From positions 268,281 through 332,280 of the forward strand of contig CAZULC010000001.1 in NCBI GenBank assembly GCA_964621165.1: a stretch of DNA of 64,000 nt, written 5' to 3'. The notes beneath the pieces are model-generated. The model ran no database searches. It was not told the DNA's origin and saw nothing but the letters and a program-made list of their open reading frames with translations. Shown in pieces: positions 1 through 64,000 of the stretch. A program made the position numbers and the translations under genes. How positions within the stretch are numbered: the first letter of the stretch is position 1; the number at the start of each line of letters is the position of its first letter. This DNA comes from an uncultured Ruminococcus sp. (GTDB lineage: Bacteria > Bacillota > Clostridia > Oscillospirales > CAG-272).

Positions 1-1283
1 CGGCTGAGAACATTATTCTCGGTTTGAGTGAGGGCAGGCGGCTTGACATGAAAGCGGTGGAGCGGAAGGTCAGTGAAATCTGCTCACGTTACGGATTTGA
101 CATAGACCCAGGGATGAAGGTTTACGAGATGACGGTATCCCAGAAGCAGACTCTTGAGATAGTGAAGGTCCTCTACCGTGGAGCCGACGTATTGATTCTT
201 GACGAGCCGACTGCCGTATTGACCCCGCAGGAGACTGAGAAGTTATTTTCGGTCATGCGGGAGATGAAGAAGGACGGTAAAGCCATTGTCATCATCACCC
301 ACAAGCTTCACGAGGTATTGGAGGTATCTGACCGGGTTGCGATATTACGCAAGGGCGAGTACATAGGAACGGTGAACACCTCCGAAGCCACTGAATTATC
401 CCTGACGGAGATGATGGTAGGGCGGAAGGTATCGCTGAACATAGACCGGCCCATAATCAGGGACAAGGTGAAGCGGCTGGAGGTGAAGAATCTATCGGTC
501 ATGGGGGCTGAGGGGATTGAGGTTCTCAAGAATGTTACCTTTGACGCGTACGGCGGGGAGATTCTCGGCATAGCTGGCATATCGGGCTGCGGTCAGAAGG
601 AGCTTCTTGAGTCCATAGCGGGGCTTCAGTATCCGTCGTCTGAGTCGAGCATAAAGTATTATCCGGAGCACGAGGGCAGGACGGCTGAGGAGGCTGAGTC
701 CCATTCCACATCTGCTGAGGCGGTAGAGCTTCTCGGGTTAAATCCTCGTCAGATAAAGGAGCTGGGGGTGACTCTATCCTTTGTACCTGAGGACCGGCTT
801 GGCATGGGGCTTGTGGCTTCCATGGGAATGACGGGGAACATGATGCTTAAGAGCTACGAGGACGGCAAGTCGATTTTTGTAGAACAGAAGCCGCCGAAAG
901 AGCTTGCGGAGGAGATAAAGGACGAGCTTGGGGTTGTGACTCCTGGAGTATCCACACCTGTACGGCGGTTATCGGGCGGAAACGTCCAGAAGGTATTGGT
1001 AGGGCGGGAGATAGCGGCGTCCCCCACGGTATTGATGACGGCGTATGCTGTACGCGGGCTTGACATAGGCACATCCTACCAGATATACCATCTTCTCAAC
1101 GAGCAGAAGGAGAAAGGTGTTGCCGTGATTTACGTAGGCGAGGATCTTGACGTGTTGATCGACTTATGCGACCGGATTTTGGTATTATGTGCGGGTCAGG
1201 TCACGGGTATTGTCGAGGGCAGGTCTGCTACAAAGGAAGAGTTAGGACTGCTTATGACGAAGCTCAGCAGGAAAGGGGAATGA
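1..1283 (+). CDS. ABC transporter ATP-binding protein, fused double-ATPase type (BMP/nucleoside-sugar uptake family); 5' end lies upstream of the window
   Basis: The open frame enters from the window edge (listed ORF 24..1283). Domain 1 shows signature and Walker B (QKQTLEIVKVL..VLILDEPTAVL). Domain 2 shows GISGCGQKEL, LSGGNVQKVLVGRE and VIYVGEDLD. Two translationally coupled permease genes follow. Confidence 0.9.
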   Translation, partial: AENIILGLSEGRRLDMKAVERKVSEICSRYGFDIDPGMKVYEMTVSQKQTLEIVKVLYRGADVLILDEPTAVLTPQETEKLFSVMREMKKDGKAIVIITHKLHEVLEVSDRVAILRKGEYIGTVNTSEATELSLTEMMVGRKVSLNIDRPIIRDKVKRLEVKNLSVMGAEGIEVLKNVTFDAYGGEILGIAGISGCGQKELLESIAGLQYPSSESSIKYYPEHEGRTAEEAESHSTSAEAVELLGLNPRQIKELGVTLSFVPEDRLGMGLVASMGMTGNMMLKSYEDGKSIFVEQKPPKELAEEIKDELGVVTPGVSTPVRRLSGGNVQKVLVGREIAASPTVLMTAYAVRGLDIGTSYQIYHLLNEQKEKGVAVIYVGEDLDVLIDLCDRILVLCAGQVTGIVEGRSATKEELGLLMTKLSRKGE

Positions 1284-2416
1284 CAATGGCAGACGTGAAG
1301 AAAATCCAGACGAAGGAGCCGTTCATTCGTTTGGCGAAGCGTGACGGTGTATCCATGAAGAAGAAAGTCGTGATACGTGCGGCGGCCATATTGTTGGCGT
1401 TAGTGATTGACGCGGCGTTTATTGTGATAGTGACGGGGTTAAATCCCATTGCGGTATACCGTGAGATATTTTTAGCAACCTTCCAGACACCGCTGAGGTT
1501 CATGTGGATGCTGCGTGACATGGCGTCATTATTATGCATAGGAATTGCCTTAGCTCCGGCGTTCAAGATGCGGTTTTGGAACATTGGAGCGGAGGGTCAG
1601 GTACTCATGGGCGGATTTGCGACGGCGGTCTGCATGATGAACTTAGGTCAGAGTTTACCGACGCCATTATTATTTTTAGCGATGATAGTGACGAGCGTTT
1701 TAGCTGGTGCTGTATGGTCATTTTTACCGGCGTTTTTCAAGGCGAACTGGGGTACGAACGAGACTTTATTCACTCTAATGATGAACTACGTAGCGATTCA
1801 GCTTGTAGCGTACTACACGAACATATGGCGCGGACAGGCATCCTCCCTTGGAACCATAAACATGGGTACGAAGGCTGGCTGGTTCCCGAAGTTATTCGGC
1901 TATGATTTTACCTTAAACATAATAATAGTGGCAGTGCTTACGGTAGCGATGTACATATATTTAAAGTACACGAAGCACGGCTACGAGATATCGGTAGTAG
2001 GTGAGAGTGAGAACACGGCGCGGTATGCCGGAATTGACGTAAAGAAAGTCACGATACGGACGATGATCATTTCAGGTGCGGTCTGCGGTTTATGCGGGTT
2101 CATAATAGTTGCGGGCAACAAGCACACGATTGCGACGAACACGGCTGGCGGGAACGGGTTCACTGCTATAATAGTGGCGTGGCTTGCGAAGTTCAACACG
2201 TTTTTCATGGCGCTTATCGCGTTCCTCCTGGTATTTCTTGAGAAAGGCGCGAGTCAGATAGCGTCGGCGTACGGTTTAAACGAGTACATCGCGGACATTA
2301 TCTCAGGTGTGATTTTATTCTGCATACTTGGTTCGGAGTTTTTCATAAACTACAGGATGATTTTCCGTCACACTGAGAAAGCTGAAATTTCTGAGAAAGC
2401 AGGTGAAGCAAAATGA
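1280..2416 (+). CDS. ABC transporter permease (BMP/nucleoside-sugar family, YufP/NupP-like)
   Basis: ATGA start/stop overlap with the ATPase gene (ATG 1280, TGA 1281-1283). The protein is polytopic and hydrophobic with a WNIGAEGQ permease motif. The ORF-track start at 1166 lies inside the upstream gene and is unlikely. Confidence 0.85.
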   Translation: MTMADVKKIQTKEPFIRLAKRDGVSMKKKVVIRAAAILLALVIDAAFIVIVTGLNPIAVYREIFLATFQTPLRFMWMLRDMASLLCIGIALAPAFKMRFWNIGAEGQVLMGGFATAVCMMNLGQSLPTPLLFLAMIVTSVLAGAVWSFLPAFFKANWGTNETLFTLMMNYVAIQLVAYYTNIWRGQASSLGTINMGTKAGWFPKLFGYDFTLNIIIVAVLTVAMYIYLKYTKHGYEISVVGESENTARYAGIDVKKVTIRTMIISGAVCGLCGFIIVAGNKHTIATNTAGGNGFTAIIVAWLAKFNTFFMALIAFLLVFLEKGASQIASAYGLNEYIADIISGVILFCILGSEFFINYRMIFRHTEKAEISEKAGEAK

Positions 2417-3411
2417 TAGAGACAAACATACTTGCGTGGATCAGCCGTGCTGTACAGTTTGGCACGATAATAATGTTCGGTTCTCTTGGCGAGATACTGA
2501 CGGAGAAGTCGGGCAATTTAAACCTCGGTGTACCGGGGATAATGTATCTTGGAGCCTTTGCGGGATTTGCGTCAGCGTACGGTTACGAGAACGCGGCGAA
2601 GTCTCCGTCGGGTGCGGTATGCATAATATTAGCGTTAGTGTCGGCGTTTATAGCGGCGGCCATTGGCGGGTTAATATATTCATTTTTGACGATAACCCTA
2701 CGTGCGAACCAGAATGTGACGGGCCTTGCTTTGACTACCTTTGGCATGGGGGTTGCGAACTTCTTTGGAGCTTTGATGTTACAGGGGGAGGTATACACGG
2801 CGGCGCCCATATCGAACGCGGCGTTCATCAAGAAGATACCATATCTCTCGAACCATCTTGGATTTATAGGCGAGGCTATATTCTCATACGGATTTCTCGC
2901 GTACTTTGCGATAATAACGGCTATAATCCTACACATATTTTTAAGCAAGACGAAGTCAGGTTTAAACCTGCGAGCGGTAGGTGAGAATCCTGCTACAGCT
3001 GATGCGGCTGGGATAAACGTATCGAAGTACAAGTATTTAGCGACTACAATTGGTGCGGGGATCTCAGGAATCGGCGGCGTCTATTATGTTCTGGACTACA
3101 ACAACGGCATATGGGCGACGACGGGTCAGATAGAAGCCTTAGGCTGGTTAGCGGTAGCGCTTGTAATCTTCACGACGTGGCGGCCGTTGAATGCAATCTG
3201 GGGAGCATATCTCTTTGGCATGCTCTACTGGCTCTACAACTTTCTCCCGAAGCTCCTCGGTTTCACGAACGTAGACCGCACGAGCAGTCTCTACCAGATG
3301 ATACCGTACATTGTAACGATTATAGTATTAGTGGCGGTAAGTCTCCGGAGAAAGCGCGAATCCCAGCCCCCGGCGTCGCTTGGGTTAGCGTACTTCCGTG
3401 AGGAGCGGTAG
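2413..3411 (+). CDS. ABC transporter permease (YufQ/NupQ-like)
   Basis: ATGA overlap with the upstream permease (ATG 2413, TGA 2414-2416). Hydrophobic 332-aa protein with an NLGVPGIMYLGAF motif. It is the third gene of the importer operon. Confidence 0.85.
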   Translation: MIETNILAWISRAVQFGTIIMFGSLGEILTEKSGNLNLGVPGIMYLGAFAGFASAYGYENAAKSPSGAVCIILALVSAFIAAAIGGLIYSFLTITLRANQNVTGLALTTFGMGVANFFGALMLQGEVYTAAPISNAAFIKKIPYLSNHLGFIGEAIFSYGFLAYFAIITAIILHIFLSKTKSGLNLRAVGENPATADAAGINVSKYKYLATTIGAGISGIGGVYYVLDYNNGIWATTGQIEALGWLAVALVIFTTWRPLNAIWGAYLFGMLYWLYNFLPKLLGFTNVDRTSSLYQMIPYIVTIIVLVAVSLRRKRESQPPASLGLAYFREER

Positions 3412-3427
3412 GTTTAGGAAGTGGAGC

Positions 3428-3731
3428 GATGGGAGACAAGGGGAACGCGCTTCTTGAAAGAAGCTGTGCAAGAACTTTATTCCTCATTCTCCTTTTGGTT
3501 TAGCTGAGCAGGGAATGCTCACTCCGAACTATTCTGCAGCTGAGTAGGTAGGATACGGTGGTAGTGGGAGCAGTCCTTGAACTGAGGAGTAGTTGAGACG
3601 GCAGTCAGGGACCGCCTGGTCGGTACACTTTTCTCCCCCCTGCCTGCCCTCAAACCCTTCCGATTGCGTAATTTAGCAGTGATAACGTGCAGTCGATAGC
3701 AGTTATATCAGCGCGGTTGTTAGTGCTAAGG
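3428..3731 (+). ncRNA. Family C structured intergenic element, copy a (candidate ncRNA, class unknown)
   Basis: Aligns block by block with 41009-41452 and 54080-54406. Outer stem GGGGAA(3440-3445)/TTCCTC(3480-3485) encloses hairpin GCTTCTT-GAA-AGAAGC. The 3' hairpin is TGATAAC..GTTATATCA. No conserved ORF. Confidence 0.5.
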
Positions 3732-3750
3732 TGTTTGTGCATTTGTGTAC

Positions 3751-3772
3751 CTGCTGCGGGAGCAGATTTTTT
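3751..3772 (+). terminator. Weak intrinsic terminator just after Family C copy a
   Basis: CTGCT-GCGGG-AGCAG hairpin followed by ATTTTTT. Confidence 0.35.
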
Positions 3773-3788
3773 GTCGGCGGTGTCTGAC

Positions 3789-3871
3789 TGCGGCAGCTGA
3801 ACTGTAGAACCGTGAGATTTCTTAAACTTAGGCTGAATAATAGCCGGAGATAGCCCGTGGGGGCTCCCCAC
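3789..3871 (+). repeat. Family A GC-hairpin repeat unit
   Basis: TGCGGCAGCTGAACTG..GGCTGAATAATAGCCGGAGATAGCCCGTGGGGGCTCCCCAC aligns with the units at 61139-61462 and 38097-38777. Confidence 0.7.
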
Positions 3872-3880
3872 TTTTATCTT
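3857..3880 (+). terminator. Intrinsic terminator formed by the Family A terminal hairpin
   Basis: GTGGGG-GCT-CCCCAC followed by TTTTATCTT, directly upstream of the guaA promoter. Confidence 0.55.
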
Positions 3881-3886
3881 ATGGGA

Positions 3887-3915
3887 TTTACAAGAAGGCT
3901 GATTTGTGATATAAT
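3887..3915 (+). promoter_or_regulatory. Sigma-A type promoter of guaA
   Basis: -35 TTTACA (3887-3892), 17-nt spacer, extended -10 TGATATAAT (3907-3915). Confidence 0.6.
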
Positions 3916-3948
3916 TAGAATGATAAAAAATTTAAGGTGGTTTTACAT

Positions 3949-5487
3949 ATGCAGAAGGTTATAATACTTGACTTTGGCGGGCAGTACAAAGAACTGATTG
4001 CCCGGCGGGTTCGGGAGTGCGGCACTGACTCCATTATTATTGACGGCGACATTTCCGCTGAGAAATTAAAAAAAGAGGCTCCCATTGGCGTTATTTTAAC
4101 CGGCGGGCCTAATTCCGTTTATTTATCCGACTCGCCGAAGTGTGACCCGGGAATTTTCGGGTTAGGCATACCGGTTTTAGGCATCTGCTACGGCTGTCAG
4201 CTTATGGCGTACACTCTTGGCGGCCATGTGGACTCCTGTGCGGTCAGCGAATACGGGCGGACGAATGCGGTTGTGGATGTTTCTTCACCATTATTTACGG
4301 GGCTTAATGAGGAGCAGGTGGTTCTCATGTCCCACACGGACTTTGTGGCTTCACTGCCCGATGGTTTTATCGGCATGGGGAAGACGGAATCCTGTCCATA
4401 CGCGGCTTTTGGCGACGTGGAGAGGAAGTTATACGGCGTCCAGTTCCATCCCGAGGTAGAGAACACGGAGAACGGCACAGCTATAATCGCGAACTTTTTG
4501 AAAAATGTCTGCGGTGCCATCGGCGACTACTCCATGGACGATTACCTCAAGAGAACTATTGCGGCAGTCCGTGAGCAGGTAGGGGACAGCCGGGTGCTTC
4601 TCGGTTTATCAGGCGGTGTTGACTCCTCAGTATGTGCGGCATTATTATCCGAGGCGATAGGGGAGAGGCTTGTCTGCATATACATCGACCACGGACTTAT
4701 GCGTGCGCACGAGACCGACGAGATCAAGGCGGCGTTTGCGAATCGGAAGCTGAATTTTGTACCGATAGACGCGTCGGAGAGTTATTTCCGTCGGTTGAAG
4801 GGGGTTGTGGACCCTGAGGAGAAGCGTCACATTATCGGGGACGAGTTTGTGCGGTCCTTTGAGCGTGCGGCGGCGGAGGTAGGTAATCCGGAGTTTTTGG
4901 CACAGGGAACGATATATCCGGACGTAGTGGAGTCAGGCAAGAACAAGAAGTCAGCGGTGATAAAGAGTCACCACAACGTGGGCGGTCTGCCTGAGAAGAT
5001 GAACTTCAAGGGGGTAGTGGAGCCGCTGTCCCACCTATTCAAGGACGAGGTGCGCCGGCTTGGAGTTATGCTCGGACTTCCCACCACACTTGTCAATCGT
5101 CAACCCTTTCCCGGACCGGGCTTGGCAGTGCGTGTAATAGGGGAAGTGACGCGGGAGAAGTGCGACATTCTGCGGCAGGCGGATTTGATTTTCCGAACGG
5201 AGCTTGAGCAGTACCGTGAGAAGTCGGACGACGCGCGTGCGGACCAATACTTTGCGGTTCTAACGGACACGAGGAGCGTAGGAGTGAAGGGGGACTTCCG
5301 GACGTACGGGTACACGGTAGCTTTGCGGGCTGTGCGGACGAGTGACTTTATGACGTGCAGGATTGCGAGATTGCCGTATGAGCTGATAGAGACGGTGGCG
5401 TCGAGGATTGCGAACGAGGTGGACGGGGTCGGCAGGGTCGTGTATGATATCACAGGAAAGCCACCGGCTACTATTGAGTGGGAGTGA
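3949..5487 (+). CDS. guaA: GMP synthase (glutamine-hydrolysing)
   Basis: GATase domain with GICYGCQLM, ATP-PPase motif SGGVDSS, and a C-terminal dimerisation domain ending ATIEWE. ATG 3949 sits 9 nt after AAGGTGG. The GTG at 3937 overlaps that SD. Confidence 0.95.
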   Translation: MQKVIILDFGGQYKELIARRVRECGTDSIIIDGDISAEKLKKEAPIGVILTGGPNSVYLSDSPKCDPGIFGLGIPVLGICYGCQLMAYTLGGHVDSCAVSEYGRTNAVVDVSSPLFTGLNEEQVVLMSHTDFVASLPDGFIGMGKTESCPYAAFGDVERKLYGVQFHPEVENTENGTAIIANFLKNVCGAIGDYSMDDYLKRTIAAVREQVGDSRVLLGLSGGVDSSVCAALLSEAIGERLVCIYIDHGLMRAHETDEIKAAFANRKLNFVPIDASESYFRRLKGVVDPEEKRHIIGDEFVRSFERAAAEVGNPEFLAQGTIYPDVVESGKNKKSAVIKSHHNVGGLPEKMNFKGVVEPLSHLFKDEVRRLGVMLGLPTTLVNRQPFPGPGLAVRVIGEVTREKCDILRQADLIFRTELEQYREKSDDARADQYFAVLTDTRSVGVKGDFRTYGYTVALRAVRTSDFMTCRIARLPYELIETVASRIANEVDGVGRVVYDITGKPPATIEWE

Positions 5488-5584
5488 TTGCACAGAGATA
5501 CTTTCCCGGCTGTAGAGCTGTAAAAGTCGTGTTTTAGTGAAGTCGTGACAACGGATTGACAACAATATTTCATTATTCATAAGT

Positions 5585-5628
5585 AAAGAGCTAACTGATT
5601 TTGTCGTCGGTTAGCTCTTTTGTTTTTT
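5585..5628 (+). terminator. Intrinsic terminator after guaA
   Basis: AAAGAGCTAAC..GTTAGCTCTTT stem (11 bp) followed by TGTTTTTT. Confidence 0.75.
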
Positions 5629-5912
5629 ATTAATATGAATTTTTTTTAATTATCAATTTAATCAGTCATCTTTTTATTTTTTCAATCTAACTATATGCCT
5701 CATCTTTATCCTTTTGCTTAACAGTCTTTCGAGGTCAATGTTTTGATTTTTTTCCTTTACATATTTGGTTAAAATTCCTATGAGAAGTTTGCCTATGCGT
5801 AACATTTCTTGATTGGCTTCGCTTTTCAAGCCATCAGCTTCGCCAGCACCTAATTTTATATTATCTCCTCAATTGTTGTTTGTGTTCTTTTTAACCATCC
5901 ATCAGCATATCG

Positions 5913-6230
5913 CTAAAAATTATAATGAACTAACAATACGCCGTTGTTTACTGGATTCAAGCTCCGGGTAGTGATACCGCCATTTATCGTATTCTTCTTT
6001 TGTGATTTCGCCGTTTTCCAGTTTTTTGCCTGCTCGTTCCATTTGAGGAACATATCGTGCATTGCGGCGCGGGAGGTTGTCAGGTCGGATTTTGGAGTGC
6101 GTACCCCTGTTTCGTACTGTGCGAGGCGGACGTCCGCGCTCTTTTCGGGGAAGCACAAAAGCTGTCCGAGATATTTCTGCGTCATGCCGCGGAGATTGCG
6201 GAAAAAATGGATTCTTTCACCTATTGCCAT
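5913..6230 (-). pseudogene. XRE-family HTH regulator, apparently frameshifted
   Basis: The N-terminal HTH MAIGERIHFFRNLRGMTQKYLGQLL is in ORF 5913..6230. The expected C-terminus GEITKEEYDKWRYHYPE is in a second frame (ORF 5920..6156). The frames switch at the T6 run at 6022-6027. Confidence 0.55.
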
Positions 6231-6516
6231 TTGTTTATACTCCTATTATAATTTAATTATCAGATAAAGGTATACAAATCCGGATGATTTATTCGTTATC
6301 ATTATTTAGCTGCAATGGGATGACGATTTACTCCTTGGGCTTACCACATTTTCCGACGGCTGTAGACTTCGTTGGCTGAATCGGCTGTCCGCTTTGGCCG
6401 GATGTCGCTTGCGGAGATGTCTGTTTCAGTGATGTTATTTTTAGTATACCTGTAAATTGCGGATAATTCAAGGGGATTAGGTGAAACATTTCAGTGAAGC
6501 CGGAGTTTGGGTTATG

Positions 6517-6602
6517 TTGCGGGAGCTTTGGCTCGGTCGTCGTGGGAGCTGTTAAAGTTTCAGCTGTAGAAAAGCTGAGACTGCCTGCGGGGACTTCCCC
6601 GC
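6517..6602 (+). repeat. Family A repeat unit (complete, 86 nt)
   Basis: TGCGGGAGCTTTGGCTCGGTCGTCGTGGGAGC..CTGCCTGCGGGGACTTCCCCGC. It occupies the position where the 5' half of the GNAT gene should be. Confidence 0.7.
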
Positions 6603-6839
6603 TGGGAGTGTGACCCGCCGGAGATGAAGGTGGTGCCGTTTTACCGGCTGATGGGGTTTGTGATTGACAGGCGGTTTCGCAGGCGTGGGATTGGCGGGGT
6701 GGTGCTTGAGGAAGCTGTCGCGAGGGTGTCCCGGGAGTTTGGGGTGAGACCGATTGCACTGGGGTGTCAGGAAGGAAATATTGGGGCGGCGCGGTTTTAT
6801 GAGAGACACGGGTTCCGGCGGGTGGAATGGTGGGGATGA
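6603..6839 (+). pseudogene. GNAT family N-acetyltransferase remnant (C-terminal half only)
   Basis: Acetyl-CoA pocket motif RRFRRRGIGGVVLEEAV and ARFYERHGF in ORF 6624..6839. There is no N-terminal half. The expected tail DEDDVYYLRY continues in another frame (ORF 6754..7005). Confidence 0.6.
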
Positions 6840-6885
6840 GGATGATGTGTATTATTTGAGGTATCCTGCGGGGATGCAGAATAAA

Positions 6886-6976
6886 TCGTGGGAGTTTTTT
6901 ACTACTCAGCTGAAGTTGTGCCGATTTCACCTGTCGGGGTGTCCCGACCCGAGTTCACCTGTCGGGGTGTCCCGGC
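6886..6976 (+). repeat. Family A repeat unit with doubled terminal hairpin
   Basis: TCGTGGGAG..CAGCTGAAG..TTCACCTGTCGGGGTGTCCCGAC followed by a second TTCACCTGTCGGGGTGTCCCGGC. Confidence 0.6.
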
Positions 6977-7071
6977 TCATACAGGACCGCTTTTCTTATT
7001 TTTGAACGAGTGTTTAATGAAGAAGATTTTTTATTATTGCAAGGGGCGGGGTGGATTTTTTGGGGGAGATA

Positions 7072-7080
7072 TGGTATAAT
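7072..7080 (+). promoter_or_regulatory. Extended -10 promoter element upstream of the GH3 gene
   Basis: TGGTATAAT lies 35 nt upstream of ATG 7115. The -35 region is weak (TGGATT). Confidence 0.45.
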
Positions 7081-7114
7081 TCTAGTGGTATATAATAATG
7101 AAGGAGATTTTGGT

Positions 7115-8434
7115 ATGAAGCGCGTATATAGATTGAATCGGTTCGATGTTCTGCTCATTGTGCTTGCGGTGGTGATTTCCGTGGGAACTATTGGGTGGTG
7201 TCTGGTTACGATTGGGAACAGGTCGGAATCCGGCGTTGAATCCGGTGAAAGTGACGCTGTGGCTGATACGGACGAATCCCGTGAGTCTGAACCTGAGCCT
7301 GAATCCGAGTCCGAGACGGTGAACGACAGTTTTTTTGAGACGGACGAATCGTGGGAGACTGAGCCGCCTGAGACTTTGCCCGAGACTGAGGCTGAGTCCG
7401 CTCTTCCTTCCGGCGAGGGGGAGTTATTTTACGATTACTACCAGCAGGCGGAGGAAATTTTAGCTTCCATGACGCTGGAGGAAAAGGTGGGGCAGATGTT
7501 TCTTGCGCGCTTCCCGGGTGACGGGGTCCTTGACGAGATTCGGGAGTACTCCCCCGGCGGGTACATTTTATTTGCGCGGGATTTTGAGAATGAGACTCCG
7601 GAGTCCATCCGTGAGAAGCTGGAGCAGTGTCAGGCGGCGAGCAGTGTCGGCTTGATTCTCGGCGTGGACGAGGAAGGCGGGAGTGTGGTCCGGGTCAGCG
7701 GATTTACGGCGTTCCGGGAGAGCAGGTTCCTCTCGCCACAGCAGATATGGGCAGAAGGACAACTTCCGGCAATTCTCGAGGACTCCACGGAAAAGTCGGA
7801 ACTGCTTCTCGGGCTGGGGCTGAACATGAATCTTGCTCCGGTAGCGGACGTGCCGACGAGTGAAAATTCCTTCATGTATGACCGTTCCTACGGGCGGGGT
7901 GTGGACAAGACTTCGATTTACGTGGCGCGTGTGGTGCAGAGGATGAGGCAGGATGGCATGATTTCGGTGATGAAGCACTTCCCGGGCTACGGCGACAACG
8001 GCGACACCCACAACGGCTCTACGGTTGACGAGCGGGAGTATTCGGTATTTGAGGACGCGGACTTTCTGCCATTTGTCAGCGGAATCGAAGCCGGCGGGCC
8101 GTGCATTTTGGTCAGTCACACTATCGTGAAGTGCATGGACGGGGACAATCCGGCGTCTCTGTCGGCAAAGGTACACGGGATTCTGCGGAACAATCTAGGA
8201 TTTTCGGGGGTGATCATGACGGACGACCTTGGCATGGGTGCGGTGAGCGGATATGACGACGCGGCGGTGAGAGCGGTTCTCGCGGGAAACGACATGATTA
8301 TTACGTCGGATCTGAGCGGGGATGTGAGCGAGGTCATGGCTGCGATTGAACGAGGGGAGATAGAGGAAGAAGTGATTGATACGGCAGTTCGGCGGGTGCT
8401 GGCGATGAAAGTCAGGTACAGTATAATAAAATAG
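7115..8434 (+). CDS. Membrane-anchored glycoside hydrolase family 3 (beta-N-acetylhexosaminidase, NagZ-like)
   Basis: AAGGAG lies 8 nt before ATG 7115. An N-terminal TM helix (VLLIVLAVVISVGTIGW) and an acidic linker precede GH3 motifs KHFPGYG and GVIMTDDLGM. Confidence 0.8.
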   Translation: MKRVYRLNRFDVLLIVLAVVISVGTIGWCLVTIGNRSESGVESGESDAVADTDESRESEPEPESESETVNDSFFETDESWETEPPETLPETEAESALPSGEGELFYDYYQQAEEILASMTLEEKVGQMFLARFPGDGVLDEIREYSPGGYILFARDFENETPESIREKLEQCQAASSVGLILGVDEEGGSVVRVSGFTAFRESRFLSPQQIWAEGQLPAILEDSTEKSELLLGLGLNMNLAPVADVPTSENSFMYDRSYGRGVDKTSIYVARVVQRMRQDGMISVMKHFPGYGDNGDTHNGSTVDEREYSVFEDADFLPFVSGIEAGGPCILVSHTIVKCMDGDNPASLSAKVHGILRNNLGFSGVIMTDDLGMGAVSGYDDAAVRAVLAGNDMIITSDLSGDVSEVMAAIERGEIEEEVIDTAVRRVLAMKVRYSIIK

Positions 8435-8448
8435 GTAGGGATTGTTTA

Positions 8449-8489
8449 AAGTTCGTCCTGCTTTTGGGGAAGCAGGTCGGACTTTTTTA
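8449..8489 (+). terminator. Intrinsic terminator after the GH3 gene
   Basis: Stem GTCCTGCTT..AAGCAGGTCGGAC followed by TTTTTTAT. Confidence 0.6.
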
Positions 8490-8633
8490 TGGGTTTAGTA
8501 AAGCGTTTGCGGGAAAACTAAAGCTGCAGTTTAGCTTTGGTGTTTGTCTGATTGGCGGACATTTTGGCGCGGGTTTGGTATAATTTGAGCATCAATGACG
8601 CGCGGGCTTGAAATTTAATTTTATGATGTTTTT

Positions 8634-8792
8634 ATGATTTGCATTGGTGAAAATATCAGACGTTTGAGGCGGGAGCGGGACATCACGCAGGATGAATTGG
8701 CGGAATTTATGCGGCGGGATGAGTTTGCGGATGTTATGGGTGAGGATGAAGTTATGGCTGCGCTGGCTGAGGTTGAGAAAGCGGCGAAATGA
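8634..8792 (+). CDS. 52-aa ORF with the N-terminal half of an XRE-type HTH (possibly truncated)
   Basis: MICIGENIRRLRRERDITQDELAEFM.., preceded by TGGTATAAT at 8576-8584. It is too short for the ORF track and lacks the recognition helix. Confidence 0.25.
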   Translation: MICIGENIRRLRRERDITQDELAEFMRRDEFADVMGEDEVMAALAEVEKAAK

Positions 8793-8796
8793 ATGG

Positions 8797-8883
8797 GGGT
8801 CGGTAGCACCGACGGGCGGTCTCGGCGCTGCGGCAGTTGAGCAGGGGAGAAGACCCACGACGACGATTCTTTGGCTCCCGCAG
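8797..8883 (-). repeat. Family A repeat unit (reverse orientation)
   Basis: The reverse complement reads CTGCGGGAGCCAAAGAATCGTCGTCGTGGG..CCGCCCGTCGGTGCTACCGACCC. Confidence 0.65.
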
Positions 8884-8892
8884 AATAAAAAT

Positions 8893-8931
8893 AAAGGCTG
8901 GCTTGGGCTTGGAGCTTGGGTCAGCTTTTTT
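8893..8931. terminator. Bidirectional intrinsic terminator (serves the convergent AraC gene)
   Basis: AAAGGCTG..CAGCTTTTTT stem with an A/T-rich tract (AATAAAAATAAA) on one side and a T-tract on the other. Close sequence relatives occur at 15758-15797 and 27728-27757. Confidence 0.55.
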
Positions 8932-9059
8932 GCGGATAAAAATATATGAGGTTTTCTATAGATTACGGTGATATATTTTCTTTACAAATTTACCTTGATA
9001 TGGTACAATATTTTATGTAAAGGTATACAAATTTTGCGGGATGATTAAATGATTCCGGA

Positions 9060-9884
9060 CTACTTTTTCCGGAACGTGCCGGGGGAGCAGCCGAATTCTT
9101 TGCGGAAGGAGTCCGTGAAATAGTTTGTGTTTTTGAATCCGGTCATGTAGCAGATTTCCTTGAAGGTCAGGTCGGTGGACTTTATTAAATCCGCGGCTGT
9201 GGTCAGGCGCACCTTCTTAACGTAGCTGGAAAAGCCGATTCCGGTTGCCGTGGCGAATATGTGGGAGAAGTAGGCTTCCGACAGTCCGGTCAGTGCTGAG
9301 GCTTCCTTTAGGGTGATGTTTTTCGCGTAGTTTTCCTTGGCGTAGATGATGGCCTTCTTCACGGCGGAGTAGCCGCTGACCTGCGACGTTCTCTTCTGCT
9401 TCCGGCGCATAATCTCTATGCACAGGTTTTCCATGAGGTTGCCGAGCTGGCGGGCGTACATGTATTTTTTTTCATTATACACCTTCACGCACCACTGGCA
9501 GTAGGTCCGGAAAAATTCCGCTTCCTCTCCTTCGAAGTACAGCACTATGGGTTCGGTGGAGGCGTAGAAGAATGACGACAGGTTTTCGTCGATGTACTTT
9601 GGGAAAAACTGGAGGCAGTAGTAGTTGACGCTTCCGTTCTCCGGTATGCGGTAGGTATGGTAGTCCGCCGGCGAGGTCAGGCAGAGAAGTCCGGGCTTTA
9701 TCTGGAACTTTGTGCTGTTGATTTCATAGCTCCCTTCCCCGTCGACAAAAAACTCAAGCTCAAAGAACGAGTGGAAGTGGATTCTGTTATTGTAATATGT
9801 AGTGAAGTCAACCGCGCTGTTGTCGGCATAAATCTCGGACGGGTCATGTTCGTTTGTACGGCTGACGGTTTCTCCCGCTGGCAT
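9060..9884 (-). CDS. AraC family transcriptional regulator (cupin sensor + HTH)
   Basis: N-terminal cupin-like region and a C-terminal double HTH (ITLKEASALTGLSEAYFSHIF..ICYMTGFKNTNYFTDSFRKEFG). GGAGGAAG SD precedes the ATG. Confidence 0.9.
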   Translation of the reverse strand: MPAGETVSRTNEHDPSEIYADNSAVDFTTYYNNRIHFHSFFELEFFVDGEGSYEINSTKFQIKPGLLCLTSPADYHTYRIPENGSVNYYCLQFFPKYIDENLSSFFYASTEPIVLYFEGEEAEFFRTYCQWCVKVYNEKKYMYARQLGNLMENLCIEIMRRKQKRTSQVSGYSAVKKAIIYAKENYAKNITLKEASALTGLSEAYFSHIFATATGIGFSSYVKKVRLTTAADLIKSTDLTFKEICYMTGFKNTNYFTDSFRKEFGCSPGTFRKK

Positions 9885-9990
9885 AGCTTCCTCCGGAATA
9901 TAGTGAAGTATTTAATTTTATTTTATCACATTTCACAAAAAAATCAAGGGAATACAAAAAATTTACAATAAATTCAGAGAGGTGAACAAA

Positions 9991-11541
9991 ATGAAAAAAC
10001 TCGTTTCAATGCTGCTTGTGTTGGCGGCGATTTTGTCCTGCGTCATGTCCTTTGCTTCCTGTTCCGGGGATGGGGAAGACAAAACTGACGCGCCGGCAAC
10101 TCCCGGATCGGATTCAGCTGACACTGCCGGCCAAACCGAGGCTGAGACAGAGCCGGAAAAGTCCGCGCTGGACTTGGCTGTCGAGAAGACCGGAGTGGGG
10201 GATTTGGGCGGCAGCAGTGTGAAGATTATGTCGCCGGACCCGGGCAAGCACTTCTACTACCACACCAGCGCCGAGGAGAACGAGCTGTACTATGACGAAA
10301 GCGCGTCGGATGTGCTGTCATCGGCCATATACACCCGCAACTCAATGGTTGAGAAGGCACTGAACGTGAAGATTGAGCCGGTATGGGGCGGGGACACGGG
10401 AGATATTTCGTCAGTTGTCAAGGCGAACGTAACCGCCGGTGACTCCACTGAGTTTGACGCGGCCATAAACCGGCTTGACTACTCGATCAACAACGCCATC
10501 GCGGGGGAACTTCTCAACTTCTACAATGTTCCCGGCATGGACATGGAAAATGAGTGGTGGGACAGGCCAATAGTCGACACCTTTACAATCGGCGGTGACA
10601 CTCTCTGCACTCTCGCGGGGGATTTGAACTACTACGACGACTACGCAGTGGAGATGGTTCTGTTCAACAAGAAGCTCATGGCGGACTACGGCAATTCTAT
10701 TCTGTCTCAGGCGGGGTACGCGGATTTATACGAGGCTGTGCGTGACGGCGGATGGACCGTTGACATGATGGTAAATCTTGGGCAGGCCTCTTCCACTGAC
10801 CTTGACGGCGACGGGACTATGACCTTCAACAAGGACATAATCGGAATCGGGGACAACTACGACGTCACGTTCCACTTCCTGTTCAGCTACGGCGAAAGAG
10901 CCAGCGAGAATGACGAAAACGGCTTCCCCCAGCCAAACGGCGCCACTGAGGGGATAGTATCTGCGGTTGAAGATATTGCAGCGAAGCTGATGGACCCGAG
11001 CTACACCTACATGAGCACATGGGACAACGCGACCCCATTCATGAACGATTTAATGTTATTCTACTGCGAGATGGTGGGAATCATACCGAAATTCCGCGAT
11101 ATGGAGTCGGACTTCGGACTTCTGCCAATGCCGAAGGGTGTTGACACAATGGACGGCTACTGTGCGTACGTCTCAAACGGATGGACTACGGTTTACCAGA
11201 TTCCATCGTTCCACTCATACGAGAGTGCGGGGAACATCGGAAAGGTGCTTGAGTGCATGTCGGCGGCTTCAAGTGAGACCGTGACTCCGGCTTTATACGA
11301 GCAGCTTTTGGAAGCGAAGTACATCCGCGACGCTGACTCAAAGGAAATGATGGAGTACATTTTTGCGTCAAAGGTATACGACTGGGCAGGGGATCTTACG
11401 TGGGCTGGAGCTTTACGCAACTGCTACAACGATGTACTGACGTCCGGTGCGGGCGGATTTGTTTCGTCAATGGAAAAGATACAGAAGCCCACCACAAAGC
11501 AGCTTGACAGGCTTGTTGAATCGTTTGAAGAAATCGAGTAA
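9991..11541 (+). CDS. Extracellular solute-binding lipoprotein (large family-1 ABC substrate-binding protein)
   Basis: Lipoprotein signal MKKLVSMLLVLAAILSCVMSFASC with a lipobox Cys. ATG 9991 sits 8 nt after AGAGAGG. No cognate permease genes are adjacent. Confidence 0.75.
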   Translation: MKKLVSMLLVLAAILSCVMSFASCSGDGEDKTDAPATPGSDSADTAGQTEAETEPEKSALDLAVEKTGVGDLGGSSVKIMSPDPGKHFYYHTSAEENELYYDESASDVLSSAIYTRNSMVEKALNVKIEPVWGGDTGDISSVVKANVTAGDSTEFDAAINRLDYSINNAIAGELLNFYNVPGMDMENEWWDRPIVDTFTIGGDTLCTLAGDLNYYDDYAVEMVLFNKKLMADYGNSILSQAGYADLYEAVRDGGWTVDMMVNLGQASSTDLDGDGTMTFNKDIIGIGDNYDVTFHFLFSYGERASENDENGFPQPNGATEGIVSAVEDIAAKLMDPSYTYMSTWDNATPFMNDLMLFYCEMVGIIPKFRDMESDFGLLPMPKGVDTMDGYCAYVSNGWTTVYQIPSFHSYESAGNIGKVLECMSAASSETVTPALYEQLLEAKYIRDADSKEMMEYIFASKVYDWAGDLTWAGALRNCYNDVLTSGAGGFVSSMEKIQKPTTKQLDRLVESFEEIE

Positions 11542-11561
11542 AGTTTGAAGTTTGAAGAGTG

Positions 11562-11664
11562 GAGTCGGGAAGCGCCGATGCAGTGATAAACCACTACTGC
11601 TGTCTCGGCATTTCTTCAGCTGAATATGAGAGCGTTCCCGGGACGACGATTTTTTATCTCCCGC
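11562..11664 (-). repeat. Family A repeat unit (reverse orientation, degenerate hairpin)
   Basis: The reverse complement reads GCGGGAGATAAAAAATCGTCGTCCCGGGAACGC..CAGCTGAAGAAATGCCGAG..GGCGCTTCCCGACTC. Confidence 0.6.
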
Positions 11665-11721
11665 GTGTTGTGGGATGACGTATCGGCAGATTTTATGATT
11701 TATTGATACAAGGTGAAACAT

Positions 11722-13188
11722 ATGGTAAAAGAATATCTTAAAAAAATCGATTCCGTTATTGCTTCGGGGAAGTACAAGGACACTTGGGAGTCGCTTATGC
11801 AGTACCAGGTGCCGGAGTGGTATGCGGGGTGCAAGTTCGGGATTTTCATCCACTGGGGGATTTACTCCGTTCCGGCTTTCGGCAGCGAGTGGTACTCCCG
11901 AAACATGTACATCAAGGGGTCGGCGGAGTACGAGCATCACATCAAAACGTACGGTGAACACAGGGATTTTGGGTACAAGGACTTCATCCCCATGTTCAAG
12001 GCGGAGAAGTTTGATCCGGACGAGTGGGCTGAGTTGTTCCGTGAAGCCGGTGCGCAGTATGTTGTTCCGGTGGCCGAGCATCACGACGGGTTCCAGATGT
12101 ATAGCAGCGAGGTCTCACACTGGAACGCGGAGGAAATGGGTCCGAAGCGGGACTTGATTGGGGAACTGTCGGAGTCCATAAAGAATCACGGCATGGTCAA
12201 CGGGGCTTCCTCACACCGTGTTGAGCATTGGTTTTTCATGGGACACGGCCGCGAGTTTGACAGCGACATCACCGACGCGGAAAAATACGGGGACTTCTAC
12301 TGGCCCGCGATGCCCGAGCCGAACCATCAGGATTTATTCTCCACTCCAACACCTACGGCGGAATACCTCGAGGACTGGCTTGTGCGGTGCGCTGAGATTG
12401 TGGACCGGTTCCATCCGAGGATTGTTTACTTCGACTGGTGGATACAGCACAGCGCGGTGAAGCCGTATCTGAAAAAGTTCGCGGCGTACTTCTACAACCG
12501 TGCGGAAGAATGGGGCGGCGGAGTAATAAACTACAAGCATGACGCGTTCATGTTCGGCACAGCGGTGGTTGACATCGAGCGGGGACAGTTTGCGGACGCG
12601 AAGCCCTTCATTTGGCAGACGGACACCGCGGTGGCTTACAACAGCTGGTGCTACACTGAACACAACCACTACAAAAATCCGGTGGAGATTGTGCGTGACT
12701 TATGCGACATTGTGAGCAAGAACGGGCGTCTGCTGCTCAACATCGGACCGAAGGCTGACGGAACCATACCGGACGAGGACCGGCGGATACTTCTTGAAAT
12801 AGGAAAATGGCTGAAAGTCAACGGTGAGGCCATATACGGCGCGGGTGTGTGGCGGTACTCCGGCGAAGGTCCGACGAAGGTTCAGGAGGGGCAGTTTGCT
12901 GACGGTGCGGACAAGGCTTACACCTCATCTGACATACGGTTCGTGGTGAATCACGGCAATTTATACGCCATTATACTGAATTATCCCAAGTCGGGGGAGG
13001 TCAACGTCACCATGCTGAGAGAAGCCGACGCCAGCCGCCTGCCACTATTCCACGGAATCATAAAAGGAGTGGATGTGCTTGGGTTCCCTGAGAAGCCGGT
13101 ATGGGCAAGAGACGAGTCCGGTCTGCACATCAAGACAACAGGCGTGAAGTCCGATTATCCCGTGGTGTTCAGGATCAATATTGAGTGA
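11722..13188 (+). CDS. Alpha-L-fucosidase (GH29)
   Basis: The GH29 N-terminal signature PEWYAGCKFGIFIHWGIYSVPAFGSEWY is present. ATG 11722 sits 6 nt after AAGGTG. Confidence 0.9.
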   Translation: MVKEYLKKIDSVIASGKYKDTWESLMQYQVPEWYAGCKFGIFIHWGIYSVPAFGSEWYSRNMYIKGSAEYEHHIKTYGEHRDFGYKDFIPMFKAEKFDPDEWAELFREAGAQYVVPVAEHHDGFQMYSSEVSHWNAEEMGPKRDLIGELSESIKNHGMVNGASSHRVEHWFFMGHGREFDSDITDAEKYGDFYWPAMPEPNHQDLFSTPTPTAEYLEDWLVRCAEIVDRFHPRIVYFDWWIQHSAVKPYLKKFAAYFYNRAEEWGGGVINYKHDAFMFGTAVVDIERGQFADAKPFIWQTDTAVAYNSWCYTEHNHYKNPVEIVRDLCDIVSKNGRLLLNIGPKADGTIPDEDRRILLEIGKWLKVNGEAIYGAGVWRYSGEGPTKVQEGQFADGADKAYTSSDIRFVVNHGNLYAIILNYPKSGEVNVTMLREADASRLPLFHGIIKGVDVLGFPEKPVWARDESGLHIKTTGVKSDYPVVFRINIE

Positions 13189-13203
13189 TTCTCATAAAAA
13201 TAA

Positions 13204-13236
13204 GCGTATCGTGGGTTTCTGCGGTGCGCTTTTTTT
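13204..13236 (+). terminator. Intrinsic terminator after the fucosidase gene
   Basis: GCGTATCG..CGGTGCGC stem (two G-U pairs on the + strand) followed by T7. Confidence 0.7.
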
Positions 13237-13321
13237 GGCGATTGGACTGATATGGCGACGGTTTACCTGTGCTGATGTTCGTGAAAAAACAAAAATATTT
13301 TAAAAAATATCATAAACTCTC

Positions 13322-13350
13322 TTGAAATATGAATGAAAATGTAGTATCAT
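13322..13350 (+). promoter_or_regulatory. Sigma-A type promoter of the GH26-like gene
   Basis: -35 TTGAAA, 17-nt spacer, -10 TATCAT, 31 nt before the start codon. Confidence 0.5.
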
Positions 13351-13380
13351 ATTATCAACACATATACAAGGAGTATAACT

Positions 13381-14772
13381 ATGATTGACACACGACGGAT
13401 TCTGACCTTGGGGCTGTCCCTGATTTTTGGGCTGTCCTCCATTTCCGTATGCGGTCCGGCTTGGGCTGACGACAGCACTACCACTGTACAGGGCGGCGGG
13501 GTCGCCAAGGATTTATCGGCAAACACTGAGGTTTACATGGTAACATCAACCCCCGGGGCTGATTATGTTTACTACGGCGCGAAGCTGGAGCCAAAGGGCG
13601 GGGTCTACTACGGCAGGGTCTGCACCGGTGGAAAGAGGGAAGACGGCCGCTGGGGCATGGTGAACGACAAGCAGTCGGAAAACGAGTCGGCGGTGGCGTT
13701 CTACTATTCGGCGGACAGCGATTACGACCTTGAGTATTGGAAATATCTATACGAGAACTATTCCGCCTCGGACAATCAGCATGTGGTTCAGATAAACCTG
13801 AACTTTGACAACCTGCACGACGACATCGCGGCCTACGTCTCGGGGAAATACGACGCCCGATTAAAGAAGGATTTTGAGTTTCTGAACACGCGGACCTATC
13901 CGGTTATGCTCAGAATCGGCGGCGAGATGAACGAGTGGTGCCGTGACGACGCAGAGGGGTTCAAAAGAGCGTACATTCACGTGGCGGCTCTTGCGCGGAA
14001 GTATGCACCGGACATGGCGCTGATTTTTTCGCCGAACTTCTGCGGGGCCGTTGGAGTCGACATGGACGATTTTTATCCGGGGGACGATTATGTCGACTGG
14101 GTGGGCTGTTCGTTATACTACAACCGATACGCGGTGAACGGTGACGAGAAATATGACAGCTTTTACGGTGTGAACGAATACGGAGACGCGCTTCTGAACG
14201 TTCAGCAGACTATAAATTTATCCCGACTGCACAAAAAACCGGTTGCGATAACCGAGGGTGGTTCGGCATACAGCATGGACGGAAAGGACACAACAGCATA
14301 CGCGGCTGACCGGGTGAAGCGTGCGATGGCGTATCTGCCCATGGTATACCCTGAGATAAAGAGTGTGATTTACTCCGACACGAACTTTTACACAGGCGCG
14401 GCAGACTTATACAAAATCTACGACAACCAAACGATGTCAGCGGCATTTGACGAAGGAGTCAATGGGAACAAGGTTTATCTTAACGACTGCACCAAAGCCG
14501 GCGGTGATGGGGTGAAGTATTACACCAAGGCGTCAGCGTACACGGGGGAGGTCAAGGGAAAGGTATCCTTTGCGGCGTACACCTTTGCGGTATACTCGAA
14601 GATGCCCCTTACCGCAGTCTGGTCAGTTGACGGCGTTGAGTCAGCGAAGGTGAGCGCATACCCCTATGCCTTTGACCTTGACGCGGCCTCACTCACCCCC
14701 GGCGAACACAAGATAAAAGTAACTTTCAGCAGCGGTGAATCGAAAGAATATACCCTAACCATAGGTCGTTAG
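13381..14772 (+). CDS. Secreted glycoside hydrolase, GH26-like (mannanase family fold)
   Basis: Signal peptide present. Motifs RIGGEMNEW and YPGDDYVDWVGCSLY resemble the GH26 catalytic region. AAGGAG SD. Confidence 0.6.
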   Translation: MIDTRRILTLGLSLIFGLSSISVCGPAWADDSTTTVQGGGVAKDLSANTEVYMVTSTPGADYVYYGAKLEPKGGVYYGRVCTGGKREDGRWGMVNDKQSENESAVAFYYSADSDYDLEYWKYLYENYSASDNQHVVQINLNFDNLHDDIAAYVSGKYDARLKKDFEFLNTRTYPVMLRIGGEMNEWCRDDAEGFKRAYIHVAALARKYAPDMALIFSPNFCGAVGVDMDDFYPGDDYVDWVGCSLYYNRYAVNGDEKYDSFYGVNEYGDALLNVQQTINLSRLHKKPVAITEGGSAYSMDGKDTTAYAADRVKRAMAYLPMVYPEIKSVIYSDTNFYTGAADLYKIYDNQTMSAAFDEGVNGNKVYLNDCTKAGGDGVKYYTKASAYTGEVKGKVSFAAYTFAVYSKMPLTAVWSVDGVESAKVSAYPYAFDLDAASLTPGEHKIKVTFSSGESKEYTLTIGR

Positions 14773-14881
14773 GCAGGGCGGGGAAGCCCCGACGGGCAAT
14801 TTCGGGTCGGGAAGCCCCGACGGGCGATTTCGGCATTTCTTCAGTTGAGAAGTGGAGACATCCCACGACGACCGGAGACTG
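14773..14881 (-). repeat. Family A repeat unit (reverse orientation, doubled hairpin)
   Basis: Begins on the base after the TAG stop at 14770-14772. CGGGGAAGCCCCGACGGGC occurs twice, then the reverse complement of the 5' module (..GGTCGTCGTGGGATG..). Confidence 0.7.
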
Positions 14882-15073
14882 TTAGCCGGTTCTCCAAAAT
14901 AGCGCCCGCGGTTTATCGGTGCTGAGAATGGACTCTTGGGTTCGGGTGAAAAAGTGAATTTTATACAGGCTGGCTCTGCGCGGGGCCGGCTTTTTATTTG
15001 GACGTGAATACTTTCGTCTCCGCGGAGGAAAGATATTTGGGGAAACCAAAATATATTTTACGGAGATGATTTT

Positions 15074-15742
15074 ATGTTCAAGCATGAGAAAATGCTGTTC
15101 CATCCGGTTGGGGTGGAGAAGCCGAACCCACAGTATGCCGCATTATTGCAGGAGCAGCTTGGGGGCGCCAACGGGGAAATGAAGTCCGCTATGCAGTACC
15201 TGTCCCAGAGCTTCCGGGTGAAGGATCCTGAAATCAAGGATTTATTCATGGACATTGCGGCGGAGGAACTGGGTCACATGGAGATGGTTGCGCAGACTAT
15301 CAACCTTCTGAACGGGCATGACGTAGACGCGGCTTCCGTTCCGGCCGGGGAGGTGCAGACTCACGTTCTGCTTGGGCTGAATCCGGGGCTGATCAACGCG
15401 TCGGGCTACAGCTGGACTGCGGACTACGTCACGGTGACGGGGGACTTATGCGCGGACCTGCTCTCGAACATTGCCTCGGAACAGCGGGCGAAGGTGGTGT
15501 ATGAGTACCTTTACCGTCAGATTACCGACAAGCGTGTGCGGGAGACGATTGATTTTCTTCTGAACCGGGAGGAAGCCCACAACGCCATGTTCCGTGAGGC
15601 CTTCAACAAGGTGCAGGACAGCGGCTCCAACCGTGACTTTGGCACAACGAAAGCCGCGCGGATGTATTTCAGCATGTCCGAACCGTCGCCGAATGACAAA
15701 GGCGGCCATGAGATGGACGTGAAAGCCCCGGCGTTCAAGTGA
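15074..15742 (+). CDS. Manganese catalase family protein (CotJC-like)
   Basis: MFKHEKMLFHPV..ALLQEQLGGANGEMKSAMQYLSQSF and the di-metal motif EELGHMEMV. Confidence 0.85.
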   Translation: MFKHEKMLFHPVGVEKPNPQYAALLQEQLGGANGEMKSAMQYLSQSFRVKDPEIKDLFMDIAAEELGHMEMVAQTINLLNGHDVDAASVPAGEVQTHVLLGLNPGLINASGYSWTADYVTVTGDLCADLLSNIASEQRAKVVYEYLYRQITDKRVRETIDFLLNREEAHNAMFREAFNKVQDSGSNRDFGTTKAARMYFSMSEPSPNDKGGHEMDVKAPAFK

Positions 15743-15757
15743 TGTAGGCTGAAAAGA

Positions 15758-15797
15758 AAAAAGCTGGCGTTTGCTTTGGTGCGGGTCAGCTTTTTTG
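15758..15797 (+). terminator. Intrinsic terminator after the catalase gene
   Basis: AAAAAAGCTG..CAGCTTTTTT. Confidence 0.7.
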
Positions 15798-15808
15798 GTT
15801 TGGGGATT

Positions 15809-15902
15809 GCGGGAGCTATTGCATATGGTCGTAGGTTGGGAAGTTGTGCAGAGATTGCCTGTCGGGGCTTCCCGACTCGAGATTGCCTGTCGGGGCTTCC
15901 CG
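15809..15902 (+). repeat. Family A repeat unit (compact, doubled hairpin)
   Basis: TGCGGGAGCTATTGCATATGGTCGTAGG..GATTGCCTGTCGGGGCTTCCCGAC followed by a second GATTGCCTGTCGGGGCTTCCCG. Confidence 0.65.
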
Positions 15903-16096
15903 TAAAAGTAAAACCGCCCGGGAGCAATCCGGACGGCTTCGGGTTAGACGGACAAACAGCGTTATAGTTGTTTGTTTTTTTTGTACCGTTAGGTCGACGA
16001 TACGATTGAGTTAGAGAAGTAATGGACGTAGAATAATCTCGAAAACCTATAATCCTCCACATATGTAATAACACATTTAAAAGCTGTTGTCAAGAT

Positions 16097-16231
16097 AAAA
16101 AGAGCAAAAATGTTCCCGTCTATCTGCACAAATCGTAATTACATAGGCTATGTAGTTTTACTGTATGGCTGTACAGCTGGCGGCGGAGGACCTAACTCCG
16201 TGCAACGCGGGTTTGAATTATGACGGGAACA
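16097..16231 (-). terminator. Long structured 3' region closed by a 10-bp stem plus a U-tract (minus strand)
   Basis: TGTTCCCGTC (16111-16120) pairs with GACGGGAACA (16222-16231). On the minus strand the stem is followed by TTTTTGCTCTTTTT. The 101-nt interior has further local hairpins. Confidence 0.4.
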
Positions 16232-16252
16232 CTTACATTGTTCGTTTCTTAG

Positions 16253-16339
16253 TTACTTATTCTCTTTTTCAGCTATTGCTAACTGAATCAGAAGAATAAG
16301 GACACTAATAATAGTCTGGAGGAAGTTTTCGATGTCCAT
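16253..16339 (-). CDS. 28-aa hydrophobic peptide (type I toxin / holin-like toxin candidate)
   Basis: MDIENFLQTIISVLILLIQLAIAEKENK. GGAAGGAG lies 5 nt upstream of the ATG at 16339. The longer 62-aa ORF in the track runs into the Family B repeat. Confidence 0.35.
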   Translation of the reverse strand: MDIENFLQTIISVLILLIQLAIAEKENK

Positions 16340-16358
16340 TCTTTCTCCTTCCCGCCTA

Positions 16359-16496
16359 TTCTCCTTTAGCGAGAAGAAAAAGACCCAAAAGAGGAACTCC
16401 TTGGAAGTCTTGGGTATTTCGACTTCTGCGGAAGTCGACAAAGGGACTTTGTCCCCTTGACCTAAGCTTTTGTGGCGACAACGTGAAGTTTTAGGG
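16359..16496 (+). repeat. Family B structured repeat, copy B1 (5'-shortened, lacks hairpin H3)
   Basis: CTCCTTTAGCGAGAAG..TCGACTTCTGCGGAAGTCGA..GGGACTTTGTCCC..GTGAAGTTTTAGGG. Confidence 0.65.
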
Positions 16497-17351
16497 CTAC
16501 GGGATGTCGGGGATTACTGTCGGAACCTCATCAAGCTGCCACGGGTTTTTTACCACGGACTTCAACAGTTTCAATGCCGACGCGTAGTAGTATCCATCAC
16601 AGATTCTCTCATCTAATACAAACGTAAAGTCCATATACTGCTTCTTTTTCACCGAACCTTGTGCGTCCATCTCATACACCCGTCTCTTGGAGCCGAAGGA
16701 GAAAAATATGGGGCAGGTGCCGAAGTCATAGAGGTGGTGGTAGATTGGCGGGATGCCGAGGGAGCCCATTGACGTTATGAAGTACGAGCAGTGGAAGGGG
16801 CTTACCTTTGCGATGAACTTAGGCATGACTCCGAAGTAGTCGAGGGTCTTGAAAAACCACACGGCGAACTTGAACATGAGTCCGGGGAGTAGGGTAAACG
16901 CCCGTGCCGTATTGTCGAAGTCCCCGCCGGGGTTAGCTCTATAGGACGTGATTTCATAATCGAGGGCCTTATACACGTCCGCGGTGGTGGCGGTGGGAGG
17001 GAGTGTGATTTTCACGACTGTATCAGGGGACTGGAGGGACATTTCCTTTTTGATGGTGAGTGAGACTTCCACGTTTTTTCTTGTCCAGATTCGCTGACCC
17101 CGTATGAATCTATTTAGTGCGGGGCGCTGTGAAACTACGCGGATGAAGGCTGCTATCATGACGTGCATGATACTGATATTGGGCATACCGTTCTGTTGTT
17201 TTTCGCGGATATATTTTTCGATTTTATCTATTTCGATTGAGTCGGTGATGAAGTTCTGTGAGCCGGTGCGGTTTACCATGATGAAGGGGATGACGGCGGA
17301 CATTGGCGACACGGATTTGACCCGGCGGAATTCTTTTTCTTTTTTGGACAT
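16497..17351 (-). CDS. Acyltransferase with 2-oxoacid dehydrogenase E2 catalytic-domain fold
   Basis: C-terminal LDERICDGYYYA aligns with the DHRxxDG catalytic motif of E2/CAT-type acyltransferases. ATG 17351 (MSKKEKEF) is preferred to the TTG at 17375. Confidence 0.7.
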   Translation of the reverse strand: MSKKEKEFRRVKSVSPMSAVIPFIMVNRTGSQNFITDSIEIDKIEKYIREKQQNGMPNISIMHVMIAAFIRVVSQRPALNRFIRGQRIWTRKNVEVSLTIKKEMSLQSPDTVVKITLPPTATTADVYKALDYEITSYRANPGGDFDNTARAFTLLPGLMFKFAVWFFKTLDYFGVMPKFIAKVSPFHCSYFITSMGSLGIPPIYHHLYDFGTCPIFFSFGSKRRVYEMDAQGSVKKKQYMDFTFVLDERICDGYYYASALKLLKSVVKNPWQLDEVPTVIPDIP

Positions 17352-17698
17352 GTTCTTAACCTTTCTGTTATACAAATGAAAGAATTCTGGTCATCCTTGG
17401 ACGATGAAAAATGGTTGGTTCCGTTTTTCAAAGAATTCTTTGGCGTAAAATCAGCTTAACAAGGGTGAGGTTGGCTGGATATATCACGCGCACCTCATTG
17501 TGGGAAATTTTTTGATATTTTTAAAATTATATCATATTTTATATAAAATTTCAATCAACGTTTGATTAAAAAACAGTATTTAATAAAGAAAATTCAGTTA
17601 ATATAAAAAATTTAGGGAAAACTGGTGAAATTCGCTGGGAGTTCACATTATTGTGGTATTATTATGGGCAGATAATTATATTTTTGCGAGGTTTTGAC

Positions 17699-18322
17699 AT
17701 GGGACACGTGCCTGTTTTGATAGATGAGGGCGAGATTTTATCTTTCCGTGAGGCTTATGCTCGGTCTGAGTCGGGGGTTGGGGGATACGACCGGGGGCGG
17801 TGGTTATATGTGCCGGACTATTACACGGAGTACCGTTACATATTGGGAACGCGTGGGAAGCGGCCGTTGATTGCGGTGGGGGTTAATCCTTCTACGGCGG
17901 GTCCGGGGGACTTGGACAACACGTTGAAGTCGGTGGAGAGAGTGGCGCTTGGGAATGGGTTTGACTCGTTTATTATGTTCAACGTATATGCTCAGCGTGC
18001 TACGGATCCGGATTTGATGGACCGGGAGATGAACGTACGGTTACACCGTGAGAACATGGAGGCATTTGAGTTTATTTTGGAAAAGTATGCGGGGGTCAGT
18101 CATCCGGCGATATGGGCGGCGTGGGGGACGATTATAGAGAAGCGGGGGTATTTGAAGCGGTGTGTGCTCGACATGGTGGAATTAGGGGAGCGGTACGGTG
18201 CTGAGTGGTTTATATGCGGGAAGAGGTCGAAAGCTGGGCATCCGCATCATCCGTTATATTTAAAGAAGGGGGAGCCGCTTATGCCTTTTGACGCGTGGGA
18301 GTATGCGCGGGGGCTTAGGTGA
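17699..18322 (+). CDS. DUF1643 domain-containing protein
   Basis: YRYILGTRGKRPLIAVGVNPSTAGPGDLDNTLKSVERVA..FIMFNVYAQRATDP is typical of DUF1643. ATG 17699 sits 7 nt after GAGG. Confidence 0.75.
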   Translation: MGHVPVLIDEGEILSFREAYARSESGVGGYDRGRWLYVPDYYTEYRYILGTRGKRPLIAVGVNPSTAGPGDLDNTLKSVERVALGNGFDSFIMFNVYAQRATDPDLMDREMNVRLHRENMEAFEFILEKYAGVSHPAIWAAWGTIIEKRGYLKRCVLDMVELGERYGAEWFICGKRSKAGHPHHPLYLKKGEPLMPFDAWEYARGLR

Positions 18323-18406
18323 TATTTATTTTTAGGGGAATATCTCGGGGGAAGTATATTTTTCTGTAGGGAGATTTTATTTTTCTATGGATTTTGCGGG
18401 ATTTTA

Positions 18407-18415
18407 TGGTATAAT
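18407..18415 (+). promoter_or_regulatory. Extended -10 promoter element upstream of mnmG
   Basis: TGGTATAAT lies 53 nt before the start codon. Confidence 0.45.
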
Positions 18416-18467
18416 AAGGTGATGTAATTTTTTAATCTGAATTCTTTGGAGACTTACATATATTATC

Positions 18468-20372
18468 ATGGAAAAATTTGATGTTGCAGTTGTTGGTGCG
18501 GGTCACGCGGGAGTCGAGGCCGCTCTTGCCTGTGCGCGCATTGGGTTAAAGACTGCTTTGTTTACGCTTTCCCTTGACGCGGTGGCGAACATGCCCTGCA
18601 ATCCTTCCATTGGTGGAACGGGAAAGGGGCATTTGGTTTACGAAATTGACGCTCTTGGCGGTGAGATGGGTTATGCCGCGGATTTAGCTACCACTCAGTC
18701 CCGCATGCTGAACACCTCGAAAGGTGCGGCTGTGCAGTCGAAGCGGGTACAGGCTGACCGTCGGAAGTACACGGCTATCATGAAGTCGGTTATCGAGAAC
18801 ACCCCAGGGTTATACCTGATTCAGGGGGAAGTAGTCGACATTTTGGTTGAGCCGTCGGGGGAATCCGGTCGGATGAAGGTTGTAGGGGTTACAGCTGAGC
18901 CGTCGGGGGAGTACTCCTGCAAAGCGGCTGTTATTTCCACGGGAACCTATCTCGGCGGGCGGACGTTTGTGGGGGATGTGGTTCGTGAATCGGGGCCTGA
19001 CTCCACTTTACCGGCGAAGTCGCTCACGGGGAAGCTGGAGAAGTTAGGTTTCCGTTTGATGCGGTTCAAGACCGGGACTCCGCCGAGGATCAACAGGCGG
19101 TCCATTGATTTTGGCGAGCTTGACGTACAGGAGGGGGACGGGTACATTGTGCCGTTTTCTTCCCGCACGGACGAGGCGGCTTTGAACCGAATAAAGCAGG
19201 ACGTCTGTCATGTGGCGTACACGAATGAAGAGACTCACAAAATCATCCGGGAGAACATCAGCCGCTCACCCTTATACTCGGGGATGATACACGGGGTAGG
19301 TCCGCGGTACTGTCCGTCGATTGAGGACAAGGTGATACGTTTTGCGGACAAGGAGCGTCACCAGTTATTTGTGGAGCCGATGGGGGAGAATTGCAGTGAG
19401 ATATATCTACAGGGGTTTTCCTCATCCTTACCGGCGGACGTACAGGAGAAGATGCTGCGGACGCTCAAGGGGTTCGGACATGCGGAGATCATGCGGTACG
19501 CCTATGCGATAGAGTACGACTGCATTGACCCGCTTGAGTTATACGGCACTCTTGAGACGAAGCGTGTTGCGGGGTTATTTGGCGCGGGTCAGTTCAACGG
19601 GACATCCGGATACGAGGAAGCGGCGGCTCAGGGGGTATTGGCGGGGATCAACGCGTCGTTATACTGTCGGGGCATGGAGATGATTACATTACCGCGGCAC
19701 TCGTCGTATTTAGGGACGTTAGTGGACGATTTAGTGACGAAAGGCACGGCTGAGCCATACAGGATTATGACGGGGCGGAGCGAGTACCGGATTTTACTGC
19801 GTCAGGACAACGCGGAGGCGCGGCTTTCGAAGTACGGGCATTATGCGGGGTTATTATCGGATGAGCGTTTTTTTGCTGCTGAGGAGCGGACGAGGTTAGT
19901 TGAGGCTGAGGTCGAGCGTTTGAAGCGGGTGAGCATTGGGTCGACCAGCGGGGTGAACGAATTACTCCGTGAGAGGGGGACCAGTGAGATAAAGAGTGGG
20001 GCGACTTTAGCTGAATTAATACGGCGGCCGCAGTTAGACTATGAGATGTTGGCGCCATATGACGAAGGCAGGCCGGAGCTTGAGCGTGGGTTGAGGTTTC
20101 GGGTATGGTGTGAAGTGAAGTACGAGGGGTACATCAGACACGAGTTGAGTGAGGCGGCGCGGTTTGAGGCTGCCGAGGGGATGGTTTTACCGGCTGGTGT
20201 GGATTATACCGAGATAAAGGGGTTACGTCTTGAGGCTGTGCAGAAGCTTGATTTAGTGAAGCCGCGGACGATTGGGCAGGCGTCGAGGATTTCCGGTGTG
20301 AATCCGGCGGACGTAGCGGTGCTTATGATATGGCTTCGCGAGCGTCGGTGCGGTAATGCGGACAAGGAATAG
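18468..20372 (+). CDS. mnmG: tRNA uridine 5-carboxymethylaminomethyl modification enzyme MnmG (GidA)
   Basis: FAD fold VVGAGHAGVEAALA, NPSIGGTGKGHLVYEIDALGG, GPRYCPSIEDK and the C-terminal GidA-associated domain. Confidence 0.95.
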   Translation: MEKFDVAVVGAGHAGVEAALACARIGLKTALFTLSLDAVANMPCNPSIGGTGKGHLVYEIDALGGEMGYAADLATTQSRMLNTSKGAAVQSKRVQADRRKYTAIMKSVIENTPGLYLIQGEVVDILVEPSGESGRMKVVGVTAEPSGEYSCKAAVISTGTYLGGRTFVGDVVRESGPDSTLPAKSLTGKLEKLGFRLMRFKTGTPPRINRRSIDFGELDVQEGDGYIVPFSSRTDEAALNRIKQDVCHVAYTNEETHKIIRENISRSPLYSGMIHGVGPRYCPSIEDKVIRFADKERHQLFVEPMGENCSEIYLQGFSSSLPADVQEKMLRTLKGFGHAEIMRYAYAIEYDCIDPLELYGTLETKRVAGLFGAGQFNGTSGYEEAAAQGVLAGINASLYCRGMEMITLPRHSSYLGTLVDDLVTKGTAEPYRIMTGRSEYRILLRQDNAEARLSKYGHYAGLLSDERFFAAEERTRLVEAEVERLKRVSIGSTSGVNELLRERGTSEIKSGATLAELIRRPQLDYEMLAPYDEGRPELERGLRFRVWCEVKYEGYIRHELSEAARFEAAEGMVLPAGVDYTEIKGLRLEAVQKLDLVKPRTIGQASRISGVNPADVAVLMIWLRERRCGNADKE

Positions 20373-20399
20373 GAGTGGCGGTTGGCTTCCTTATAATTT

Positions 20400-20620
20400 G
20401 GGTGAAGTGGAGCGGGTGCGGGAATTTTGTTCTTCTTTTTCTCCTTTGGCGAGGAGGAAAAAGAAGCAAAAAGAGGAACTTTTTATTGAGTCTTGGGGTG
20501 TTTCGACTTCTGCGGAAGTCGACAAAGGGACTTTGTCCCCTTGACCCTAACAGACTTTTGAAAAAGTTTGATCAAAACTTGTGGCAACAACGTTTAGTTT
20601 GAAGTTTTAGAGATCCTTCT
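20400..20620 (+). repeat. Family B structured repeat, copy B2
   Basis: H0 CTCCTTTGGCGAGGAG, H1 TCGACTTCTGCGGAAGTCGA, H2 GGGACTTTGTCCC, H3 ACTTTTGAAAAAGT. It ends 30 nt before the cimA ATG. Confidence 0.7.
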
Positions 20621-20649
20621 ATATATTAACAAGGTGAAGTTTAACAATT

Positions 20650-22245
20650 ATGAAGATTGAAATTTTTGACACGACTTTACGTGACGGTGCGCAGGGTGCG
20701 GGGGTTGAGTTTTCCCCTGACGACAAGCGGCGTGTGATTTCTGCCTTGGACAGGCTCGGCGTCTCCTACATTGAGTGCGGGATGATTACCGGGGTGAACG
20801 ACGACCCATTTTTCGCGGAGCTTGGGAACATACAGAAAAGTCTCGTGGTCTCACGCCTGGTTCTCTTCACCCGCACCGTGAAGCCATATGTTTCTCCTGC
20901 TGACGACCCAGCGATAGTTGCGGCTGGGAACTCTATGGTTTCGGTTATTGTAATCTACGGCAAAGCTTCCCTTTATCAGGTTTCCAGTGTTCTCCGTGTT
21001 GACCCGGGGGAGAATCTACGGATGATTGAGGAGACGGTGGCGTATCTTCGTTCCCGTGGGAAGGCTGTCATTTTTGACGCGGAGCATTTTTTTGACGGGT
21101 ACTCGGACAATCCGCTCTATGCGTCCCTTGTTCTTGAGACTGCGATAAACGCGGGTGCTTGCCGTGTGGTTCTCTGCGACACGAACGGGGGCATGATTCC
21201 GGACGTGATAGGCCTGATAACCCATGCGATGGCTGAGAAGTACAAGAACATCGGGATTCACTGCCACAACGACATGGGCATGGCTGTAAGCTGCACGATT
21301 TCCTCGGTCCTCGAGGGGGCATGTCAGGTTCAGGGGACCATGCTGGGGATTGGGGAGAGGTGCGGGAACGCGAATTTATGCACGCTCATACCGGTATTAC
21401 AGCTGAAGTTAGGCTTTGACTGCATTGGGGAGCGGATTCGTCACCTTACTTCTTCTGCCCGGGAGATTGCGGAAGCCGCGAATTTAACCTTTGACGAAAG
21501 TGAGCCTTTTGTCGGCGGATACGCTTTCACACACAAAGCCGGTGCGCACATTGACGGGGTTAACAAGGCTCCGCAGACGTTTGAGCATATTTCACCGGAG
21601 TCCGTTGGCAATCACCGGAACATTGTGATAAGCGGGTTATCCGGTCGTGCGGCTGTGCTTGACAAGATGGAGGTGTACCTGCCGGAGGAGCATTTCACGA
21701 AGGACGACGCCCGGGTTCAGCGTTGCTGCGACTTGATTCGGGAGAAAGAGGCTGCGGGGTACGACTACGAGGACGCGGGGGCTTCGCTTGCCTTATTGAT
21801 TGACGAGGTTATGGGTCGGCGGCGGAACTTTTTCAAGCTTTTGAGTCTCAAGGTTGTCTCGGACGAGGCGGAGGTCAGCGGGGACAGTGAGGATTCGTCG
21901 GAGTCGGCTGGAGTTTTATCGGCAACTGCCATGATTAAAATTTCCGTCCGGGGGCAGACTGAGCTTACGGCTGGCGAGGGAAACGGTCCGGTCAACGCGG
22001 TGGACGAAGCCCTGCGGCGGTCTTTGGTGCGGTTTTACCCCGAGGTGGCGCGGATGAGGCTGACGGACTATCGTGTTCGTGTGCTTGACTCCAAGGCTAC
22101 GGCGTCAATGGTGCGGGTTGCGATTGAGTCCACGGACGGTGAGACGGTCTGGCGCACGGTTGGGGTTTCCTCCGACGTGATTAACGCGAGCTGGCAGGCG
22201 CTGAGGGATTCGGTGGAGTACATGCTGAAAATGCGGCGTGGGTGA
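20650..22245 (+). CDS. cimA: Citramalate synthase (IPMS/HMGL family)
   Basis: MKIEIFDTTLRDGAQG, HCHNDMGMA, and a C-terminal LeuA-dimer-type regulatory domain. Length of 531 aa is typical of CimA. Confidence 0.85.
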   Translation: MKIEIFDTTLRDGAQGAGVEFSPDDKRRVISALDRLGVSYIECGMITGVNDDPFFAELGNIQKSLVVSRLVLFTRTVKPYVSPADDPAIVAAGNSMVSVIVIYGKASLYQVSSVLRVDPGENLRMIEETVAYLRSRGKAVIFDAEHFFDGYSDNPLYASLVLETAINAGACRVVLCDTNGGMIPDVIGLITHAMAEKYKNIGIHCHNDMGMAVSCTISSVLEGACQVQGTMLGIGERCGNANLCTLIPVLQLKLGFDCIGERIRHLTSSAREIAEAANLTFDESEPFVGGYAFTHKAGAHIDGVNKAPQTFEHISPESVGNHRNIVISGLSGRAAVLDKMEVYLPEEHFTKDDARVQRCCDLIREKEAAGYDYEDAGASLALLIDEVMGRRRNFFKLLSLKVVSDEAEVSGDSEDSSESAGVLSATAMIKISVRGQTELTAGEGNGPVNAVDEALRRSLVRFYPEVARMRLTDYRVRVLDSKATASMVRVAIESTDGETVWRTVGVSSDVINASWQALRDSVEYMLKMRRG

Positions 22246-22269
22246 AATTAGGGCGGAGTTTGGGGTTGT

Positions 22270-22600
22270 CTGAATTTGGCGTTTTGGACTAATGCCCTTC
22301 TATAAACCGAATAATATTGTGTGGCAGAGTTTAAATTCGGACTATTGTCCCTCTGTTGGCTGTGCGATATTGTGCGGTGGAATTTATTTTTAGGCTATTG
22401 ACCTGTTGTCTCTGCAGTGGGTGAGTTTGAAATTGGACTATTGTCGCTCTATAAGCAGAATGATATTGTGCGGTTGAGCTTAAAATTGGACTAATGTCCC
22501 ATCGGCAAACGTGCTATATTGTGCGGTAGAATTTGATTTTGGACTATTGTTCTGCTGTCTCGGCTATGCGCGAGTTTGAAATTGGCCTAATGCCATACCG
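22270..22600 (+). repeat. Family E tandem array: seven GGACnnnnGTCC-type palindromes in a 149-bp higher-order repeat
   Basis: GGACTA(A/T)TG(T/C)CC-like sites start at 22286, 22339, 22393, 22435, 22488, 22541 and 22584. Spacings are 53, 54, 42, 53, 53 and 43 nt. Each site is preceded by ATATTGTGCGGTnGAATTTGAAATT. Confidence 0.7.
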
Positions 22601-22760
22601 CTGACCTTGCTGTTTTTTGGTATAGAAAACCTTCCATATTATATAAAATTATATTGCCGCGGGGAGTTGGCTTTACTGCGGCTCGTGACTTGAAAATTAT
22701 TCATCTAAATAAAATTTTGTGCGGGAGAGTTGACTTTGCTTCCGCGGATTGGAGTTTGAT

Positions 22761-23816
22761 ATGTCTGATATTAAGCCTGTTGTGGTGGTTATTTTTGGCG
22801 GGGAGTCATCGGAGTATGAGGTTTCGCTCTCTTCCGCTACATGCGTCCTCGAAAACCTTGATTTCGGCAAGTATGACGTGAAGCTGATTGGGGTTACGAA
22901 GCGGGGGAATTTCTACCTTTACGAGGGTGCGCTTCCCTTGATCAAGCGTGACCTTTGGGAGGACGGGGACATTTATCCGGTGTCACTGGATTTAGTCAGC
23001 GGGCGGTTTTACGCTCACCGTGGGGACGGGATTGAGGCAATAAAGCCCGACGTGGTGTTCCCGGTGGTTCACGGGCGTTTCTGCGAGGACGGAACCTTAC
23101 AGGGGATACTTGAGCTGGCCCACATGCCCTTCATCGGAAGCGGAAGCACCTCCTCTGCCGCCTGCATGGACAAAGCCATCACGAAGGCTGTGGTGCGGAC
23201 GTATACGAATGTAAAGCAGGCTAAGGCTGTGGTTGCCCGACGGGGAGATGACGTTTCGGCTGTACGGGAAAAGTGCGAGAGGGAATTTGGGTACCCCATG
23301 TTCGTCAAGCCTGCCCGTGCGGGGTCGTCGGTGGGAGTCACTAAGGTGAAGTCGGCTGGTGAATTTGATTCGGCTGTGGATGTGGCTCTGCACGAGGACG
23401 GGAAGTACATTGTGGAGGAGTGCATTGTGGGCCGCGAGGTCGAGGTGGCGGTGTTTGAGAACCACGGGAAATATTTTGCGGCACACGCGGCTGAGATTAT
23501 CTCGAGCAACGCGGAAATCTACGACTACAACGCGAAGTACAACAGTGAAACGTCCACATACCGGCTGCCGGCTGACATACCGCCGGAGAAGATGGATGAG
23601 ATTCGCGCGCAGGCTCTGGAAGTATTCAAGGCGATGGACTGCCGGTCGTTATCGCGGGTGGACTTTTTCTACACGGAGGTTGGCGAGCTGGTGTTCAACG
23701 AGATAAATACGCTTCCCGGGTTTACCACAATTTCCATGTACCCGAAGATGATGATGAACGAGGGCATGAGCTACGCGGAGCTTGTGGAGAAGCTGATTGG
23801 GACGGCGCATGAGTGA
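22761..23816 (+). CDS. ddl: D-alanine--D-alanine ligase
   Basis: VVVIFGGESSEYEVSLSS, ATP-grasp core and EINTLPGFT. ATG 22761 sits 6 nt after GGAG. Confidence 0.95.
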   Translation: MSDIKPVVVVIFGGESSEYEVSLSSATCVLENLDFGKYDVKLIGVTKRGNFYLYEGALPLIKRDLWEDGDIYPVSLDLVSGRFYAHRGDGIEAIKPDVVFPVVHGRFCEDGTLQGILELAHMPFIGSGSTSSAACMDKAITKAVVRTYTNVKQAKAVVARRGDDVSAVREKCEREFGYPMFVKPARAGSSVGVTKVKSAGEFDSAVDVALHEDGKYIVEECIVGREVEVAVFENHGKYFAAHAAEIISSNAEIYDYNAKYNSETSTYRLPADIPPEKMDEIRAQALEVFKAMDCRSLSRVDFFYTEVGELVFNEINTLPGFTTISMYPKMMMNEGMSYAELVEKLIGTAHE

Positions 23817-23960
23817 GATGAGGTAAAAAAGGGGAAGATTTGAGTCAGGATGAGATTTATTCTTATTCCACTGCGGAGGGCGGCAGATTAAATCAGCATT
23901 TGAATTTCGAATCAAATAAAAGCGGGATTGAATCCCGTAACAAAAAAAGGAGGACATACC

Positions 23961-25643
23961 ATGTCTATCTTATTCAAGACGATCTCATCTATGGAGAAGT
24001 GTTTTCTTGACGAAGACTTTTCTTCCAAGGCGGAGTATTCTTCGGGGAGCTGCCTATTGGGAGAGGAGTTTGCTTTTCAGGCGGCTTACACCGGGGAAGG
24101 GTGGGAGTTTGACCCTAAGGCTATCCTGCACCTTGAGGTGGAGTCCCCTCTGTCGGACTATGTGACTGTGCGGACGGTTGAGTCGGTGCCGGTGCGGTTT
24201 CCGGCGTACAGCGGGGTTGACGACTATTATTTACGCAAAACTCCCGGGCTTTATCCTGACCTGCTAAGGCCTTTTTCGGGACCGTGGCGCGAGGTTTACG
24301 TTTCTCAGGGTCAGCTTAAGTCGCTGTATGTGACGGTGAAGGTTCCGTCTGACGGGGGCTTGATTGGGTTAGAGAGCGGCGAGAGGTCGCGGGATTATCC
24401 TGTTAAGCTGAAGTTAGTCGGCGGCGGCAGGGTCTGGGGCGAGTGTGAGTTCACTTTACACGTGATAAACGCGGTTTTGCCGGAGCAGAAGATGGTTGTT
24501 ACCGAGTGGTTCCACTGCGACTGCATTGCGAATTACTACAGGCTCAAGGTCTGGAGTGAGAAGCACTGGGAGTACATCGAGAAGTTCGTCAAATGTGCGG
24601 TGGACAACGGTATCAACATGATTCTCACGCCAATACTTACGCCTGCCCTTGACACTGCTGTCGGATGGGAGCGGCTTACGACTCAGCTGGCGGAAATTTC
24701 CTACGAGGGCGGCGAGTGGAGTTTCGGCTGGGAGAGGCTTGAGCGCTGGGTGAAGATATGTCTTGGCTGCGGGGTGAAGTATTTTGAGATTCCTCCGTTA
24801 TACACTCAATGGGGAGCCGCACATGCGCCTAAGGTTATGGCTACAGTTAATGGCGAGCGGGTGAAGGTATTTGGCTGGGACACTGACTCGACCTCGGCTG
24901 AATACCGTGAATTTTTGCGTGCGATGATTAAGTCTCTGCTTGACGAGGCGAAGGTTTTGGGGATAGAGAAGAAGCTGGTATTCCACATTTCGGACGAGCC
25001 GTCGGGGGACAGTCTGGGGCATTACATGGAGGTGAAGGCTCAGATTGCGGATTTACTTGAGGGGTACCCCATAGTTGACGCTTTATCTGACGTTGAGTTT
25101 TACAAGAGCGGGGTAGTAAAAAATCCGATTCCGTCGACGAATCATGTGAAGCCGTTTCTTGAGGCGGGGGTGCCGGATTTATGGGTATACTACTGCTGTG
25201 GTCAGACAGACAAGGTATCGAACCGTCTTTTAGCCATGCCGTCGCAGAGGACGCGTGTGATTGGTGTACAGTTCTGGAAATACAACATTGCGGGGTTCCT
25301 ACAGTGGGGGTACAACTTTTACAACAACCAATACTCTACACATGAAGTAAATCCATTCCTTATCACGGACGGGGACTATTTTGTTCCGGCAGGGGACTGT
25401 TTTGCGGTATACCCGGGGGATTCGGGTGAGCCGTGGGAGAGTTTACACATGAAGGCGTTCACTCAGGCTCTTTATGATGTTCGTGCGATGGGGTTAGCAG
25501 GGGAGCTTATCGGTCGTGATGCGGTTATGGCGTTGGTTGACAGCCGCGGGGAAGTTGAGTTTGACTTATATCCGCGTGACGGGGATTACGTTGAGTGGGT
25601 GCGGGAAGAAGTGAACCGTTTGATTGAGGGGGCTATTCAGTAA
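23961..25643 (+). CDS. DUF4091 domain protein (GH123-like glycosidase candidate)
   Basis: AAGGAGG lies 7 nt before ATG 23961. MSILFKTISSMEKCFLDE.. and the C-terminal WVYYCCGQ..GFLQWGYNFY resemble the DUF4091/GH123 family. Confidence 0.65.
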   Translation: MSILFKTISSMEKCFLDEDFSSKAEYSSGSCLLGEEFAFQAAYTGEGWEFDPKAILHLEVESPLSDYVTVRTVESVPVRFPAYSGVDDYYLRKTPGLYPDLLRPFSGPWREVYVSQGQLKSLYVTVKVPSDGGLIGLESGERSRDYPVKLKLVGGGRVWGECEFTLHVINAVLPEQKMVVTEWFHCDCIANYYRLKVWSEKHWEYIEKFVKCAVDNGINMILTPILTPALDTAVGWERLTTQLAEISYEGGEWSFGWERLERWVKICLGCGVKYFEIPPLYTQWGAAHAPKVMATVNGERVKVFGWDTDSTSAEYREFLRAMIKSLLDEAKVLGIEKKLVFHISDEPSGDSLGHYMEVKAQIADLLEGYPIVDALSDVEFYKSGVVKNPIPSTNHVKPFLEAGVPDLWVYYCCGQTDKVSNRLLAMPSQRTRVIGVQFWKYNIAGFLQWGYNFYNNQYSTHEVNPFLITDGDYFVPAGDCFAVYPGDSGEPWESLHMKAFTQALYDVRAMGLAGELIGRDAVMALVDSRGEVEFDLYPRDGDYVEWVREEVNRLIEGAIQ

Positions 25644-25682
25644 AAAAAGTTGATGATTTTCCATGATTGGCAGGAAATTCAC

Positions 25683-25711
25683 TTGATTTTTCGCGGTGCA
25701 TGTAGTATAAT
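25683..25711 (+). promoter_or_regulatory. Sigma-A type promoter upstream of Family B3 and the M23 gene
   Basis: -35 TTGATT, 17-nt spacer, -10 TATAAT. It would give a leader of about 330 nt containing all of copy B3. Confidence 0.6.
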
Positions 25712-25799
25712 TAATATGGATTAGTAAAACCTTGCGTTGCTATTGGCTGCTGGTCCGGTCAGGGGGGGTCCTTTGGTTCTGGGCTTTTCTTCCGTTTCG

Positions 25800-26038
25800 T
25801 TATTTTTCTTTTATGGATTGGATGACGGGGAGATGGTGCGGATTGTTCTTTGTTCTTTTCTCCTTTATCGAGGAGCAAAGAACCAAAAGAGGAACTTCTT
25901 GGAAGTATTGGGGTGTTTCGACTTCTGCGGAAGTCGACAATGGGACTTTGTCCACTTGATCCTAACAAGCCTTTGAAAAGGCTTGACCTAAACTTTTGGG
26001 CTGACTACGTTTTGTTGAAATTTTTAGTGATCCTTCTT
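25800..26038 (+). repeat. Family B structured repeat, copy B3 (full length)
   Basis: H0 CTCCTTTATCGAGGAG, H1 TCGACTTCTGCGGAAGTCGA (25918-25937), H2 GGGACTTTGTCCA, H3 AAGCCTTTGAAAAGGCTT. It ends 14 nt before ATG 26052. Confidence 0.7.
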
Positions 26039-26051
26039 ATTGGGGAATATT

Positions 26052-27701
26052 ATGAAAAACAAAGTTATTTTGGCGTTACTTTTAGCTTTATGCTTCATTC
26101 CTTCCGTCGTTGCGGTTGCGAGCTACAACTCTACCAAGAACGCGCCGGTTGACGAAAGCACTGCGAACTCCATCTCCATTGATGATGTGAATGGCAAAAA
26201 CTATACCCTTTACAAGACCCGTGACGGCGACGAGGCGGACGTCATCATCCAATACTTCCTCTCCCTCCCGTCAAAGGCTCAGTCGATTGTTGCTCTACCG
26301 GATTCACTCATGGGTCAGCACTTTTTCAAGGTTGAGATTTCCAGTCCGGTGCGTAAGCAGGTGGCGGAGTATTATTTCACCACTGATCCGGACACATGTT
26401 ACTACCGGACCAGCGAGGGTGCAGCCTACAAGCTTGACCCCACTGACGCTGAGGTTTTCATCACGAGCAAGTATGCCGAGTCACTCTACGAGGAGGCTGC
26501 CCTGCCGAAGCTGACCTTATCCGGCGCCTACGACATTCAGCCTGACAGTGCGATTTGGCAGTACAAGAACTACACCGGCGAGTTTGTCGACGCGGACGTT
26601 TCGGAGCAGGTTTTCGAGCATGTGGAGTCCTACGAGCTTGAGGGCGGGCTTGACCTATCCTTTGATTTATTGCCGGATTTATGCACGGTGAAGATCACGG
26701 GCAGCGACGACAATGTATATTTTGACGGAAATTTGGAAGACGTGGGGACCTTCAATCTTTCATCGACTGAGCAGCTGAATGTTGAGGTATCGGCGCGGTG
26801 GTATGAGGACTACACGCGTAGTTTCTGCGGTGAGCTTGAGTACAATTTCACGTCCCTTGTATCGGCTCCGGCTGAGTTTTACATAGCGATGCCCGTCATT
26901 GACGCCGGAAAGTTTACAGCGGTGACTGCGTTAAACGTGACGAATCCGGCGAATGTGCGTTTATCCACCACGATGGAAGACGAGCCGGACATGACGTTCT
27001 ACAAATATGACGACACGACGGCTGTAGGATTCCTACCGATTCCCTTTGACACGCCGGAAGGGGTTTACACTTTGACGTTTGTCTACGGTGGAACGACTCA
27101 GGACATCACGATAACTGTCGAGAGCGAGGGTGAAAAGCGGTCGGATGTTTCCGTTGGTGACGCGATTTTGGCCTACCGCACCGAGGACAGCCTAAGCCAG
27201 TTCGAGACGGTTGCCGCAACTTTAGCCACAAGCGGGTCAACAACGAAGTATTTCAGCGGCTCTTGGGGAACGGGCGTTCCTGACGGTTCAACTCTGATGC
27301 GCGGATTCGGCCGTGATATTTACGTCAACGGCGACGCGACTCCCCTTTACCGGAACAACGGTGTGGATTATCAGGCTTCGGCGGGGCTTGATGTGACTGC
27401 GTGCAACGGCGGCGAAGTGGTTTACGCATCAAGTGAGTGTACTTATGCCGGAAACATGGTGGTTATCGAACACGGGTTCGGATTAAAGACTTGGTACTAC
27501 AACCTTGGCTCTATAGATGTGGCGGTCGGAGACGTGGTTGAAAAGGGCGAGAAAATCGGAACGACGGGTCAGACGGGCTTCGGCTTACAGGTCGGCGCAC
27601 ATGTGGCGATGTCGGTTGGCTCTACGTTTGTCTCCCCCTATGACACTTGGGCGAACTCTGAGAATCACGGCAAGGTTGCCATTGCGAAGATTGACGAATA
27701 A
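26052..27701 (+). CDS. Membrane-anchored M23/LytM-domain protein (active-site residues degenerate)
   Basis: N-terminal TM/signal segment. The C-terminal LytM domain has GEKIGTTGQTG, but NNGVD replaces HxGxD, YYNL replaces YxHL and AHVAM replaces HLH. Confidence 0.8.
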   Translation: MKNKVILALLLALCFIPSVVAVASYNSTKNAPVDESTANSISIDDVNGKNYTLYKTRDGDEADVIIQYFLSLPSKAQSIVALPDSLMGQHFFKVEISSPVRKQVAEYYFTTDPDTCYYRTSEGAAYKLDPTDAEVFITSKYAESLYEEAALPKLTLSGAYDIQPDSAIWQYKNYTGEFVDADVSEQVFEHVESYELEGGLDLSFDLLPDLCTVKITGSDDNVYFDGNLEDVGTFNLSSTEQLNVEVSARWYEDYTRSFCGELEYNFTSLVSAPAEFYIAMPVIDAGKFTAVTALNVTNPANVRLSTTMEDEPDMTFYKYDDTTAVGFLPIPFDTPEGVYTLTFVYGGTTQDITITVESEGEKRSDVSVGDAILAYRTEDSLSQFETVAATLATSGSTTKYFSGSWGTGVPDGSTLMRGFGRDIYVNGDATPLYRNNGVDYQASAGLDVTACNGGEVVYASSECTYAGNMVVIEHGFGLKTWYYNLGSIDVAVGDVVEKGEKIGTTGQTGFGLQVGAHVAMSVGSTFVSPYDTWANSENHGKVAIAKIDE

Positions 27702-27727
27702 ATTGATTTGACGGATAAAAGAAAGAG

Positions 27728-27757
27728 GATCGGGTCAGCTTTGGCGCGGTCTTTTTT
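27728..27757 (+). terminator. Probable intrinsic terminator after the M23 gene
   Basis: Imperfect stem GATCGGGTC..GCGCGGTC followed by T6. Confidence 0.4.
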
Positions 27758-27799
27758 CGTCAGATGGCAGGAAATTTTCCTGTAATGTACAAATAAATG

Positions 27800-27828
27800 T
27801 TGAAAATTGGCTTGGAATTACATAAAAT
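27800..27828 (+). promoter_or_regulatory. Sigma-A type promoter of addB-addA
   Basis: -35 TTGAAA, 17-nt spacer, -10 TAAAAT, 16 nt before the ATG at 27844. Confidence 0.5.
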
Positions 27829-27843
27829 TAATGTGGTGGATGT

Positions 27844-30800
27844 ATGATTCATTTTATAGTCGGGAGAAGCGGATACGGGAAGAGCGGATTCATTGTTCGC
27901 GAAATTGAAAAAATGGTGGAGTCCCGCGTTCGTGGAAAAAGCGGGGTCTTGCTAGTTCCGGAGCAGGAGACGGTGGTCTGGGAGTCGAAGCTGGCGCGGA
28001 TTCTGCCAGCTCGGGCGAACTTATGTTTGGAAGTGACGAACTTCACCCGACTGGCCAACTCGGTTTTCCGGCAGTACGGTGGGCTTGCGGATTCGGTCAT
28101 CGACGACGGCGCGCGGATTTTGATTCTATGGCGTGCCATGCTGTCGGTCTGGGACGATTTGCGGTTTTACAATCATCTATCGGGGCGTGAGGACAGGAAC
28201 ATTCCGGTTCTGCTTTCGGCAATTGACGAGCTGAAACAGAGCGGAATTACCGTTAAAAAAGCGTCGGAAGCCGCAGATCTCATGCTGGCGGATGAGCAAA
28301 ATGGCGAAAATGTTGGTCAAAATGTACAAGGAAATCGACTTTCGGACCGGCTTTCGGACGTGGTTTTGGTGTATTCCGCGTACAATACCCTGCTTCACGA
28401 GGAGTACATTGACAAGGCGGATCTCGAAACCCGGCTGGCTGAGTCTCTGCGGATTCACCCATTCTTCAAAGGTAAAACGGTCTACATTGATTCGTTTCTG
28501 TCGTTCACATCGGGTCAGGTCAAGATAATCCGCGAAATTTTCCGGCAGGCGGACGAGGTTTTCGTCACGTTCATGGCTCCGGTGGAGAATGGGCAGGTTC
28601 CGATTGAAGATGAAGATGGCGGTGCGGATTTGACGTTTTTTGAAACTGAGCAGTGCCTGCGCGACATGAAGATACTCGCGTCCCGAGTGGGAGTGGAGTA
28701 TGATGTGGTTCCGCTGGTCGAAAATTTCCGTCATAAAGGCAAACGCGGGCTTGGTTTGGCAGAAAAATACTTGTTTGACTATACGTATTCCGGTGATGGT
28801 GCACAAAAAGAAGATGATAAAAATGAGTCAGAGTTGTCGGTATTTGACAGAGAAGTGAGCATAATCAGCTGCGGAGACAAATACGGCGAGGGCGAGGCTT
28901 GTGCCATGGCGGCTGCGGGTCTGCTGAAGCGGGGGTATGATTTTTGCGATATCGCAGTAGCCGCGGGCGACGTCAGCAGGTATGATGGGATAGTGGATTC
29001 ATCTTTGCGGCGGCATGGATTCCCAGTGGATATGTCGAAGTCCACAAATGCAACGTTGAATCAAACGATAAAATTTATACAATGTGCTCTAGCGGTAGGT
29101 GCGGGAGGCTGGAGACGCGAAGATATAATCAGGTTAGTGAAAACCGGCCTGACAAATCTTTCAGGAAACGCCGAACTTCCGGATTTTGCGGCGGAATATT
29201 TCGAAAGCTACGTGAACACATGGGAAATCAGCGGCCGGAAAAGCTACACTGGCAGCGGCTGGTCCATGAATCCGGCGGGGTACAAGATTGGAATTAGTGA
29301 ATACGGTAAAAAAATGCTTACAATAGTGAATCAGGCAAAGGAGACGCTGGTTCCGCCGCTGAATGAGCTTCTGTCGGTGTTCGATGATGGTGCGGCTGAA
29401 ATTCGTCGAATTGCCGAAAAAATTGTTGAATATGCCGAAGCGGTAAATCTGCGAAAAGGCTTGAATCGGCTTGCGTCCGAGCAGAAAAAAGCGGGACTCA
29501 TGGCGGATGGGCTGAAAACCGAGTCCGGATGGCAGGTCTTGTGCGAAATACTCGACAAAATGGTGAAATTCCTCGGCGATTCACGGTGCGACTGTCAGCG
29601 ATTCTTGGGCCTATTCTCGAAAGTTGCGGCTGAAACCGACGTGGGCAGCATCCCTTCCGGAATCAACGAAATCATCATGGGCAATGCTCAGGGAATCCGG
29701 TTCGATGGGCGAAAATGTATAATTATACTTGGCTCAAACGATGGAGAGTTCCCGGGAAGCGGCGGCGCGGTCAGGTCGTATTTTGGCAAAAAAGAGCGTG
29801 AAATTTTGGCTGAATACGGCTTGGTTCTCGATGAAGGAATAGGGGATCTGTCGGCGGTTCGCGAGTATTGCATGTATTATCGTGCGGTGGCTGCGGCTTC
29901 GGACAAGCTGATTGTGCTGTGTGACAGCGATCGGGATGAGTCAATCTCGGAAGGCGCGCGTCGGCTCAGGCAAATCTGCGGGGTCAATGTAGTCAGGATG
30001 GACGAACTCGACGAATCGGACGCGGTGTATGATAAGTCAAGTCTCGAGCGTTATCTGGTCCGGCACGGATGCGAAGATGTCAAGGAAATTGCAGAATCAA
30101 TATGCAAAACCGGCGAAAATGAACCGAAAATAATAGAAAATCAACATCGGGCCGAAGAATATACCACGGGTGAGCAGATAAGCCTGTTCTTGGAGGATGA
30201 AGAAGTACTATATTTGTCACAAACGAAAATTGAGACATATGTCAAGTGTCCGTTCGACTATGGGTGCAAGTATGTCCTCGGAATCAAACCAAAAGCTGTT
30301 GGCCGAATCACGCCGCCGGACATCGGTTCGCTCATGCACCGGATGCTGCAGGAATTCTTTGAGAAAAATCCGCCGGAAGAATACGAAATGCTTATGAATA
30401 ATTCGGAAGAGCTTGACAAGCGTATAGATCGAATTTTAGATAATTGCAAATCGGAATTAAAGGAAAATGTTGGCAATCTCGAGAACCGGATTGAATATTT
30501 ATTCGTACGAATGAGAAAGCACCTGACGCTGTTTGTACGCAAAGCGATTGTAGAACTGCGGTCAGGCGAGTTCAAGCCGGTTTACTTCGAGAAGAAAATC
30601 GGAAGAGGTGGGATTCCATCAATTGTTGTAGAGGCAGAGAATGGATGTTCGATCGTGGTGGAAGGAATAGCGGACAGAGTTGATTTTGCGGAAGTCGACG
30701 GCCAAGAATTCGTTCAAATTGTGGATTACAAAACTGGAAGCAAGAAATTCTCGCTGGAAAAAGCGCTCCAAGGCGTGGGAATACAGCTGTTGGTGTATCT

Positions 30801-31185
30801 TTCGTCGATTGTAATGTCGAACAAAAAATATCGTCCCGGACGTGCGCTGTATTTTTCGACGAACATGACTGGCGTGAAGGTAGAGCCTGGCGAGAGTGAG
30901 GATGAAGTATTGTCGAAGGCGGAAGAAGCGATTGCGGTCAGCGGCCTTGTAAATTCACAATTTGTTGAAAACGACAAAGATAATAAGAAATACGATATAA
31001 TAGACGAAAATGAATTTGAAGCGGTGTTCAACGACATGAATGAGTTGATAAGAATAATCGGAAGCAAAATAATGCAAAAGCAGTTTGGGGCATCACCGCG
31101 CGAATTTGACAGAGTTCTGCCGTGCAATTATTGCGAGAATGCTTACATTTGCAGAAGAAAACGTGGAGGCGAGGCCAATGGGTGA
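27844..31185 (+). CDS. addB: ATP-dependent helicase/deoxyribonuclease subunit B
   Basis: N-terminal GRSGYGKSG P-loop. C-terminal RecB-type nuclease with a Cys cluster (CPFDYGCKY .. LPCNYCENAYIC). It overlaps addA by 8 nt. Confidence 0.92.
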   Translation: MIHFIVGRSGYGKSGFIVREIEKMVESRVRGKSGVLLVPEQETVVWESKLARILPARANLCLEVTNFTRLANSVFRQYGGLADSVIDDGARILILWRAMLSVWDDLRFYNHLSGREDRNIPVLLSAIDELKQSGITVKKASEAADLMLADEQNGENVGQNVQGNRLSDRLSDVVLVYSAYNTLLHEEYIDKADLETRLAESLRIHPFFKGKTVYIDSFLSFTSGQVKIIREIFRQADEVFVTFMAPVENGQVPIEDEDGGADLTFFETEQCLRDMKILASRVGVEYDVVPLVENFRHKGKRGLGLAEKYLFDYTYSGDGAQKEDDKNESELSVFDREVSIISCGDKYGEGEACAMAAAGLLKRGYDFCDIAVAAGDVSRYDGIVDSSLRRHGFPVDMSKSTNATLNQTIKFIQCALAVGAGGWRREDIIRLVKTGLTNLSGNAELPDFAAEYFESYVNTWEISGRKSYTGSGWSMNPAGYKIGISEYGKKMLTIVNQAKETLVPPLNELLSVFDDGAAEIRRIAEKIVEYAEAVNLRKGLNRLASEQKKAGLMADGLKTESGWQVLCEILDKMVKFLGDSRCDCQRFLGLFSKVAAETDVGSIPSGINEIIMGNAQGIRFDGRKCIIILGSNDGEFPGSGGAVRSYFGKKEREILAEYGLVLDEGIGDLSAVREYCMYYRAVAAASDKLIVLCDSDRDESISEGARRLRQICGVNVVRMDELDESDAVYDKSSLERYLVRHGCEDVKEIAESICKTGENEPKIIENQHRAEEYTTGEQISLFLEDEEVLYLSQTKIETYVKCPFDYGCKYVLGIKPKAVGRITPPDIGSLMHRMLQEFFEKNPPEEYEMLMNNSEELDKRIDRILDNCKSELKENVGNLENRIEYLFVRMRKHLTLFVRKAIVELRSGEFKPVYFEKKIGRGGIPSIVVEAENGCSIVVEGIADRVDFAEVDGQEFVQIVDYKTGSKKFSLEKALQGVGIQLLVYLSSIVMSNKKYRPGRALYFSTNMTGVKVEPGESEDEVLSKAEEAIAVSGLVNSQFVENDKDNKKYDIIDENEFEAVFNDMNELIRIIGSKIMQKQFGASPREFDRVLPCNYCENAYICRRKRGGEANG

Positions 31186-34100
31186 AGTAAAATACACGGA
31201 GTCACAGCTCAGGGCGATAAATTTTGATGGAAATAATTTACTTTTATCGGCAGCGGCTGGAAGCGGAAAAACAGCGACTTTGGCTGCGCGAATTGTGGCT
31301 TTGATAAGTGAAGGGAAATGCGATATTGACGAGATGTTGATCGTCACGTTCACCAGAGCCGCTGCAGCTGAAATGAAAAGCAGGATCAGAAAGAAGTTGA
31401 TTGAGCTAAGAAATGAAAAAATATACAAAGCGCATTCATCTGTGAAGTGGCTGAATCTGCAGCTGTCGAAGCTTGAAAACGCAGAAATCTGCACGATAGA
31501 TTCGTTCCTTTACAAAAACATGCGACAGTACTTCCCGCTGGCGGAATTTTCCGGTGATTCGAGAATCGCTTCCGAGAGAGAAATTGACGAACTCAAAGCA
31601 AATGTCATGAAAGAAGTCGTCGATGAGATATTTGATGAACCCGAAAATCACAAAATATCTCACGAAAAATGGCAAAGTTTATGCAATATGATCAATCAGA
31701 CGCGGGATACGTCAAAGATAGACAGTGTACTTTTGGATATCGCGGATGAGCTGGAATCAAAAGATGTTGATGTGGAACAACTTTTGAACAAATACGGTAA
31801 GGACGGAATCGGGGATGCAGAAATTGTTGACTGGCTCAAGGAATATTTACAAATATTCATAGAACACTATAAATATGCATACAAAAAATCGCTCGAAATG
31901 TTATCAACTGACGAAGACGCGATGAAAAAATTGGGAAAAGCATGTAAATCCGATTTGGCATTCATCATGAATTTGGAAATAATATGCAGTAGCGCCAATT
32001 CTGAAATGGAAATAATAGGAAAAGAGATTGCATCCTTTTCATTCGAACGACTCGGATCTGTGAAAGAGAAGACCGAAGAGACTGAATTGTTCAAAGCGCT
32101 GCGAGAAAATTTCAAAAAAGACTTAAATGATTTACGAGAAAAATTCTTTGAATTCAGCAAGGCTGAAATTGAGAGCGGAAAACAGGAATCGCAGGAAAAT
32201 ATTCTGACAATTTTACAAGTGCTAAATGAATATTATGCAAAAATAAGATATGAAAAAATCGCAAAGGGTTTTATCTCTTACCACGACCTAGAGATTATAT
32301 CATATAGAATACTTATAGAAAATAGGCAAATTGCACAAAACGTCGGACAGAAGTACAAATACATTTTCATCGACGAATATCAGGACACGAACCGGATTCA
32401 GGATGAAATTTTCTGCATGATTAGCGACAATTCCTCGCGCTTTTTGGTAGGTGACATCAAACAATCAATCTACAGGTTCCGCGGCGCCGAACCAATGATT
32501 TTCAACGGGTACCGGCGCGACTGGTCCGCTGACGGAAATGTGATTTTTATGAGCGAAAACTTCAGGTGCTCCCGCGAGATTGTTCGCACGGTAAACCGGA
32601 TTTCAAGCGAAATCATGCCGTACAGCGACGTCGACTATTGCGAAGACGACAACCTGATATATGCAAAGAGCGAAGAAAAAGAGATCGTGACGCAATCAGA
32701 AGTAGCGCTGATTGAGAAAAAGCGTAAAAAGAAAACTGATGAATCAGCTGAAATTGAGAATCCTGAAGCAGAATATGCATCAATATACATAAAACATGCA
32801 ATCGGCAGGTTTGATGAAAAGTGCGGCAAAATCATCGAACCGGACGATATTGCTATTATTATGCGCAGTCCGGCGTCCCATGGTATAGAATTTTGCGATG
32901 CTCTGGCAAGGCGAGGGATTAAGAGCAGACTAAAAAAAGAAGCTCCACTCGTGGAATTTGCAGGAGTGAAGCTGATTATGTGTGCTCTTGAAGCGATAAA
33001 CAATCCGCTCGATGACGTGTGCCTTGTCGGCTTGGCGCAATCGGAGTTATTTGGCTTTTCAATGGATGATTTGATATGTATAAAAAAAATGTCAGATGGT
33101 TTGCCGTACTACTCCGGAATTGTCGAATCTCAACGCTTGCATAATAAAAATGAACTGACAAAGAAATGTGAAAGATTGATTAATTGGGTGCAGGATTATC
33201 GGACAAAGGCTTCTGTTATGAATGTCAGTCTACTTGTTGATTTGATTATCAATGATGATAATATTTTGTTGTTTGACGAGATTAAGTCGGATCCAAATGA
33301 GAGTGTGGCGCTCAATAGATTGTGTGATATGGCACGTGAATATTCAGTAAATGCTGCGGATGGTGGTAGAATTGCAGGATTTTTGGAAATGGCTTATGAT
33401 GAAATTGAAGACAGCATATCTACCGATGAAGATGATGGTGAAAAAAACGCCGTTTCGATAATTAGTACACATTCTTCAAAAGGACTTGAATATCCAATCG
33501 TGATTTTGTGCGAAACGTCAAGGGCGAGATCGAAACAGGATGAGATGAAGCCGTTCATAATTGACAAAGATTTGGGAATTGGCCTGAAAATTGCCGACAG
33601 CACAGGGTTTGGAATAAGAGATACACTTGCAAGGCGGATTCTGGCGAAGAAAAATGATTTGACCAACGCATCTGAAGAAATGCGAATGCTCTATGTTGCA
33701 ATGACCCGTGCGAAATGCAAACTTTTGATAACTGCGGTCGTAAGCGACATCGACAAAGCTCTCGCTCAGGCACATGTTAACAAAATATATAAAAGCAAAT
33801 ATTCTGTACTTGAATGCGGAAGCTACATTGAGTGGATTCTGATGTCACTTGACGGAGAAGATTACAGTGAGTACTTGAAGATAAACGAGATTCGAGACCT
33901 GAATAATTATTTAGCTGATGAGAAAAAGTCGGAAAATGGCGAAAAGTTTGATGATCGGAATGTGACAAATAATTGTATTGATGAAGAAAAAATCTCGCTT
34001 GTCGAAGAACATTCTTCGATTGATGAAATAATTAATAAAATACCTTCAAAAATCGCTGCCGCTAAGGTAAGTCCGGATTTTCTCGACAAGAACTGTGCGG

Positions 34101-34741
34101 AATACAAAAAATCGGACGAAAGCAGAGATGAAGCTGTTGAAGAAGAAGTCGTGCTTCCGGATTTTATGACAGGCAAAAAGAAGTCCGCGGCTGAAAAGGG
34201 AAACGCAATGCACCGATTTATGCAATTTATGAATATAAATACGCTCAAAAATGATGGAATCGCAGCCGAAATTGAGAGACTTCAAGCTGAAAAATATCTG
34301 AGCGAGGCGGAAGTCGGACTGCTAAACAAACAGCAAATCAAACGGTTTGTGCAAAGTAAACTTTACAAGGAAATGCTCGAAACTGACTTCATCGAAAGGG
34401 AATTTCGGTTCAACGTGCCGATTCCTGCGTGGGAGATGACGGAAAAACCGGAGCTGCGCGAAGAACTAAAAAAACGCAGAACGTGCGTCACAGTTCAGGG
34501 CGTGGTCGACTGCGTTTTACGTGATTCTACGAGCGGCGAGTTGATTTTGGTGGATTACAAGACGGATTCGCTGACGAGAAATGAGTTTGCTGACAAAGAA
34601 GCCGGGCGAATGAAGCTGATTGAAGGGCACAAATCGCAACTGTTGACGTACAAGAAAATTTGCGAGATGATGTTTGAAGAGCCGATTTCGCGCGCCTGCA
34701 TATATTCGACAGTTCTCGGGGAACTGATCGATGTTGAATAA
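31178..34741 (+). CDS. addA: ATP-dependent helicase/nuclease subunit A
   Basis: UvrD-type motifs AAAGSGKT, FIDEYQDTN and VGDIKQSIYRFRGA. C-terminal nuclease motif LILVDYKTD. ATG 31178 (MGEVKYTESQL) is preferred to the track start at 31085, which lies inside addB. Confidence 0.95.
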   Translation: MGEVKYTESQLRAINFDGNNLLLSAAAGSGKTATLAARIVALISEGKCDIDEMLIVTFTRAAAAEMKSRIRKKLIELRNEKIYKAHSSVKWLNLQLSKLENAEICTIDSFLYKNMRQYFPLAEFSGDSRIASEREIDELKANVMKEVVDEIFDEPENHKISHEKWQSLCNMINQTRDTSKIDSVLLDIADELESKDVDVEQLLNKYGKDGIGDAEIVDWLKEYLQIFIEHYKYAYKKSLEMLSTDEDAMKKLGKACKSDLAFIMNLEIICSSANSEMEIIGKEIASFSFERLGSVKEKTEETELFKALRENFKKDLNDLREKFFEFSKAEIESGKQESQENILTILQVLNEYYAKIRYEKIAKGFISYHDLEIISYRILIENRQIAQNVGQKYKYIFIDEYQDTNRIQDEIFCMISDNSSRFLVGDIKQSIYRFRGAEPMIFNGYRRDWSADGNVIFMSENFRCSREIVRTVNRISSEIMPYSDVDYCEDDNLIYAKSEEKEIVTQSEVALIEKKRKKKTDESAEIENPEAEYASIYIKHAIGRFDEKCGKIIEPDDIAIIMRSPASHGIEFCDALARRGIKSRLKKEAPLVEFAGVKLIMCALEAINNPLDDVCLVGLAQSELFGFSMDDLICIKKMSDGLPYYSGIVESQRLHNKNELTKKCERLINWVQDYRTKASVMNVSLLVDLIINDDNILLFDEIKSDPNESVALNRLCDMAREYSVNAADGGRIAGFLEMAYDEIEDSISTDEDDGEKNAVSIISTHSSKGLEYPIVILCETSRARSKQDEMKPFIIDKDLGIGLKIADSTGFGIRDTLARRILAKKNDLTNASEEMRMLYVAMTRAKCKLLITAVVSDIDKALAQAHVNKIYKSKYSVLECGSYIEWILMSLDGEDYSEYLKINEIRDLNNYLADEKKSENGEKFDDRNVTNNCIDEEKISLVEEHSSIDEIINKIPSKIAAAKVSPDFLDKNCAEYKKSDESRDEAVEEEVVLPDFMTGKKKSAAEKGNAMHRFMQFMNINTLKNDGIAAEIERLQAEKYLSEAEVGLLNKQQIKRFVQSKLYKEMLETDFIEREFRFNVPIPAWEMTEKPELREELKKRRTCVTVQGVVDCVLRDSTSGELILVDYKTDSLTRNEFADKEAGRMKLIEGHKSQLLTYKKICEMMFEEPISRACIYSTVLGELIDVE

Positions 34742-34750
34742 ATATGCAAA

Positions 34751-36766
34751 TCAAGGGGCAGGAAACAGCATTTCGTCGACGAATTTTTCGGTGAAGCTTG
34801 ACTCGGATGACAGCTCAATGTAAACTAAGTTTGTCAAAAAAACGGATAAATTATTTCTGAATGCCGAATTAATCATGAATTCGATCGCGCCTTTTGCGGA
34901 GGTGTTGCCAACTGCTTCTGTGATGGACGCGGTATTTCCGTTGACTTCGGGCAGAAGACCGATTCTTGCGGCTTTTTCTGGGTTGATTCCGCCACCAAAG
35001 GAACCTGCGAGATAAATTATGTCGACAGAAGAGAACAAAAGTTCTGCCAACTTGACAAGAACAGCTGTACCTGCGGCGATTGCGGATTTTGCTATCTGCA
35101 CTTGTCGAATGTCACTGTTGGTCAACTGAATCGGCGGATTTTTGCTGAGATATACAGCGGTTTTTCCTGACTCTGATTCGGATATATGCCGCTTGAAAAC
35201 CGAATAAACGTTTGTGAAAGCTGGGTTTTCGGGCTCACCATCGTCGCGGATTCGTCCGTATTCGGTGACAAGTCCGGCGTCGAGGGCCGCGGCAACTGCG
35301 CTGATTATTCCGCTTCCGCAGATTCCTCTCGGCGGTGCGTCGGCGATTGTTCTCAAGTCGAACTCTCCCGAATCCAGATTCAGCTCAACTGAATAAATCG
35401 CGCCATCGACTGCTGGGAGTCCGTATTTTATGTTTGCTCCTTCGAGAGCCGGACCTGCCGCAGTTGCCGCAAGATAGAATTTGCTGGTGGAATTATACAA
35501 CTCACCACCATTCCTAATGACACAGATTTCGCCATTTGTGCCTAAATCGAGGATAATTGCGTTTTGTGAAGCAAGCTCGGGTTTGGATGTGACGAGATAC
35601 GTCACGCCGAATGAAATGTCACCTCCGACGTATGACGCGGGAAGCGGTGCGAGGTAAATCGGTGCGTTGGGGTGAGCAAGAGTTAGGCCGGCGGCGGTTG
35701 TGCATTCGCTTGATTTAATTGTAAAGCCGAATTTTGTCGGAAGTGTGAAAGGGGAAGTTGAGATTGACTTGGTGTCGATTCCGGCGAACATATGCTCCAT
35801 TACAGAGTTGCCGGCGAGCGTACAAAAAGTAATGTCGTCAGTTGTGAATGAAGCGTCGATTTGCTCTAATAGAGAACAAATGTTGCTGCAGATTGAATCT
35901 CTTAAGCAGAACATAAGATCGCTGGCGCCACTTGAGCTATCGGAAGAGTAGGACATTCTTGATATCACATCGGCTCCGAACTTGCGCTGAGGATTCTCGA
36001 AAACCCGGTTCCCGAGGACTTTTCCATCGGACAAATCGACAATTGCGGCGCATATTGTGGTCGTTCCTAAATCGACTGCAAGCCCGAGCGCTGGATTAGT
36101 TGAATTATGAACTTTAACAACGGTAATATACGACGTTTCATCTGACTGGACTGTCGGAAATATGCGTGACAGGACGAGCAAAATTCTTGCTTTTCCTTCA
36201 TGCATTGCACGGCTGACCTGAGAGAGAACATCGGCTGGGATTTCTATTATTGCTTCCTTGAATTCTGCAAGAATATGCAATTCACTGGATAGGGACAAAA
36301 CCTCGCGCAGAATCTCGTCGGTTGATTTTTTGTTATTCGGAGAGATCTTTGGAAGGGAAACTTCAACTGTCACCGACAAAGGTGAGAACGCGGAACCTCT
36401 TGTGTGATTGCTTGTTTTTATCGCGTCCGTGCCGGAAAGCTCGCTGTAGTCGGGAAGGTACACATCGGATATGCCACTGGCTGGAGTTTTACAAATGAGA
36501 ACCGGAAACGCTGATTTACCAGAGTTTTCATCAAAATGAGTCGATTTAAGCAGATTTTGAAGCTCGTCCGGCGATAGCGTAAGGCTTTCTGATGCCAAAC
36601 ATTCGCTGTCGTGTACTGCTATGGCAGTGCATTTTTTACATACTCCGTGACCACCGCAGGGAACGCGAAGTTTAATTTTCGATTGAGGCGCGAGTATTTC
36701 GTACAGTGTTTTGTTCGCGTCCGTTGCGGGAATGGAGAACGTTTTGTTCATAAAATGCACAATCAT
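34751..36766 (-). CDS. 2Fe-2S ferredoxin / ASKHA ATPase fusion (DUF4445, RACo-like corrinoid reductive activator family)
   Basis: N-terminal CGGHGVCKKCTA ferredoxin motif and central AVDLGTTTICAA ASKHA phosphate-1 motif. AGAGG SD. Confidence 0.7.
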   Translation of the reverse strand: MIVHFMNKTFSIPATDANKTLYEILAPQSKIKLRVPCGGHGVCKKCTAIAVHDSECLASESLTLSPDELQNLLKSTHFDENSGKSAFPVLICKTPASGISDVYLPDYSELSGTDAIKTSNHTRGSAFSPLSVTVEVSLPKISPNNKKSTDEILREVLSLSSELHILAEFKEAIIEIPADVLSQVSRAMHEGKARILLVLSRIFPTVQSDETSYITVVKVHNSTNPALGLAVDLGTTTICAAIVDLSDGKVLGNRVFENPQRKFGADVISRMSYSSDSSSGASDLMFCLRDSICSNICSLLEQIDASFTTDDITFCTLAGNSVMEHMFAGIDTKSISTSPFTLPTKFGFTIKSSECTTAAGLTLAHPNAPIYLAPLPASYVGGDISFGVTYLVTSKPELASQNAIILDLGTNGEICVIRNGGELYNSTSKFYLAATAAGPALEGANIKYGLPAVDGAIYSVELNLDSGEFDLRTIADAPPRGICGSGIISAVAAALDAGLVTEYGRIRDDGEPENPAFTNVYSVFKRHISESESGKTAVYLSKNPPIQLTNSDIRQVQIAKSAIAAGTAVLVKLAELLFSSVDIIYLAGSFGGGINPEKAARIGLLPEVNGNTASITEAVGNTSAKGAIEFMINSAFRNNLSVFLTNLVYIELSSESSFTEKFVDEMLFPAP

Positions 36767-36817
36767 GACGTACCTCTGAATTTGTGATAACCCAAAAATG
36801 AATATAGACAGGAATAA

Positions 36818-37714
36818 TTAAACTTCACTATCGAAACGGAGAGTCTCCTGCTGACCGTCTTTTGAAATGACGACTCGTGGAAAAACTGACTGTGGTTCGT
36901 GTGAAAATAATGCCGGCTCGGGCAATGCGGGACTGTAGTGGGTGAGCCAGAGCCTGCGGCAGCTGGCGTCCTTTGCGAGATTCGCGGCGTCGTACATCGT
37001 CATGTGGAACGCTTCTTTTGCACGGGCGTTTTTCTCGCGTTCGAACATACCTTCGCAGATCAAAAGATCCGCATCAGCTGCCATGGTGGAGATGATGTCG
37101 CAGGGGCGGCTGTCGGTGGCGTAGGTGACGTGGAGTCCGCGACGGGATTTTCCAAGAACCATGTCGGGCGTGAAACCGTCAATCTGCTCACCCTTTTGCA
37201 GCCTCGACCAATATTTCATAGGTACATTGTTGGAAACTGCTCTGTCTCTGTCGAATTTACCGGCGCGTGAGATGCGGATGTCGTATCCAAGACAGGGACA
37301 GCGGTGTTTTAACTCAAACGACGTTACGGTGTACCCGAAAGCGGTGAAGCTGTCGAAGTCAGACATCTCGCGGAAGTTTATTCGGAACGGAAGTTCGGGC
37401 GCGATAGTCAGAAGGGACGAAACAATCCGCTCAACTCCACGGGGGCCGCAGATTTGAAGAGGTGAAGTCCGGCCTTCATTGCCCATCGATAGCAAAAATC
37501 CGGGGATGCCGCTGACGTGATCGGCGTGGAAGTGGGTCAGGAGGATGACGGCGGTTTTCGACAGGGAAAATCCCGCTTTTTTTACGGACAGCTGAGTCCC
37601 TTCACCGCAGTCGATGAGCATTCCGGTCCCCTCGTAGCGGAAATAAGCGCAGCTCAGGAATCGGTCGAGGCGTGGGACGGTGCCTCCTGTGCCGGGTAAA
37701 CAAACGTCTAACAT
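36818..37714 (-). CDS. rnz: Ribonuclease Z (MBL fold)
   Basis: GTGGTVP.., LIDCGEGTQ and the LTHFHADHVSG metallo-beta-lactamase motif. AAGGAG SD. Confidence 0.85.
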   Translation of the reverse strand: MLDVCLPGTGGTVPRLDRFLSCAYFRYEGTGMLIDCGEGTQLSVKKAGFSLSKTAVILLTHFHADHVSGIPGFLLSMGNEGRTSPLQICGPRGVERIVSSLLTIAPELPFRINFREMSDFDSFTAFGYTVTSFELKHRCPCLGYDIRISRAGKFDRDRAVSNNVPMKYWSRLQKGEQIDGFTPDMVLGKSRRGLHVTYATDSRPCDIISTMAADADLLICEGMFEREKNARAKEAFHMTMYDAANLAKDASCRRLWLTHYSPALPEPALFSHEPQSVFPRVVISKDGQQETLRFDSEV

Positions 37715-38096
37715 GGAATACGCTCCTTTTTGGATGATGAAATGGAAATAAATGTTAATTCAAGCGAGAATTATCGGATTATTTGGATGGAAAAATATGA
37801 AGAAATTTCGCGAAAGCGGAAAATTATGCAGAAAAATAACTGAGGTTAATTTTGGTTAATTCAGAAATACTACAACCGCACAACAAAAGGCCCGGGCGGC
37901 TGAACACAGGTCAAAACCGGCGAGCCTCACGTTGGCTGGGTGATGTTGATTTAGAATTGGACTAATGTGCTGTTTGGGCAATGGGTTCGTTGGAAGCGAA
38001 TTTTGTCGAGGAAAATGCTATTTTGATGAGCAGATTACGCTTTTGAATCCTATATAATAAGGAAGGAAATTGCGAATTTTCAGTAAAGTCGTGGTT

Positions 38097-38777
38097 TGCG
38101 GGAGCTTAAGTTTGTCGTCGAAGGTTGGCTTTAAATCAAAACTGAACGAACGATGTGCTTGCCCGTGGGGGCTTCCCCGCAATCGTAGGTTTTCGGGCGG
38201 TTTTGGGGCTGATGAAGTGCCGTGCTTGCCGCTACCGACCCCACTGCGGGAGCTTAAGTTTGTCATCGAGGGTTGGCTTTAAATCAAAACTGAACGAACG
38301 ATGTGCTTGCCCGTGGGGGCTTCCCCGCAATCGTAGGTTTTCGGGCGGTTTTGGCTGATGAAGTGCCGTGCTTGCCTGTCGGTGCTACCGACCCCACTGC
38401 GGGAGCTTTAGTTTGTCATCGAGGGTTGGCTTTAAATCAAAACTGAACGAACGACGTGCTTGCCCGTGGGGGCTTCCCCACAATCGTAGGTTTTCGGGCG
38501 GTTTTGGGACTGATGAAGTGCCGTGCTTGCCGCTACCGAACCCACTGCGGGAGCTTTAGTTTGTCATCGAGGGTTGGCTTTAAATCAAAACTGAACGAAC
38601 GACGTGCTTGCCCGTGGGGGCTTCCCCACAATCGTAGGTTTTCGGGCGGTTTTGGGACTGATGAAGTGCCGTGCTTGCCGCTACCGAACCCACTGCGGGA
38701 GCTTTAGTTTGTCATCGAGGGTTGGCTTTAAATCAAAACTGAACGAACGACGTGCTTGCCCGTGGGGGCTTCCCCAC
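38097..38777 (+). repeat. Tandem array of Family A composite units (4.6 x 148-153 bp)
   Basis: Units start at 38097, 38245, 38398, 38546 and 38694 (TGCGGGAGCTT..). Units are near-identical. The last unit is cut at 38777 and supplies the last 14 codons of the GH2 gene on the other strand. Confidence 0.85.
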
Positions 38778-40961
38778 CTTGGCGGCTTCTGCGGCCTCTT
38801 TTGACTCTATGTACATGTTGTATTCGTTGACTATTGTAGTGCCGCAGGCGCATTTGAAGGTCAGCTTCACTTGGAACACCGTCTTCGGCTTCGTTCCTGC
38901 GGGGAACTTGAACTTTATTACGCCGCCTTTGGCGTTTTTGTTCTCCTCTGCCACAACATGGTGTACGCCAGTGTAATATTCAACTCCGTCAAGCGTAATT
39001 TCGGAGATAATGTCGCCTTCCGGTGCGTGAGGGCCGTCGTTGAGCAGCCATGTCTCGAACTCGAACTCCTCCTCCGGAAACCACGCAAATTTCCTGAACT
39101 TGGCTGAGGGAACAACATCGCGGAGGGAGTCTTTTACCGCAAAATACCCGCCCTTTTTCACGTTGGGGTATGCGATGAGGGAGTTGTTCGCGGCGCACTT
39201 CCACGGCTCGCACCAGCACCAGTTGATTGCCATTGCGCAGAGGGGCTTCTGACGGCGGGCTTCCTCGAAAATTGCCTTATATCCGATGCCTTGGAGCCTG
39301 TTTGACGTCTCGACGATTGACTCAATTGTGGAAATATCACCAAATCTTTCCAGCGTTGGAAGACTCAGCCACGGATTCATGCCGCCCCATGCATAGAACG
39401 CGTGATGTGCCTGCCAAACTCCGCCAGGCTTGGGTGGGAACAGCTCGTCCTCGGGGATAAATGAGCGGAGGTACTCTACACTCGGCGGAGTTGCGGGAAT
39501 TCCAAACTCGGTGTAGGCTGTGGCGCGGGTCCGACCGAAGAGTGCGAACTGGTCCTCACCGGTTTCAAGATCGAGGAAGGTATAGCCGCCGTGCTTCATT
39601 CCGTCGATTGGCGAGGTGGGGTTGAAGGGGACTTCGGGGCAAAGCTCGAGGGTGAGTGCGTTGAGGAGTCGGAGCGCGAGGTGCTGATCCGTCATGCCCG
39701 ACCAGCTATTGAACAGCTCGTTTCCGCCGCACCAGATTGCGATGGACGGATGTGAGCGGAGCTTCAGAATTATTGCGGTTGCCTCCTGCTTGAGAATGGA
39801 TAAATATTCAGGGGAGTCGTAGTAGTTATTGCAGGACAGGGGGAACTCGAACCAGAGCATGATTCCGTATTTATCGCAGAGGCTGTAAAAAATTTCCTTC
39901 TGGCATCCGGTACCGCCCCAGCAGCGGAATACGTTCATGTTGGCTTCATACGCGAACCTGATGAGTTCCTCGTATTCTTTATCTGTCACAATGCCGGGGA
40001 AGATTTCCTGATTGACGTAGTTGGAGCCTTTTGCGAAAACGTTGACTCCGTTGAGTGTAATCTGAGCCGGTGGCCATGCGCGGGACTTAGGGAAGCCTTG
40101 TGGGTCGATGAGTCTGCCGCAGTTTTGGGTGAGCTGGACTCTACGGAAGCCGATTTTCTTATCAACTGAGTTTTCTTCATTATAAACGGTGACTGTATAA
40201 AGGTTGGGTTCGCCGTAGCCTCTACACCACCAGAGCTTGGGATTTTCGACGTACGCGGTGAATTTACCGTCAATGGTTGTTCCTTCGGCAACGACATCTC
40301 CTGCTGTGTCGGTGATTTTGACCTTACAGGGGAGTGTTGAGTCGACGGTTGTAGTGACTTCGGCGTGTGTGAAGTCCGGGGAAAGGGTATAGCGGGATTC
40401 TGTTCTGCCGATATAGTATTGGTTACGTGATTCTACGAATGTGTCGTCCCATATACCGGAGGGGATAGCTCTGGGGTGCCAGTCCCAGTAGTAGGAGACG
40501 GGGGGTTTACAGGACTGGGAGGCTTGGTTACGGTCCATTGGCATACCCTCGAGCATGGGGTGGGGGTGGATTTTGATTTTGAGGTTATCGCCGGGCTTAG
40601 TGTTACGACCGAAGAGTGAGTTTGCGAAGTCGTCGAGGCAGATATCGACCCGTGAGAACATACCCTCGTGGTGGAAGATCTCGCGGTCATTGAGGAGTAC
40701 GGTCCAGATATAGTCGATCCCCTCGGTAGCGAACCAGATTTTCTCGCCGGCCTTACGCTGGAAGTCGAGAGTTGTGGTATAATACCAAGTAAAAGGTTCC
40801 AGCTGCGTCATCTTTTCGTGCTGCATACCGTAGTTTATATCCGAGATGAATTCTGGGTGTGCCTTAATATAGTCATTCTGCACGTTTCCGGGAACCTGAG
40901 CGGGAAACGGCGGGCAGTCGACATCCGGCGAGTAAGCGGTAAAATTTTGGTAAAACTTCAT
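38733..40961 (-). CDS. Glycoside hydrolase family 2 (beta-mannosidase / exo-glucosaminidase-like)
   Basis: GH2 architecture with a sugar-binding N-terminal region, a TIM barrel with FRCWGG and CGGNELFN. AAGGAG SD. The C-terminal GKPPRASTSFVQF is encoded by the antisense of a Family A unit. Confidence 0.85.
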   Translation of the reverse strand: MKFYQNFTAYSPDVDCPPFPAQVPGNVQNDYIKAHPEFISDINYGMQHEKMTQLEPFTWYYTTTLDFQRKAGEKIWFATEGIDYIWTVLLNDREIFHHEGMFSRVDICLDDFANSLFGRNTKPGDNLKIKIHPHPMLEGMPMDRNQASQSCKPPVSYYWDWHPRAIPSGIWDDTFVESRNQYYIGRTESRYTLSPDFTHAEVTTTVDSTLPCKVKITDTAGDVVAEGTTIDGKFTAYVENPKLWWCRGYGEPNLYTVTVYNEENSVDKKIGFRRVQLTQNCGRLIDPQGFPKSRAWPPAQITLNGVNVFAKGSNYVNQEIFPGIVTDKEYEELIRFAYEANMNVFRCWGGTGCQKEIFYSLCDKYGIMLWFEFPLSCNNYYDSPEYLSILKQEATAIILKLRSHPSIAIWCGGNELFNSWSGMTDQHLALRLLNALTLELCPEVPFNPTSPIDGMKHGGYTFLDLETGEDQFALFGRTRATAYTEFGIPATPPSVEYLRSFIPEDELFPPKPGGVWQAHHAFYAWGGMNPWLSLPTLERFGDISTIESIVETSNRLQGIGYKAIFEEARRQKPLCAMAINWCWCEPWKCAANNSLIAYPNVKKGGYFAVKDSLRDVVPSAKFRKFAWFPEEEFEFETWLLNDGPHAPEGDIISEITLDGVEYYTGVHHVVAEENKNAKGGVIKFKFPAGTKPKTVFQVKLTFKCACGTTIVNEYNMYIESKEAAEAAKVGKPPRASTSFVQF

Positions 40962-41008
40962 GCGGTTTGGCTCCTTATTTATAGATTTAATTAGGTTCAG
41001 ATTTGATG

Positions 41009-41452
41009 TGAAGGTGAACGAGGGGGACGTGCTTCTTTAAAGAAGCTGTGCAGGAACTTTATTCCTCATTCTGTTTTATGTGAAGTTTAGCAGGACATGT
41101 TCACTCCGAGCTAATCTGTAGTTTAGTAAGGAGGATGCGGAGAAAATATAGAATACCAAGGGATCAGGAGGGATATAATACGGCAGTCAGGAACAGCCTT
41201 ATTGGAGATAGCTTGCTATCTCCGGTACACAGTTCCCGCCCCCTGTCTGCCCACGCCGGATTCAGATTGCGGGATGGGGCAGTGATAACGTGCAGTTTAC
41301 ATCAGTTATATCAGCGCGAGCGTTGGTGCTGATGGTTGAGAAGATCATGAAATGTTGCGATTGCTGGATTAGCAGTGATAACGTTTGGTTCTACAGCAGT
41401 TATATCAGCGCGAGCGTTGGTGTTGAGGGTGGAGAAAATCATGACGGTATAT
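41009..41452 (+). ncRNA. Family C structured intergenic element, copy b (3' module tandemly duplicated)
   Basis: Same block order as copies a and c. Hairpin GGAGATAGC-TT-GCTATCTCC is present. The 3' module GCAGTGATAACG..GTTATATCAGCGCGAGCGTTGGTG occurs twice (41279 and 41372, 93-nt period). Confidence 0.5.
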
Positions 41453-41826
41453 TATCTTGTAATAAAGTAAATCCCGGAGTGACGTTTCAAAACAAGCGTA
41501 GATGAAACCCTGCTCTCGCAAGGACGGCGCCCTCTCCGATGGTTTGTGCTCCCAGCGTCCTAATCACTACGGCGGCGCGGAATGCGTCTCACGGTAATGG
41601 AGGGAGGTCTGCATACCTGCACCGGAAGTCCAGGCTCCTTTTTACTCTTTGTGGGTTTTTACGCTCATCTTTATTTCGTACACCCCAGGACAGGGTTGAT
41701 TATATGATGTTGGTTTTGCGTACTTCTGTTATAGTTCGGTTTAAGTTTGCGTTATCCTTGACTTTTCAATCTTAGAATCAAGTTGTTCTTATGAAATTTA
41801 ATTTTGCTTAAATTGCTTGTGAAGCC

Positions 41827-42183
41827 TTAATCCTCATCGTAGAATATATCCGAGAATTCGTCGTCGAAAATATCGGCTATTCTGTCGAATTCGTCGTCGT
41901 CTTCGATTGTTTCAAGAATGTCTTCGCCGTCATCGTCTTGTGAACATTTCAGGATTACGTACTCATTGCTTTCTTCTTCGCCGTTTTCGTTCACGGGAAT
42001 CAGGGCTTTGTAGGTCTCGCCTTCATGTTCAAGAGTGCCAAGTAGGGCAAAGTTCAGCTCGTTGCCTTCTTCGTCGGTCAGAGTGTAAATCTCGGGGTCG
42101 TACTCTTCGCCTTCCTCAATTTCCGGCTTGCTGCTCTCATCCTGCTCATCACGCTCGTCGAAGAGTCCGTCGTTCTTATCCAT
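41827..42183 (-). CDS. DUF1292 domain-containing protein
   Basis: Acidic 118-aa protein. YTLTDEEGNELNFALLGTLEHEGETYKALIPV..YVILK matches the DUF1292 pattern. Confidence 0.8.
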   Translation of the reverse strand: MDKNDGLFDERDEQDESSKPEIEEGEEYDPEIYTLTDEEGNELNFALLGTLEHEGETYKALIPVNENGEEESNEYVILKCSQDDDGEDILETIEDDDEFDRIADIFDDEFSDIFYDED

Positions 42184-42275
42184 CTGCGCTGCTCCTATAT
42201 TTTTATGCTTGTTTTTTCTTTACTGATATTGTACACGATTTTTGGGTTTTTGTCAATAGGATTTTTATATCATTT

Positions 42276-42809
42276 TTATATTTCCGTGGGTTTTGCTTGA
42301 TTTTTTTTGCGCTCCGGAATGTCAATCCGCACAATACCCACAATTATGGAGCATAGCACGAAAATTTCGTTTACGCAGCCGATGTTTTTGTGGGACAGGT
42401 GGTAGGCGAACCAGCATGAAGGCGATGGCAGGGTGAACAGGCGGGTCATGGCGGGGGACTTGCATGAGAAGGAGTAGATCGTGAACAGCGTTCCAACCAG
42501 CGCCAACGCGTCGAAGATGTTTTCGTAGGTGAATGCCGTCATTACCACAGCGCTTATCATGAACAGCGGCAGCCAGACTTTGCTTCTTGCCCATTTGTGC
42601 TCGGGCGCAAGATAGAATACCGTAAGCCGGATTACGGCGTGAATGTTCATCAGCACTCCCGTCCATGCCAGCTTGAGTCCGAGGTTGGCGATAAACATTG
42701 CGGTCGCGGTGATCTGCCAGAAGAGAATTTTCTTTTTGTCCTTCATCTGGTAGCATATGATGTTGCAGATTATGGCGAGGATCGCGAAGATTTGAGACAG
42801 TATTTCCAT
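42276..42809 (-). CDS. YgjV-like inner membrane protein
   Basis: 177 aa with about six TM helices. The N-terminus ILSQIFAILAIICNIICYQMKDKKKILFWQ resembles the YgjV family. Confidence 0.55.
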   Translation of the reverse strand: MEILSQIFAILAIICNIICYQMKDKKKILFWQITATAMFIANLGLKLAWTGVLMNIHAVIRLTVFYLAPEHKWARSKVWLPLFMISAVVMTAFTYENIFDALALVGTLFTIYSFSCKSPAMTRLFTLPSPSCWFAYHLSHKNIGCVNEIFVLCSIIVGIVRIDIPERKKNQAKPTEI

Positions 42810-42871
42810 GGTCGATATTATTCTTTCGGATTTCTGATGATATTATTCTGGTAAGATTTGGCAAAATTTGG

Positions 42872-43429
42872 TCAGATTCTGAGTTCCTTCACCACTGTGG
42901 CGGAGGAATTGTAGAATTTGATTGACTTTATCATCTTGTTCGTGGCTTCAAAGTATACCACAAGGGACTTGCCGTCCTTCTCGAGTCTGCCGAAGTAGGC
43001 GTCGTCGGCTTTTACGCTTCCACGGAAGTCCAGTATGCGGTCCGCTTTCTCCCATTTGCCGCGGTTTGATTCTTCCATCGGCTCGATTGCTGAAAACTCG
43101 GAAATGAGATTTTCAAAAATGAGATTCTCCTTCTTGTGGCCGTATACGTCGGTGAAGCGGATCTTTGCGTTTGAAATTTCAGTTTTATGATCCACATTAA
43201 CGGCTCTGCTCCAGACCAGATTGTGGATGATGACGATTGTAATTGGAATGAATGGGAGCGTGATTATTGCTACGAGAACACCGTATGTGCTGAGCAGGGT
43301 CATAATGCCGATGTATGCAAAAGTGACGGCGGCATAGAGCAGAAGTAGAAGAATTTTGTTTCTCAAGTATTTGCCTTCCGATTTCTGTGTGACGGTGTAT
43401 TCCGCATAATTGATGGAGTCCGATGCCAT
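42872..43429 (-). CDS. Hypothetical membrane protein (two TM helices plus a soluble C-terminal domain)
   Basis: AAAGGTGA SD. The ORF shows a coding-like composition. No family was recognised. Confidence 0.6.
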   Translation of the reverse strand: MASDSINYAEYTVTQKSEGKYLRNKILLLLLYAAVTFAYIGIMTLLSTYGVLVAIITLPFIPITIVIIHNLVWSRAVNVDHKTEISNAKIRFTDVYGHKKENLIFENLISEFSAIEPMEESNRGKWEKADRILDFRGSVKADDAYFGRLEKDGKSLVVYFEATNKMIKSIKFYNSSATVVKELRI

Positions 43430-43501
43430 GTTTTTTCACCTTTCTTCTTGTTTTTGTTGTTGGGCGTGATTTATGTAAAGTATAAAACAGTTCCGCTGTA
43501 A

Positions 43502-43676
43502 TTTCCCGGTAGCTTGGGTTTGTCGTCGAGGGATTGCTGTAAATTTAAACTGCAAAAATGACGTGTCTGCCTGTCGTTGCTATTGACTGCGGGAGCTAAA
43601 GTTTGTAGTCGAGGGATCGCTTCAAATTCAGACTTCAAAAACGACGAGATAGCCCGCGGGGACTTCCCCGCCCCCA
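43502..43676 (+). repeat. Two tandem Family A units (first with a degenerate hairpin)
   Basis: ..GGTAGCTTGGGTTTGTCGTCGAGGGATTGC.. then TGCGGGAGCTAAAGTTTGTAGTCGAGGGATCGC..GACGAGATAGCCCGCGGGGACTTCCCCGC. Confidence 0.65.
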
Positions 43677-43854
43677 CTATATTTTAGCATAGTTGGGGGG
43701 AGATTGCAACAGATTTTGGGAATTATGTTTACAGAAATCTTTTTATTTTTACAGTTTTTGTTTTATGACGATAAAAGTTTTGTTTATGATAGGTGCGTAA
43801 ATAATAAAGATTTGACTTTTTCCGTCATTTTCGCAAAAAGTTTTGATTTTGCTA

Positions 43855-43883
43855 TTGACCTTGACGGATGCTTATACTATAAT
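43855..43883 (+). promoter_or_regulatory. Sigma-A type promoter of the isomerase/sulfatase-like/oxidoreductase locus
   Basis: -35 TTGACC, 17-nt spacer, -10 TATAAT. Confidence 0.65.
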
Positions 43884-43945
43884 GTTTTTTGGTAGTATTA
43901 AACGAAAATTCAGACTGAATCAACTAAAAAATAAGGAGAGTTTTT

Positions 43946-44794
43946 ATGCTCAACATTGGTGTAACTTCCCGGGCTTTTTCCGGTTTGACGATTTACGACA
44001 CGGCGTCACTCATGAAAAATGCCGGATTCAGATGTACGGAGCTGTGCCTCTGCCACGAGGATCTGCCGGGATGGGAGTATAACGGCGCGGGTGTGCTTGA
44101 CGGTATGTCGCCTGCACGGGTGAAGTCGGCGGCGGATGTGTTCCGTTCACTTGGGATCGAGGTTGTGTCGCTGGGACTGTTCACAAACCTGCTCTCGGGC
44201 GGGGAGGCATGCATGGATACGGCCCGCAGGTACATCGAGTTCGCGTCTGAGGCAAAAATACCGTATATCGCGTCAGAGTGCGGATTTACCCCGGGCAGAC
44301 GCGGAATCTGTGCGGACTCTTACGAGACAGACTACTGTAAACTGAAAGAAACCTTGCGTGCGCTGTGCCTTGAAGCGGAGTCGGCGGGAGTGCATGTGTG
44401 CCTCGAAGGATGCGTGCTTGACGTGATTCCCTCGCCCCGTAGAATGAAAAACCTTATCGAAGAGCTTGAGGCGGAGTGCGAGGTTCGGCTTGGTGCGCTT
44501 CTTGATCCGGCAAACTACATCGCCAACTCGGATGAGGAAGGGATGTTCTATTACCTCAAGCACGACATTGCCTACATCCACGGCAAGGACAGGAAAATCA
44601 ACGCGGCCTACGGGGTTAATGTAGGTGACGGGGACATTGACTGGGTGAAGTTTATGGAGTGTTACATCAGGTATGCCAACCGAAAACCGGTGATTCTCGA
44701 ATACTGCAGCAAGGACAACTGCGGCGAGATTAAGGCAAGAACGGAGGAATACTACGAGGACGCCTTCACTGGGATTATCAACCGGCTGGCGTGA
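43946..44794 (+). CDS. Sugar phosphate isomerase/epimerase (xylose isomerase-like TIM barrel)
   Basis: AAGGAG SD. 282 aa with the alternating pattern and acidic metal-ligand positions (CLEG.., HGKD) of the AP-endonuclease-2/TIM family. Confidence 0.75.
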   Translation: MLNIGVTSRAFSGLTIYDTASLMKNAGFRCTELCLCHEDLPGWEYNGAGVLDGMSPARVKSAADVFRSLGIEVVSLGLFTNLLSGGEACMDTARRYIEFASEAKIPYIASECGFTPGRRGICADSYETDYCKLKETLRALCLEAESAGVHVCLEGCVLDVIPSPRRMKNLIEELEAECEVRLGALLDPANYIANSDEEGMFYYLKHDIAYIHGKDRKINAAYGVNVGDGDIDWVKFMECYIRYANRKPVILEYCSKDNCGEIKARTEEYYEDAFTGIINRLA

Positions 44795-44821
44795 GGATCC
44801 GTGGGGTGGAATATAGTTTAT

Positions 44822-45125
44822 TGGAATTGGATTTAGAGAATTCAGGGATTTCGTTGTTATTTTCTCATTTATCGATGAGCAAAGGACCAAAAGAGGAACT
44901 CCTTGGAAGTATTGGGTGTTTCGAATTCTTCGGAATTCGACAATGGGACCCGCTTCCCTTGACCCTAACAAACTTTTGAAAAGGCTTGATCTAAACTTTA
45001 TTGCTACAACGTGAAGTTGAGTAGTGAAGTTTGCCCGCGGGGGCTTCCCCGCTTCCCTTGACCCTAACAAGTCTTTGAAAAGGCTTGATCTAAACTTTTC
45101 GGCAACAAAGTGAAGTTGAAATTTA
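44822..45125 (+). repeat. Family B structured repeat, copy B4 (chimeric, 3' module duplicated around a Family A hairpin)
   Basis: H0 CTCATTTATCGATGAG and H1 TCGAATTCTTCGGAATTCGA. The 3' module CTTGACCCTAACAA..AAAGGCTTGATCTAAACTT occurs twice, separated by CCCGCGGGGGCTTCCCCGC (45034-45052). Confidence 0.7.
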
Positions 45126-45141
45126 TAGGAGGTATATCAAA

Positions 45142-45939
45142 ATGATTAAACTTGGTGTGAATTCGGTTTTGTTCAAGGCGTTTCCTTACCGGGTGGTGGC
45201 TGAACAGATTGCGAAAATCGGGTACGACGGGGTGGAGCTTTCCGCCATACAGGGAATGTGCGAGCATCTCTGTCTCGACCGGTGGCGAGAACAGGCGGAG
45301 GAATTGAAGTCAATCCGGGAGGAATTTAATCTTCCCTACCTTGCCATGGAGGCGGCAACCCTTGACCGGGAGCGGTTACTCAAAGCCTACGAAGCGGCGG
45401 CTGAGATTGGCATTCCCGTGGTGAATATCGGTCCCGGCGGACGTTCAGGCGACGAGGATTCCCTCAAGGCCCAGCTGGAGCTTATTTCCCGTCTGGCTGA
45501 GGACGCGGAATCCTTTGGCGTGAACCTCTGCGTGAAGGCACATGTAGGCGCGGCGGTGTACTCGACTCCCACGACCCTTGCGATGATGGAGTCGGTTAAG
45601 TCCCCTGCGTTCGGCGTCGACATGGACCCGTCGCACATTCACAGAGCCGGAGAAAATCCCGCTTTGGCTTTACCGGCGGTTCTCTCGAAGATGAAGCACA
45701 TCCACATACGGGACTGCAAGGGCGAAGGGCCGTCCCCGGGTGCGCCGGTTGATCAGGCCTGCGGAAAGGGCGACATTGACCTGTGGGGGTACTTCAAAGC
45801 AATGGTTGAGCAGAACTACGACGGTCCGGTTGACCTTGAGGTTATAGGTCCGGAGCAGAGCCTTGAGTCGGCGGTGCAGATTGCGGCGGAAAGCTACGGA
45901 TACATGAACGCGGTGCTGAAAAAGCTCGGCGCGAGATAA
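45142..45939 (+). CDS. Sugar phosphate isomerase/epimerase (xylose isomerase-like TIM barrel)
   Basis: AGGAGG SD. MIKLGVNSVLF.., GYDGVELS and HIHIRDCKG are typical of the family. Confidence 0.8.
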   Translation: MIKLGVNSVLFKAFPYRVVAEQIAKIGYDGVELSAIQGMCEHLCLDRWREQAEELKSIREEFNLPYLAMEAATLDRERLLKAYEAAAEIGIPVVNIGPGGRSGDEDSLKAQLELISRLAEDAESFGVNLCVKAHVGAAVYSTPTTLAMMESVKSPAFGVDMDPSHIHRAGENPALALPAVLSKMKHIHIRDCKGEGPSPGAPVDQACGKGDIDLWGYFKAMVEQNYDGPVDLEVIGPEQSLESAVQIAAESYGYMNAVLKKLGAR

Positions 45940-46043
45940 GGCTTGGAATTTGTAATAAAGAAGAAATCTGAATCATACGCTTGAAAAATTGAGATTGCTG
46001 TATTAAGAATGTGTTTTGCTTACAGCGGAAAAAGGTGAAATTT

Positions 46044-47420
46044 ATGAGTAAAAAATATCCTAATATATTGTTTTTTGGTATCGACAGCCTGCGGAGCGAC
46101 CATATGTCACTTTATGGCTACGAACGGCTGACTACCCCTCACATTGACCGGTATATCGAGGACGGCGGGGTCATGTTTGAGCGGATGTACTCCCCGTCAA
46201 TCCCTACCACACCGGGCTATGCTTCCATGGTGACGGGCATGGACTGCTTCTCCACCGACTGCGTTGCCCTGCGTCATGTGGGGGAAATTACCTCTGCCGT
46301 GCGCACAATGCCGGAGATTCTGCGTGACTTTGGCTACACCTCAACCTATATCGGCGGTCACTCATGCCGGGGATGCGACAAGTATATCCGTTACCCCGAC
46401 TGGAATGCTGACAAGGCTGAGGAGATGAACAAAGCGGCCATTCCCGAGCTTGAGAGACTGGCAAAACAGGACAAGCCGTGGCTTCTCTTTATGCGTCACA
46501 TGGACCCCCACTCACCCTACTACACGAAGGAACCCTTCACGCGGATGTTCTATCAGGGTGACGAATTTGACCCGAAAAACAAGTCCATGAATCCGGTTTA
46601 CTCCTTCAAGCCCTTCCGCGATTACTTCCTGTCATGGTTCCCTGAGGGATGCACTGACGCGGAGTATATCTCGGCTCAGTATGACGCTTCTGTGGCTTAC
46701 ATGGACCTCTGCATAAGCCAGATCCTCGAAAAGCTTAAGGAACTGGGACTGGAAGACGATACCATTGTGGTATTCACCTCCGACCACGGGGAGACCCTCA
46801 CCGACCACGGCTGCTACTTCGACCACCACACGATTTACGACAACGTGCTGAACGTTCCCTTTGCTTTCAAATACGCCGGCTTCCCATACGAGGGACGGGT
46901 TGACAACATCACCCAGACAAAGGATATTCTTCCGACCATACTCTCCGTTGCGGGAATCGACTGCGGCATAGACTTTGACGGACGTGACATGACTGCCGCA
47001 ATCCGTGGGGAAGAGATACGCGAGGAGCCGGAGTTCTACATCACGGAAGCCACATGGATGCGCAAGCACGGCTGGAGAACCCCCGAGTGGAAGCTGATTG
47101 TGGCGCTGGAGCCGGACTTCCACTTCCTGCCCGGGGTGGAACTGTACAACTTGGTGAAGGACCCGGGCGAGAACCACAATGTGGCCGAGGAAAACCCAGA
47201 GGTAGTGGAGTGTCTCAAGACCCGCATGATGGCGCATATTGCCAAGCGTGAAGCCGAAGTGGGGCATCCCGACCCGATTTACACCAACGCCGACACATGG
47301 AGCGGATTCGGCCGTCCTTTTGCCACAAGTGAAGAAGCCTACGCGAACCTGCACATAGGCGACCCGGCGGCGGCTCAGAAGCTTCAGGACAAGCTGAAAG
47401 AAATGGGCGTGGAGGAATAA
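46044..47420 (+). CDS. Sulfatase-like hydrolase (alkaline-phosphatase superfamily) lacking the formylglycine motif
   Basis: PNILFFGIDSLRSDH (metal-binding Asp). The nucleophile segment reads PTTPGYASMVTG where sulfatases have C/S-x-P-x-R-x-x-x-x-TG. ATG 46044 sits 6 nt after AAAGGTG. Confidence 0.8.
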   Translation: MSKKYPNILFFGIDSLRSDHMSLYGYERLTTPHIDRYIEDGGVMFERMYSPSIPTTPGYASMVTGMDCFSTDCVALRHVGEITSAVRTMPEILRDFGYTSTYIGGHSCRGCDKYIRYPDWNADKAEEMNKAAIPELERLAKQDKPWLLFMRHMDPHSPYYTKEPFTRMFYQGDEFDPKNKSMNPVYSFKPFRDYFLSWFPEGCTDAEYISAQYDASVAYMDLCISQILEKLKELGLEDDTIVVFTSDHGETLTDHGCYFDHHTIYDNVLNVPFAFKYAGFPYEGRVDNITQTKDILPTILSVAGIDCGIDFDGRDMTAAIRGEEIREEPEFYITEATWMRKHGWRTPEWKLIVALEPDFHFLPGVELYNLVKDPGENHNVAEENPEVVECLKTRMMAHIAKREAEVGHPDPIYTNADTWSGFGRPFATSEEAYANLHIGDPAAAQKLQDKLKEMGVEE

Positions 47421-47732
47421 TTCGGACACAAATTCACACGAAAAAGATAATCCTGCGCCAGATTCGGCAAAAATCCGGCGGGGATGAATGCAAAATTTGT
47501 GGAAACTGACGTGATGTAGTGGTATGTTCACAAACTTTGGCGAAAAAAATAATCCTCGGCTGGGGATGCACAAGGCTTGGCGGGGATTTGATAGCGAAAT
47601 TGGCGAAAATGACAAAGTTGTGCAAATGTTCACAAATTCCGGCGATTCTGTTAATCCTCAGCTGTGATTGAACAAAATTTTGCTTGAAACAATACGGATA
47701 ATTGGTGTAAATCAACAGAAAGGGATGATATT

Positions 47733-48743
47733 ATGCTGCGTACTGCTGTAATTGGAATGGGTCCTATCGGGAACAGGCACGCGAGGGCTTACACGGAGAC
47801 TGAACGGGCTTCGCTTGTGGGGGTCTGCGACAGGATTCCGGAGAGGGCGAAATCTGCCGGGGAGAAGTTTGGCGTACCGTACTTTTACTCGGCTGAGGAG
47901 ATGCTGCGGGAGCTTAAGCCGGATCTGGTCAGCGTTGCCACGGGCGGGCGTGAGTATTCCAGCGACCACTACGAACCCACGATTCAGGCTCTGGAGGCGG
48001 GCTGTCATGTGCTTGGCGAGAAGCCCATATCGGACGATCTGCGTCACGGGGAAGAGATGGTGGCTTTGGCTGAGGCAAAGGGCTTATGCTACGGTATAGA
48101 TTTAAACCACCGGTTCACTCCGGCTGCGCGTCAGGCGAAGAAGTGGCAGAACGAGGGCAAAATCGGCTCGCTTCTGTTCTGCAACATGGCCCTGTGGATA
48201 GGCAAATTCATGCCGCTGGATTCGGTTTACTATCATTTGAAGGCGCTGAACCCCCATTCGGTGAACATAATGCAGTACTTCATGGGTCCGGTCGAGGAAG
48301 TTTCCACCTTTGCCATGAAGGCGCCGGGGCGGGACATATACTCAACCCAGTCGACGAACATGAAGTTTGCCTGCGGGGCTGTGGGGCATCTCACGTCCTC
48401 CTACGACATCAAGCGGGGTCATCCCATGGAGCGGTGCGAGGTTGCGGGAGTAGGCGGCAGGCTTGTGTTCGAGGACATGTGGCGTGAGGCTGTGCTATAC
48501 CCGGCTGACTCGCTTGTGAAGGAGGTCTACACGAATCCGGTATTTGACGGCTTTGAAGGATTTTACGACACCTTCCGCGACAGGATCCACTCATTTGTGG
48601 CGCAGGTTGACGACGGCTGCAAACCGGATGAGATAGACGGAAGCGGACGGGAAGGACTTGAGGCACAGCGGGTGATTCACGCCATGATTAAGTCGCTGAA
48701 CGAAGGCGGCGCTGTTGTGACGGTTGCCGAGGTGCATGAGTAA
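47733..48743 (+). CDS. Gfo/Idh/MocA family oxidoreductase
   Basis: Rossmann N-terminus LRTAVIGMGPIGNRHA and the GEKPIS motif. AAAGGGA SD. Confidence 0.85.
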   Translation: MLRTAVIGMGPIGNRHARAYTETERASLVGVCDRIPERAKSAGEKFGVPYFYSAEEMLRELKPDLVSVATGGREYSSDHYEPTIQALEAGCHVLGEKPISDDLRHGEEMVALAEAKGLCYGIDLNHRFTPAARQAKKWQNEGKIGSLLFCNMALWIGKFMPLDSVYYHLKALNPHSVNIMQYFMGPVEEVSTFAMKAPGRDIYSTQSTNMKFACGAVGHLTSSYDIKRGHPMERCEVAGVGGRLVFEDMWREAVLYPADSLVKEVYTNPVFDGFEGFYDTFRDRIHSFVAQVDDGCKPDEIDGSGREGLEAQRVIHAMIKSLNEGGAVVTVAEVHE

Positions 48744-48814
48744 AAAAACTGCCTGAGCGGCGTGAGTACCATACATCAGTACAGCAATAGAGGAAGGAAA
48801 AGCGGGTAAAGCCA

Positions 48815-49699
48815 ATGGAAAAGGACGTTGAGTTATACAAAATGAACAGTTTCGTGGACATGCCGCCGAATATAACTGTAGTTCCGGCAACCCACAACGG
48901 GCGGGCGGGGCAGCACTACCACAACTTCATCGAGATGGTGTACGTATCCAACGGGTTCACGCTGCACAGTTCCGAGGGGAAGATCACGATGCTGATAACA
49001 GGGGACTGGTTTTTCATAAAGCCGGGGGAAGCCCACTCATACATCAACGCCTACCGTGCGAAGATATACAATCTGCTTTTTGATCCGGCGGAGCTTGGTT
49101 CGTTATGTGATGAGCTGAGCGAGCTTCCCGGTTTGAGTGTGCTGTTGAAGGGTGACGAATACTCCGATCCGCCGTCGCGAATAATACACGTACCCATGAG
49201 TGAGCGGCAGAACGTGGAGCTTGCCCATGAGAAGATAATGTGGGAGAGGGCCGAGCGGAAGAGTGGCTGGCAGGTATCTATGAAGGCGCGGTTATGTTCT
49301 TTATTGATCCGGTATTCGCGGATGTGTGTGGACCAGAGCAAATTTGAGCGTTCCACGCGTGGCGACGACTACTACGGCTACATATACAAGGCGCTGCGGT
49401 ACATAGACGAGCATTATGCGGAGGACATAGACACGAAAGTATTGGCGGACATATCTGGATTATCGCTTGACTACATGGCGCGACGGTTCAAGGCGATATT
49501 GAACATGACGCCGGCGGAATACTTACGTCGGTACAGGATAGCGAAGGCGATGGAGTTATTATGCACGACGGATAAGTCCATTTCGGAGATAGGAGCGGAG
49601 ACGGGGTTTTCGGACCTGACGATATTCTCGCGTGTATTCAAAGCGAACGTAGGCTGTCCCCCAGCCGCGTTCAGGAAAACCATGGTCAGCCGTGAGTGA
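48815..49699 (+). CDS. AraC family transcriptional regulator (cupin + HTH)
   Basis: Cupin-like N-terminus (HYHNFIEMVYV) and C-terminal HTH (TKVLADISGLSLDYMARRFK..ISEIGAETGFSDLTIFSRVFK). Confidence 0.85.
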   Translation: MEKDVELYKMNSFVDMPPNITVVPATHNGRAGQHYHNFIEMVYVSNGFTLHSSEGKITMLITGDWFFIKPGEAHSYINAYRAKIYNLLFDPAELGSLCDELSELPGLSVLLKGDEYSDPPSRIIHVPMSERQNVELAHEKIMWERAERKSGWQVSMKARLCSLLIRYSRMCVDQSKFERSTRGDDYYGYIYKALRYIDEHYAEDIDTKVLADISGLSLDYMARRFKAILNMTPAEYLRRYRIAKAMELLCTTDKSISEIGAETGFSDLTIFSRVFKANVGCPPAAFRKTMVSRE

Positions 49700-49754
49700 C
49701 GTTGGTTAATGGGGGAAACGTGGGAAATGGGGCGAGTGCGTGGGGGTAGGTTGT

Positions 49755-49985
49755 GCTTTCTCCTTTATGGATTTATGTACAAGGGGAGAATAGTGCGGGA
49801 TTTCGTTGTTCTTTTCTCCTTTATCGAGGAGCAAAGAACCAAAAGAGGAACTCCAGAAAGAGCTTGCTCTTTCAGAAGTCAATGGGGTGTTTCGAATTCT
49901 GCGGAATTCGACAATGGGACTATGTCACCTTGACCTAAACTTTTGGGCTGACAATGTTTAGTTTAAATTTATTGAGATACTTCTA
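49755..49985 (+). repeat. Family B structured repeat, copy B5 (lacks hairpin H3)
   Basis: H0 CTCCTTTATCGAGGAG, H1 TCGAATTCTGCGGAATTCGA, H2 GGGACTATGTCAC. It ends 28 nt before ATG 50013. Confidence 0.7.
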
Positions 49986-50012
49986 CGTAACATTTTTTGG
50001 AGGATTTTTACC

Positions 50013-51098
50013 ATGTCTAAAATTTTTAAATCTGCCGTTGTTGGTATGGGCGGAATTGGTCACACTCATGCCACGTGCATCAAAAACGACCCCTTAGCCG
50101 AGCTTATTGCCGTATGCGACTTAATCCCCGCGAAGGCTGACTCAGCCGGTGAAAAATTCGGCGTACCGGCCTACTATTCCCTCAAGGACATGCTCTCCGC
50201 TCATCCGGAAATCGAGGTAGTCCACGTCACCACCTCCGGTTTTGAGAACGGCTCATGGCACTACGTTCCCACCATGGAAGCGTTGGACGCTGGCCGTCAC
50301 GTTCTTGTGGAGAAGCCCATTTCCAACAACATAAACGAAGCCCGCGAGATGGTTGACTATGCGGCGAAGAAGGGGTTATACTTGGGCTGCGACCTGAACC
50401 ACTATTTCAGCGGACCGGCTGACCGTGCACGTGAGATTATTGCGTCCGGCGGAGTAGGCGAGCAGGTTTACACCATGATGAAGGTGGGCTTTGACGGTTC
50501 ATCCACAAAAGTAAATCGTGCGGACAAGACATCCCGCTGGCAGATGCCCTACTCCCATGCGAAGGCGTTTCTGACCCACCCATTCTCGGTCATGCGGCAT
50601 TTCTGCGGCGACGTGACCCACATTCAGGCGTTCATGGACAAGCCGGGCGCCCGTCGTCAGTCGGAGGACTTAATGCTGTCGATTCAGTCGATTCACATGC
50701 GCTTCCAGAACGGCTGTGTGGGATATTTACTCTCCCAGCGTGGCGACGCGATGTTCGGGCTTGGCGGCTGGTGGTCATTTGAGCTGGCGGGGACTCAGGG
50801 AACGTTCTGCATTGAGAACTGTGTGGAGAAGCTGACGTACTGGAAGCAGGGTCAGGCTCCCGAGGTGATGAACACAGGAGTAACGTCCTTTGACGCCACC
50901 TTCCCGATCCGGATACACGCGTTCTACGAGGATCTCGCGAACAACGTTCCGCTTGAGCATTTACGTGCGTCCGGACGTGACGCGCTTGCTACGATGGAGT
51001 ACATTTTTGCGGCGATAGACTCCTACGAGAGCGGCGGTCAGATAGTGCGTCCCCACGCCCTTCCGGCATACCACGGCGACGTACACATCATTCACTAA
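50013..51098 (+). CDS. Gfo/Idh/MocA family oxidoreductase
   Basis: FKSAVVGMGGIGHTHA Rossmann N-terminus and the VEKPIS motif. GGAGG SD. Confidence 0.85.
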   Translation: MSKIFKSAVVGMGGIGHTHATCIKNDPLAELIAVCDLIPAKADSAGEKFGVPAYYSLKDMLSAHPEIEVVHVTTSGFENGSWHYVPTMEALDAGRHVLVEKPISNNINEAREMVDYAAKKGLYLGCDLNHYFSGPADRAREIIASGGVGEQVYTMMKVGFDGSSTKVNRADKTSRWQMPYSHAKAFLTHPFSVMRHFCGDVTHIQAFMDKPGARRQSEDLMLSIQSIHMRFQNGCVGYLLSQRGDAMFGLGGWWSFELAGTQGTFCIENCVEKLTYWKQGQAPEVMNTGVTSFDATFPIRIHAFYEDLANNVPLEHLRASGRDALATMEYIFAAIDSYESGGQIVRPHALPAYHGDVHIIH

Positions 51099-51112
51099 AA
51101 GGAAAAGCAAAA

Positions 51113-51156
51113 GCAGGAGTCGGTCCTACGAAAAGGCGGCTGGCTCCTGCTTTTTT
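51113..51156 (+). terminator. Intrinsic terminator after the oxidoreductase gene
   Basis: GCAGGAGTC..GGCTCCTGC stem followed by T6. Confidence 0.8.
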
Positions 51157-51195
51157 GGGTTATGGTATGGTCGTTGGATTACTTACAATTTCAGC

Positions 51196-51647
51196 TCAGG
51201 AAATGCCGGATATACCCTCGGGGGTTCCCCGTACGGCTTCCTTCATCAGCTCAAGGGCGGCTTCGTCGTTTTTTTTTCGCTTTATCTATAAGTCCGCATA
51301 TTTCTGCCCGGGCGGCGGGGTCAGCGAGGGTTTCGAGGATTTCTTCGTGGGTGCTTCCGCTCCTCTTCCTTATCTCACCCACTACGGCGGCGGTTTCGGC
51401 GAAGGCTTCGGCGGTTTTTTTATAGATTTCGGCTTTATCGGGGGGATTTTGCGGCAAGGAAAGTTAAGTATTTGGCGGCACATGACCGTCCGTCGCTGAG
51501 GCAGTTCAGTGCGTCGGTGTGGCACAGCAGCTTCTCGAAGGATACGGTCAGGCTTCCGTCGGTTGACCTGGGAAAGTTTTTCTCGTTTGAGAGGGCGTTT
51601 TTCCAGCCGTCGTAGGCGAGGGTTCCCTTACAGTAGCCGCAGTCCAT
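51196..51647 (-). pseudogene. Hypothetical gene apparently split by two frameshifts
   Basis: Adjacent minus-strand ORFs 51435..51647 and 51251..51457 are in different frames. Reading resumes past a T9/A9 run near 51280 to a stop at 51196-51198. No family was recognised. Confidence 0.25.
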
Positions 51648-51679
51648 TCGTCCGGTGAGTGCGCGGATTCCGTTCCGGA

Positions 51680-52828
51680 TTACGTTTTTTCATCAAATGG
51701 CTCGCCTTTTACCGCTCCAATGCACATGACGGCCTGTGTGTCGGTGTTCTCCCACCAGTTTTCGCTGATGAAGCAGCCACACTCGTCGAAGGTGACGTTT
51801 CCGCCGAACTCCGGGTCATGCTGGAAGAAATTCCAACCGTAAAGGGTTATGTTATTGTCAAGGGACTGATTTGAGGTTTCGGCAGAAGTTCCCCATTCCC
51901 GGTAGCCGGTGATTATGCAGGGTTCCGGTGGTCCTATGATACCCAGCGCTATGCAGGGGTAGCCTTCGTCTATGTGGGACTTGATGAAGTTTGTGAAGTC
52001 GTCCTTGGTGGTGGTTTTGTCCCGCCCGGTGAAGAAGAATTCCCGTCCCAAAGCTTCTGCTGGGATTCTGTAGACGCCGCCGCTTTCGTCGAAGGTGTGG
52101 CAGATGTCAACGTTGCTCAGGTCCCAGTCGAGGCTGTTCCACGCGAATCTGAACGCGGCTCCGGTGATTGCCATGGTTGTGGGGCAGTCAACGTCCTCAC
52201 CGAGGTAGGCGAGAGTTGATTTGAGGCAGATGGGGTAGGGTGTACAGCCGCCGTATTCGCCGAAGCCAGCCTTGGGGATGCCATATAAGATGGTGCTGTT
52301 GGTGGATTGTTTTGTCATGGGTATGTCGCTCCTTTGTTCTTTTTTGGGAATAATGCCTACGCTGAATATACCGTCACATAATTGCACCTTTCCGACAATG
52401 GGTCGTTCTGAAAAAGATTTGTCGCCATGCTGCGGGAGTTTTGTTTTGTCGTCGTGGGATAGCTTTACGGTTTCAGCTTCAGAAGTGCCGTTTTGCCTGT
52501 CGGGGCTTCCCGACCTGAATTTGCTGGGATTCATGCCTGTGATTCTGTGGAATGAGCGGGTGTAGGTTTCATGGCTGGAGAAGCCGTACTTTAGTGCTAT
52601 GTCGAGTATGGTTTTGTCCGAGTGGAGGAGGTCGAGGGCTGAGCGGTGGATTTTCCGCGTGAGGATATACCTTGTGATTGGCATGCCTGTGTCGTGGCGG
52701 AACTGGGTTCGGATATGCACCCACGAGAAGCCGAGTGCTTTTTGGATTTGCTCCGGTGTGAGTGGGGAGTCGAGAATATGGGACTCGATATAGCGGATTG
52801 CGGCTATGGTGCAGAGTGGATAGCTCAT
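51680..52828 (-). CDS. AraC-type HTH regulator with an uncharacterised C-terminal domain, carrying an in-frame Family A insertion in the linker
   Basis: N-terminal HTH (ITRYILTRKIHRSALDLL..IALKYGFSSHETYTRSFHRITG). The linker SGSPDRQNGTSEAETVKLSHDDKTKLPQ is encoded by the antisense of repeat 52430-52514. AAAGGAA SD. Confidence 0.75.
   Translation of the reverse strand: MSYPLCTIAAIRYIESHILDSPLTPEQIQKALGFSWVHIRTQFRHDTGMPITRYILTRKIHRSALDLLHSDKTILDIALKYGFSSHETYTRSFHRITGMNPSKFRSGSPDRQNGTSEAETVKLSHDDKTKLPQHGDKSFSERPIVGKVQLCDGIFSVGIIPKKEQRSDIPMTKQSTNSTILYGIPKAGFGEYGGCTPYPICLKSTLAYLGEDVDCPTTMAITGAAFRFAWNSLDWDLSNVDICHTFDESGGVYRIPAEALGREFFFTGRDKTTTKDDFTNFIKSHIDEGYPCIALGIIGPPEPCIITGYREWGTSAETSNQSLDNNITLYGWNFFQHDPEFGGNVTFDECGCFISENWWENTDTQAVMCIGAVKGEPFDEKT
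52430..52514 (+). repeat. Family A repeat unit located inside a CDS (antisense to it)
   Basis: TGCGGGAGTTTTGTTTTGTCGTCGTGGGATAGC..CAGCTTCAGAAGTGCCGTTTTGCCTGTCGGGGCTTCCCGAC. All Family A modules are present. Confidence 0.7.
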
Positions 52829-52904
52829 TGGCGTTATTCCTTTATGTGGGGTGATGGTTGTATTATAGCACAGGGGAGCGGGTTTGTCTTGACGATTCTG
52901 ATGA

Positions 52905-52933
52905 AAAGAAAAACCCCGGGGTGAATCCGGGGC
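52905..52933 (-). terminator. Intrinsic terminator after oxidoreductase gene 52948..54027
   Basis: On the minus strand, CCCCGG-ATTCACC-CCGGGG is followed by TTTTTCTTTTC. Confidence 0.75.
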
Positions 52934-52947
52934 TGGTTTAGGTTTCG

Positions 52948-54027
52948 TTACAGCTCAATCTCGACTTCGTGACCGCATGCGTTGGATCTGATAATGCCGT
53001 CGATGATGGCTTGGTTATATATAATCTGCGACGTGGGGATGGGAGCGCCGGTGCCGTTTTTCACAGCGTCGATGAACGCGCGGATTTTGGACTCGAACAT
53101 GCCCATTTTCACGTTATTACCTTCAACGGGGATTTCGGTTGCGATCTGTTTACCTTCTTCGTTGTCCTTATAGAGGATGAGATCTCCTGCGGCGCCGTCC
53201 CAGCAGCATCCGACGGGGGCTTTTACTTTAAGTCCGGCTTCGGTGCCGAAGAACATTGAGTCGCCGGTGGTATCCATATTCATAGCCCACGACGCGCGGT
53301 AGTCGATTACAATATCGCCCTCACAGCGGATCATTGCCACGGCGAAATCGTCGTCGACTGTGAATCTTGCGGCTTCTGCGTATTTTTTGGGATTTTTACC
53401 GAAGTAAGCGAACTGTTTAGCGGAGACTGTGAGCGGTTTAGGGTAGCCGATAGAGTTAAGAGCGAAGTCGAGGCCATAGCAGCCTATATCACCTACAGCG
53501 CCCACTGCGGCTTTATCCTTTTCGATAAATGTGCGTCCGGGGATACCCTTGACTCGACCTCCGCCGACTACCACGTAGTAGACCTTTCCGAGGACTCCTG
53601 AGTCAATGACTTCGCGGACCTTTTTGACGTTAGCGCCGTATCTTGGCTGGAATCCGACTGTGACGAAATGGTTTGTAGCCTTCTCGACCGCGCATATGGC
53701 CTTAGCCTCGTCGAGAGTGACGCACATAGGTTTTTCGAGCATGACGTCTTTTCCCGAGGTGAGCGCGCAGATAGTAGGTGCGGCGTGCTGGGAGTTATAG
53801 GTACACACGGACACAGCGTCAATATCGTCTCTTGCGCACAGTTCCTCATGTGTTTCATAAGCGGCAGCGTCGGTCAAGCCGAATTCGTCGAGGAACTTTC
53901 TTGCCTTTCCGGGAACAATATCAGCTCCGGCTACGACTTCCACGTCATCGAAACTCTTATAAGCCCGTGCGTGGTTATGCGCGATTCCACCGGTACCGAT
54001 AATCCCGATTCTAAGTTTATCCTTCAT
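52948..54027 (-). CDS. Gfo/Idh/MocA family oxidoreductase
   Basis: LRIGIIGTGGIAHNHA Rossmann N-terminus and the LEKPM motif. Confidence 0.9.
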   Translation of the reverse strand: MKDKLRIGIIGTGGIAHNHARAYKSFDDVEVVAGADIVPGKARKFLDEFGLTDAAAYETHEELCARDDIDAVSVCTYNSQHAAPTICALTSGKDVMLEKPMCVTLDEAKAICAVEKATNHFVTVGFQPRYGANVKKVREVIDSGVLGKVYYVVVGGGRVKGIPGRTFIEKDKAAVGAVGDIGCYGLDFALNSIGYPKPLTVSAKQFAYFGKNPKKYAEAARFTVDDDFAVAMIRCEGDIVIDYRASWAMNMDTTGDSMFFGTEAGLKVKAPVGCCWDGAAGDLILYKDNEEGKQIATEIPVEGNNVKMGMFESKIRAFIDAVKNGTGAPIPTSQIIYNQAIIDGIIRSNACGHEVEIEL

Positions 54028-54079
54028 ATGTTTTATACCAACCTTTCTTGGTGAGATTTTGTTTTATGTGTAATACAGT

Positions 54080-54406
54080 GATGGGAAACGAGGGGAGACG
54101 CGCTTCTTGAAAGAAGCTGTGCAAGAACTTTACTCCTCATTCTTTATCACGTTCAGTTGAGTAGGGGAACGGTCACTTCGTACAATTCTGCAGCTTAGCA
54201 GGGAGGAGTCCGGATAAGGTGGAGCGATCCAGGGGATGAGGACACAGTGGCTGACAGCAGTCAGGGACCGCCTTGTTGGAGATAGATTGCTATCTCCGGT
54301 ACACGTTCCCGACCCCTGCCTGCCCACGCCGGATTCAGATTGCGGGATGAAGCAGTGATAACGTTTTATTTACAGCAGTTATATCAGCGCGAGCGGAGTG
54401 CTTGCC
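54080..54406 (+). ncRNA. Family C structured intergenic element, copy c
   Basis: Outer stem GGGGAG(54092-54097)/CTCCTC(54133-54138) encloses GCTTCTT-GAA-AGAAGC. Hairpin GGAGATAG-ATTG-CTATCTCC is present. The 3' hairpin is TGATAAC..GTTATATCA. Confidence 0.5.
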
Positions 54407-54514
54407 GCGGAGAATATCAGGACGGATTACGATTCTGGAATATGGTTTGCAGTAGTTTCGCGAATCAGGACGGTGCCAGATTCTGCAATCCAGTGCGGAG
54501 TAGTGCAGCGATAC

Positions 54515-55453
54515 TTATACCGCGGCAAGCCACTGGGCGAACATTACTATGGGTGCAATTGTTACTGTGCAGAACAGGACTGACGAGCCTACGAGCTCAC
54601 TTGCGTATCCGGGGGAGATTTTATACATTTCGTCGAACATTGTGACCACCGCCGCGCAGGGCATTGCCGCCATTATTGTGCCGAAGACTATCATATATTC
54701 GGGGAGTCCCACGAGTTTTAATATACATGCGGTGAGGAGGGGCATTATTACGAGTTTTACTATATTTGTGTAGTAGACGTTTTTATTTTTAAGCATTATT
54801 TTCAGCGAGCGGCGGGAGAGGTTTGCTCCGGAGATTATCATTGATATGGGGGTGCAGATATTACTTAGATATGACGTGAGGTTGAGGAGGGGCTGGGGGA
54901 GGGGAAGGTGGAGAACGAACAGTGTTAAGCCTATGATGCAGGGCAGTGTGCCATAGTTGAGGATTATTTTCTTTGGTGTGATTTTTATGTCGTTGCGCTT
55001 TCTTGCTAAAATCATGATTCCCCATGTCCAGACGAAGAGGTGGAAGGACACGATATAGAACGCGCCATAGAAGAGGCCCTCTTCACCGAAGATTGAGTTT
55101 ACGATAGGGAAGCCGATGAAGCCGCAGTTTGCGAAGAACATTGAGTATTCGGAGAGCTTTTGTTCATCGAAGTCGCGGATGGGTCGGGCGAGGAGGAAAG
55201 CCACAGCCGCCATTGCCCCATGCATACAGAGGCCGAGAGCGAGAATTTTCAGTCCTGTTATTAGGTTTTCCCGGGTGTACTCTTGGGAAATGAGGGCGTT
55301 TATGATGAGAAAGGGCTGACCCAATTTTATGATTAGTGTGGAGAGGCGTTCGGTGGAAATTTCGTCTGTGATTTTCGTCTTACCCGTGATATAGCCTGCC
55401 AAAAGAAGCAGTGCGAGGGTGGCGACGGTTGATAATAGCTCGCTTGTCTGCAT
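54515..55453 (-). CDS. AEC (auxin efflux carrier) family transporter
   Basis: 312-aa polytopic membrane protein with the two-repeat AEC layout. It starts 4 nt after the stop of the amidase gene. Confidence 0.8.
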   Translation of the reverse strand: MQTSELLSTVATLALLLLAGYITGKTKITDEISTERLSTLIIKLGQPFLIINALISQEYTRENLITGLKILALGLCMHGAMAAVAFLLARPIRDFDEQKLSEYSMFFANCGFIGFPIVNSIFGEEGLFYGAFYIVSFHLFVWTWGIMILARKRNDIKITPKKIILNYGTLPCIIGLTLFVLHLPLPQPLLNLTSYLSNICTPISMIISGANLSRRSLKIMLKNKNVYYTNIVKLVIMPLLTACILKLVGLPEYMIVFGTIMAAMPCAAVVTMFDEMYKISPGYASELVGSSVLFCTVTIAPIVMFAQWLAAV

Positions 55454-55457
55454 GATG

Positions 55458-57392
55458 TTACCGTTTCAATGATATATCGTTTGATGTGGAGTTTTCGTGG
55501 GTATTGTCAGGGGAATCGTCATCTGTGTCGTAGTTTTCCGTGGAATCATCATCTGAGTCATATTCTTCCGTGGGTTCCTGCTCGAAGTGGGCGGCGTTAA
55601 GTCTCAGATGACGCTTTTTTGCCTTGGATTTGGCGTTGATTACCATTACGGCGCAGAGCACTATCTGAATCACTATAATCACTCCGGCCGCGATTGCAAC
55701 GGGGCTTGAGAAGAAGGGCGTTTTGACCTTATTCCCCGGGAGTTGGTCGGTGATATTGCCACAGAACTTACATATGTACTTTCCGGTCTGCTCGTCGTAG
55801 TCGTAGGAGTGGGGCGTTGCCTGATAGAGTGTGGTTTTCACATCGCCGCAGGCGGAGCATTTTTCCCTTTTGAATCCGTCCTCGGTGCAGGTGGGGTTGA
55901 CTTCCATCTGGGTCTCGTAGTTGTGGCCGACAGCGGGAATTTCCTCCGTATAGGTGCGGCCGCAGATTGAGCAGGTTTTTTCGGTGAGTCCGGTTTCGGT
56001 GCAGGTGGGAGGGGTGGTTTTCTCGGTGAAGTCGTGATCGCAGGTGGATAGTATTTCCTGTTTTTCTTTCCCACAAACAGTACAGGTGTAGAGGATGTAT
56101 CCGTCCTCCGCGTCGGTTGGCTCCACTCTTGACTGTTCGGTGTAGCTGTGGCCGATGGGTGGGATGGTTTCTTCTTCGGTTATGCCGCAGATTTTGCATT
56201 TTCTCACGGTTTTACCCGGATTTTCGCAGTCGGCTCCCGTCTGTTCGATGACTTCTAGGTCGTGAGGCTCGCCCGGGCGGATTTCTTCGATTTCATCCCC
56301 GCATCGGGTGCATTTCTGCCGCAGAACGCCGTCGTAGCCGTGACCGGGGTTTGTGTCCTCGATGATTGCGTATTTGTGACCATATGCAGGGACTGTTTCG
56401 GTATAGCCGTGGACGGTGCAGGGATATCCTTTGTCGTTGAGGTTATACGATATCTGGCAGATCCAGTTTATTGTTCCGTCCGTTGTGCAGGTGGCTTCGG
56501 TTTCACTTTCCTTGCGGTAGAAGTGGCCGTCGGGATTTGGCGCGAGGGTTATGGTGCCGGTTTTTGCTGAGCAGACCGTGCATCTGAACGAGGCCTGACC
56601 GTCGAGGGTGCAGTTTGAGGGGAAGTCCACTGTTCGCTCAGCTGGAAAGTCATGGGTGTGTCCGAAGTAATAATCTATAAGTGCGTCAGCTTCAGCACGG
56701 GCGATTTTTTTCAGGTTTTCGTCCTTGTCGATGATTTCCGCGTCGGACTCATTTGTGAGGTAGCCGTGTTCCACAATAATCGAGGGAATCCCGAACTTGG
56801 AACACCATGTATTTACGGAGTAGTAGTCGCTCTTCTGGCCGAGGGAGGTGTGGCTTGGCATGTCCCACTGTTTTTCGTCGTTCCAGTAGTAGACGCCCAG
56901 CTCGTCGCCCGTGTCCTCTATTTCCTTGATTTCGCCCTTTGCGATACCGACGGCTTTGTTTATATTGGTGAGGATTTTGTCCGATAAGGTGTAGGCCGAG
57001 AACTCGTCGACAACTGTAATATAGGCTTCAACGCCGTTTACGTAGTCCGCGTCGCTGCTGTTGCAGTGGAGTGAGAGGAAGAGATCGGCGTTATGCTCCT
57101 TTGCCACAAGCGCCCGGGGCAGGATTTTTGAGTAGCTGTCGTCTTCCCGGGTGAGAAAGACTTCAAACCGGCCGTCAGCGGTGAGGTAATCCCTTAGATA
57201 TCCGCTTATGAGCAGGTTATAGACTTTTTCGGTTCTTGCTCCGGTGTCAGTTCCCCCGTCAATTCCGCCGTGACCCGGGTCGAGGACCACAGTGATTTTA
57301 TCCCCGTTCATTGCGCGGGCCGGAAGAGTAACGGCTGAGGCGAGGCAGACAAGAAGCAGAAGAAGCGGTAGAATGCAGATATATTTTTTCAT
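55458..57392 (-). CDS. N-acetylmuramoyl-L-alanine amidase (Amidase_3) with Cys-rich repeats and a C-terminal membrane anchor
   Basis: Signal peptide, then ITVVLDPGHGGIDGG..LSLHCNS amidase_3 motifs. About eight C-x2-C-containing repeats follow, then TM helix VAIAAGVIIVIQIVLCAVMVI and an acidic tail. ATG 57392 (TTG alternative at 57395). Confidence 0.85.
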   Translation of the reverse strand: MKKYICILPLLLLLVCLASAVTLPARAMNGDKITVVLDPGHGGIDGGTDTGARTEKVYNLLISGYLRDYLTADGRFEVFLTREDDSYSKILPRALVAKEHNADLFLSLHCNSSDADYVNGVEAYITVVDEFSAYTLSDKILTNINKAVGIAKGEIKEIEDTGDELGVYYWNDEKQWDMPSHTSLGQKSDYYSVNTWCSKFGIPSIIVEHGYLTNESDAEIIDKDENLKKIARAEADALIDYYFGHTHDFPAERTVDFPSNCTLDGQASFRCTVCSAKTGTITLAPNPDGHFYRKESETEATCTTDGTINWICQISYNLNDKGYPCTVHGYTETVPAYGHKYAIIEDTNPGHGYDGVLRQKCTRCGDEIEEIRPGEPHDLEVIEQTGADCENPGKTVRKCKICGITEEETIPPIGHSYTEQSRVEPTDAEDGYILYTCTVCGKEKQEILSTCDHDFTEKTTPPTCTETGLTEKTCSICGRTYTEEIPAVGHNYETQMEVNPTCTEDGFKREKCSACGDVKTTLYQATPHSYDYDEQTGKYICKFCGNITDQLPGNKVKTPFFSSPVAIAAGVIIVIQIVLCAVMVINAKSKAKKRHLRLNAAHFEQEPTEEYDSDDDSTENYDTDDDSPDNTHENSTSNDISLKR

Positions 57393-57494
57393 CAATACAA
57401 TGAGTATTTCTAATTCTTTCAGAATTAATAATTCAACATTTCATAAAATTATATCATATCGTCGGGTGGAATGCAATATTTTCGGGAAAATTTC

Positions 57495-57550
57495 GCAAAA
57501 AAATAAAATCCGCCGTGGATGGTCTGAAAAATTCAGCATTCGGCGGATTT
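57495..57550 (-). terminator. Intrinsic terminator (minus strand) upstream of the amidase promoter region
   Basis: AAATCCGCCG (57506-57515) pairs with CGGCGGATTT (57541-57550). On the minus strand it is followed by TATTTTTTTGCG. Confidence 0.6.
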
Positions 57551-57681
57551 ATGGATAACCGCGTTAGGAAAGGAGGTGATTTGTTTGCGGTAGATCCCAA
57601 TGATAATTTTGCGCAGGTGCGGAACAATTGCACAGTACCCGGATGTGCGGCTCGCGTCTGCATGACTTCGGCTGAACATTG

Positions 57682-57786
57682 CATTATTGCACAAGTCCCA
57701 GTTGTATGGCTCATTATTGCACAAGTCCCAGTTGTACGGCTCATTATTGCACAAGTCCCAGTTGTACGGCTCATTATTGCACAAGC
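57682..57786. repeat. 30-bp perfect tandem repeat, 3.5 copies
   Basis: CATTATTGCACAAGTCCCAGTTGTA(T/C)GGCT is repeated from 57682. The only variation is one T/C. Confidence 0.9.
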
Positions 57787-57845
57787 TTCAGATTACACAG
57801 CCCCGTTTACAGCCCCGGTTTGCGGCACCTGCGTGAAGGAATGGC

Positions 57846-58064
57846 TCAGAACAGCTTTTTCAGGCCGTCAAGCGCGCTTCCGATTTTATCAAGGGAGACT
57901 TTGGCTTTGACTCCGTCCACTACCTTCTGAATCTGCTCTTCCGGAAGGTCAACACCAAGCAGCTCTTCAACTACCTTGACCGGTTCTTTCGCGAATCTGC
58001 TCTTGAGGTTCTCGTCGGTCGTGACTTTCTTTACGATTTCTTCGATTTTATCTTTGATTTCCAT
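57846..58064 (-). CDS. Small helical hypothetical protein (72 aa)
   Basis: MEIKDKIEEIVKKVTTDENLKSRFAKEPVKVVEELLGVDLPEEQIQKVVDGVKAKVSLDKIGSALDGLKKLF. AAAGGAA SD. The 139-aa track ORF is extended upstream through AT-rich non-coding sequence. Confidence 0.55.
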   Translation of the reverse strand: MEIKDKIEEIVKKVTTDENLKSRFAKEPVKVVEELLGVDLPEEQIQKVVDGVKAKVSLDKIGSALDGLKKLF

Positions 58065-58251
58065 TTTATATAATTCCTTTGTACAGTCTTTGCTTTTCGA
58101 TAATAATATTATATCACATAATTCCGCGAAAATCAAGAGTATGGGGAGAAAATCGGGTAATGAAACTTTATGAATTTTTTTTGATACAAAATACACGACG
58201 AAAATTGACTGACAGTTCACCATTTGTTTACAACAAAATGAAGCTTTCGAG

Positions 58252-58280
58252 TTGACTCCCTGCAAAAACTGTGCTATAAT
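58252..58280 (+). promoter_or_regulatory. Strong sigma-A type promoter of the Re-citrate-synthase-like gene
   Basis: -35 TTGACT, 17-nt spacer, extended -10 TGCTATAAT. Confidence 0.7.
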
Positions 58281-58333
58281 ATACCCATAAAATGGATTTA
58301 TTCCTGCAAAAATGAATTGAGCGATAATGAATT

Positions 58334-59764
58334 ATGCACAAAATTACCTTTGACGTAACCAATCCCGAGAAGTACCTGAACAATACGAAGGTTGAATATT
58401 CTCCCTCTACGCACCTGATCGAGCAGTCGGTGGACAAATATCCCCTGCAGGAGCGCACCGATCCCAACCTCTACCGCCAGCTTTTCGACTACGAGAGCGT
58501 GCCGAAGGTCTCCTTCAACCACCGGCTTGTGCCGACTCAGATGCCGGAGAAAATCAGAATCACCGACACAACGTTCCGGGACGGCCAGCAATCCATGCAC
58601 CCATTCACGGTTGAGCAGATTGTGGAGCTGTACAAAATGCTTCACCGTCTGGGCGGCAAAAACGGCATAATCAGCCAGTCGGAGTTCTTCGTCTACACGG
58701 AAAAGGACAGGGAAGCCCTTCTGAAATGCCTTGACCTTGGATACGAATTCCCTGAGGTTACAACGTGGATTCGGGCTTCAAAGGCGGATTTTGAGCTGGT
58801 GAAGTCCCTCGGCATCCGTGAAACCGGCGTTCTCGTCAGCTGCTCCGACTACCATATTTACAATAAAATGGGACTCACCCGCTCTCAGGCGATGGAGAAA
58901 TACCTTGGGGTCTGCGCGGACATTATGGACATGGGGATCTCGCCCCGCTGTCACTTCGAGGACATAACCCGGGCGGACTTCTACGGCTTCGTTATTCCAT
59001 TTGCTGAGGCCCTCGAGTGCCTGAGCGAGCAGTATGGTATACCGGTGAAAATACGTGCCTGCGACACAATGGGCTACGGCGTGACCTATCCCGGCGCGGC
59101 TCTCCCCCGTTCAGTTCCCGGAATCATCTACGGCCTGAACCACTACGCCGGAATCCCCTCGGAGAGGCTTGAGTGGCACGGACACAACGATTTTTACAAG
59201 GCGGTGGCGAACTCATCAACGGCGTGGCTCTACGGCTGTTCCGCAGTCAACTGCACCATGCTTGGAATCGGCGAGAGGTGCGGCAACACTCCCCTTGAGG
59301 CCATGGTGATGGAGTACGCTTCCTTAAGGGGTGACACCGACGGCATGGATCTCTCGGTCATCACGGAAATCGGCGAGTACTTTGAGCATGAAATCGGCTA
59401 CGAAATTCCCCCGCGGACTCCTTTTGTGGGTCGGGACTTCAACGTGACAAAAGCCGGAATCCATGCCGACGGACTCATGAAGGACGAGGAAATCTACAAC
59501 ATCTTCAACACACAGAAGCTGTTGAACCGTCCGGCTATGGTCTCCATAAATCAGCGCAGCGGACTTGCCGGAATCGCGTACTGGCTGAAAACCCGCAAGC
59601 CTGACGAGGAAGCCGTGCTGTTTGAAAAGAGGTCGGATTTGGTAGCCCGCATGAAGGAAAAAATAGATCGGGTATACGAGGACGGCCGCGACACAAACAT
59701 GTCCGACGAAGAAATGGTTGAGATTTACTTCGACTGCAAGCGGGAGACGGACGTGAATATATAG
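58334..59764 (+). CDS. HMGL-like homocitrate/isopropylmalate synthase family enzyme (probable Re-citrate synthase)
   Basis: ITDTTFRDGQQS and HGHNDFYKAVANS catalytic motifs. About 70 aa of N-terminal extension and no LeuA regulatory domain, as in clostridial Re-citrate synthases. Confidence 0.75.
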   Translation: MHKITFDVTNPEKYLNNTKVEYSPSTHLIEQSVDKYPLQERTDPNLYRQLFDYESVPKVSFNHRLVPTQMPEKIRITDTTFRDGQQSMHPFTVEQIVELYKMLHRLGGKNGIISQSEFFVYTEKDREALLKCLDLGYEFPEVTTWIRASKADFELVKSLGIRETGVLVSCSDYHIYNKMGLTRSQAMEKYLGVCADIMDMGISPRCHFEDITRADFYGFVIPFAEALECLSEQYGIPVKIRACDTMGYGVTYPGAALPRSVPGIIYGLNHYAGIPSERLEWHGHNDFYKAVANSSTAWLYGCSAVNCTMLGIGERCGNTPLEAMVMEYASLRGDTDGMDLSVITEIGEYFEHEIGYEIPPRTPFVGRDFNVTKAGIHADGLMKDEEIYNIFNTQKLLNRPAMVSINQRSGLAGIAYWLKTRKPDEEAVLFEKRSDLVARMKEKIDRVYEDGRDTNMSDEEMVEIYFDCKRETDVNI

Positions 59765-59887
59765 TGTAATTGTACAAAAGTTTTCTTTAAATTTGTGCAA
59801 TACCGTCATATTTCAGCTTGATGGACTGTCGTAAATGAAGTATAATATCCCTCGGTAAAGAGATTTTATTTTTACGCGGGGGACTTT

Positions 59888-61031
59888 ATGAACGTTGCGG
59901 GTCACAAAACAACGGCTTTGCTTTGAGTCCGGCTTCATCTTCACGGTCATGGCGGAGCTTTGGCGGGATTCTGACGTCGATCAGGGGCTTTGTCAGACGC
60001 AATCCAGTGCTTACATAACGGCGGCTCTGGCTGCATTCACATCGGTGACTGCTCCGCTGGACATCGCGTATCTCGGCTACTTCGACTACCGCACACTCAC
60101 CTGCCTGTTCTGCACCCTGTCGGTGATCTGCGCCCTGAAGGAAATCCGGTTCTTCTACGTCTGTGCGGAGAAAATCACATCATTCGCGAAAAATCTGCAG
60201 CTTGCCGCGGTGGTGCTGGTTTACATCACGTTTATCGGGTCAATGCTCAATACGATATGGCGCTGATTATGTTCCTGCCCCTCGGGTACATAGTCCTGAA
60301 ATGTACGCATACGAAAAAAGTACACGGCGTACGTCTTTATTCTCCAGAACATAGCGGCGAACCTCGGAGGCATGCTGACCCCATTCGGCAACCCGCAGAA
60401 TCTGTATCTGTACTCGTACTTCTCCATTCCAGCCGGTGAGTTTGTCACGGTGATGTTCCCGCCGTTTTTAGTCGCGGTGGCCCTGATAACCCTTGCCTGC
60501 TTTGCCCTTCCGAAGAAGCCGATGGAATTTTCCGAGGAGATTGAGAAGCTGCCCACGGCCCGGCTTGCGGCGTAACTCGTACTGTTTGCGGCGTCGATTC
60601 TCGATGTGTTTCGGGCGTGCCCCTACTGGATCGGGCCTATTGTCATCACGGCGGCACTTCTGGTTCTCTACAGGAAAGCCCTCGCCGAGGTTGACTACGG
60701 ACTCTTGTTCACCTTCGTGTGCTTCTTCATTTTCTCCGGCAACATGTCCCGTATTCCGGTGGTGTCCTCTTTCATGAATTACCTCGTGGGAGGCGGTGAG
60801 AGAGCGGCGCTGTTCTGCTCGGCCATGGCCTGCCAGGCGATTTCAAACGTACCCAGCACGATTCTCCTGTCGAAGTTTGTGTCAAGCTTGAAGCCCCTTC
60901 TCTACGGCGTGAACATCGGCGAATGCGGCACCATAATTTCATTCCTCGCCAGACTGATAACGTTCCGCACGTACATGTCCCACAAGAGCGAGTTCGGCGG
61001 TTCGGCAGTCTACATGGGACTTTCAGCGTGA
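59888..61031 (+). pseudogene. ArsB/NhaD-superfamily anion permease (YbiR-like), multiply disrupted
   Basis: Family motifs are spread over three frames (..YFDYRTLTCLFCTLSV.., NDMALIMFLPLG, ANLGGMLTPFGNPQNLYLYSYF, ..ACQAISNVPSTILL). Frameshifts lie near 60245 and the A6 run at 60313-60318. There is an in-frame TAA at 60573-60575. Confidence 0.7.
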
Positions 61032-61138
61032 TGAACTTTGGGTTCTTGGCTGTGCTGCTTGGCGTGTGCATGATTTTGGTATAAGTTATAAATTAAGCCT
61101 TGCTTGAATAAATTTTATTTGAGTGGGGCTTATTCTAT

Positions 61139-61462
61139 TGCGGGAGCTTGAGCTTGCCGTCGAGAGAGCTTTTCCGCTTTTGGCTGAAGAAATGACGAGA
61201 ACACCCGCGGGGGTTTCCCCGCTTCCTTCATTATTATATATAAGAATTTTTGCGGGAGCTTGAGCTTGCCGTCGAGAGAGCTTTTCCGCTTTCGGCTGAA
61301 TAAATGACGAGAACACCCGCGGGGGTTTCCCCGCTTCTTTCATTATTATATATAAGTATTTTTGCGGGAGCTTGAGCTTGTCGTCGAGGGATCTTTTCCG
61401 CTTTTGGCTGAAGAAATGACGAGAACACCCGCGGGGGTTTCCCCGCTTCTTATTATATATAG
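61139..61462 (+). repeat. Tandem array of Family A units (3 x 112 bp)
   Basis: TGCGGGAGCTTGAGCTTG(C/T)CGTCGAG..GACGAGAACACCCGCGGGGGTTTCCCCGC plus a 28-nt AT-rich spacer. Units start at 61139, 61251 and 61363. Confidence 0.85.
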
Positions 61463-61594
61463 GGATAAAATGGATGTGTTTGAAATATTTAATCTAATTT
61501 AAGAACGCGGAATCACATTTTGTTCAAAAAAAACTCTTGCTTTTTTTCTTATTTTATTATATGATATATACGTTGTAGATTGCTGTCGAATCGG

Positions 61595-61623
61595 TTGACA
61601 TTTTGTCTACAATTTAGTATATA
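61595..61623 (+). promoter_or_regulatory. Sigma-A type promoter of the activase gene
   Basis: -35 TTGACA, 17-nt spacer, -10 TATATA. The -35 is flanked by the inverted repeat TTGTAGA..TCTACAA. Confidence 0.55.
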
Positions 61624-61639
61624 AATAGTAGGGTTAAAC

Positions 61640-64000
61640 ATGAAATTAGATATAAAGAAAACTGACGGGGTGACTGTCGGAATTGACGTGGGGTCCACTA
61701 CCGCAAAGCTGGCTGTGATTCGTGACGGCGCTGTGGTGCGGGAAACCTACGAGCGGCACTTCTCGAAGATCCGTGAAACCATAATCTCCATGCTTGAGGA
61801 CGCACGGGAACTTTTAGGGGATGACCGCTTCACGGCGGCTGTGTCGGGTTCTGCCGGAATGGGACTTGCGGACGCGGCAAAAATCCCCTTTGTGCAGGAG
61901 GTCTGGGCCACGGGCGAGGTTGTCAAGGCGGACTCCCCGGACACGTCCCTTGTAATCGAGCTTGGGGGAGAGGACGCGAAAATCATCTTCTTCGACGGTG
62001 CGATTGACGAGAGAATGAACGGAACCTGCGCCGGCGGAACGGGAGCTTTCATTGACCAGATGGCGACGCTGCTTGACGTGACTCCGGATGAAATGGATGA
62101 GTTGGCAATGTCGCATAAAAAAATCTATCCCATTGCCTCAAGATGCGGCGTTTTTGCTAAATCCGACGTCCAGCCTCTTCTGAATCAGGGAGCTGCGAAA
62201 TCCGACGTGGCGGCCTCAATTTATCAGGCGGTGGTGAACCAGACCATTGCTGGACTTGCCCAGGGACGAAAAATCACGGGGAAGGTCATGTTTTTGGGCG
62301 GACCTTTGTACTTCAACAAGGCTCTGCGGGAGAGATTCGTTGAAACATTGAAGCTGACTCCCGAAAACGCTGTGTTCCCGGAATACGCGAGAAACGCGGT
62401 GTCAATCGGGGCGGCAATCTACGCGGCTTCAATCGGCGGCGGCGAGGACGTGAAGAAGTATACAGTTGACGAGCTGATTGGGCTGATAAAGAACGCGAAA
62501 ATCACGGCTACCTCAACCCGCATGCCGCCACTGTTCAAGGATAAGCAGGAGTACGACGAGTTTGCCGCACGCCACGCGAAAGCTGCCGTTGAAATCTGCG
62601 ACATAAGCGGGTACTCTGGCGACGCGTACCTCGGAATTGACTGCGGCAGCACTACCACGAAGTTAGTTTTAATTGGCAAAGATTTACAAATTTTATACAC
62701 ATACTATGACTCAAATAAGGGCAATCCGGTAGAAATCGTCCGGTCGGAGCTTGAAAAAATTTACAATTTGTGCGAAAACAGGATAAAAATCTGCGGCTCA
62801 GCGGTCACGGGCTACGGCGAGGAGCTGATCACCCACGCGTTCCGGATTGACTGCGGCGTTGTTGAAACAATAGCCCACTACACGGCGGCGAAATTCTTCA
62901 AGCCCGAGGTTGACTTCATCCTCGACATCGGCGGGCAGGACATCAAGTGCTTCAAAATTGCGAACGGCGCTATCGACAAAATCATGCTCAATGAGGCTTG
63001 CTCCTCCGGCTGCGGGTCGTTTATCGAGACTTTCGCCAGGGGCATGCACATGAACGCCGAGGAATTCTCGAAAAAAGCGCTGTTCGCCAAGTCCCCGGTG
63101 AATCTCGGCAGCCGGTGTACGGTTTTCATGAATTCCCAGGTCAAGCAATCCCAGAAGGACGGCGCGACGGTGGAGGATATTTCCGCGGGGCTGTCGATCA
63201 GTGTGGTAAAAAATGCCATTTACAAGGTAATCCGCGCCCATTCCCCGGAGGAGCTGGGTAAAAATATCGTGGTTCAGGGCGGCACCTTCGCAAACGACGC
63301 GGTTCTCAGAGCTTTCGAACGTGAAATCGGTGGAAACGTGACTAGACCGAACATTGCGGGACTCATGGGAGCCTACGGAGCGGCATTATATTCCATGAAA
63401 AACGCAAAGAAAAGTGATAATTTTTCGTCAATTATCACCAAAGATGAATTGAAATCGTTCACACATACGTCAAAAACCTCCACCTGCAATGGATGCGGGA
63501 ACCACTGCCTGCTGACAATCAACACGTTCCCCGGCGGCAAAAAGTTCATCTCAGGCAACAAATGCGAGAAGGGCGCAGGTCTGGCTGAAAAAACAGCCGG
63601 CGTGCCGAACCTGTACGAATTCAAGCGGAACCTGCTTCTGTCAACCTGTCCGGAATGCACAAAAAATGAAGAAAAGTCTGTTGGATCGAACGAAAAGATT
63701 GTGAAATCGGACGAAATTGCAGAGGAAAAATCGTTAAAATCCAACAAAAACAAGCGCGGGAGAATCGGACTTCCACTGACCCTCGGCATGTACGAGCTTC
63801 TACCCCTCTGGACCGGCGTGTTCCAGTCCCTTGGGTTCGAGGTCTGCCACTCAGGAATGTCCACAAAGGCGATTTACGAGAAGGGCCAGTTCACAATCCC
63901 CTCGGACACGGCGTGCTATCCGGCAAAGATCATGCACGGCCATATCGAAAAACTGTGTGAGTCTGACTGCGACGCGATTTTCTACCCCCGTCTGACGTGG
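61640..64000 (+). CDS. Acyl-CoA dehydratase activase-like protein (tandem BcrAD/BadFG ATPase domains plus HgdB-like region), 3' end beyond the window
   Basis: Absent from the ORF track. My hand translation from ATG 61640 gives 787 codons with no stop, running to the window edge. Two ASKHA ATPase modules are present (GIDVGSTTAKLAV.. and GIDCGSTTTKLVL..) with CAGGTGAF and EACSSGCGSF cluster-helix motifs. Confidence 0.9.
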   Translation, partial: MKLDIKKTDGVTVGIDVGSTTAKLAVIRDGAVVRETYERHFSKIRETIISMLEDARELLGDDRFTAAVSGSAGMGLADAAKIPFVQEVWATGEVVKADSPDTSLVIELGGEDAKIIFFDGAIDERMNGTCAGGTGAFIDQMATLLDVTPDEMDELAMSHKKIYPIASRCGVFAKSDVQPLLNQGAAKSDVAASIYQAVVNQTIAGLAQGRKITGKVMFLGGPLYFNKALRERFVETLKLTPENAVFPEYARNAVSIGAAIYAASIGGGEDVKKYTVDELIGLIKNAKITATSTRMPPLFKDKQEYDEFAARHAKAAVEICDISGYSGDAYLGIDCGSTTTKLVLIGKDLQILYTYYDSNKGNPVEIVRSELEKIYNLCENRIKICGSAVTGYGEELITHAFRIDCGVVETIAHYTAAKFFKPEVDFILDIGGQDIKCFKIANGAIDKIMLNEACSSGCGSFIETFARGMHMNAEEFSKKALFAKSPVNLGSRCTVFMNSQVKQSQKDGATVEDISAGLSISVVKNAIYKVIRAHSPEELGKNIVVQGGTFANDAVLRAFEREIGGNVTRPNIAGLMGAYGAALYSMKNAKKSDNFSSIITKDELKSFTHTSKTSTCNGCGNHCLLTINTFPGGKKFISGNKCEKGAGLAEKTAGVPNLYEFKRNLLLSTCPECTKNEEKSVGSNEKIVKSDEIAEEKSLKSNKNKRGRIGLPLTLGMYELLPLWTGVFQSLGFEVCHSGMSTKAIYEKGQFTIPSDTACYPAKIMHGHIEKLCESDCDAIFYPRLTW

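Follow-up and report, generated by a model that had tools for sequence, protein, structure and literature searches.

On the minus strand of the 64-kb stretch of DNA that we analysed, referred to throughout as the window, lies a gene for an AraC/Rob-type regulator, three quarters of which are covered by an open reading frame of 382 aa that stays open across a full unit of a repeat that we call Family A, as a preliminary description of this DNA had stated (Table 1). The protein has the Rob-like layout of the AraC/XylS family, with an N-terminal double HTH followed by an effector domain, here a BtrH/papain-like, sensor-like domain. Its N-terminus matches the Pfam families HTH_18 and HTH_AraC, with partial matches to RobA, MarA and RamA, and in structural comparisons the N-terminal domain matches MarA, Rob and SoxS, and the C-terminal domain AziU3, CcbD and CtaG (TM 0.44–0.51). 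Residues E164, R166 and M171 are invariant across the regulator family, and one close relative, P0120, is called from the Met171-equivalent start; judged from its sequence context, Met171 may serve as an internal translation start.

Table 1 Features of the regulator gene, its Family A units and the GH2 gene end in the window.
Feature	Position	Strand	Evidence
Promoter-like site preceding the start codon (AAGACA, 17-nt spacer, TG-TATAAT)	52862..52890	-	Consensus scan, 10/12; pattern match only
382-aa ORF, 5′ three quarters of the AraC/Rob-type regulator gene	51680..52828	-	Domains, alignments, fold matches
AraC-type HTH DNA-binding domain, residues 1–106	52511..52828	-	Pfam HTH_18, E=6e-16 (residues 30–106)
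Full 84-nt Family A unit (site 1), antisense to the host gene	52431..52514	+	Sequence; nhmmer; alignment with other units
Lineage-specific linker insertion, codons 106–141 (SGSPDRQNGTSEAETVKLSHDDKTKLPQHGDKSFSE)	52406..52513	-	Protein alignments, DNA junctions, composition
Shine-Dalgarno-like AAAGGAG and ATG (Met171) within the ORF, just before the C-terminal domain	52316..52335	-	Sequence
Remnant of a further, decayed Family A unit (site 3), in frame in the C-terminal domain and encoding WGTSAETSNQSLDNN between two beta strands	51851..51895	+	Homologue comparison
Frameshifted 3′ quarter of the regulator gene	51196..51690	-	Translation in three frames; DNA compared with that of three orthologues
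Family A unit of the short form (site 4), 3′ end of the regulator gene	51157..51232	+	nhmmer, E=1.3e-6
End of the GH2 gene (final 14 codons and stop), within the last unit of the Family A array at 38 kb	38733..38777	-	Translation, orthologue comparison

Family A is present in about 29 copies in the window (nhmmer matches at E<0.01), and further copies were found on contigs L001, L002, L038 and L039. The repeat is modular, with a long form of 84 nt and a short form of about 63 nt that share a conserved terminal 6-bp GC-rich hairpin, and it also occurs in arrays (38097–38777, period 148; 61139–61446, period 112); hairpin modules are in addition repeated locally, for example at 6921–6974 with a period of 28 nt, and a 19-nt hairpin motif was observed 10 times against 0.01 expected. 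The hairpin covaries, with changes on both sides at four of the six pairs and a score that none of 500 shuffles equalled, and RNAalifold returned this hairpin together with a weak 5-pair 5′ stem that shows no compensatory changes. The unit as a whole is not a long palindrome, single-unit folds being no better than those of shuffled sequences (z-scores −0.1 to −0.9), and its ends show imperfect inverted matches of only 7–9 nt that overlap the hairpin arm (short form, GTCGTGGGA...TCCCGAC; long form, TGCGGGAGC...GCTTCCCCGC). Short units often have TAT(G/T) on their 5′ side, an impression gained from six junctions. The preliminary description had held that the antisense frames of other units are likewise free of stops, which applies to 11 of 15 translated units in the regulator's frame (the site 1 copy included), but not to the remaining four.

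No transposase domain was detected in 30 window ORFs, nor did the window show a Y1 transposase, RAYT or TnpA gene, and a comparison of filled with empty sites showed no target-site duplication at site 1 or site 4. Rfam 15 gave no matches at gathering thresholds across the whole window, and permissive scans of the 61-kb array and the site 1 unit returned nothing meaningful, the one BsrG match (E=0.36) lying well below threshold. Pattern scans gave only chance matches: TGCGGGAG-N7-10-GTCGTCGWGGGA gave 33 single chance matches in GTDB species representatives, from which the source lineage is apparently absent, none of them in Clostridia and most in high-GC Actinomycetota, and a three-module pattern gave a single chance match in JGI metagenomes, on the high-GC contig L037. 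Small (<~300 bp), non-coding and dispersed in many copies, as MITEs are, Family A is best explained as a modular interspersed repeat whose host lineage is uncultured and belongs to Clostridia or is Lachnospiraceae-like; relatives of the neighbouring proteins come from MAGs named as Clostridia, Eubacteriales or Lachnospiraceae. That it is mobile, and how it spreads, we infer from the distribution of its copies, since we detected neither a transposase nor a target-site duplication, and the ends are not clearly inverted.

The unit within the regulator gene (site 1) reads TGCGGGAG..GTCGTCGTGGGA..CAGCTTCAGAAG..CCTGTCGGGGCTTCCCGAC on the plus strand and comprises the modules TGCGGGAG, GTCGTCGTGGGA and CAGCTTCAGAAGTGCCG and the hairpin GTCGGG-GCTT-CCCGAC. 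Scored against an nhmmer profile built from 10 other window units, with the site 1 copy excluded, it matched over model positions 2–83 of 84 (E=1.7e-11, 40 bits), which bears out the earlier recognition of a complete unit with these modules. Read antisense, it encodes SGSPDRQNGTSEAETVKLSHDDKTKLPQ. Its 28 codons, together with 8 further codons, make up a strongly hydrophilic linker insertion (GRAVY −1.57) of about 34 extra residues relative to orthologues, and the insertion starts at residue 106, exactly where the HTH_18 match ends, so that the unit lies between the HTH and C-terminal domains as originally described.

Alignment with orthologues, which the preliminary description had proposed as a check, showed that this segment is missing from the 116 more distant homologues among 120 listed, as well as from two close relatives, P0003 and P0120. 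Within the group of four closest relatives it is restricted to the window protein and P0002. P0002 carries a unit at the same junction (L002 525–609, E=1.2e-12 against Family A), and its orthology with the window gene is backed by a common GFO_IDH_MocA neighbour. These comparisons show that a genomic repeat was inserted in frame into the interdomain linker and that this insertion is specific to the lineage. In an exhaustive phmmer comparison with 1.8 billion cluster representatives, the 39-residue insertion had no match, the query being too short and its own cluster being represented by an insertion-free protein; an underpowered profile search with the padded unit-encoded peptide gave two weak matches, one of which, P0122, led to the Family A-bearing contig L039.

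It is scarcely credible that the match reflects a chance resemblance, an assembly artefact, or two genes joined by a repeat that landed between them. The leave-one-out score speaks against chance, and the sequence recurs identically in a separate Logan contig, while the same unit is found in the independent metagenome assembly L002. The internal Shine-Dalgarno-like sequence and ATG could suggest two cistrons, but nothing else does: the HTH and C-terminal domains occur together in a single repeat-free protein in all but one of the 120 listed homologues, the exception, P0120, being cut by a contig end. Fusion is the norm in this family, and we rejected the idea that the repeat had fused two genes.

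In the AlphaFold model of P0002 (AF2; overall pLDDT 87, pTM 0.88), a predicted rather than experimental structure, residues 109–130 have pLDDT <50 and no secondary structure and lie between a helix (101–106) and a strand (138–145), so the model shows the site 1 peptide as a disordered interdomain linker. Within the unit, the window and P0002 sequences are 75% identical in nucleotides and share 15 of 28 amino acids, against about 85% in the C-terminal domain; the codon differences comprise 13 non-synonymous and 1 synonymous, and the stretches that are conserved coincide with the DNA modules of Family A. This freely varying amino-acid sequence speaks against the possibility that the unit has been put to use, its flexible linker or its mRNA hairpin being functional and kept by selection, for example for domain uncoupling, for translation pausing or for separate translation of the C-terminal domain from the internal start. 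The hairpin does differ by compensating changes between the window (GTCGGG/CCCGAC) and P0002 (GCGGGG/CCCCGC) at what is seemingly one orthologous site, in keeping with the family-wide covariation, and the Shine-Dalgarno-like sequence and Met lying 30 codons downstream are invariant. Yet gene conversion by other genomic copies, or two independent insertion events, could produce such differences equally well, the hairpin is also kept in intergenic copies, which makes it a property of the element and not of the gene, and two close relatives and 116 other homologues manage without the insertion. We therefore regard a selected function as quite improbable.

Site 1 is one of several places at which Family A units have entered this gene, in at least four separate events among the four close relatives. 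Site 2, found in P0003 only, is a recent 63-nt unit just before the core of the C-terminal domain; in P0120, whose nucleotide sequence is 94% identical, this site is empty. The flank in P0003 carries an imperfect 20-nt direct duplication of host sequence, matching at 16/20 positions and thus unlike a typical target-site duplication. The site 3 insertion is common to the window protein, P0002, P0003 and P0120, in which it is shorter, and is absent from the 116 other homologues. The window copy of site 3 is too decayed to score alone against the Family A profile; the orthologous DNA is recognised by it (L002 1119–1205, E=2e-5; L001 3431–3508, E=5e-3), and in the P0002 model the insertion forms a loop of the C-terminal domain between strands 297–305 and 327–333 (pLDDT 59–81). 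At site 4, once the frame is restored from orthologues, the unit supplies the last ~12 codons (RGTPEGISGIS) and the stop at 51196–51198, an arrangement also seen in L038 (E=1.5e-11) and confined to the window and P0120, being absent in P0002 and P0003. Units are carried within intact ORFs in P0002 (533 aa) and P0003 (526 aa). Outside the regulator gene, the GH2 tail VGKPPRASTSFVQF, followed by its stop, falls in the unit at 38694–38777, and the window protein is 22 aa longer than 12 orthologues, confirming its earlier derivation from a repeat; its antisense frame differs from that used in the regulator.

The copies within the regulator gene are mutually closest in their core (78–83%) and carry CTTCAGAAG(T/C)GCCG instead of the usual CTGAAGAAATGCCGAG, and the second copy of the 20-nt duplication at site 2 of P0003 resembles the P0002 allele, unlike a duplication made by a transposase. 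All this would fit an origin within the gene, in which an old site 3 unit gave rise to those at sites 1 and 2 by local duplication, template switching or recombination between alleles. Against such an origin, which we consider unlikely, an intergenic unit of another genome (L039 5831) is equally close to the window copy (82%), the site 1 copies are of the long form with the 5′ TGCGGGAG module that the short site 3 copy does not have, and a genome-wide coding-compatible subfamily (CTTCAGAAGTGCCG) accounts for the same data. The presence and absence of units at sites 1 and 4 conflict with the gene tree, which means that units were either inserted there more than once or lost precisely. A bolder reading, to which we attach a little more weight while still doubting it, is that Family A is active at present and moves seamlessly into and out of coding DNA, perhaps as a hairpin-guided single-strand element mobilised by a Y1/HUH transposase, and that one of its subfamilies, divisible by three in length, is compatible with coding.

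The orthologues of the window protein are about 486–533 aa long against 382 aa for the window ORF, and the difference stems from three 1-nt indels at homopolymers (51685–51690, −1; 51440–51445, +1; 51269–51277, +1). We rejected homopolymer sequencing errors as their cause: AddA, AddB and nine other genes, with at least 37 runs of at least 6, are intact, and the frameshifted stretch is 100% identical in the separate Logan contig L003. The three frameshifts are thus genuine, the window copy is a truncated and possibly dying gene, and this organism may never produce the insertion peptide. The preliminary description had named a non-expressed pseudogene as evidence against its reading; this is partly the case in the window genome, where the 382 aa are not the whole gene, but the intact 533-aa P0002 keeps the site 1 unit in frame regardless. 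That the gene is altogether dead here, and the open frame across the unit a meaningless leftover from which no linker protein is made, is a possibility that we take seriously without favouring it. It would explain the loss of ~105–150 C-terminal residues through three frameshifts in the last ~490 nt relative to three orthologues, exactly reproduced in a second assembly amid intact neighbour genes. Conversely, the first 1149 nt contain no frameshift or stop, where about seven would be expected at the density of the last 490 nt, deviations at family-conserved columns are no more frequent than in intact P0002 (6/127 versus 7/141), and the predicted promoter-like and ribosome-binding sites are intact.

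The best explanation, and in our judgement a highly probable one, is that a Family A unit was inserted antisense and in frame, that the resulting linker has been tolerated as a passenger, that such insertions recurred in this gene, and that frameshifts followed. One 84-nt copy would have entered at a very short linker-coding stretch (FRR|xRP) between the HTH and C-terminal domains, harmlessly because the unit amounts to 28 codons, which keeps the downstream frame, and is read antisense without a stop. The outcome would be a hydrophilic, disordered stretch of 28–34 residues that lengthens the linker, tolerated rather than selected for its amino-acid sequence and presumably neutral as a peptide. 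The same process would have operated within a small clade at other permissive spots, namely the C-terminal domain loop, the site before the C-domain core and the 3′ end, and the three frameshifts in the last quarter of the gene would have arisen later in the window genome.

Such a history means that small genomic repeats can enter working proteins in ordinary free-living Firmicutes, beyond Rickettsia and a few other cases. The natural filled and empty alleles offer a view of how these elements move, of where proteins tolerate extra sequence, and of whether new linkers and tails originate from such insertions. For annotators, repeat-derived segments and C-termini exist in real genes of repeat-rich Clostridia MAGs, and the many ORFs over Family A arrays are spurious. 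Should the element prove active, it would time and again supply proteins of a free-living gut or rumen Clostridia lineage with linkers, loops and C-terminal tails, changing proteins in the manner of RPEs, but through an element of different structure and in hosts that are not obligate intracellular bacteria.

Among known small repeats, REP/BIME elements and the hairpin elements derived from IS200/IS605 (REPIN and PATE) resemble Family A in that a short, GC-rich, covarying hairpin is the most conserved feature, target duplications are not evident, hairpin modules are locally repeated, and presence and absence are compatible with seamless loss; the TAT(G/T) that often precedes short units would be a further point of likeness. 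Family A differs from them in having no RAYT or TnpA gene in the window, about 60 nt of conserved non-hairpin sequence, and hairpin pairs that are direct and not inverted; its copies also lie inside genes, whereas REPs are extragenic by definition.

Family A is also module-built in the manner of BOX, whose modules are present in variable numbers. With ERIC, BOX and MITE-like repeats (Delihas 2007; Croucher et al. 2011; PMC10969869) it shares a small, interspersed nature, open frames and occasional intragenic translational fusions. It is distinguished by its sequences, sizes and hosts, by the long stem-loops of ERIC and BOX, and by its recurrence at four sites of a single gene among four relatives.

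A behavioural parallel is with the Rickettsia palindromic elements (RPEs; Ogata et al. 2000, 2002; PMC10969869, PMC1166351), to which the preliminary description had likened the unit, adding that it knew of no equivalent in Clostridia. In-frame insertion is already known for RPE, ERIC and BOX (PMC10969869), and we found no description of it for a small repeat of Lachnospiraceae or Clostridia in the literature searched; a Firmicutes precedent does exist in pneumococcal BOX, which is listed among small repeats carrying ORFs (PMC10969869). The likeness to RPEs is apt for behaviour, as the three other sites in the gene and the GH2 tail illustrate: both are small non-coding repeats that occur between and in frame within unrelated genes, place their peptide where the fold tolerates it (for Family A the site 1 linker and the site 3 loop of the P0002 AF2 model), have only some subfamilies or frames compatible with coding, and gain copies in a lineage-specific way. 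It does not extend to structure, since RPEs are long palindromes of ~100–150 nt, whereas the 63–84-nt Family A has only its terminal 6-bp hairpin, also occurs in tandem arrays, and encodes at site 1 a peptide modelled as disordered coil. The hosts differ as well, free-living Clostridia of normal GC for Family A as opposed to an obligate intracellular alphaproteobacterium, and this separation of lineages makes homology to RPE-1 to RPE-10 very unlikely. In-frame insertion of Family A is a process best known from Rickettsia, carried out by a new repeat family in a new lineage.

We searched with a Family A profile built from ten other units of this modular repeat in the window. The unit at 52431-52514 (+) (TGCGGGAGTTTTGTTTTGTCGTCGTGGGATAGCTTTACGGTTTCAGCTTCAGAAGTGCCGTTTTGCCTGTCGGGGCTTCCCGAC), excluded from profile building, was recovered with E=1.7e-11, the match spanning positions 2-83 of the 84-position model, and the minus-strand ORF 51680..52828 (382 aa), encoding an AraC-type regulator, crosses it without a stop. 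A full unit thus lies inside the ORF, as the preliminary description had stated, with coordinates exact to within one base. In alignments with 13 proteins and then with all of the best 120 of 646 homologues found by database search, the corresponding segment occurred only in the window protein, where the residues after PSKFR are SGSPDRQNGTSEAETVKLSHDDKTKLPQHGDKSFSE, and in the intact orthologue P0002 (RGTPAGIYGTSEVETAEQSHDDSIRLPQQ), while all others read FRR-xRPxVGK, supporting the proposed in-frame insertion. In P0120, a fourth close relative, the contig (locus L038) reads PSQFRRTRPIVGK, an empty site; the loci are orthologous, since a GFO_IDH_MocA gene adjoins all of them. In P0002 the site likewise holds a full unit (L002 525-609; E=1.2e-12), whose hairpin-side junction is the same at the DNA level as that of the window copy. 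In an AlphaFold model of P0002 (pLDDT 87, pTM 0.88), inserted residues 109-130 have pLDDT <50 and are flanked by the final HTH helix (101-106) and the opening strand of the following domain (138-145); because the native linker has ~5 residues, the unit accounts for most of the linker sequence in this lineage. With a GRAVY of -1.57, compared with -0.39 for the protein as a whole, the window insertion is strongly hydrophilic.

Regulator residues 30-106 match the Pfam AraC-type HTH domain HTH_18, and NCBIfam matches to RobA, RamA and MarA are partial and confined to the N-terminus. Since nearly all of the best 120 of the 646 homologues, almost always from Lachnospiraceae or Clostridia MAGs, are two-domain single proteins of ~480-500 aa covering the whole query, the ancestral architecture combines an HTH with a C-terminal domain after it, and gene fusion by the repeat is ruled out. 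Three parts make up the P0002 model: the HTH domain at the N-terminus, then a domain of mixed alpha/beta structure, and finally a helical bundle at the C-terminus. In Foldseek, MarA, Rob and SoxS matched the N-domain, and AziU3, CcbD and CtaG matched the remainder (residues 138-533; E ~1e-6, TM 0.44-0.51), which we take to suggest a putative BtrH/papain-like fold for the C-terminal part, a region without a Pfam domain (window 51683-52405 (-)). Such a fold would seem unusual as the effector domain of an AraC-type regulator. Shortly ahead of the C-terminal domain, the ORF contains an SD-like AAAGGAG and an ATG (Met171) at 52316-52335 (-), and E164, R166 and M171 are invariant in 112 homologues; Met171 may serve as an additional start for the C-domain alone.

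The inserted peptide appears to behave as a passenger. The unit at the linker (site 1) is 75% identical over 84 nt in the window and P0002, with 15/28 residues in common and codon differences comprising 13 non-synonymous and 1 synonymous; the conserved C-domain is ~85% identical at both nucleotide and protein level. The unchanged parts of the unit are the Family A DNA modules GGCACTTCTGAAG, TCCCACGACGAC and CTCCCGCA. As 84 nt and 63 nt equal 28 and 21 codons, any insertion keeps the downstream frame, and two of the six frames of the 52431-52514 copy are stop-free. Roughly a third of random insertions would hence be non-disruptive, so that filtering by selection suffices.

Family A units occur at three further sites in this gene. 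At site 3, which the P0002 model shows as a loop connecting two strands, the C-domain after ITGYRE carries extra residues (WGTSAETSNQSLDNN / TPKGVTGTSEAETKKKSPDNN / PGASEAEASKKSHDNN) in the window protein and its close relatives P0002, P0003 and P0120 (shortened in the last), absent from the 116 other homologues among the best 120 of 646. The underlying DNA matches the profile in L002 (1119-1205, E=2e-5) and L001 (3431-3508, E=5e-3), while the window remnant at 51851-51895 is too decayed to score. Site 2, SGSPDGQNGASEAANASESHD ahead of NSTILYG, is a 63-nt short form filled in P0003 only (L001 2980-3058) and empty in P0120, despite 94% nucleotide identity between the two. On either side of it (L001 2960-3080), host sequence is imperfectly duplicated over 20 nt, as AACAGCACCATCCTTTACGG and AATTCCACCATCCTATACGG. 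Of these two copies, the first is similar to the alleles of the window and P0120 and the second to that of P0002 (AAC TCC ...), an odd pattern for a target-site duplication that may reflect template switching or recombination between alleles. At site 4, a short unit (window 51157-51232, E=1.3e-6; L038, E=1.5e-11) replaces the gene end and provides the final codons and stop, whereas P0002 and P0003 end in EAVK without it.

Both the conserved C-domain and the HTH give the gene tree (window,(P0002,(P0003,P0120))). Neither site 1 (window and P0002 only) nor site 4 (window and P0120 only) fits a single gain without loss; the alternatives are a second insertion at the same spots and seamless loss of units. 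The intragenic copies are mutually closest in the core (78-83%) and have CTTCAGAAG(T/C)GCCG in common, which suggests that they form a coding-compatible subfamily or were copied within the gene.

The orthologues run 100-150 residues beyond the window ORF, and in the window this stretch can be read in other frames; three 1-nt homopolymer indels were found there (see table). Assembly noise is ruled out, as a Logan contig (L003; run SRR10165008) matches 49892-54119 at 100% identity and AddB (1113 aa), AddA (1218 aa) and further genes with at least 37 homopolymer runs (length >=6) are intact; the gene is therefore truncated in the window genome. Several points argue against its being long dead: the first 1149 nt hold zero lesions, deviations at conserved positions number 6/127 vs 7/141 in P0002, and a promoter-like site is present. 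The 382-aa product is a predicted one.

Coordinates of repeats and indels in the window
Feature	Position	Description	Basis
Family A array	38097-38777	period 148, 4.6 copies	repeat finder, Tandem Repeats Finder
Family A array	61138-61461	period 112, 2.9 copies	repeat finder, Tandem Repeats Finder
Family A hairpin module, tandem duplication	6921-6974, 14778-14824, 15858-15904	28-nt period	
1-nt indel, regulator 3' part	51685-51690	-1, homopolymer	alignment with three orthologous DNAs
1-nt indel, regulator 3' part	51440-51445	+1, homopolymer	alignment with three orthologous DNAs
1-nt indel, regulator 3' part	51269-51277	+1, homopolymer	alignment with three orthologous DNAs
Second interspersed family, hairpin TTTCGACTTCTGCGGAAGTCGACAA	16379-16500, 20421-20602, 25840-26017, 44844-45119, 49796-49973	~100-180 nt; intergenic	
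Third repeat family	3436-3747, 41018-41444, 54093-54395	~300 nt, three copies, 80-90% identity; upstream or downstream of genes	
Tandem repeat	22284-22594	149-nt unit, 2.1 copies, 76% identity; between LeuA-like and Ddl genes	
Tandem repeat	57682-57785	30-nt unit, 3.5 copies, 98% identity; with 22284-22594, a pair of unrelated tandem repeats	

Family A is a genuine repeat family, with ~29 full or partial units in the window (E<0.01), solo copies in addition to the arrays (same repeat finders), and 10 hairpin motifs observed vs 0.01 expected. Covariation supports a single structure only, the terminal 6-bp hairpin (GTCGGG/CCCGAC, GCGGGG/CCCCGC, GTGGGG/CCCCAC, GTCGGT/ACCGAC), with two-sided changes in 4/6 pairs and a score reached by 0/500 shuffles; at the level of the whole unit, folding does not surpass that of shuffled controls. 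The build is modular: the 5' module of long forms is TGCGGGAGC plus ~8 nt, the core begins GTCGTCGWGGGA, and the number of hairpin modules varies through tandem duplication in some copies, as with the modules of BOX and BIME elements. Units lie in both orientations relative to adjoining genes, in a chromosomal region with housekeeping and carbohydrate genes. Short units often have TAT(G/T) on their 5' side. The 148-nt array period consists of a long unit (84 nt) and a divergent short unit (~64 nt; e.g. 38330-38391), and the 112-nt period (61139-61446) of a long unit and an AT-rich spacer of 28 nt; because neither is a multiple of 3, long spurious ORFs over the arrays run through consecutive units in each of the three antisense frames. 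Directly upstream of the array at 61139 sits a 141-aa ORF (60606-61031), probably a gene fragment, whose CitMHS transporter match is limited to profile positions 239-319 of 336.

The claim that the GH2 C-terminus derives from another unit also proved correct: ORF 38733..40961 (-) ends in VGKPPRASTSFVQF*, with these codons inside the unit 38694-38777, and the protein exceeds 12 orthologues in length by 22 residues. Exact three-module patterns did not find Family A in GTDB species representatives or JGI metagenomes, and at least four other public assemblies carry it (L001, L002, L038 and L039). In the last, a Clostridia-type contig (GCA_965337625.1), nine short units occur in 9.8 kb (1523-6006) behind a different 5' module, CGGTATTCAGGCGAA-hairpin-GCCGTA; Family A is thus mosaic across genomes. 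The Logan contig ends within copies of the second repeat family (49892) and the third (54119).

The observation of the 52431-52514 unit is confirmed, and the alignments support its reading as a lineage-specific insertion. The analysis extends this finding to four sites within a single gene and to the GH2 tail, and adds covariation in the hairpin, with the qualifications that the host gene is truncated and the structure is non-palindromic. No transposase domain was found among 30 ORFs searched in the window, and Rfam gave no match to Family A. Family A differs from MITEs in that filled and empty sites 1 and 4 show no target duplication; its hairpin ends, lack of duplication and possible seamless loss suggest a possible likeness to IS200/IS605-type or REPIN-like elements. 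Our literature search on MITEs or in-frame repeats in Lachnospiraceae/Clostridia found nothing relevant. The suggested likeness to Rickettsia palindromic elements (RPEs) holds for in-frame insertion into protein genes but not for structure, as Family A is not a long palindrome. Small repeats are known to form in-frame fusions, RPEs being the extreme case: almost half of the 44 RPE-1 copies in R. conorii and 85 of 728 RPEs in R. felis lie in ORFs, and intragenic ERIC, BOX, QMITE1 and Anabaena MITEs are likewise listed (PMC10969869; PMC1166351). Family A, which acts like all of these in forming in-frame fusions, is a new case of this known kind of phenomenon.

Follow-up and report, generated by a model that had tools for sequence, protein, structure and literature searches.

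A multi-copy non-coding element of gut and rumen Clostridia, a probable non-autonomous mobile repeat related to IS5-type MITEs

Family C is a genuine non-coding multi-copy element of approximately 330–440 bp. The best-supported reading of our results is that it behaves as a non-autonomous mobile element belonging to a superfamily that also contains IS5-type MITE lineages landing on stop codons. The window analyzed here, a 64,000-nt stretch from an uncultured Ruminococcus sp. (GCA_964621165.1 CAZULC010000001.1:268281-332280), is an ordinary chromosomal region of a carbohydrate-degrading Clostridia bacterium. Its genes include an ABC transporter, guaA, GH2/GH3/GH123, a fucosidase, GFO/IDH/MocA oxidoreductases, AddAB, mnmG, and ddl; the guaA of the nearest species representative, a Eubacteriales MAG, was only 76% identical.

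Copies of Family C, their anatomy and their insertion sites

A sequence-only reading of the window had described three homologous copies on the + strand, sharing an ordered set of conserved blocks and no conserved ORF. A profile built from the three copies (nhmmer) recovered each of them with E values between 3e-92 and 8e-106, all of the ordered blocks were found (mean column identity 78%), and the 24-mer GCTGTGCARGAACTTTAYTCCTCA common to copies a, b, and c occurred exactly three times, against 0.00 expected from shuffles. Each window copy contained 3–13 stops in every one of the six frames, so that no frame was open. The copies, together with the parts of copy c, are placed as follows.

3428–3735, + strand: copy a; nhmmer E = 3e-92 over 3428–3720; leader directly 3′ of the ABC-permease TAG stop (3409–3411), module from 3450
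41009–41444, + strand: copy b; nhmmer E = 5e-103 over 41010–41324; flanked by the 6S RNA and GH2 genes
54080–54428, + strand: copy c, whole element; nhmmer E = 8e-106 over 54080–54397; the 5′ leader may start near 54066
54102–54130, + strand: conserved 5′ module of copy c; hairpin GCTTCTTGAAAGAAGC (54102–54117), TGT, then GCAAGAACTT (54121–54130)
54155–54195, + strand: helix H2 of copy c, AGTTG ... CAGCT (alifold, seven copies)
54257–54323, + strand: hairpin H5 of copy c, GCAGTCAGGG ... CCCTGCCTGC, conserved in all copies
54278–54297, + strand: optional hairpin inside the H5 loop of copy c, GGAGATAG/CTATCTCC
54338–54428, + strand: 3′ "R" module of copy c; GATTGCGGGATG, hairpin GCAGTGATAAC/GTTATATCAGCGCG, hairpin AGCGC/GTGCT, tail GGAGAATATCAGGACGGATT

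The 3′ limit of copy c was set by alignment with four copies of a sister species (L214, described below), which share ...GGAGAAnATCAnGACGGATT; because the 3′ module is part of every copy, including these four, copy c extends to approximately 54428. Copy b ends near 41444 and carries the 3′ module twice, as a tandem duplication (41264–41357 and 41358–41444), the additional module being detected at 41355–41418 by the three-copy profile. A variable purine-rich leader of 20–40 nt was also found 5′ of the start coordinate given by the sequence-only reading. Copy a is placed between the ABC-permease stop codon and an intrinsic terminator (3751–3775), the guaA promoter being at 3887–3915, and copy b is flanked by TGA at 41008–41010 and TGA at 41442–41444. 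The R-module junction in copy b also creates a 52-codon Cys-rich ORF on the + strand (41338–41496; MKCCDCWISSDNVWF...), which is absent from every other copy and is therefore probably fortuitous.

A common anatomy was drawn from eight Family C copies. From the 5′ end, the leader, which is the least conserved part of the element, is followed by the module (hairpin GCTTCTTGAAAGAAGC, then GCAAGAACTTT), by CTCATTCT, and by helix H2 (AGYTG...CAGCT) around the conserved TCACTYCG. After a variable segment come hairpin H5 (GGCAGTCAGGG...CCCTGCCTGCC), the R module (three small hairpins), and finally the tail GGAGAAnATCAnGACGG. The R module (GATTGCG...GCAGTGATAAC...GTTATATCAGCGCG...GGAGAAnATCA) occurs once per full copy, except in copy b, which has two. 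Its 16-nt invariant run is the longest of the element (p = 0.001, column shuffling) and was the sole invariant block longer than chance allows. The extra hairpin in the H5 loop is present in copies b and c and in a fourth copy of the same organism, and absent from copy a and all L214 copies.

The fourth copy lies just to the left of the window, at positions 1–177 of a Logan contig (L212) that starts inside it. Four further full-length copies were found within 10 kb of L214 (GCA_037193895.1), a sister species whose guaA is 91% identical to that of the window and which keeps the Bmp–ABC-permease–guaA synteny, giving eight copies within 76 kb over two genomes. Diverged copies were present in contigs L205 and L002.

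The mobile-element behavior proposed from the sequence was borne out by comparison of orthologous sites, at some of which the element is present and at others absent. In L213, the synteny YgjV–DUF1292–6S RNA–GH2–lactamase–RACo–AddAB is kept but copy b is missing, the intergenic region measuring 381 nt versus 866 nt in the window; the extra block of the window spans approximately 41001–41447, with TGA on either side. The GFO protein of L205 is 82% identical to that of the window, and its diverged Family C copy stands head-to-head with the GFO gene, as copy c does. L206 encodes a GFO protein identical to that of L205, and the two sequences diverge exactly from the 5′ end of the element outwards. 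In addition, short-read (Logan) contigs of the source organism break in modules, L001 in copy c and L212 in copy a, which is the behavior of a repeat in an assembly graph. Beside copy b, the window contains a 6S (SsrS) RNA gene (41467–41694, − strand) between DUF1292 and GH2, and the copy was inserted approximately 22 nt beyond its 3′ end. The Rfam match to this gene was full length and below threshold (30.2 bits versus a gathering score of 46.4; E = 1.7e-4), and the 6S RNA block was approximately 93% identical to the syntenic block of L213, the neighboring GH2 proteins being only 71% identical.

The site of copy a is also occupied in L214 (9325–9664), where the distance from the permease stop to the module is again 38 nt. 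The segment after the conserved TCACTYCG differs, however, being CGAACTATTCT in copy a and CGTACAA in the L214 copy, so that the two may not be orthologous by descent. Identity between copies of the two species was 68–79%, compared with 50% at four-fold sites of guaA, and the intergenic DNA adjoining copy a was not alignable between them. This above-neutral similarity fits functional constraint; continued insertion or gene conversion could also produce it.

Among 10 placed copies, approximately five were sense and five antisense relative to the genes around them, which have unrelated functions; the antisense copies (b, c, L214 copy 2, L205, and L002) have the 5′ end facing the gene start. The genes downstream of the copies were likewise unrelated (guaA, the DUF1292/6S side, and a transporter). 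Across 64 superfamily loci, the downstream gene was co-oriented in 32 and opposed in 32, which leaves no constant leader or riboswitch position and agrees with the earlier suggestion that the element is not the cis leader of a regulon.

MITEs are expected to have terminal inverted repeats of at least 10–15 bp and a target-site duplication of 2–10 bp. No terminal inverted repeats were found in copies a, b, c, or L205. The flanking triplets matched in copy b alone (TGA/TGA), those of copy c being TGA/GGA and copy a having none; the 3′ boundary of the element is uncertain by approximately 10 nt. Family C is not filed as a MITE because it has no terminal inverted repeats and its duplication is ambiguous. 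Its size of 330–440 bp, with no transposase gene and all frames closed, lies within the 50–800 bp given for prokaryotic MITEs (PMC11602168), and it is dispersed in at least four copies in the source organism and four in L214, with unrelated flanks and insertion polymorphism.

With regard to the enzyme, the window contained no transposase, TnpB, reverse transcriptase, or recombinase. Neighbor-ORF clustering and inspection of downstream ORFs revealed no transposase, TnpB, reverse transcriptase, or recombinase recurring near at least 120 related loci, and no 0.6–2.6-kb element with matching ends, as expected of a cognate autonomous IS, was found. The longer master copy with an ORF, which the sequence-only reading had suggested looking for, did not emerge from these searches. 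Since no candidate gene was present in the window or recurred near the loci, a mobilizing enzyme is something that we infer rather than observe.

The module superfamily and its MITE subfamilies

A relaxed pattern of the module (leader, hairpin GCTTCTTGAAAGAAGC, and GCAAGAACTT) identified at least 120 rumen-like metagenome loci and one phage contig. The relaxed pattern alone succeeded, the exact 24-mer giving no match in the public genome, metagenome, and viral collections scanned. Plasmid and phage BLAST searches with copy c and a subfamily 1 element returned nothing similar. No account of the family came up in literature searches on rumen/Clostridia MITEs and stop-codon-adjacent MITEs, and a literature search by sequence strings retrieved unrelated primers only. 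Many of the module matches lay at contig ends.

The sequence 3′ of the module consisted of several unrelated bodies across the superfamily. Two of these bodies (subfamilies 1 and 2) are canonical MITEs without an ORF, 232 and 182 bp in length, with imperfect 24-bp terminal inverted repeats (TACTAAATCCCTTCTAAGG... / ...TAGTA) that match at 15–19 of 24 positions. The flanking bases matched in 20 of 25 independent insertions of the two subfamilies, indicating a 3-bp TNA duplication (TGA in 7, TTA in 8, and TAA in 5). In 14 of the 25 insertions, the duplicated TNA served in frame as the stop codon of a long neighboring ORF, which could lie on either strand (L090–L200). The coinciding triplets were TGA or TAA on the strand of the element and TTA or TCA for a convergent gene, and insertion at such a site thus rebuilds the stop codon. 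The stop-codon sites of these sister elements with terminal inverted repeats were met in both orientations (8 versus 7). A TNA target with a 3-bp repeat characterizes the IS1031 group within the IS5 family (PMC12016507). The enzyme of the sister subfamilies is most likely an IS5-family, IS1031-type DDE transposase. For IS1031 derivatives, we found no earlier account of such frequent coincidence with stop codons in the literature searched.

Other members of the superfamily have different arrangements. Fold-back members carry the module in both long arms (L102, L180, and L182). On the 90.7-kb phage contig (L202; IMGVR_UViG_3300028888_000097), a module-bearing element with the CACGGGGTAACGTG hairpin typical of subfamily 2 lies at 4736–4900, between two structural-region genes and just upstream of a gene for a virion structural or tail-like protein. 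Family C belongs to the leader-type class, in which 26 of 30 modules were located 8–90 nt beyond a same-strand ORF of 100 or more codons, compared with 16% of random positions; for ORFs of at least 250 codons, the values were 21 of 30 and 5%. The left flank of the modules usually conforms, if loosely, to YGA or a stop codon. Copy a and two of the L214 copies begin 0–9 nt past a stop codon.

Three other readings of the module were rejected. Coding on the reverse strand (KFLxxFFQEA) was dismissed, with stops close by and the variable codons covarying as a stem. A promoter composed of TTGAAA in the hairpin loop and a downstream TATAAA was discarded because the spacing is 19 nt, the subfamilies do not share the −10 element, and it is the spacer that would be invariant. 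An ECF-type promoter (GAACTT) had no conserved −10 element.

Among the closest known systems are the bacterial MITEs of the IS5/IS1031 group, which the sister subfamilies resemble in their size of 182–232 bp, lack of an ORF, 24-bp imperfect terminal inverted repeats, and 3-bp TNA duplication (PMC12016507). Family C has the same module as these sisters, and shares their size range, copy behavior, and intergenic habit, but it has neither terminal inverted repeats nor a consistent duplication, and no IS with matching ends was found for it. A further difference from IS5/IS1031-group MITEs is the conserved internal hairpin module of the superfamily, which is located at one end only. The eukaryotic analogue of the IS1031-group MITEs is the Tourist/PIF-Harbinger group.

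The Correia/NEMIS elements of Neisseria and the ERIC/IRU elements of enterobacteria are, like Family C, small, multi-copy, non-coding, and intergenic; they form stem-loops when transcribed with neighboring genes and can influence flanking mRNAs (PMC2229807). Their length is 100–160 bp, with terminal inverted repeats pairing end to end, whereas Family C is a multi-hairpin element of 330–440 bp without terminal pairing or sequence similarity to them. CIR repeats of Caulobacter and Brucella share multi-arm predicted structures, a conserved exposed motif, and a partial fit to the definition of MITEs, and their mode of mobility is unknown (PMC2229807). They differ from Family C in sequence, taxa, and motif (GANTC), and no stop-codon association has been reported for them. 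REP/BIME units, by contrast, are RAYT-linked imperfect palindromes of 20–40 nt, often in alternating arrays; the Family C unit is approximately ten times longer and not a simple palindrome.

IS200/IS605 derivatives (PATEs) and TnpB/IscB guide-RNA scaffolds resemble Family C in lacking terminal inverted repeats and in having sub-terminal hairpins, structured 150–250-nt non-coding ends, and a replication-related orientation bias, but Family C has no associated TnpA, TnpB, or IscB and no Rfam match, and its relatives make target duplications. ROOL, GOLLD, OLE, and raiA RNAs also occur in Firmicutes and rumen metagenomes, sometimes in phages, and are several hundred nucleotides long with many hairpins. 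Those RNAs are present in one or few copies with strong covariation, whereas Family C has many copies per genome and covariation that is not significant.

Structure, strand, and competing explanations

The sequence-only reading had proposed that the copies encode a large, undescribed + strand ncRNA or an RNA-based mobile element. In line with "undescribed", Rfam 15 gave no match anywhere in the window at the gathering score, copy c at E ≤ 10 gave only a spurious snoRNA (E = 1), and 13 related loci gave nothing at either threshold. A known RNA family was rejected, as no Rfam model for ROOL, GOLLD, OLE, raiA, HEARO, IS605-orfB, riboswitches, or ribozymes matches. The large ncRNA itself fared worse on covariation, the measure named beforehand for deciding against it: over the seven-copy alignment, the score was 0.064 versus 0.057 ± 0.008 for shuffled controls and was reached by 96 of 500 shuffles. 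The consensus folding energies (alifold, seven copies) were −39.4 kcal/mol for the + strand and −38.4 kcal/mol for the − strand, so that the fold does not single out a + strand RNA, and the single-copy folding z-scores were unremarkable (−2.3, −1.7, −0.3, and −1.4). Consensus scans of the copies revealed no shared promoter upstream and no shared terminator downstream. Nothing pointed to an RNA-based mode of mobility, and the sister subfamilies are DNA-type MITEs.

The individual helices behaved differently. The proposed outer stem GGGGAR/YTCCTC is not kept in the four L214 copies (AAACTC), L205, or L002, and the invariant G-U pair assigned to it falls together with the stem. In contrast, helix H2 was retained, with two pairs that vary only as G-C/G-U across seven copies (4:3 and 4:3). 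The hairpin GGAGATAG/CTATCTCC, previously described in copies b and c as being replaced by a different short hairpin in copy a, proved to be optional, inserted where a larger, conserved hairpin has its loop. The description of 3′ hairpins with invariant stems and variable loops was accurate. Compensatory changes were observed in H5, from A-U to G-C in L214 copy 4 and from C-G to A-U in L205 (GGAAGTCAGGG/CCCTGACTTCC). Modest covariation among types was seen in the lower part of the module hairpin stem (14 double-change cells versus 8.4 ± 2.0, reached by 3 of 500 shuffles), and the internal hairpin of subfamily 1 covaries strongly, with many compensatory changes. A long-range pairing of the 5′ G-rich tract with CCCCTGCCTGCCC, obtained from a three-sequence alifold, gave way to the local H5 after L205 and L002 were added. 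Overall, these observations argue only weakly for an RNA, and an RNA or single-strand function of the conserved hairpins, the most interesting reading, is not established by these data.

The GC skew of the window was positive throughout and unusually strong (+0.04 to +0.23 in 8-kb windows), so that the + strand is the leading strand across the window. The + strand of the element lay on the G-skewed leading strand in 4/4 copies of the source organism and 3/4 copies of L214, whatever the local gene direction. Such a bias would suit a mechanism based on single-stranded DNA, but eight copies are few, and no skew bias was present across the metagenome loci.

On balance, we consider that Family C is probably a lineage-specific non-autonomous mobile repeat of an uncatalogued, module-defined superfamily of gut and rumen Clostridia. 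An enzyme encoded elsewhere in the genome would copy or move it, insertions would be kept at gene ends and in short intergenic gaps, and a sense-oriented element would start at, or adjoining, a stop codon. The conserved hairpins would most simply be cis features needed for propagation. After insertion, the element may be transcribed passively with its neighbors, copy a in the 3′ UTR of the ABC-transporter operon and copies b and c antisense to or upstream of GH2 and GFO/IDH/MocA genes. A broader proposal, which we offer only tentatively, is that the superfamily represents an undescribed kind of small element in which varied backbones, with or without terminal inverted repeats, share one hairpin-plus-GCAAGAACTT module. 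Insertion would be directed to stop codons, and the TNA duplication would rebuild the stop so that the gene survives. Family C would be a long-lived member, maintained because selection acts on one folded strand, be it RNA or lagging-strand-template DNA, and such selection would explain the identity of copies between the two species compared with 50% at neutral sites.

The same conservation could be read as that of independently transcribed, structured + strand ncRNA genes that duplication has multiplied and selection on the RNA has retained. The lack of an Rfam match means that such an RNA would be undescribed. The hairpins are conserved across species, including the compensatory changes in H5; the G-U wobbles that are the only variation in H2 would be A-C mismatches on the other strand; the 68–79% identity between species is far above neutral; one 16-nt block is invariant; and sister subfamily 1 has a strongly covarying internal hairpin. 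We nevertheless regard RNA genes as unlikely, since the seven-copy covariation does not rise above shuffles, the two strands fold with equal energy at z-scores of −0.3 to −2.3, no promoter or terminator is conserved, and the 5′ leader is the least conserved part. Moreover, eight copies in 76 kb of two genomes, with presence/absence differences, do not fit a housekeeping RNA, and relatives with the same module are MITEs with target-site duplications. A role in cis, which we rate as marginally less likely still, would make Family C a host-useful element of mRNA 3′ ends and intergenic regions, as for REP, ERIC, and Correia, transcribed with the upstream gene and shaping mRNA stability, processing, or termination, with mobility as the arrival route only. 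Such a role is consistent with the 87% of leader-type modules that directly follow the stop codon of a co-oriented gene (16% of controls), with the three copies 0–9 nt after a stop, with the location of copy a between stop and intrinsic terminator, and with the effects of small bacterial repeats on flanking mRNAs (reviewed in PMC2229807). Half of the Family C copies are antisense, however, and the sisters with terminal inverted repeats meet stop codons in both orientations, so that the adjacency can follow from target choice and element geometry alone.

Alternatively, Family C might have arisen by deletion from an IS200/IS605-type (HUH) element, which would make it akin to a PATE or an omega-RNA relic, and it would then move on the lagging-strand template as single-stranded DNA. 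The sub-terminal hairpins near both ends fit this origin, as do the absence of terminal inverted repeats and of a clear duplication, the usual YGA or stop codon at the left flank, the + strand of 7/8 copies on the strongly G-skewed leading strand, and helices that tolerate G-T pairs on that strand only. Yet neither TnpA nor TnpB was found in the window or near the related loci, no IS605-orfB or HEARO-type Rfam match appeared even at E ≤ 10, and the hairpins at the two ends show no sequence relationship. In place of a fixed target tetranucleotide, the left flank conforms only loosely to YGA or a stop codon, and the absence of skew bias across the metagenome loci also argues against this origin. 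Module-bearing relatives also make true TNA duplications, unlike HUH elements, and we consider this derivation very improbable.

If the mobile-repeat reading holds, uncultured fiber-degrading Clostridia of the gut and rumen carry abundant small mobile repeats that are in no catalogue. These repeats would fragment metagenome assemblies, as in the source-organism contigs that end in the module, and at gene ends they can alter 3′ UTRs, terminators, and neighboring promoters. The stop-codon-coincident TNA duplications of the sister MITEs suggest a form of transposon insertion that is harmless to genes. The conserved module is a ready probe for the family and its mobilizing enzyme. Should the module function as a signal in RNA or single-stranded DNA, several element types would have a new cis element in common.

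Other repeats in the window and related contigs

Next to copy c, the region 54400–54530 contains a perfect 11-bp inverted repeat (GCTTGCCGCGG / CCGCGGCAAGC, 109 nt apart), which fills the gap from the end of copy c to the stop codon of a membrane-transport gene. Two occurrences of ATCAGGACGG lie in the enclosed stretch, which may represent an additional, decayed 3′ module.

Two further repeat families were observed in the window. One (…GGGGTGTTTCGACTTCTGCGGAAGTCGACAA…CCTTGACCC…) occurs at 16379–16500, 20454–20602, 25846–26017, 44850–45119, and 49802–49973, and four of its five copies stop 20–50 nt ahead of a + strand gene start; a related sequence is present in L206 as the reverse complement. 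This family may represent either a promoter or leader common to these genes or a further mobile repeat. The other, located at 6536–6602, 38097–38803, 43507–43698, and 61138–61473, has units of 75–148 nt that end in a G+C-rich hairpin (CCCGYGGGG..CCCCGC) and are often in tandem (five units at 38.1–38.8 kb and three at 61.1–61.5 kb). Short hairpins related to it (CCTGTCGGGGyTTCCCG) were found at 6921–6974, 15849–15914, and 52487–52524. Local repetition was also seen at 22321–22592 (three or four units of approximately 83 nt) and at 57682–57785 (three tandem units of 30 nt).

In L205, positions 3600–5100 contain three tandem repeats of approximately 470 nt, each with a strong promoter-like site and a 30-residue hydrophobic ORF (MVVTVCTVITTVCTVLLLWLAWLSYRNDMK) that is type I toxin-like. 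They are followed by a sequence resembling a tRNA gene, adjoining the diverged Family C copy. In L214, a low-GC (35%) island directly after guaA (11661–20278), with nothing alike at the window site, carries an integrase, HTH regulators, two D12-class methyltransferases, and an AlwI-type restriction enzyme.
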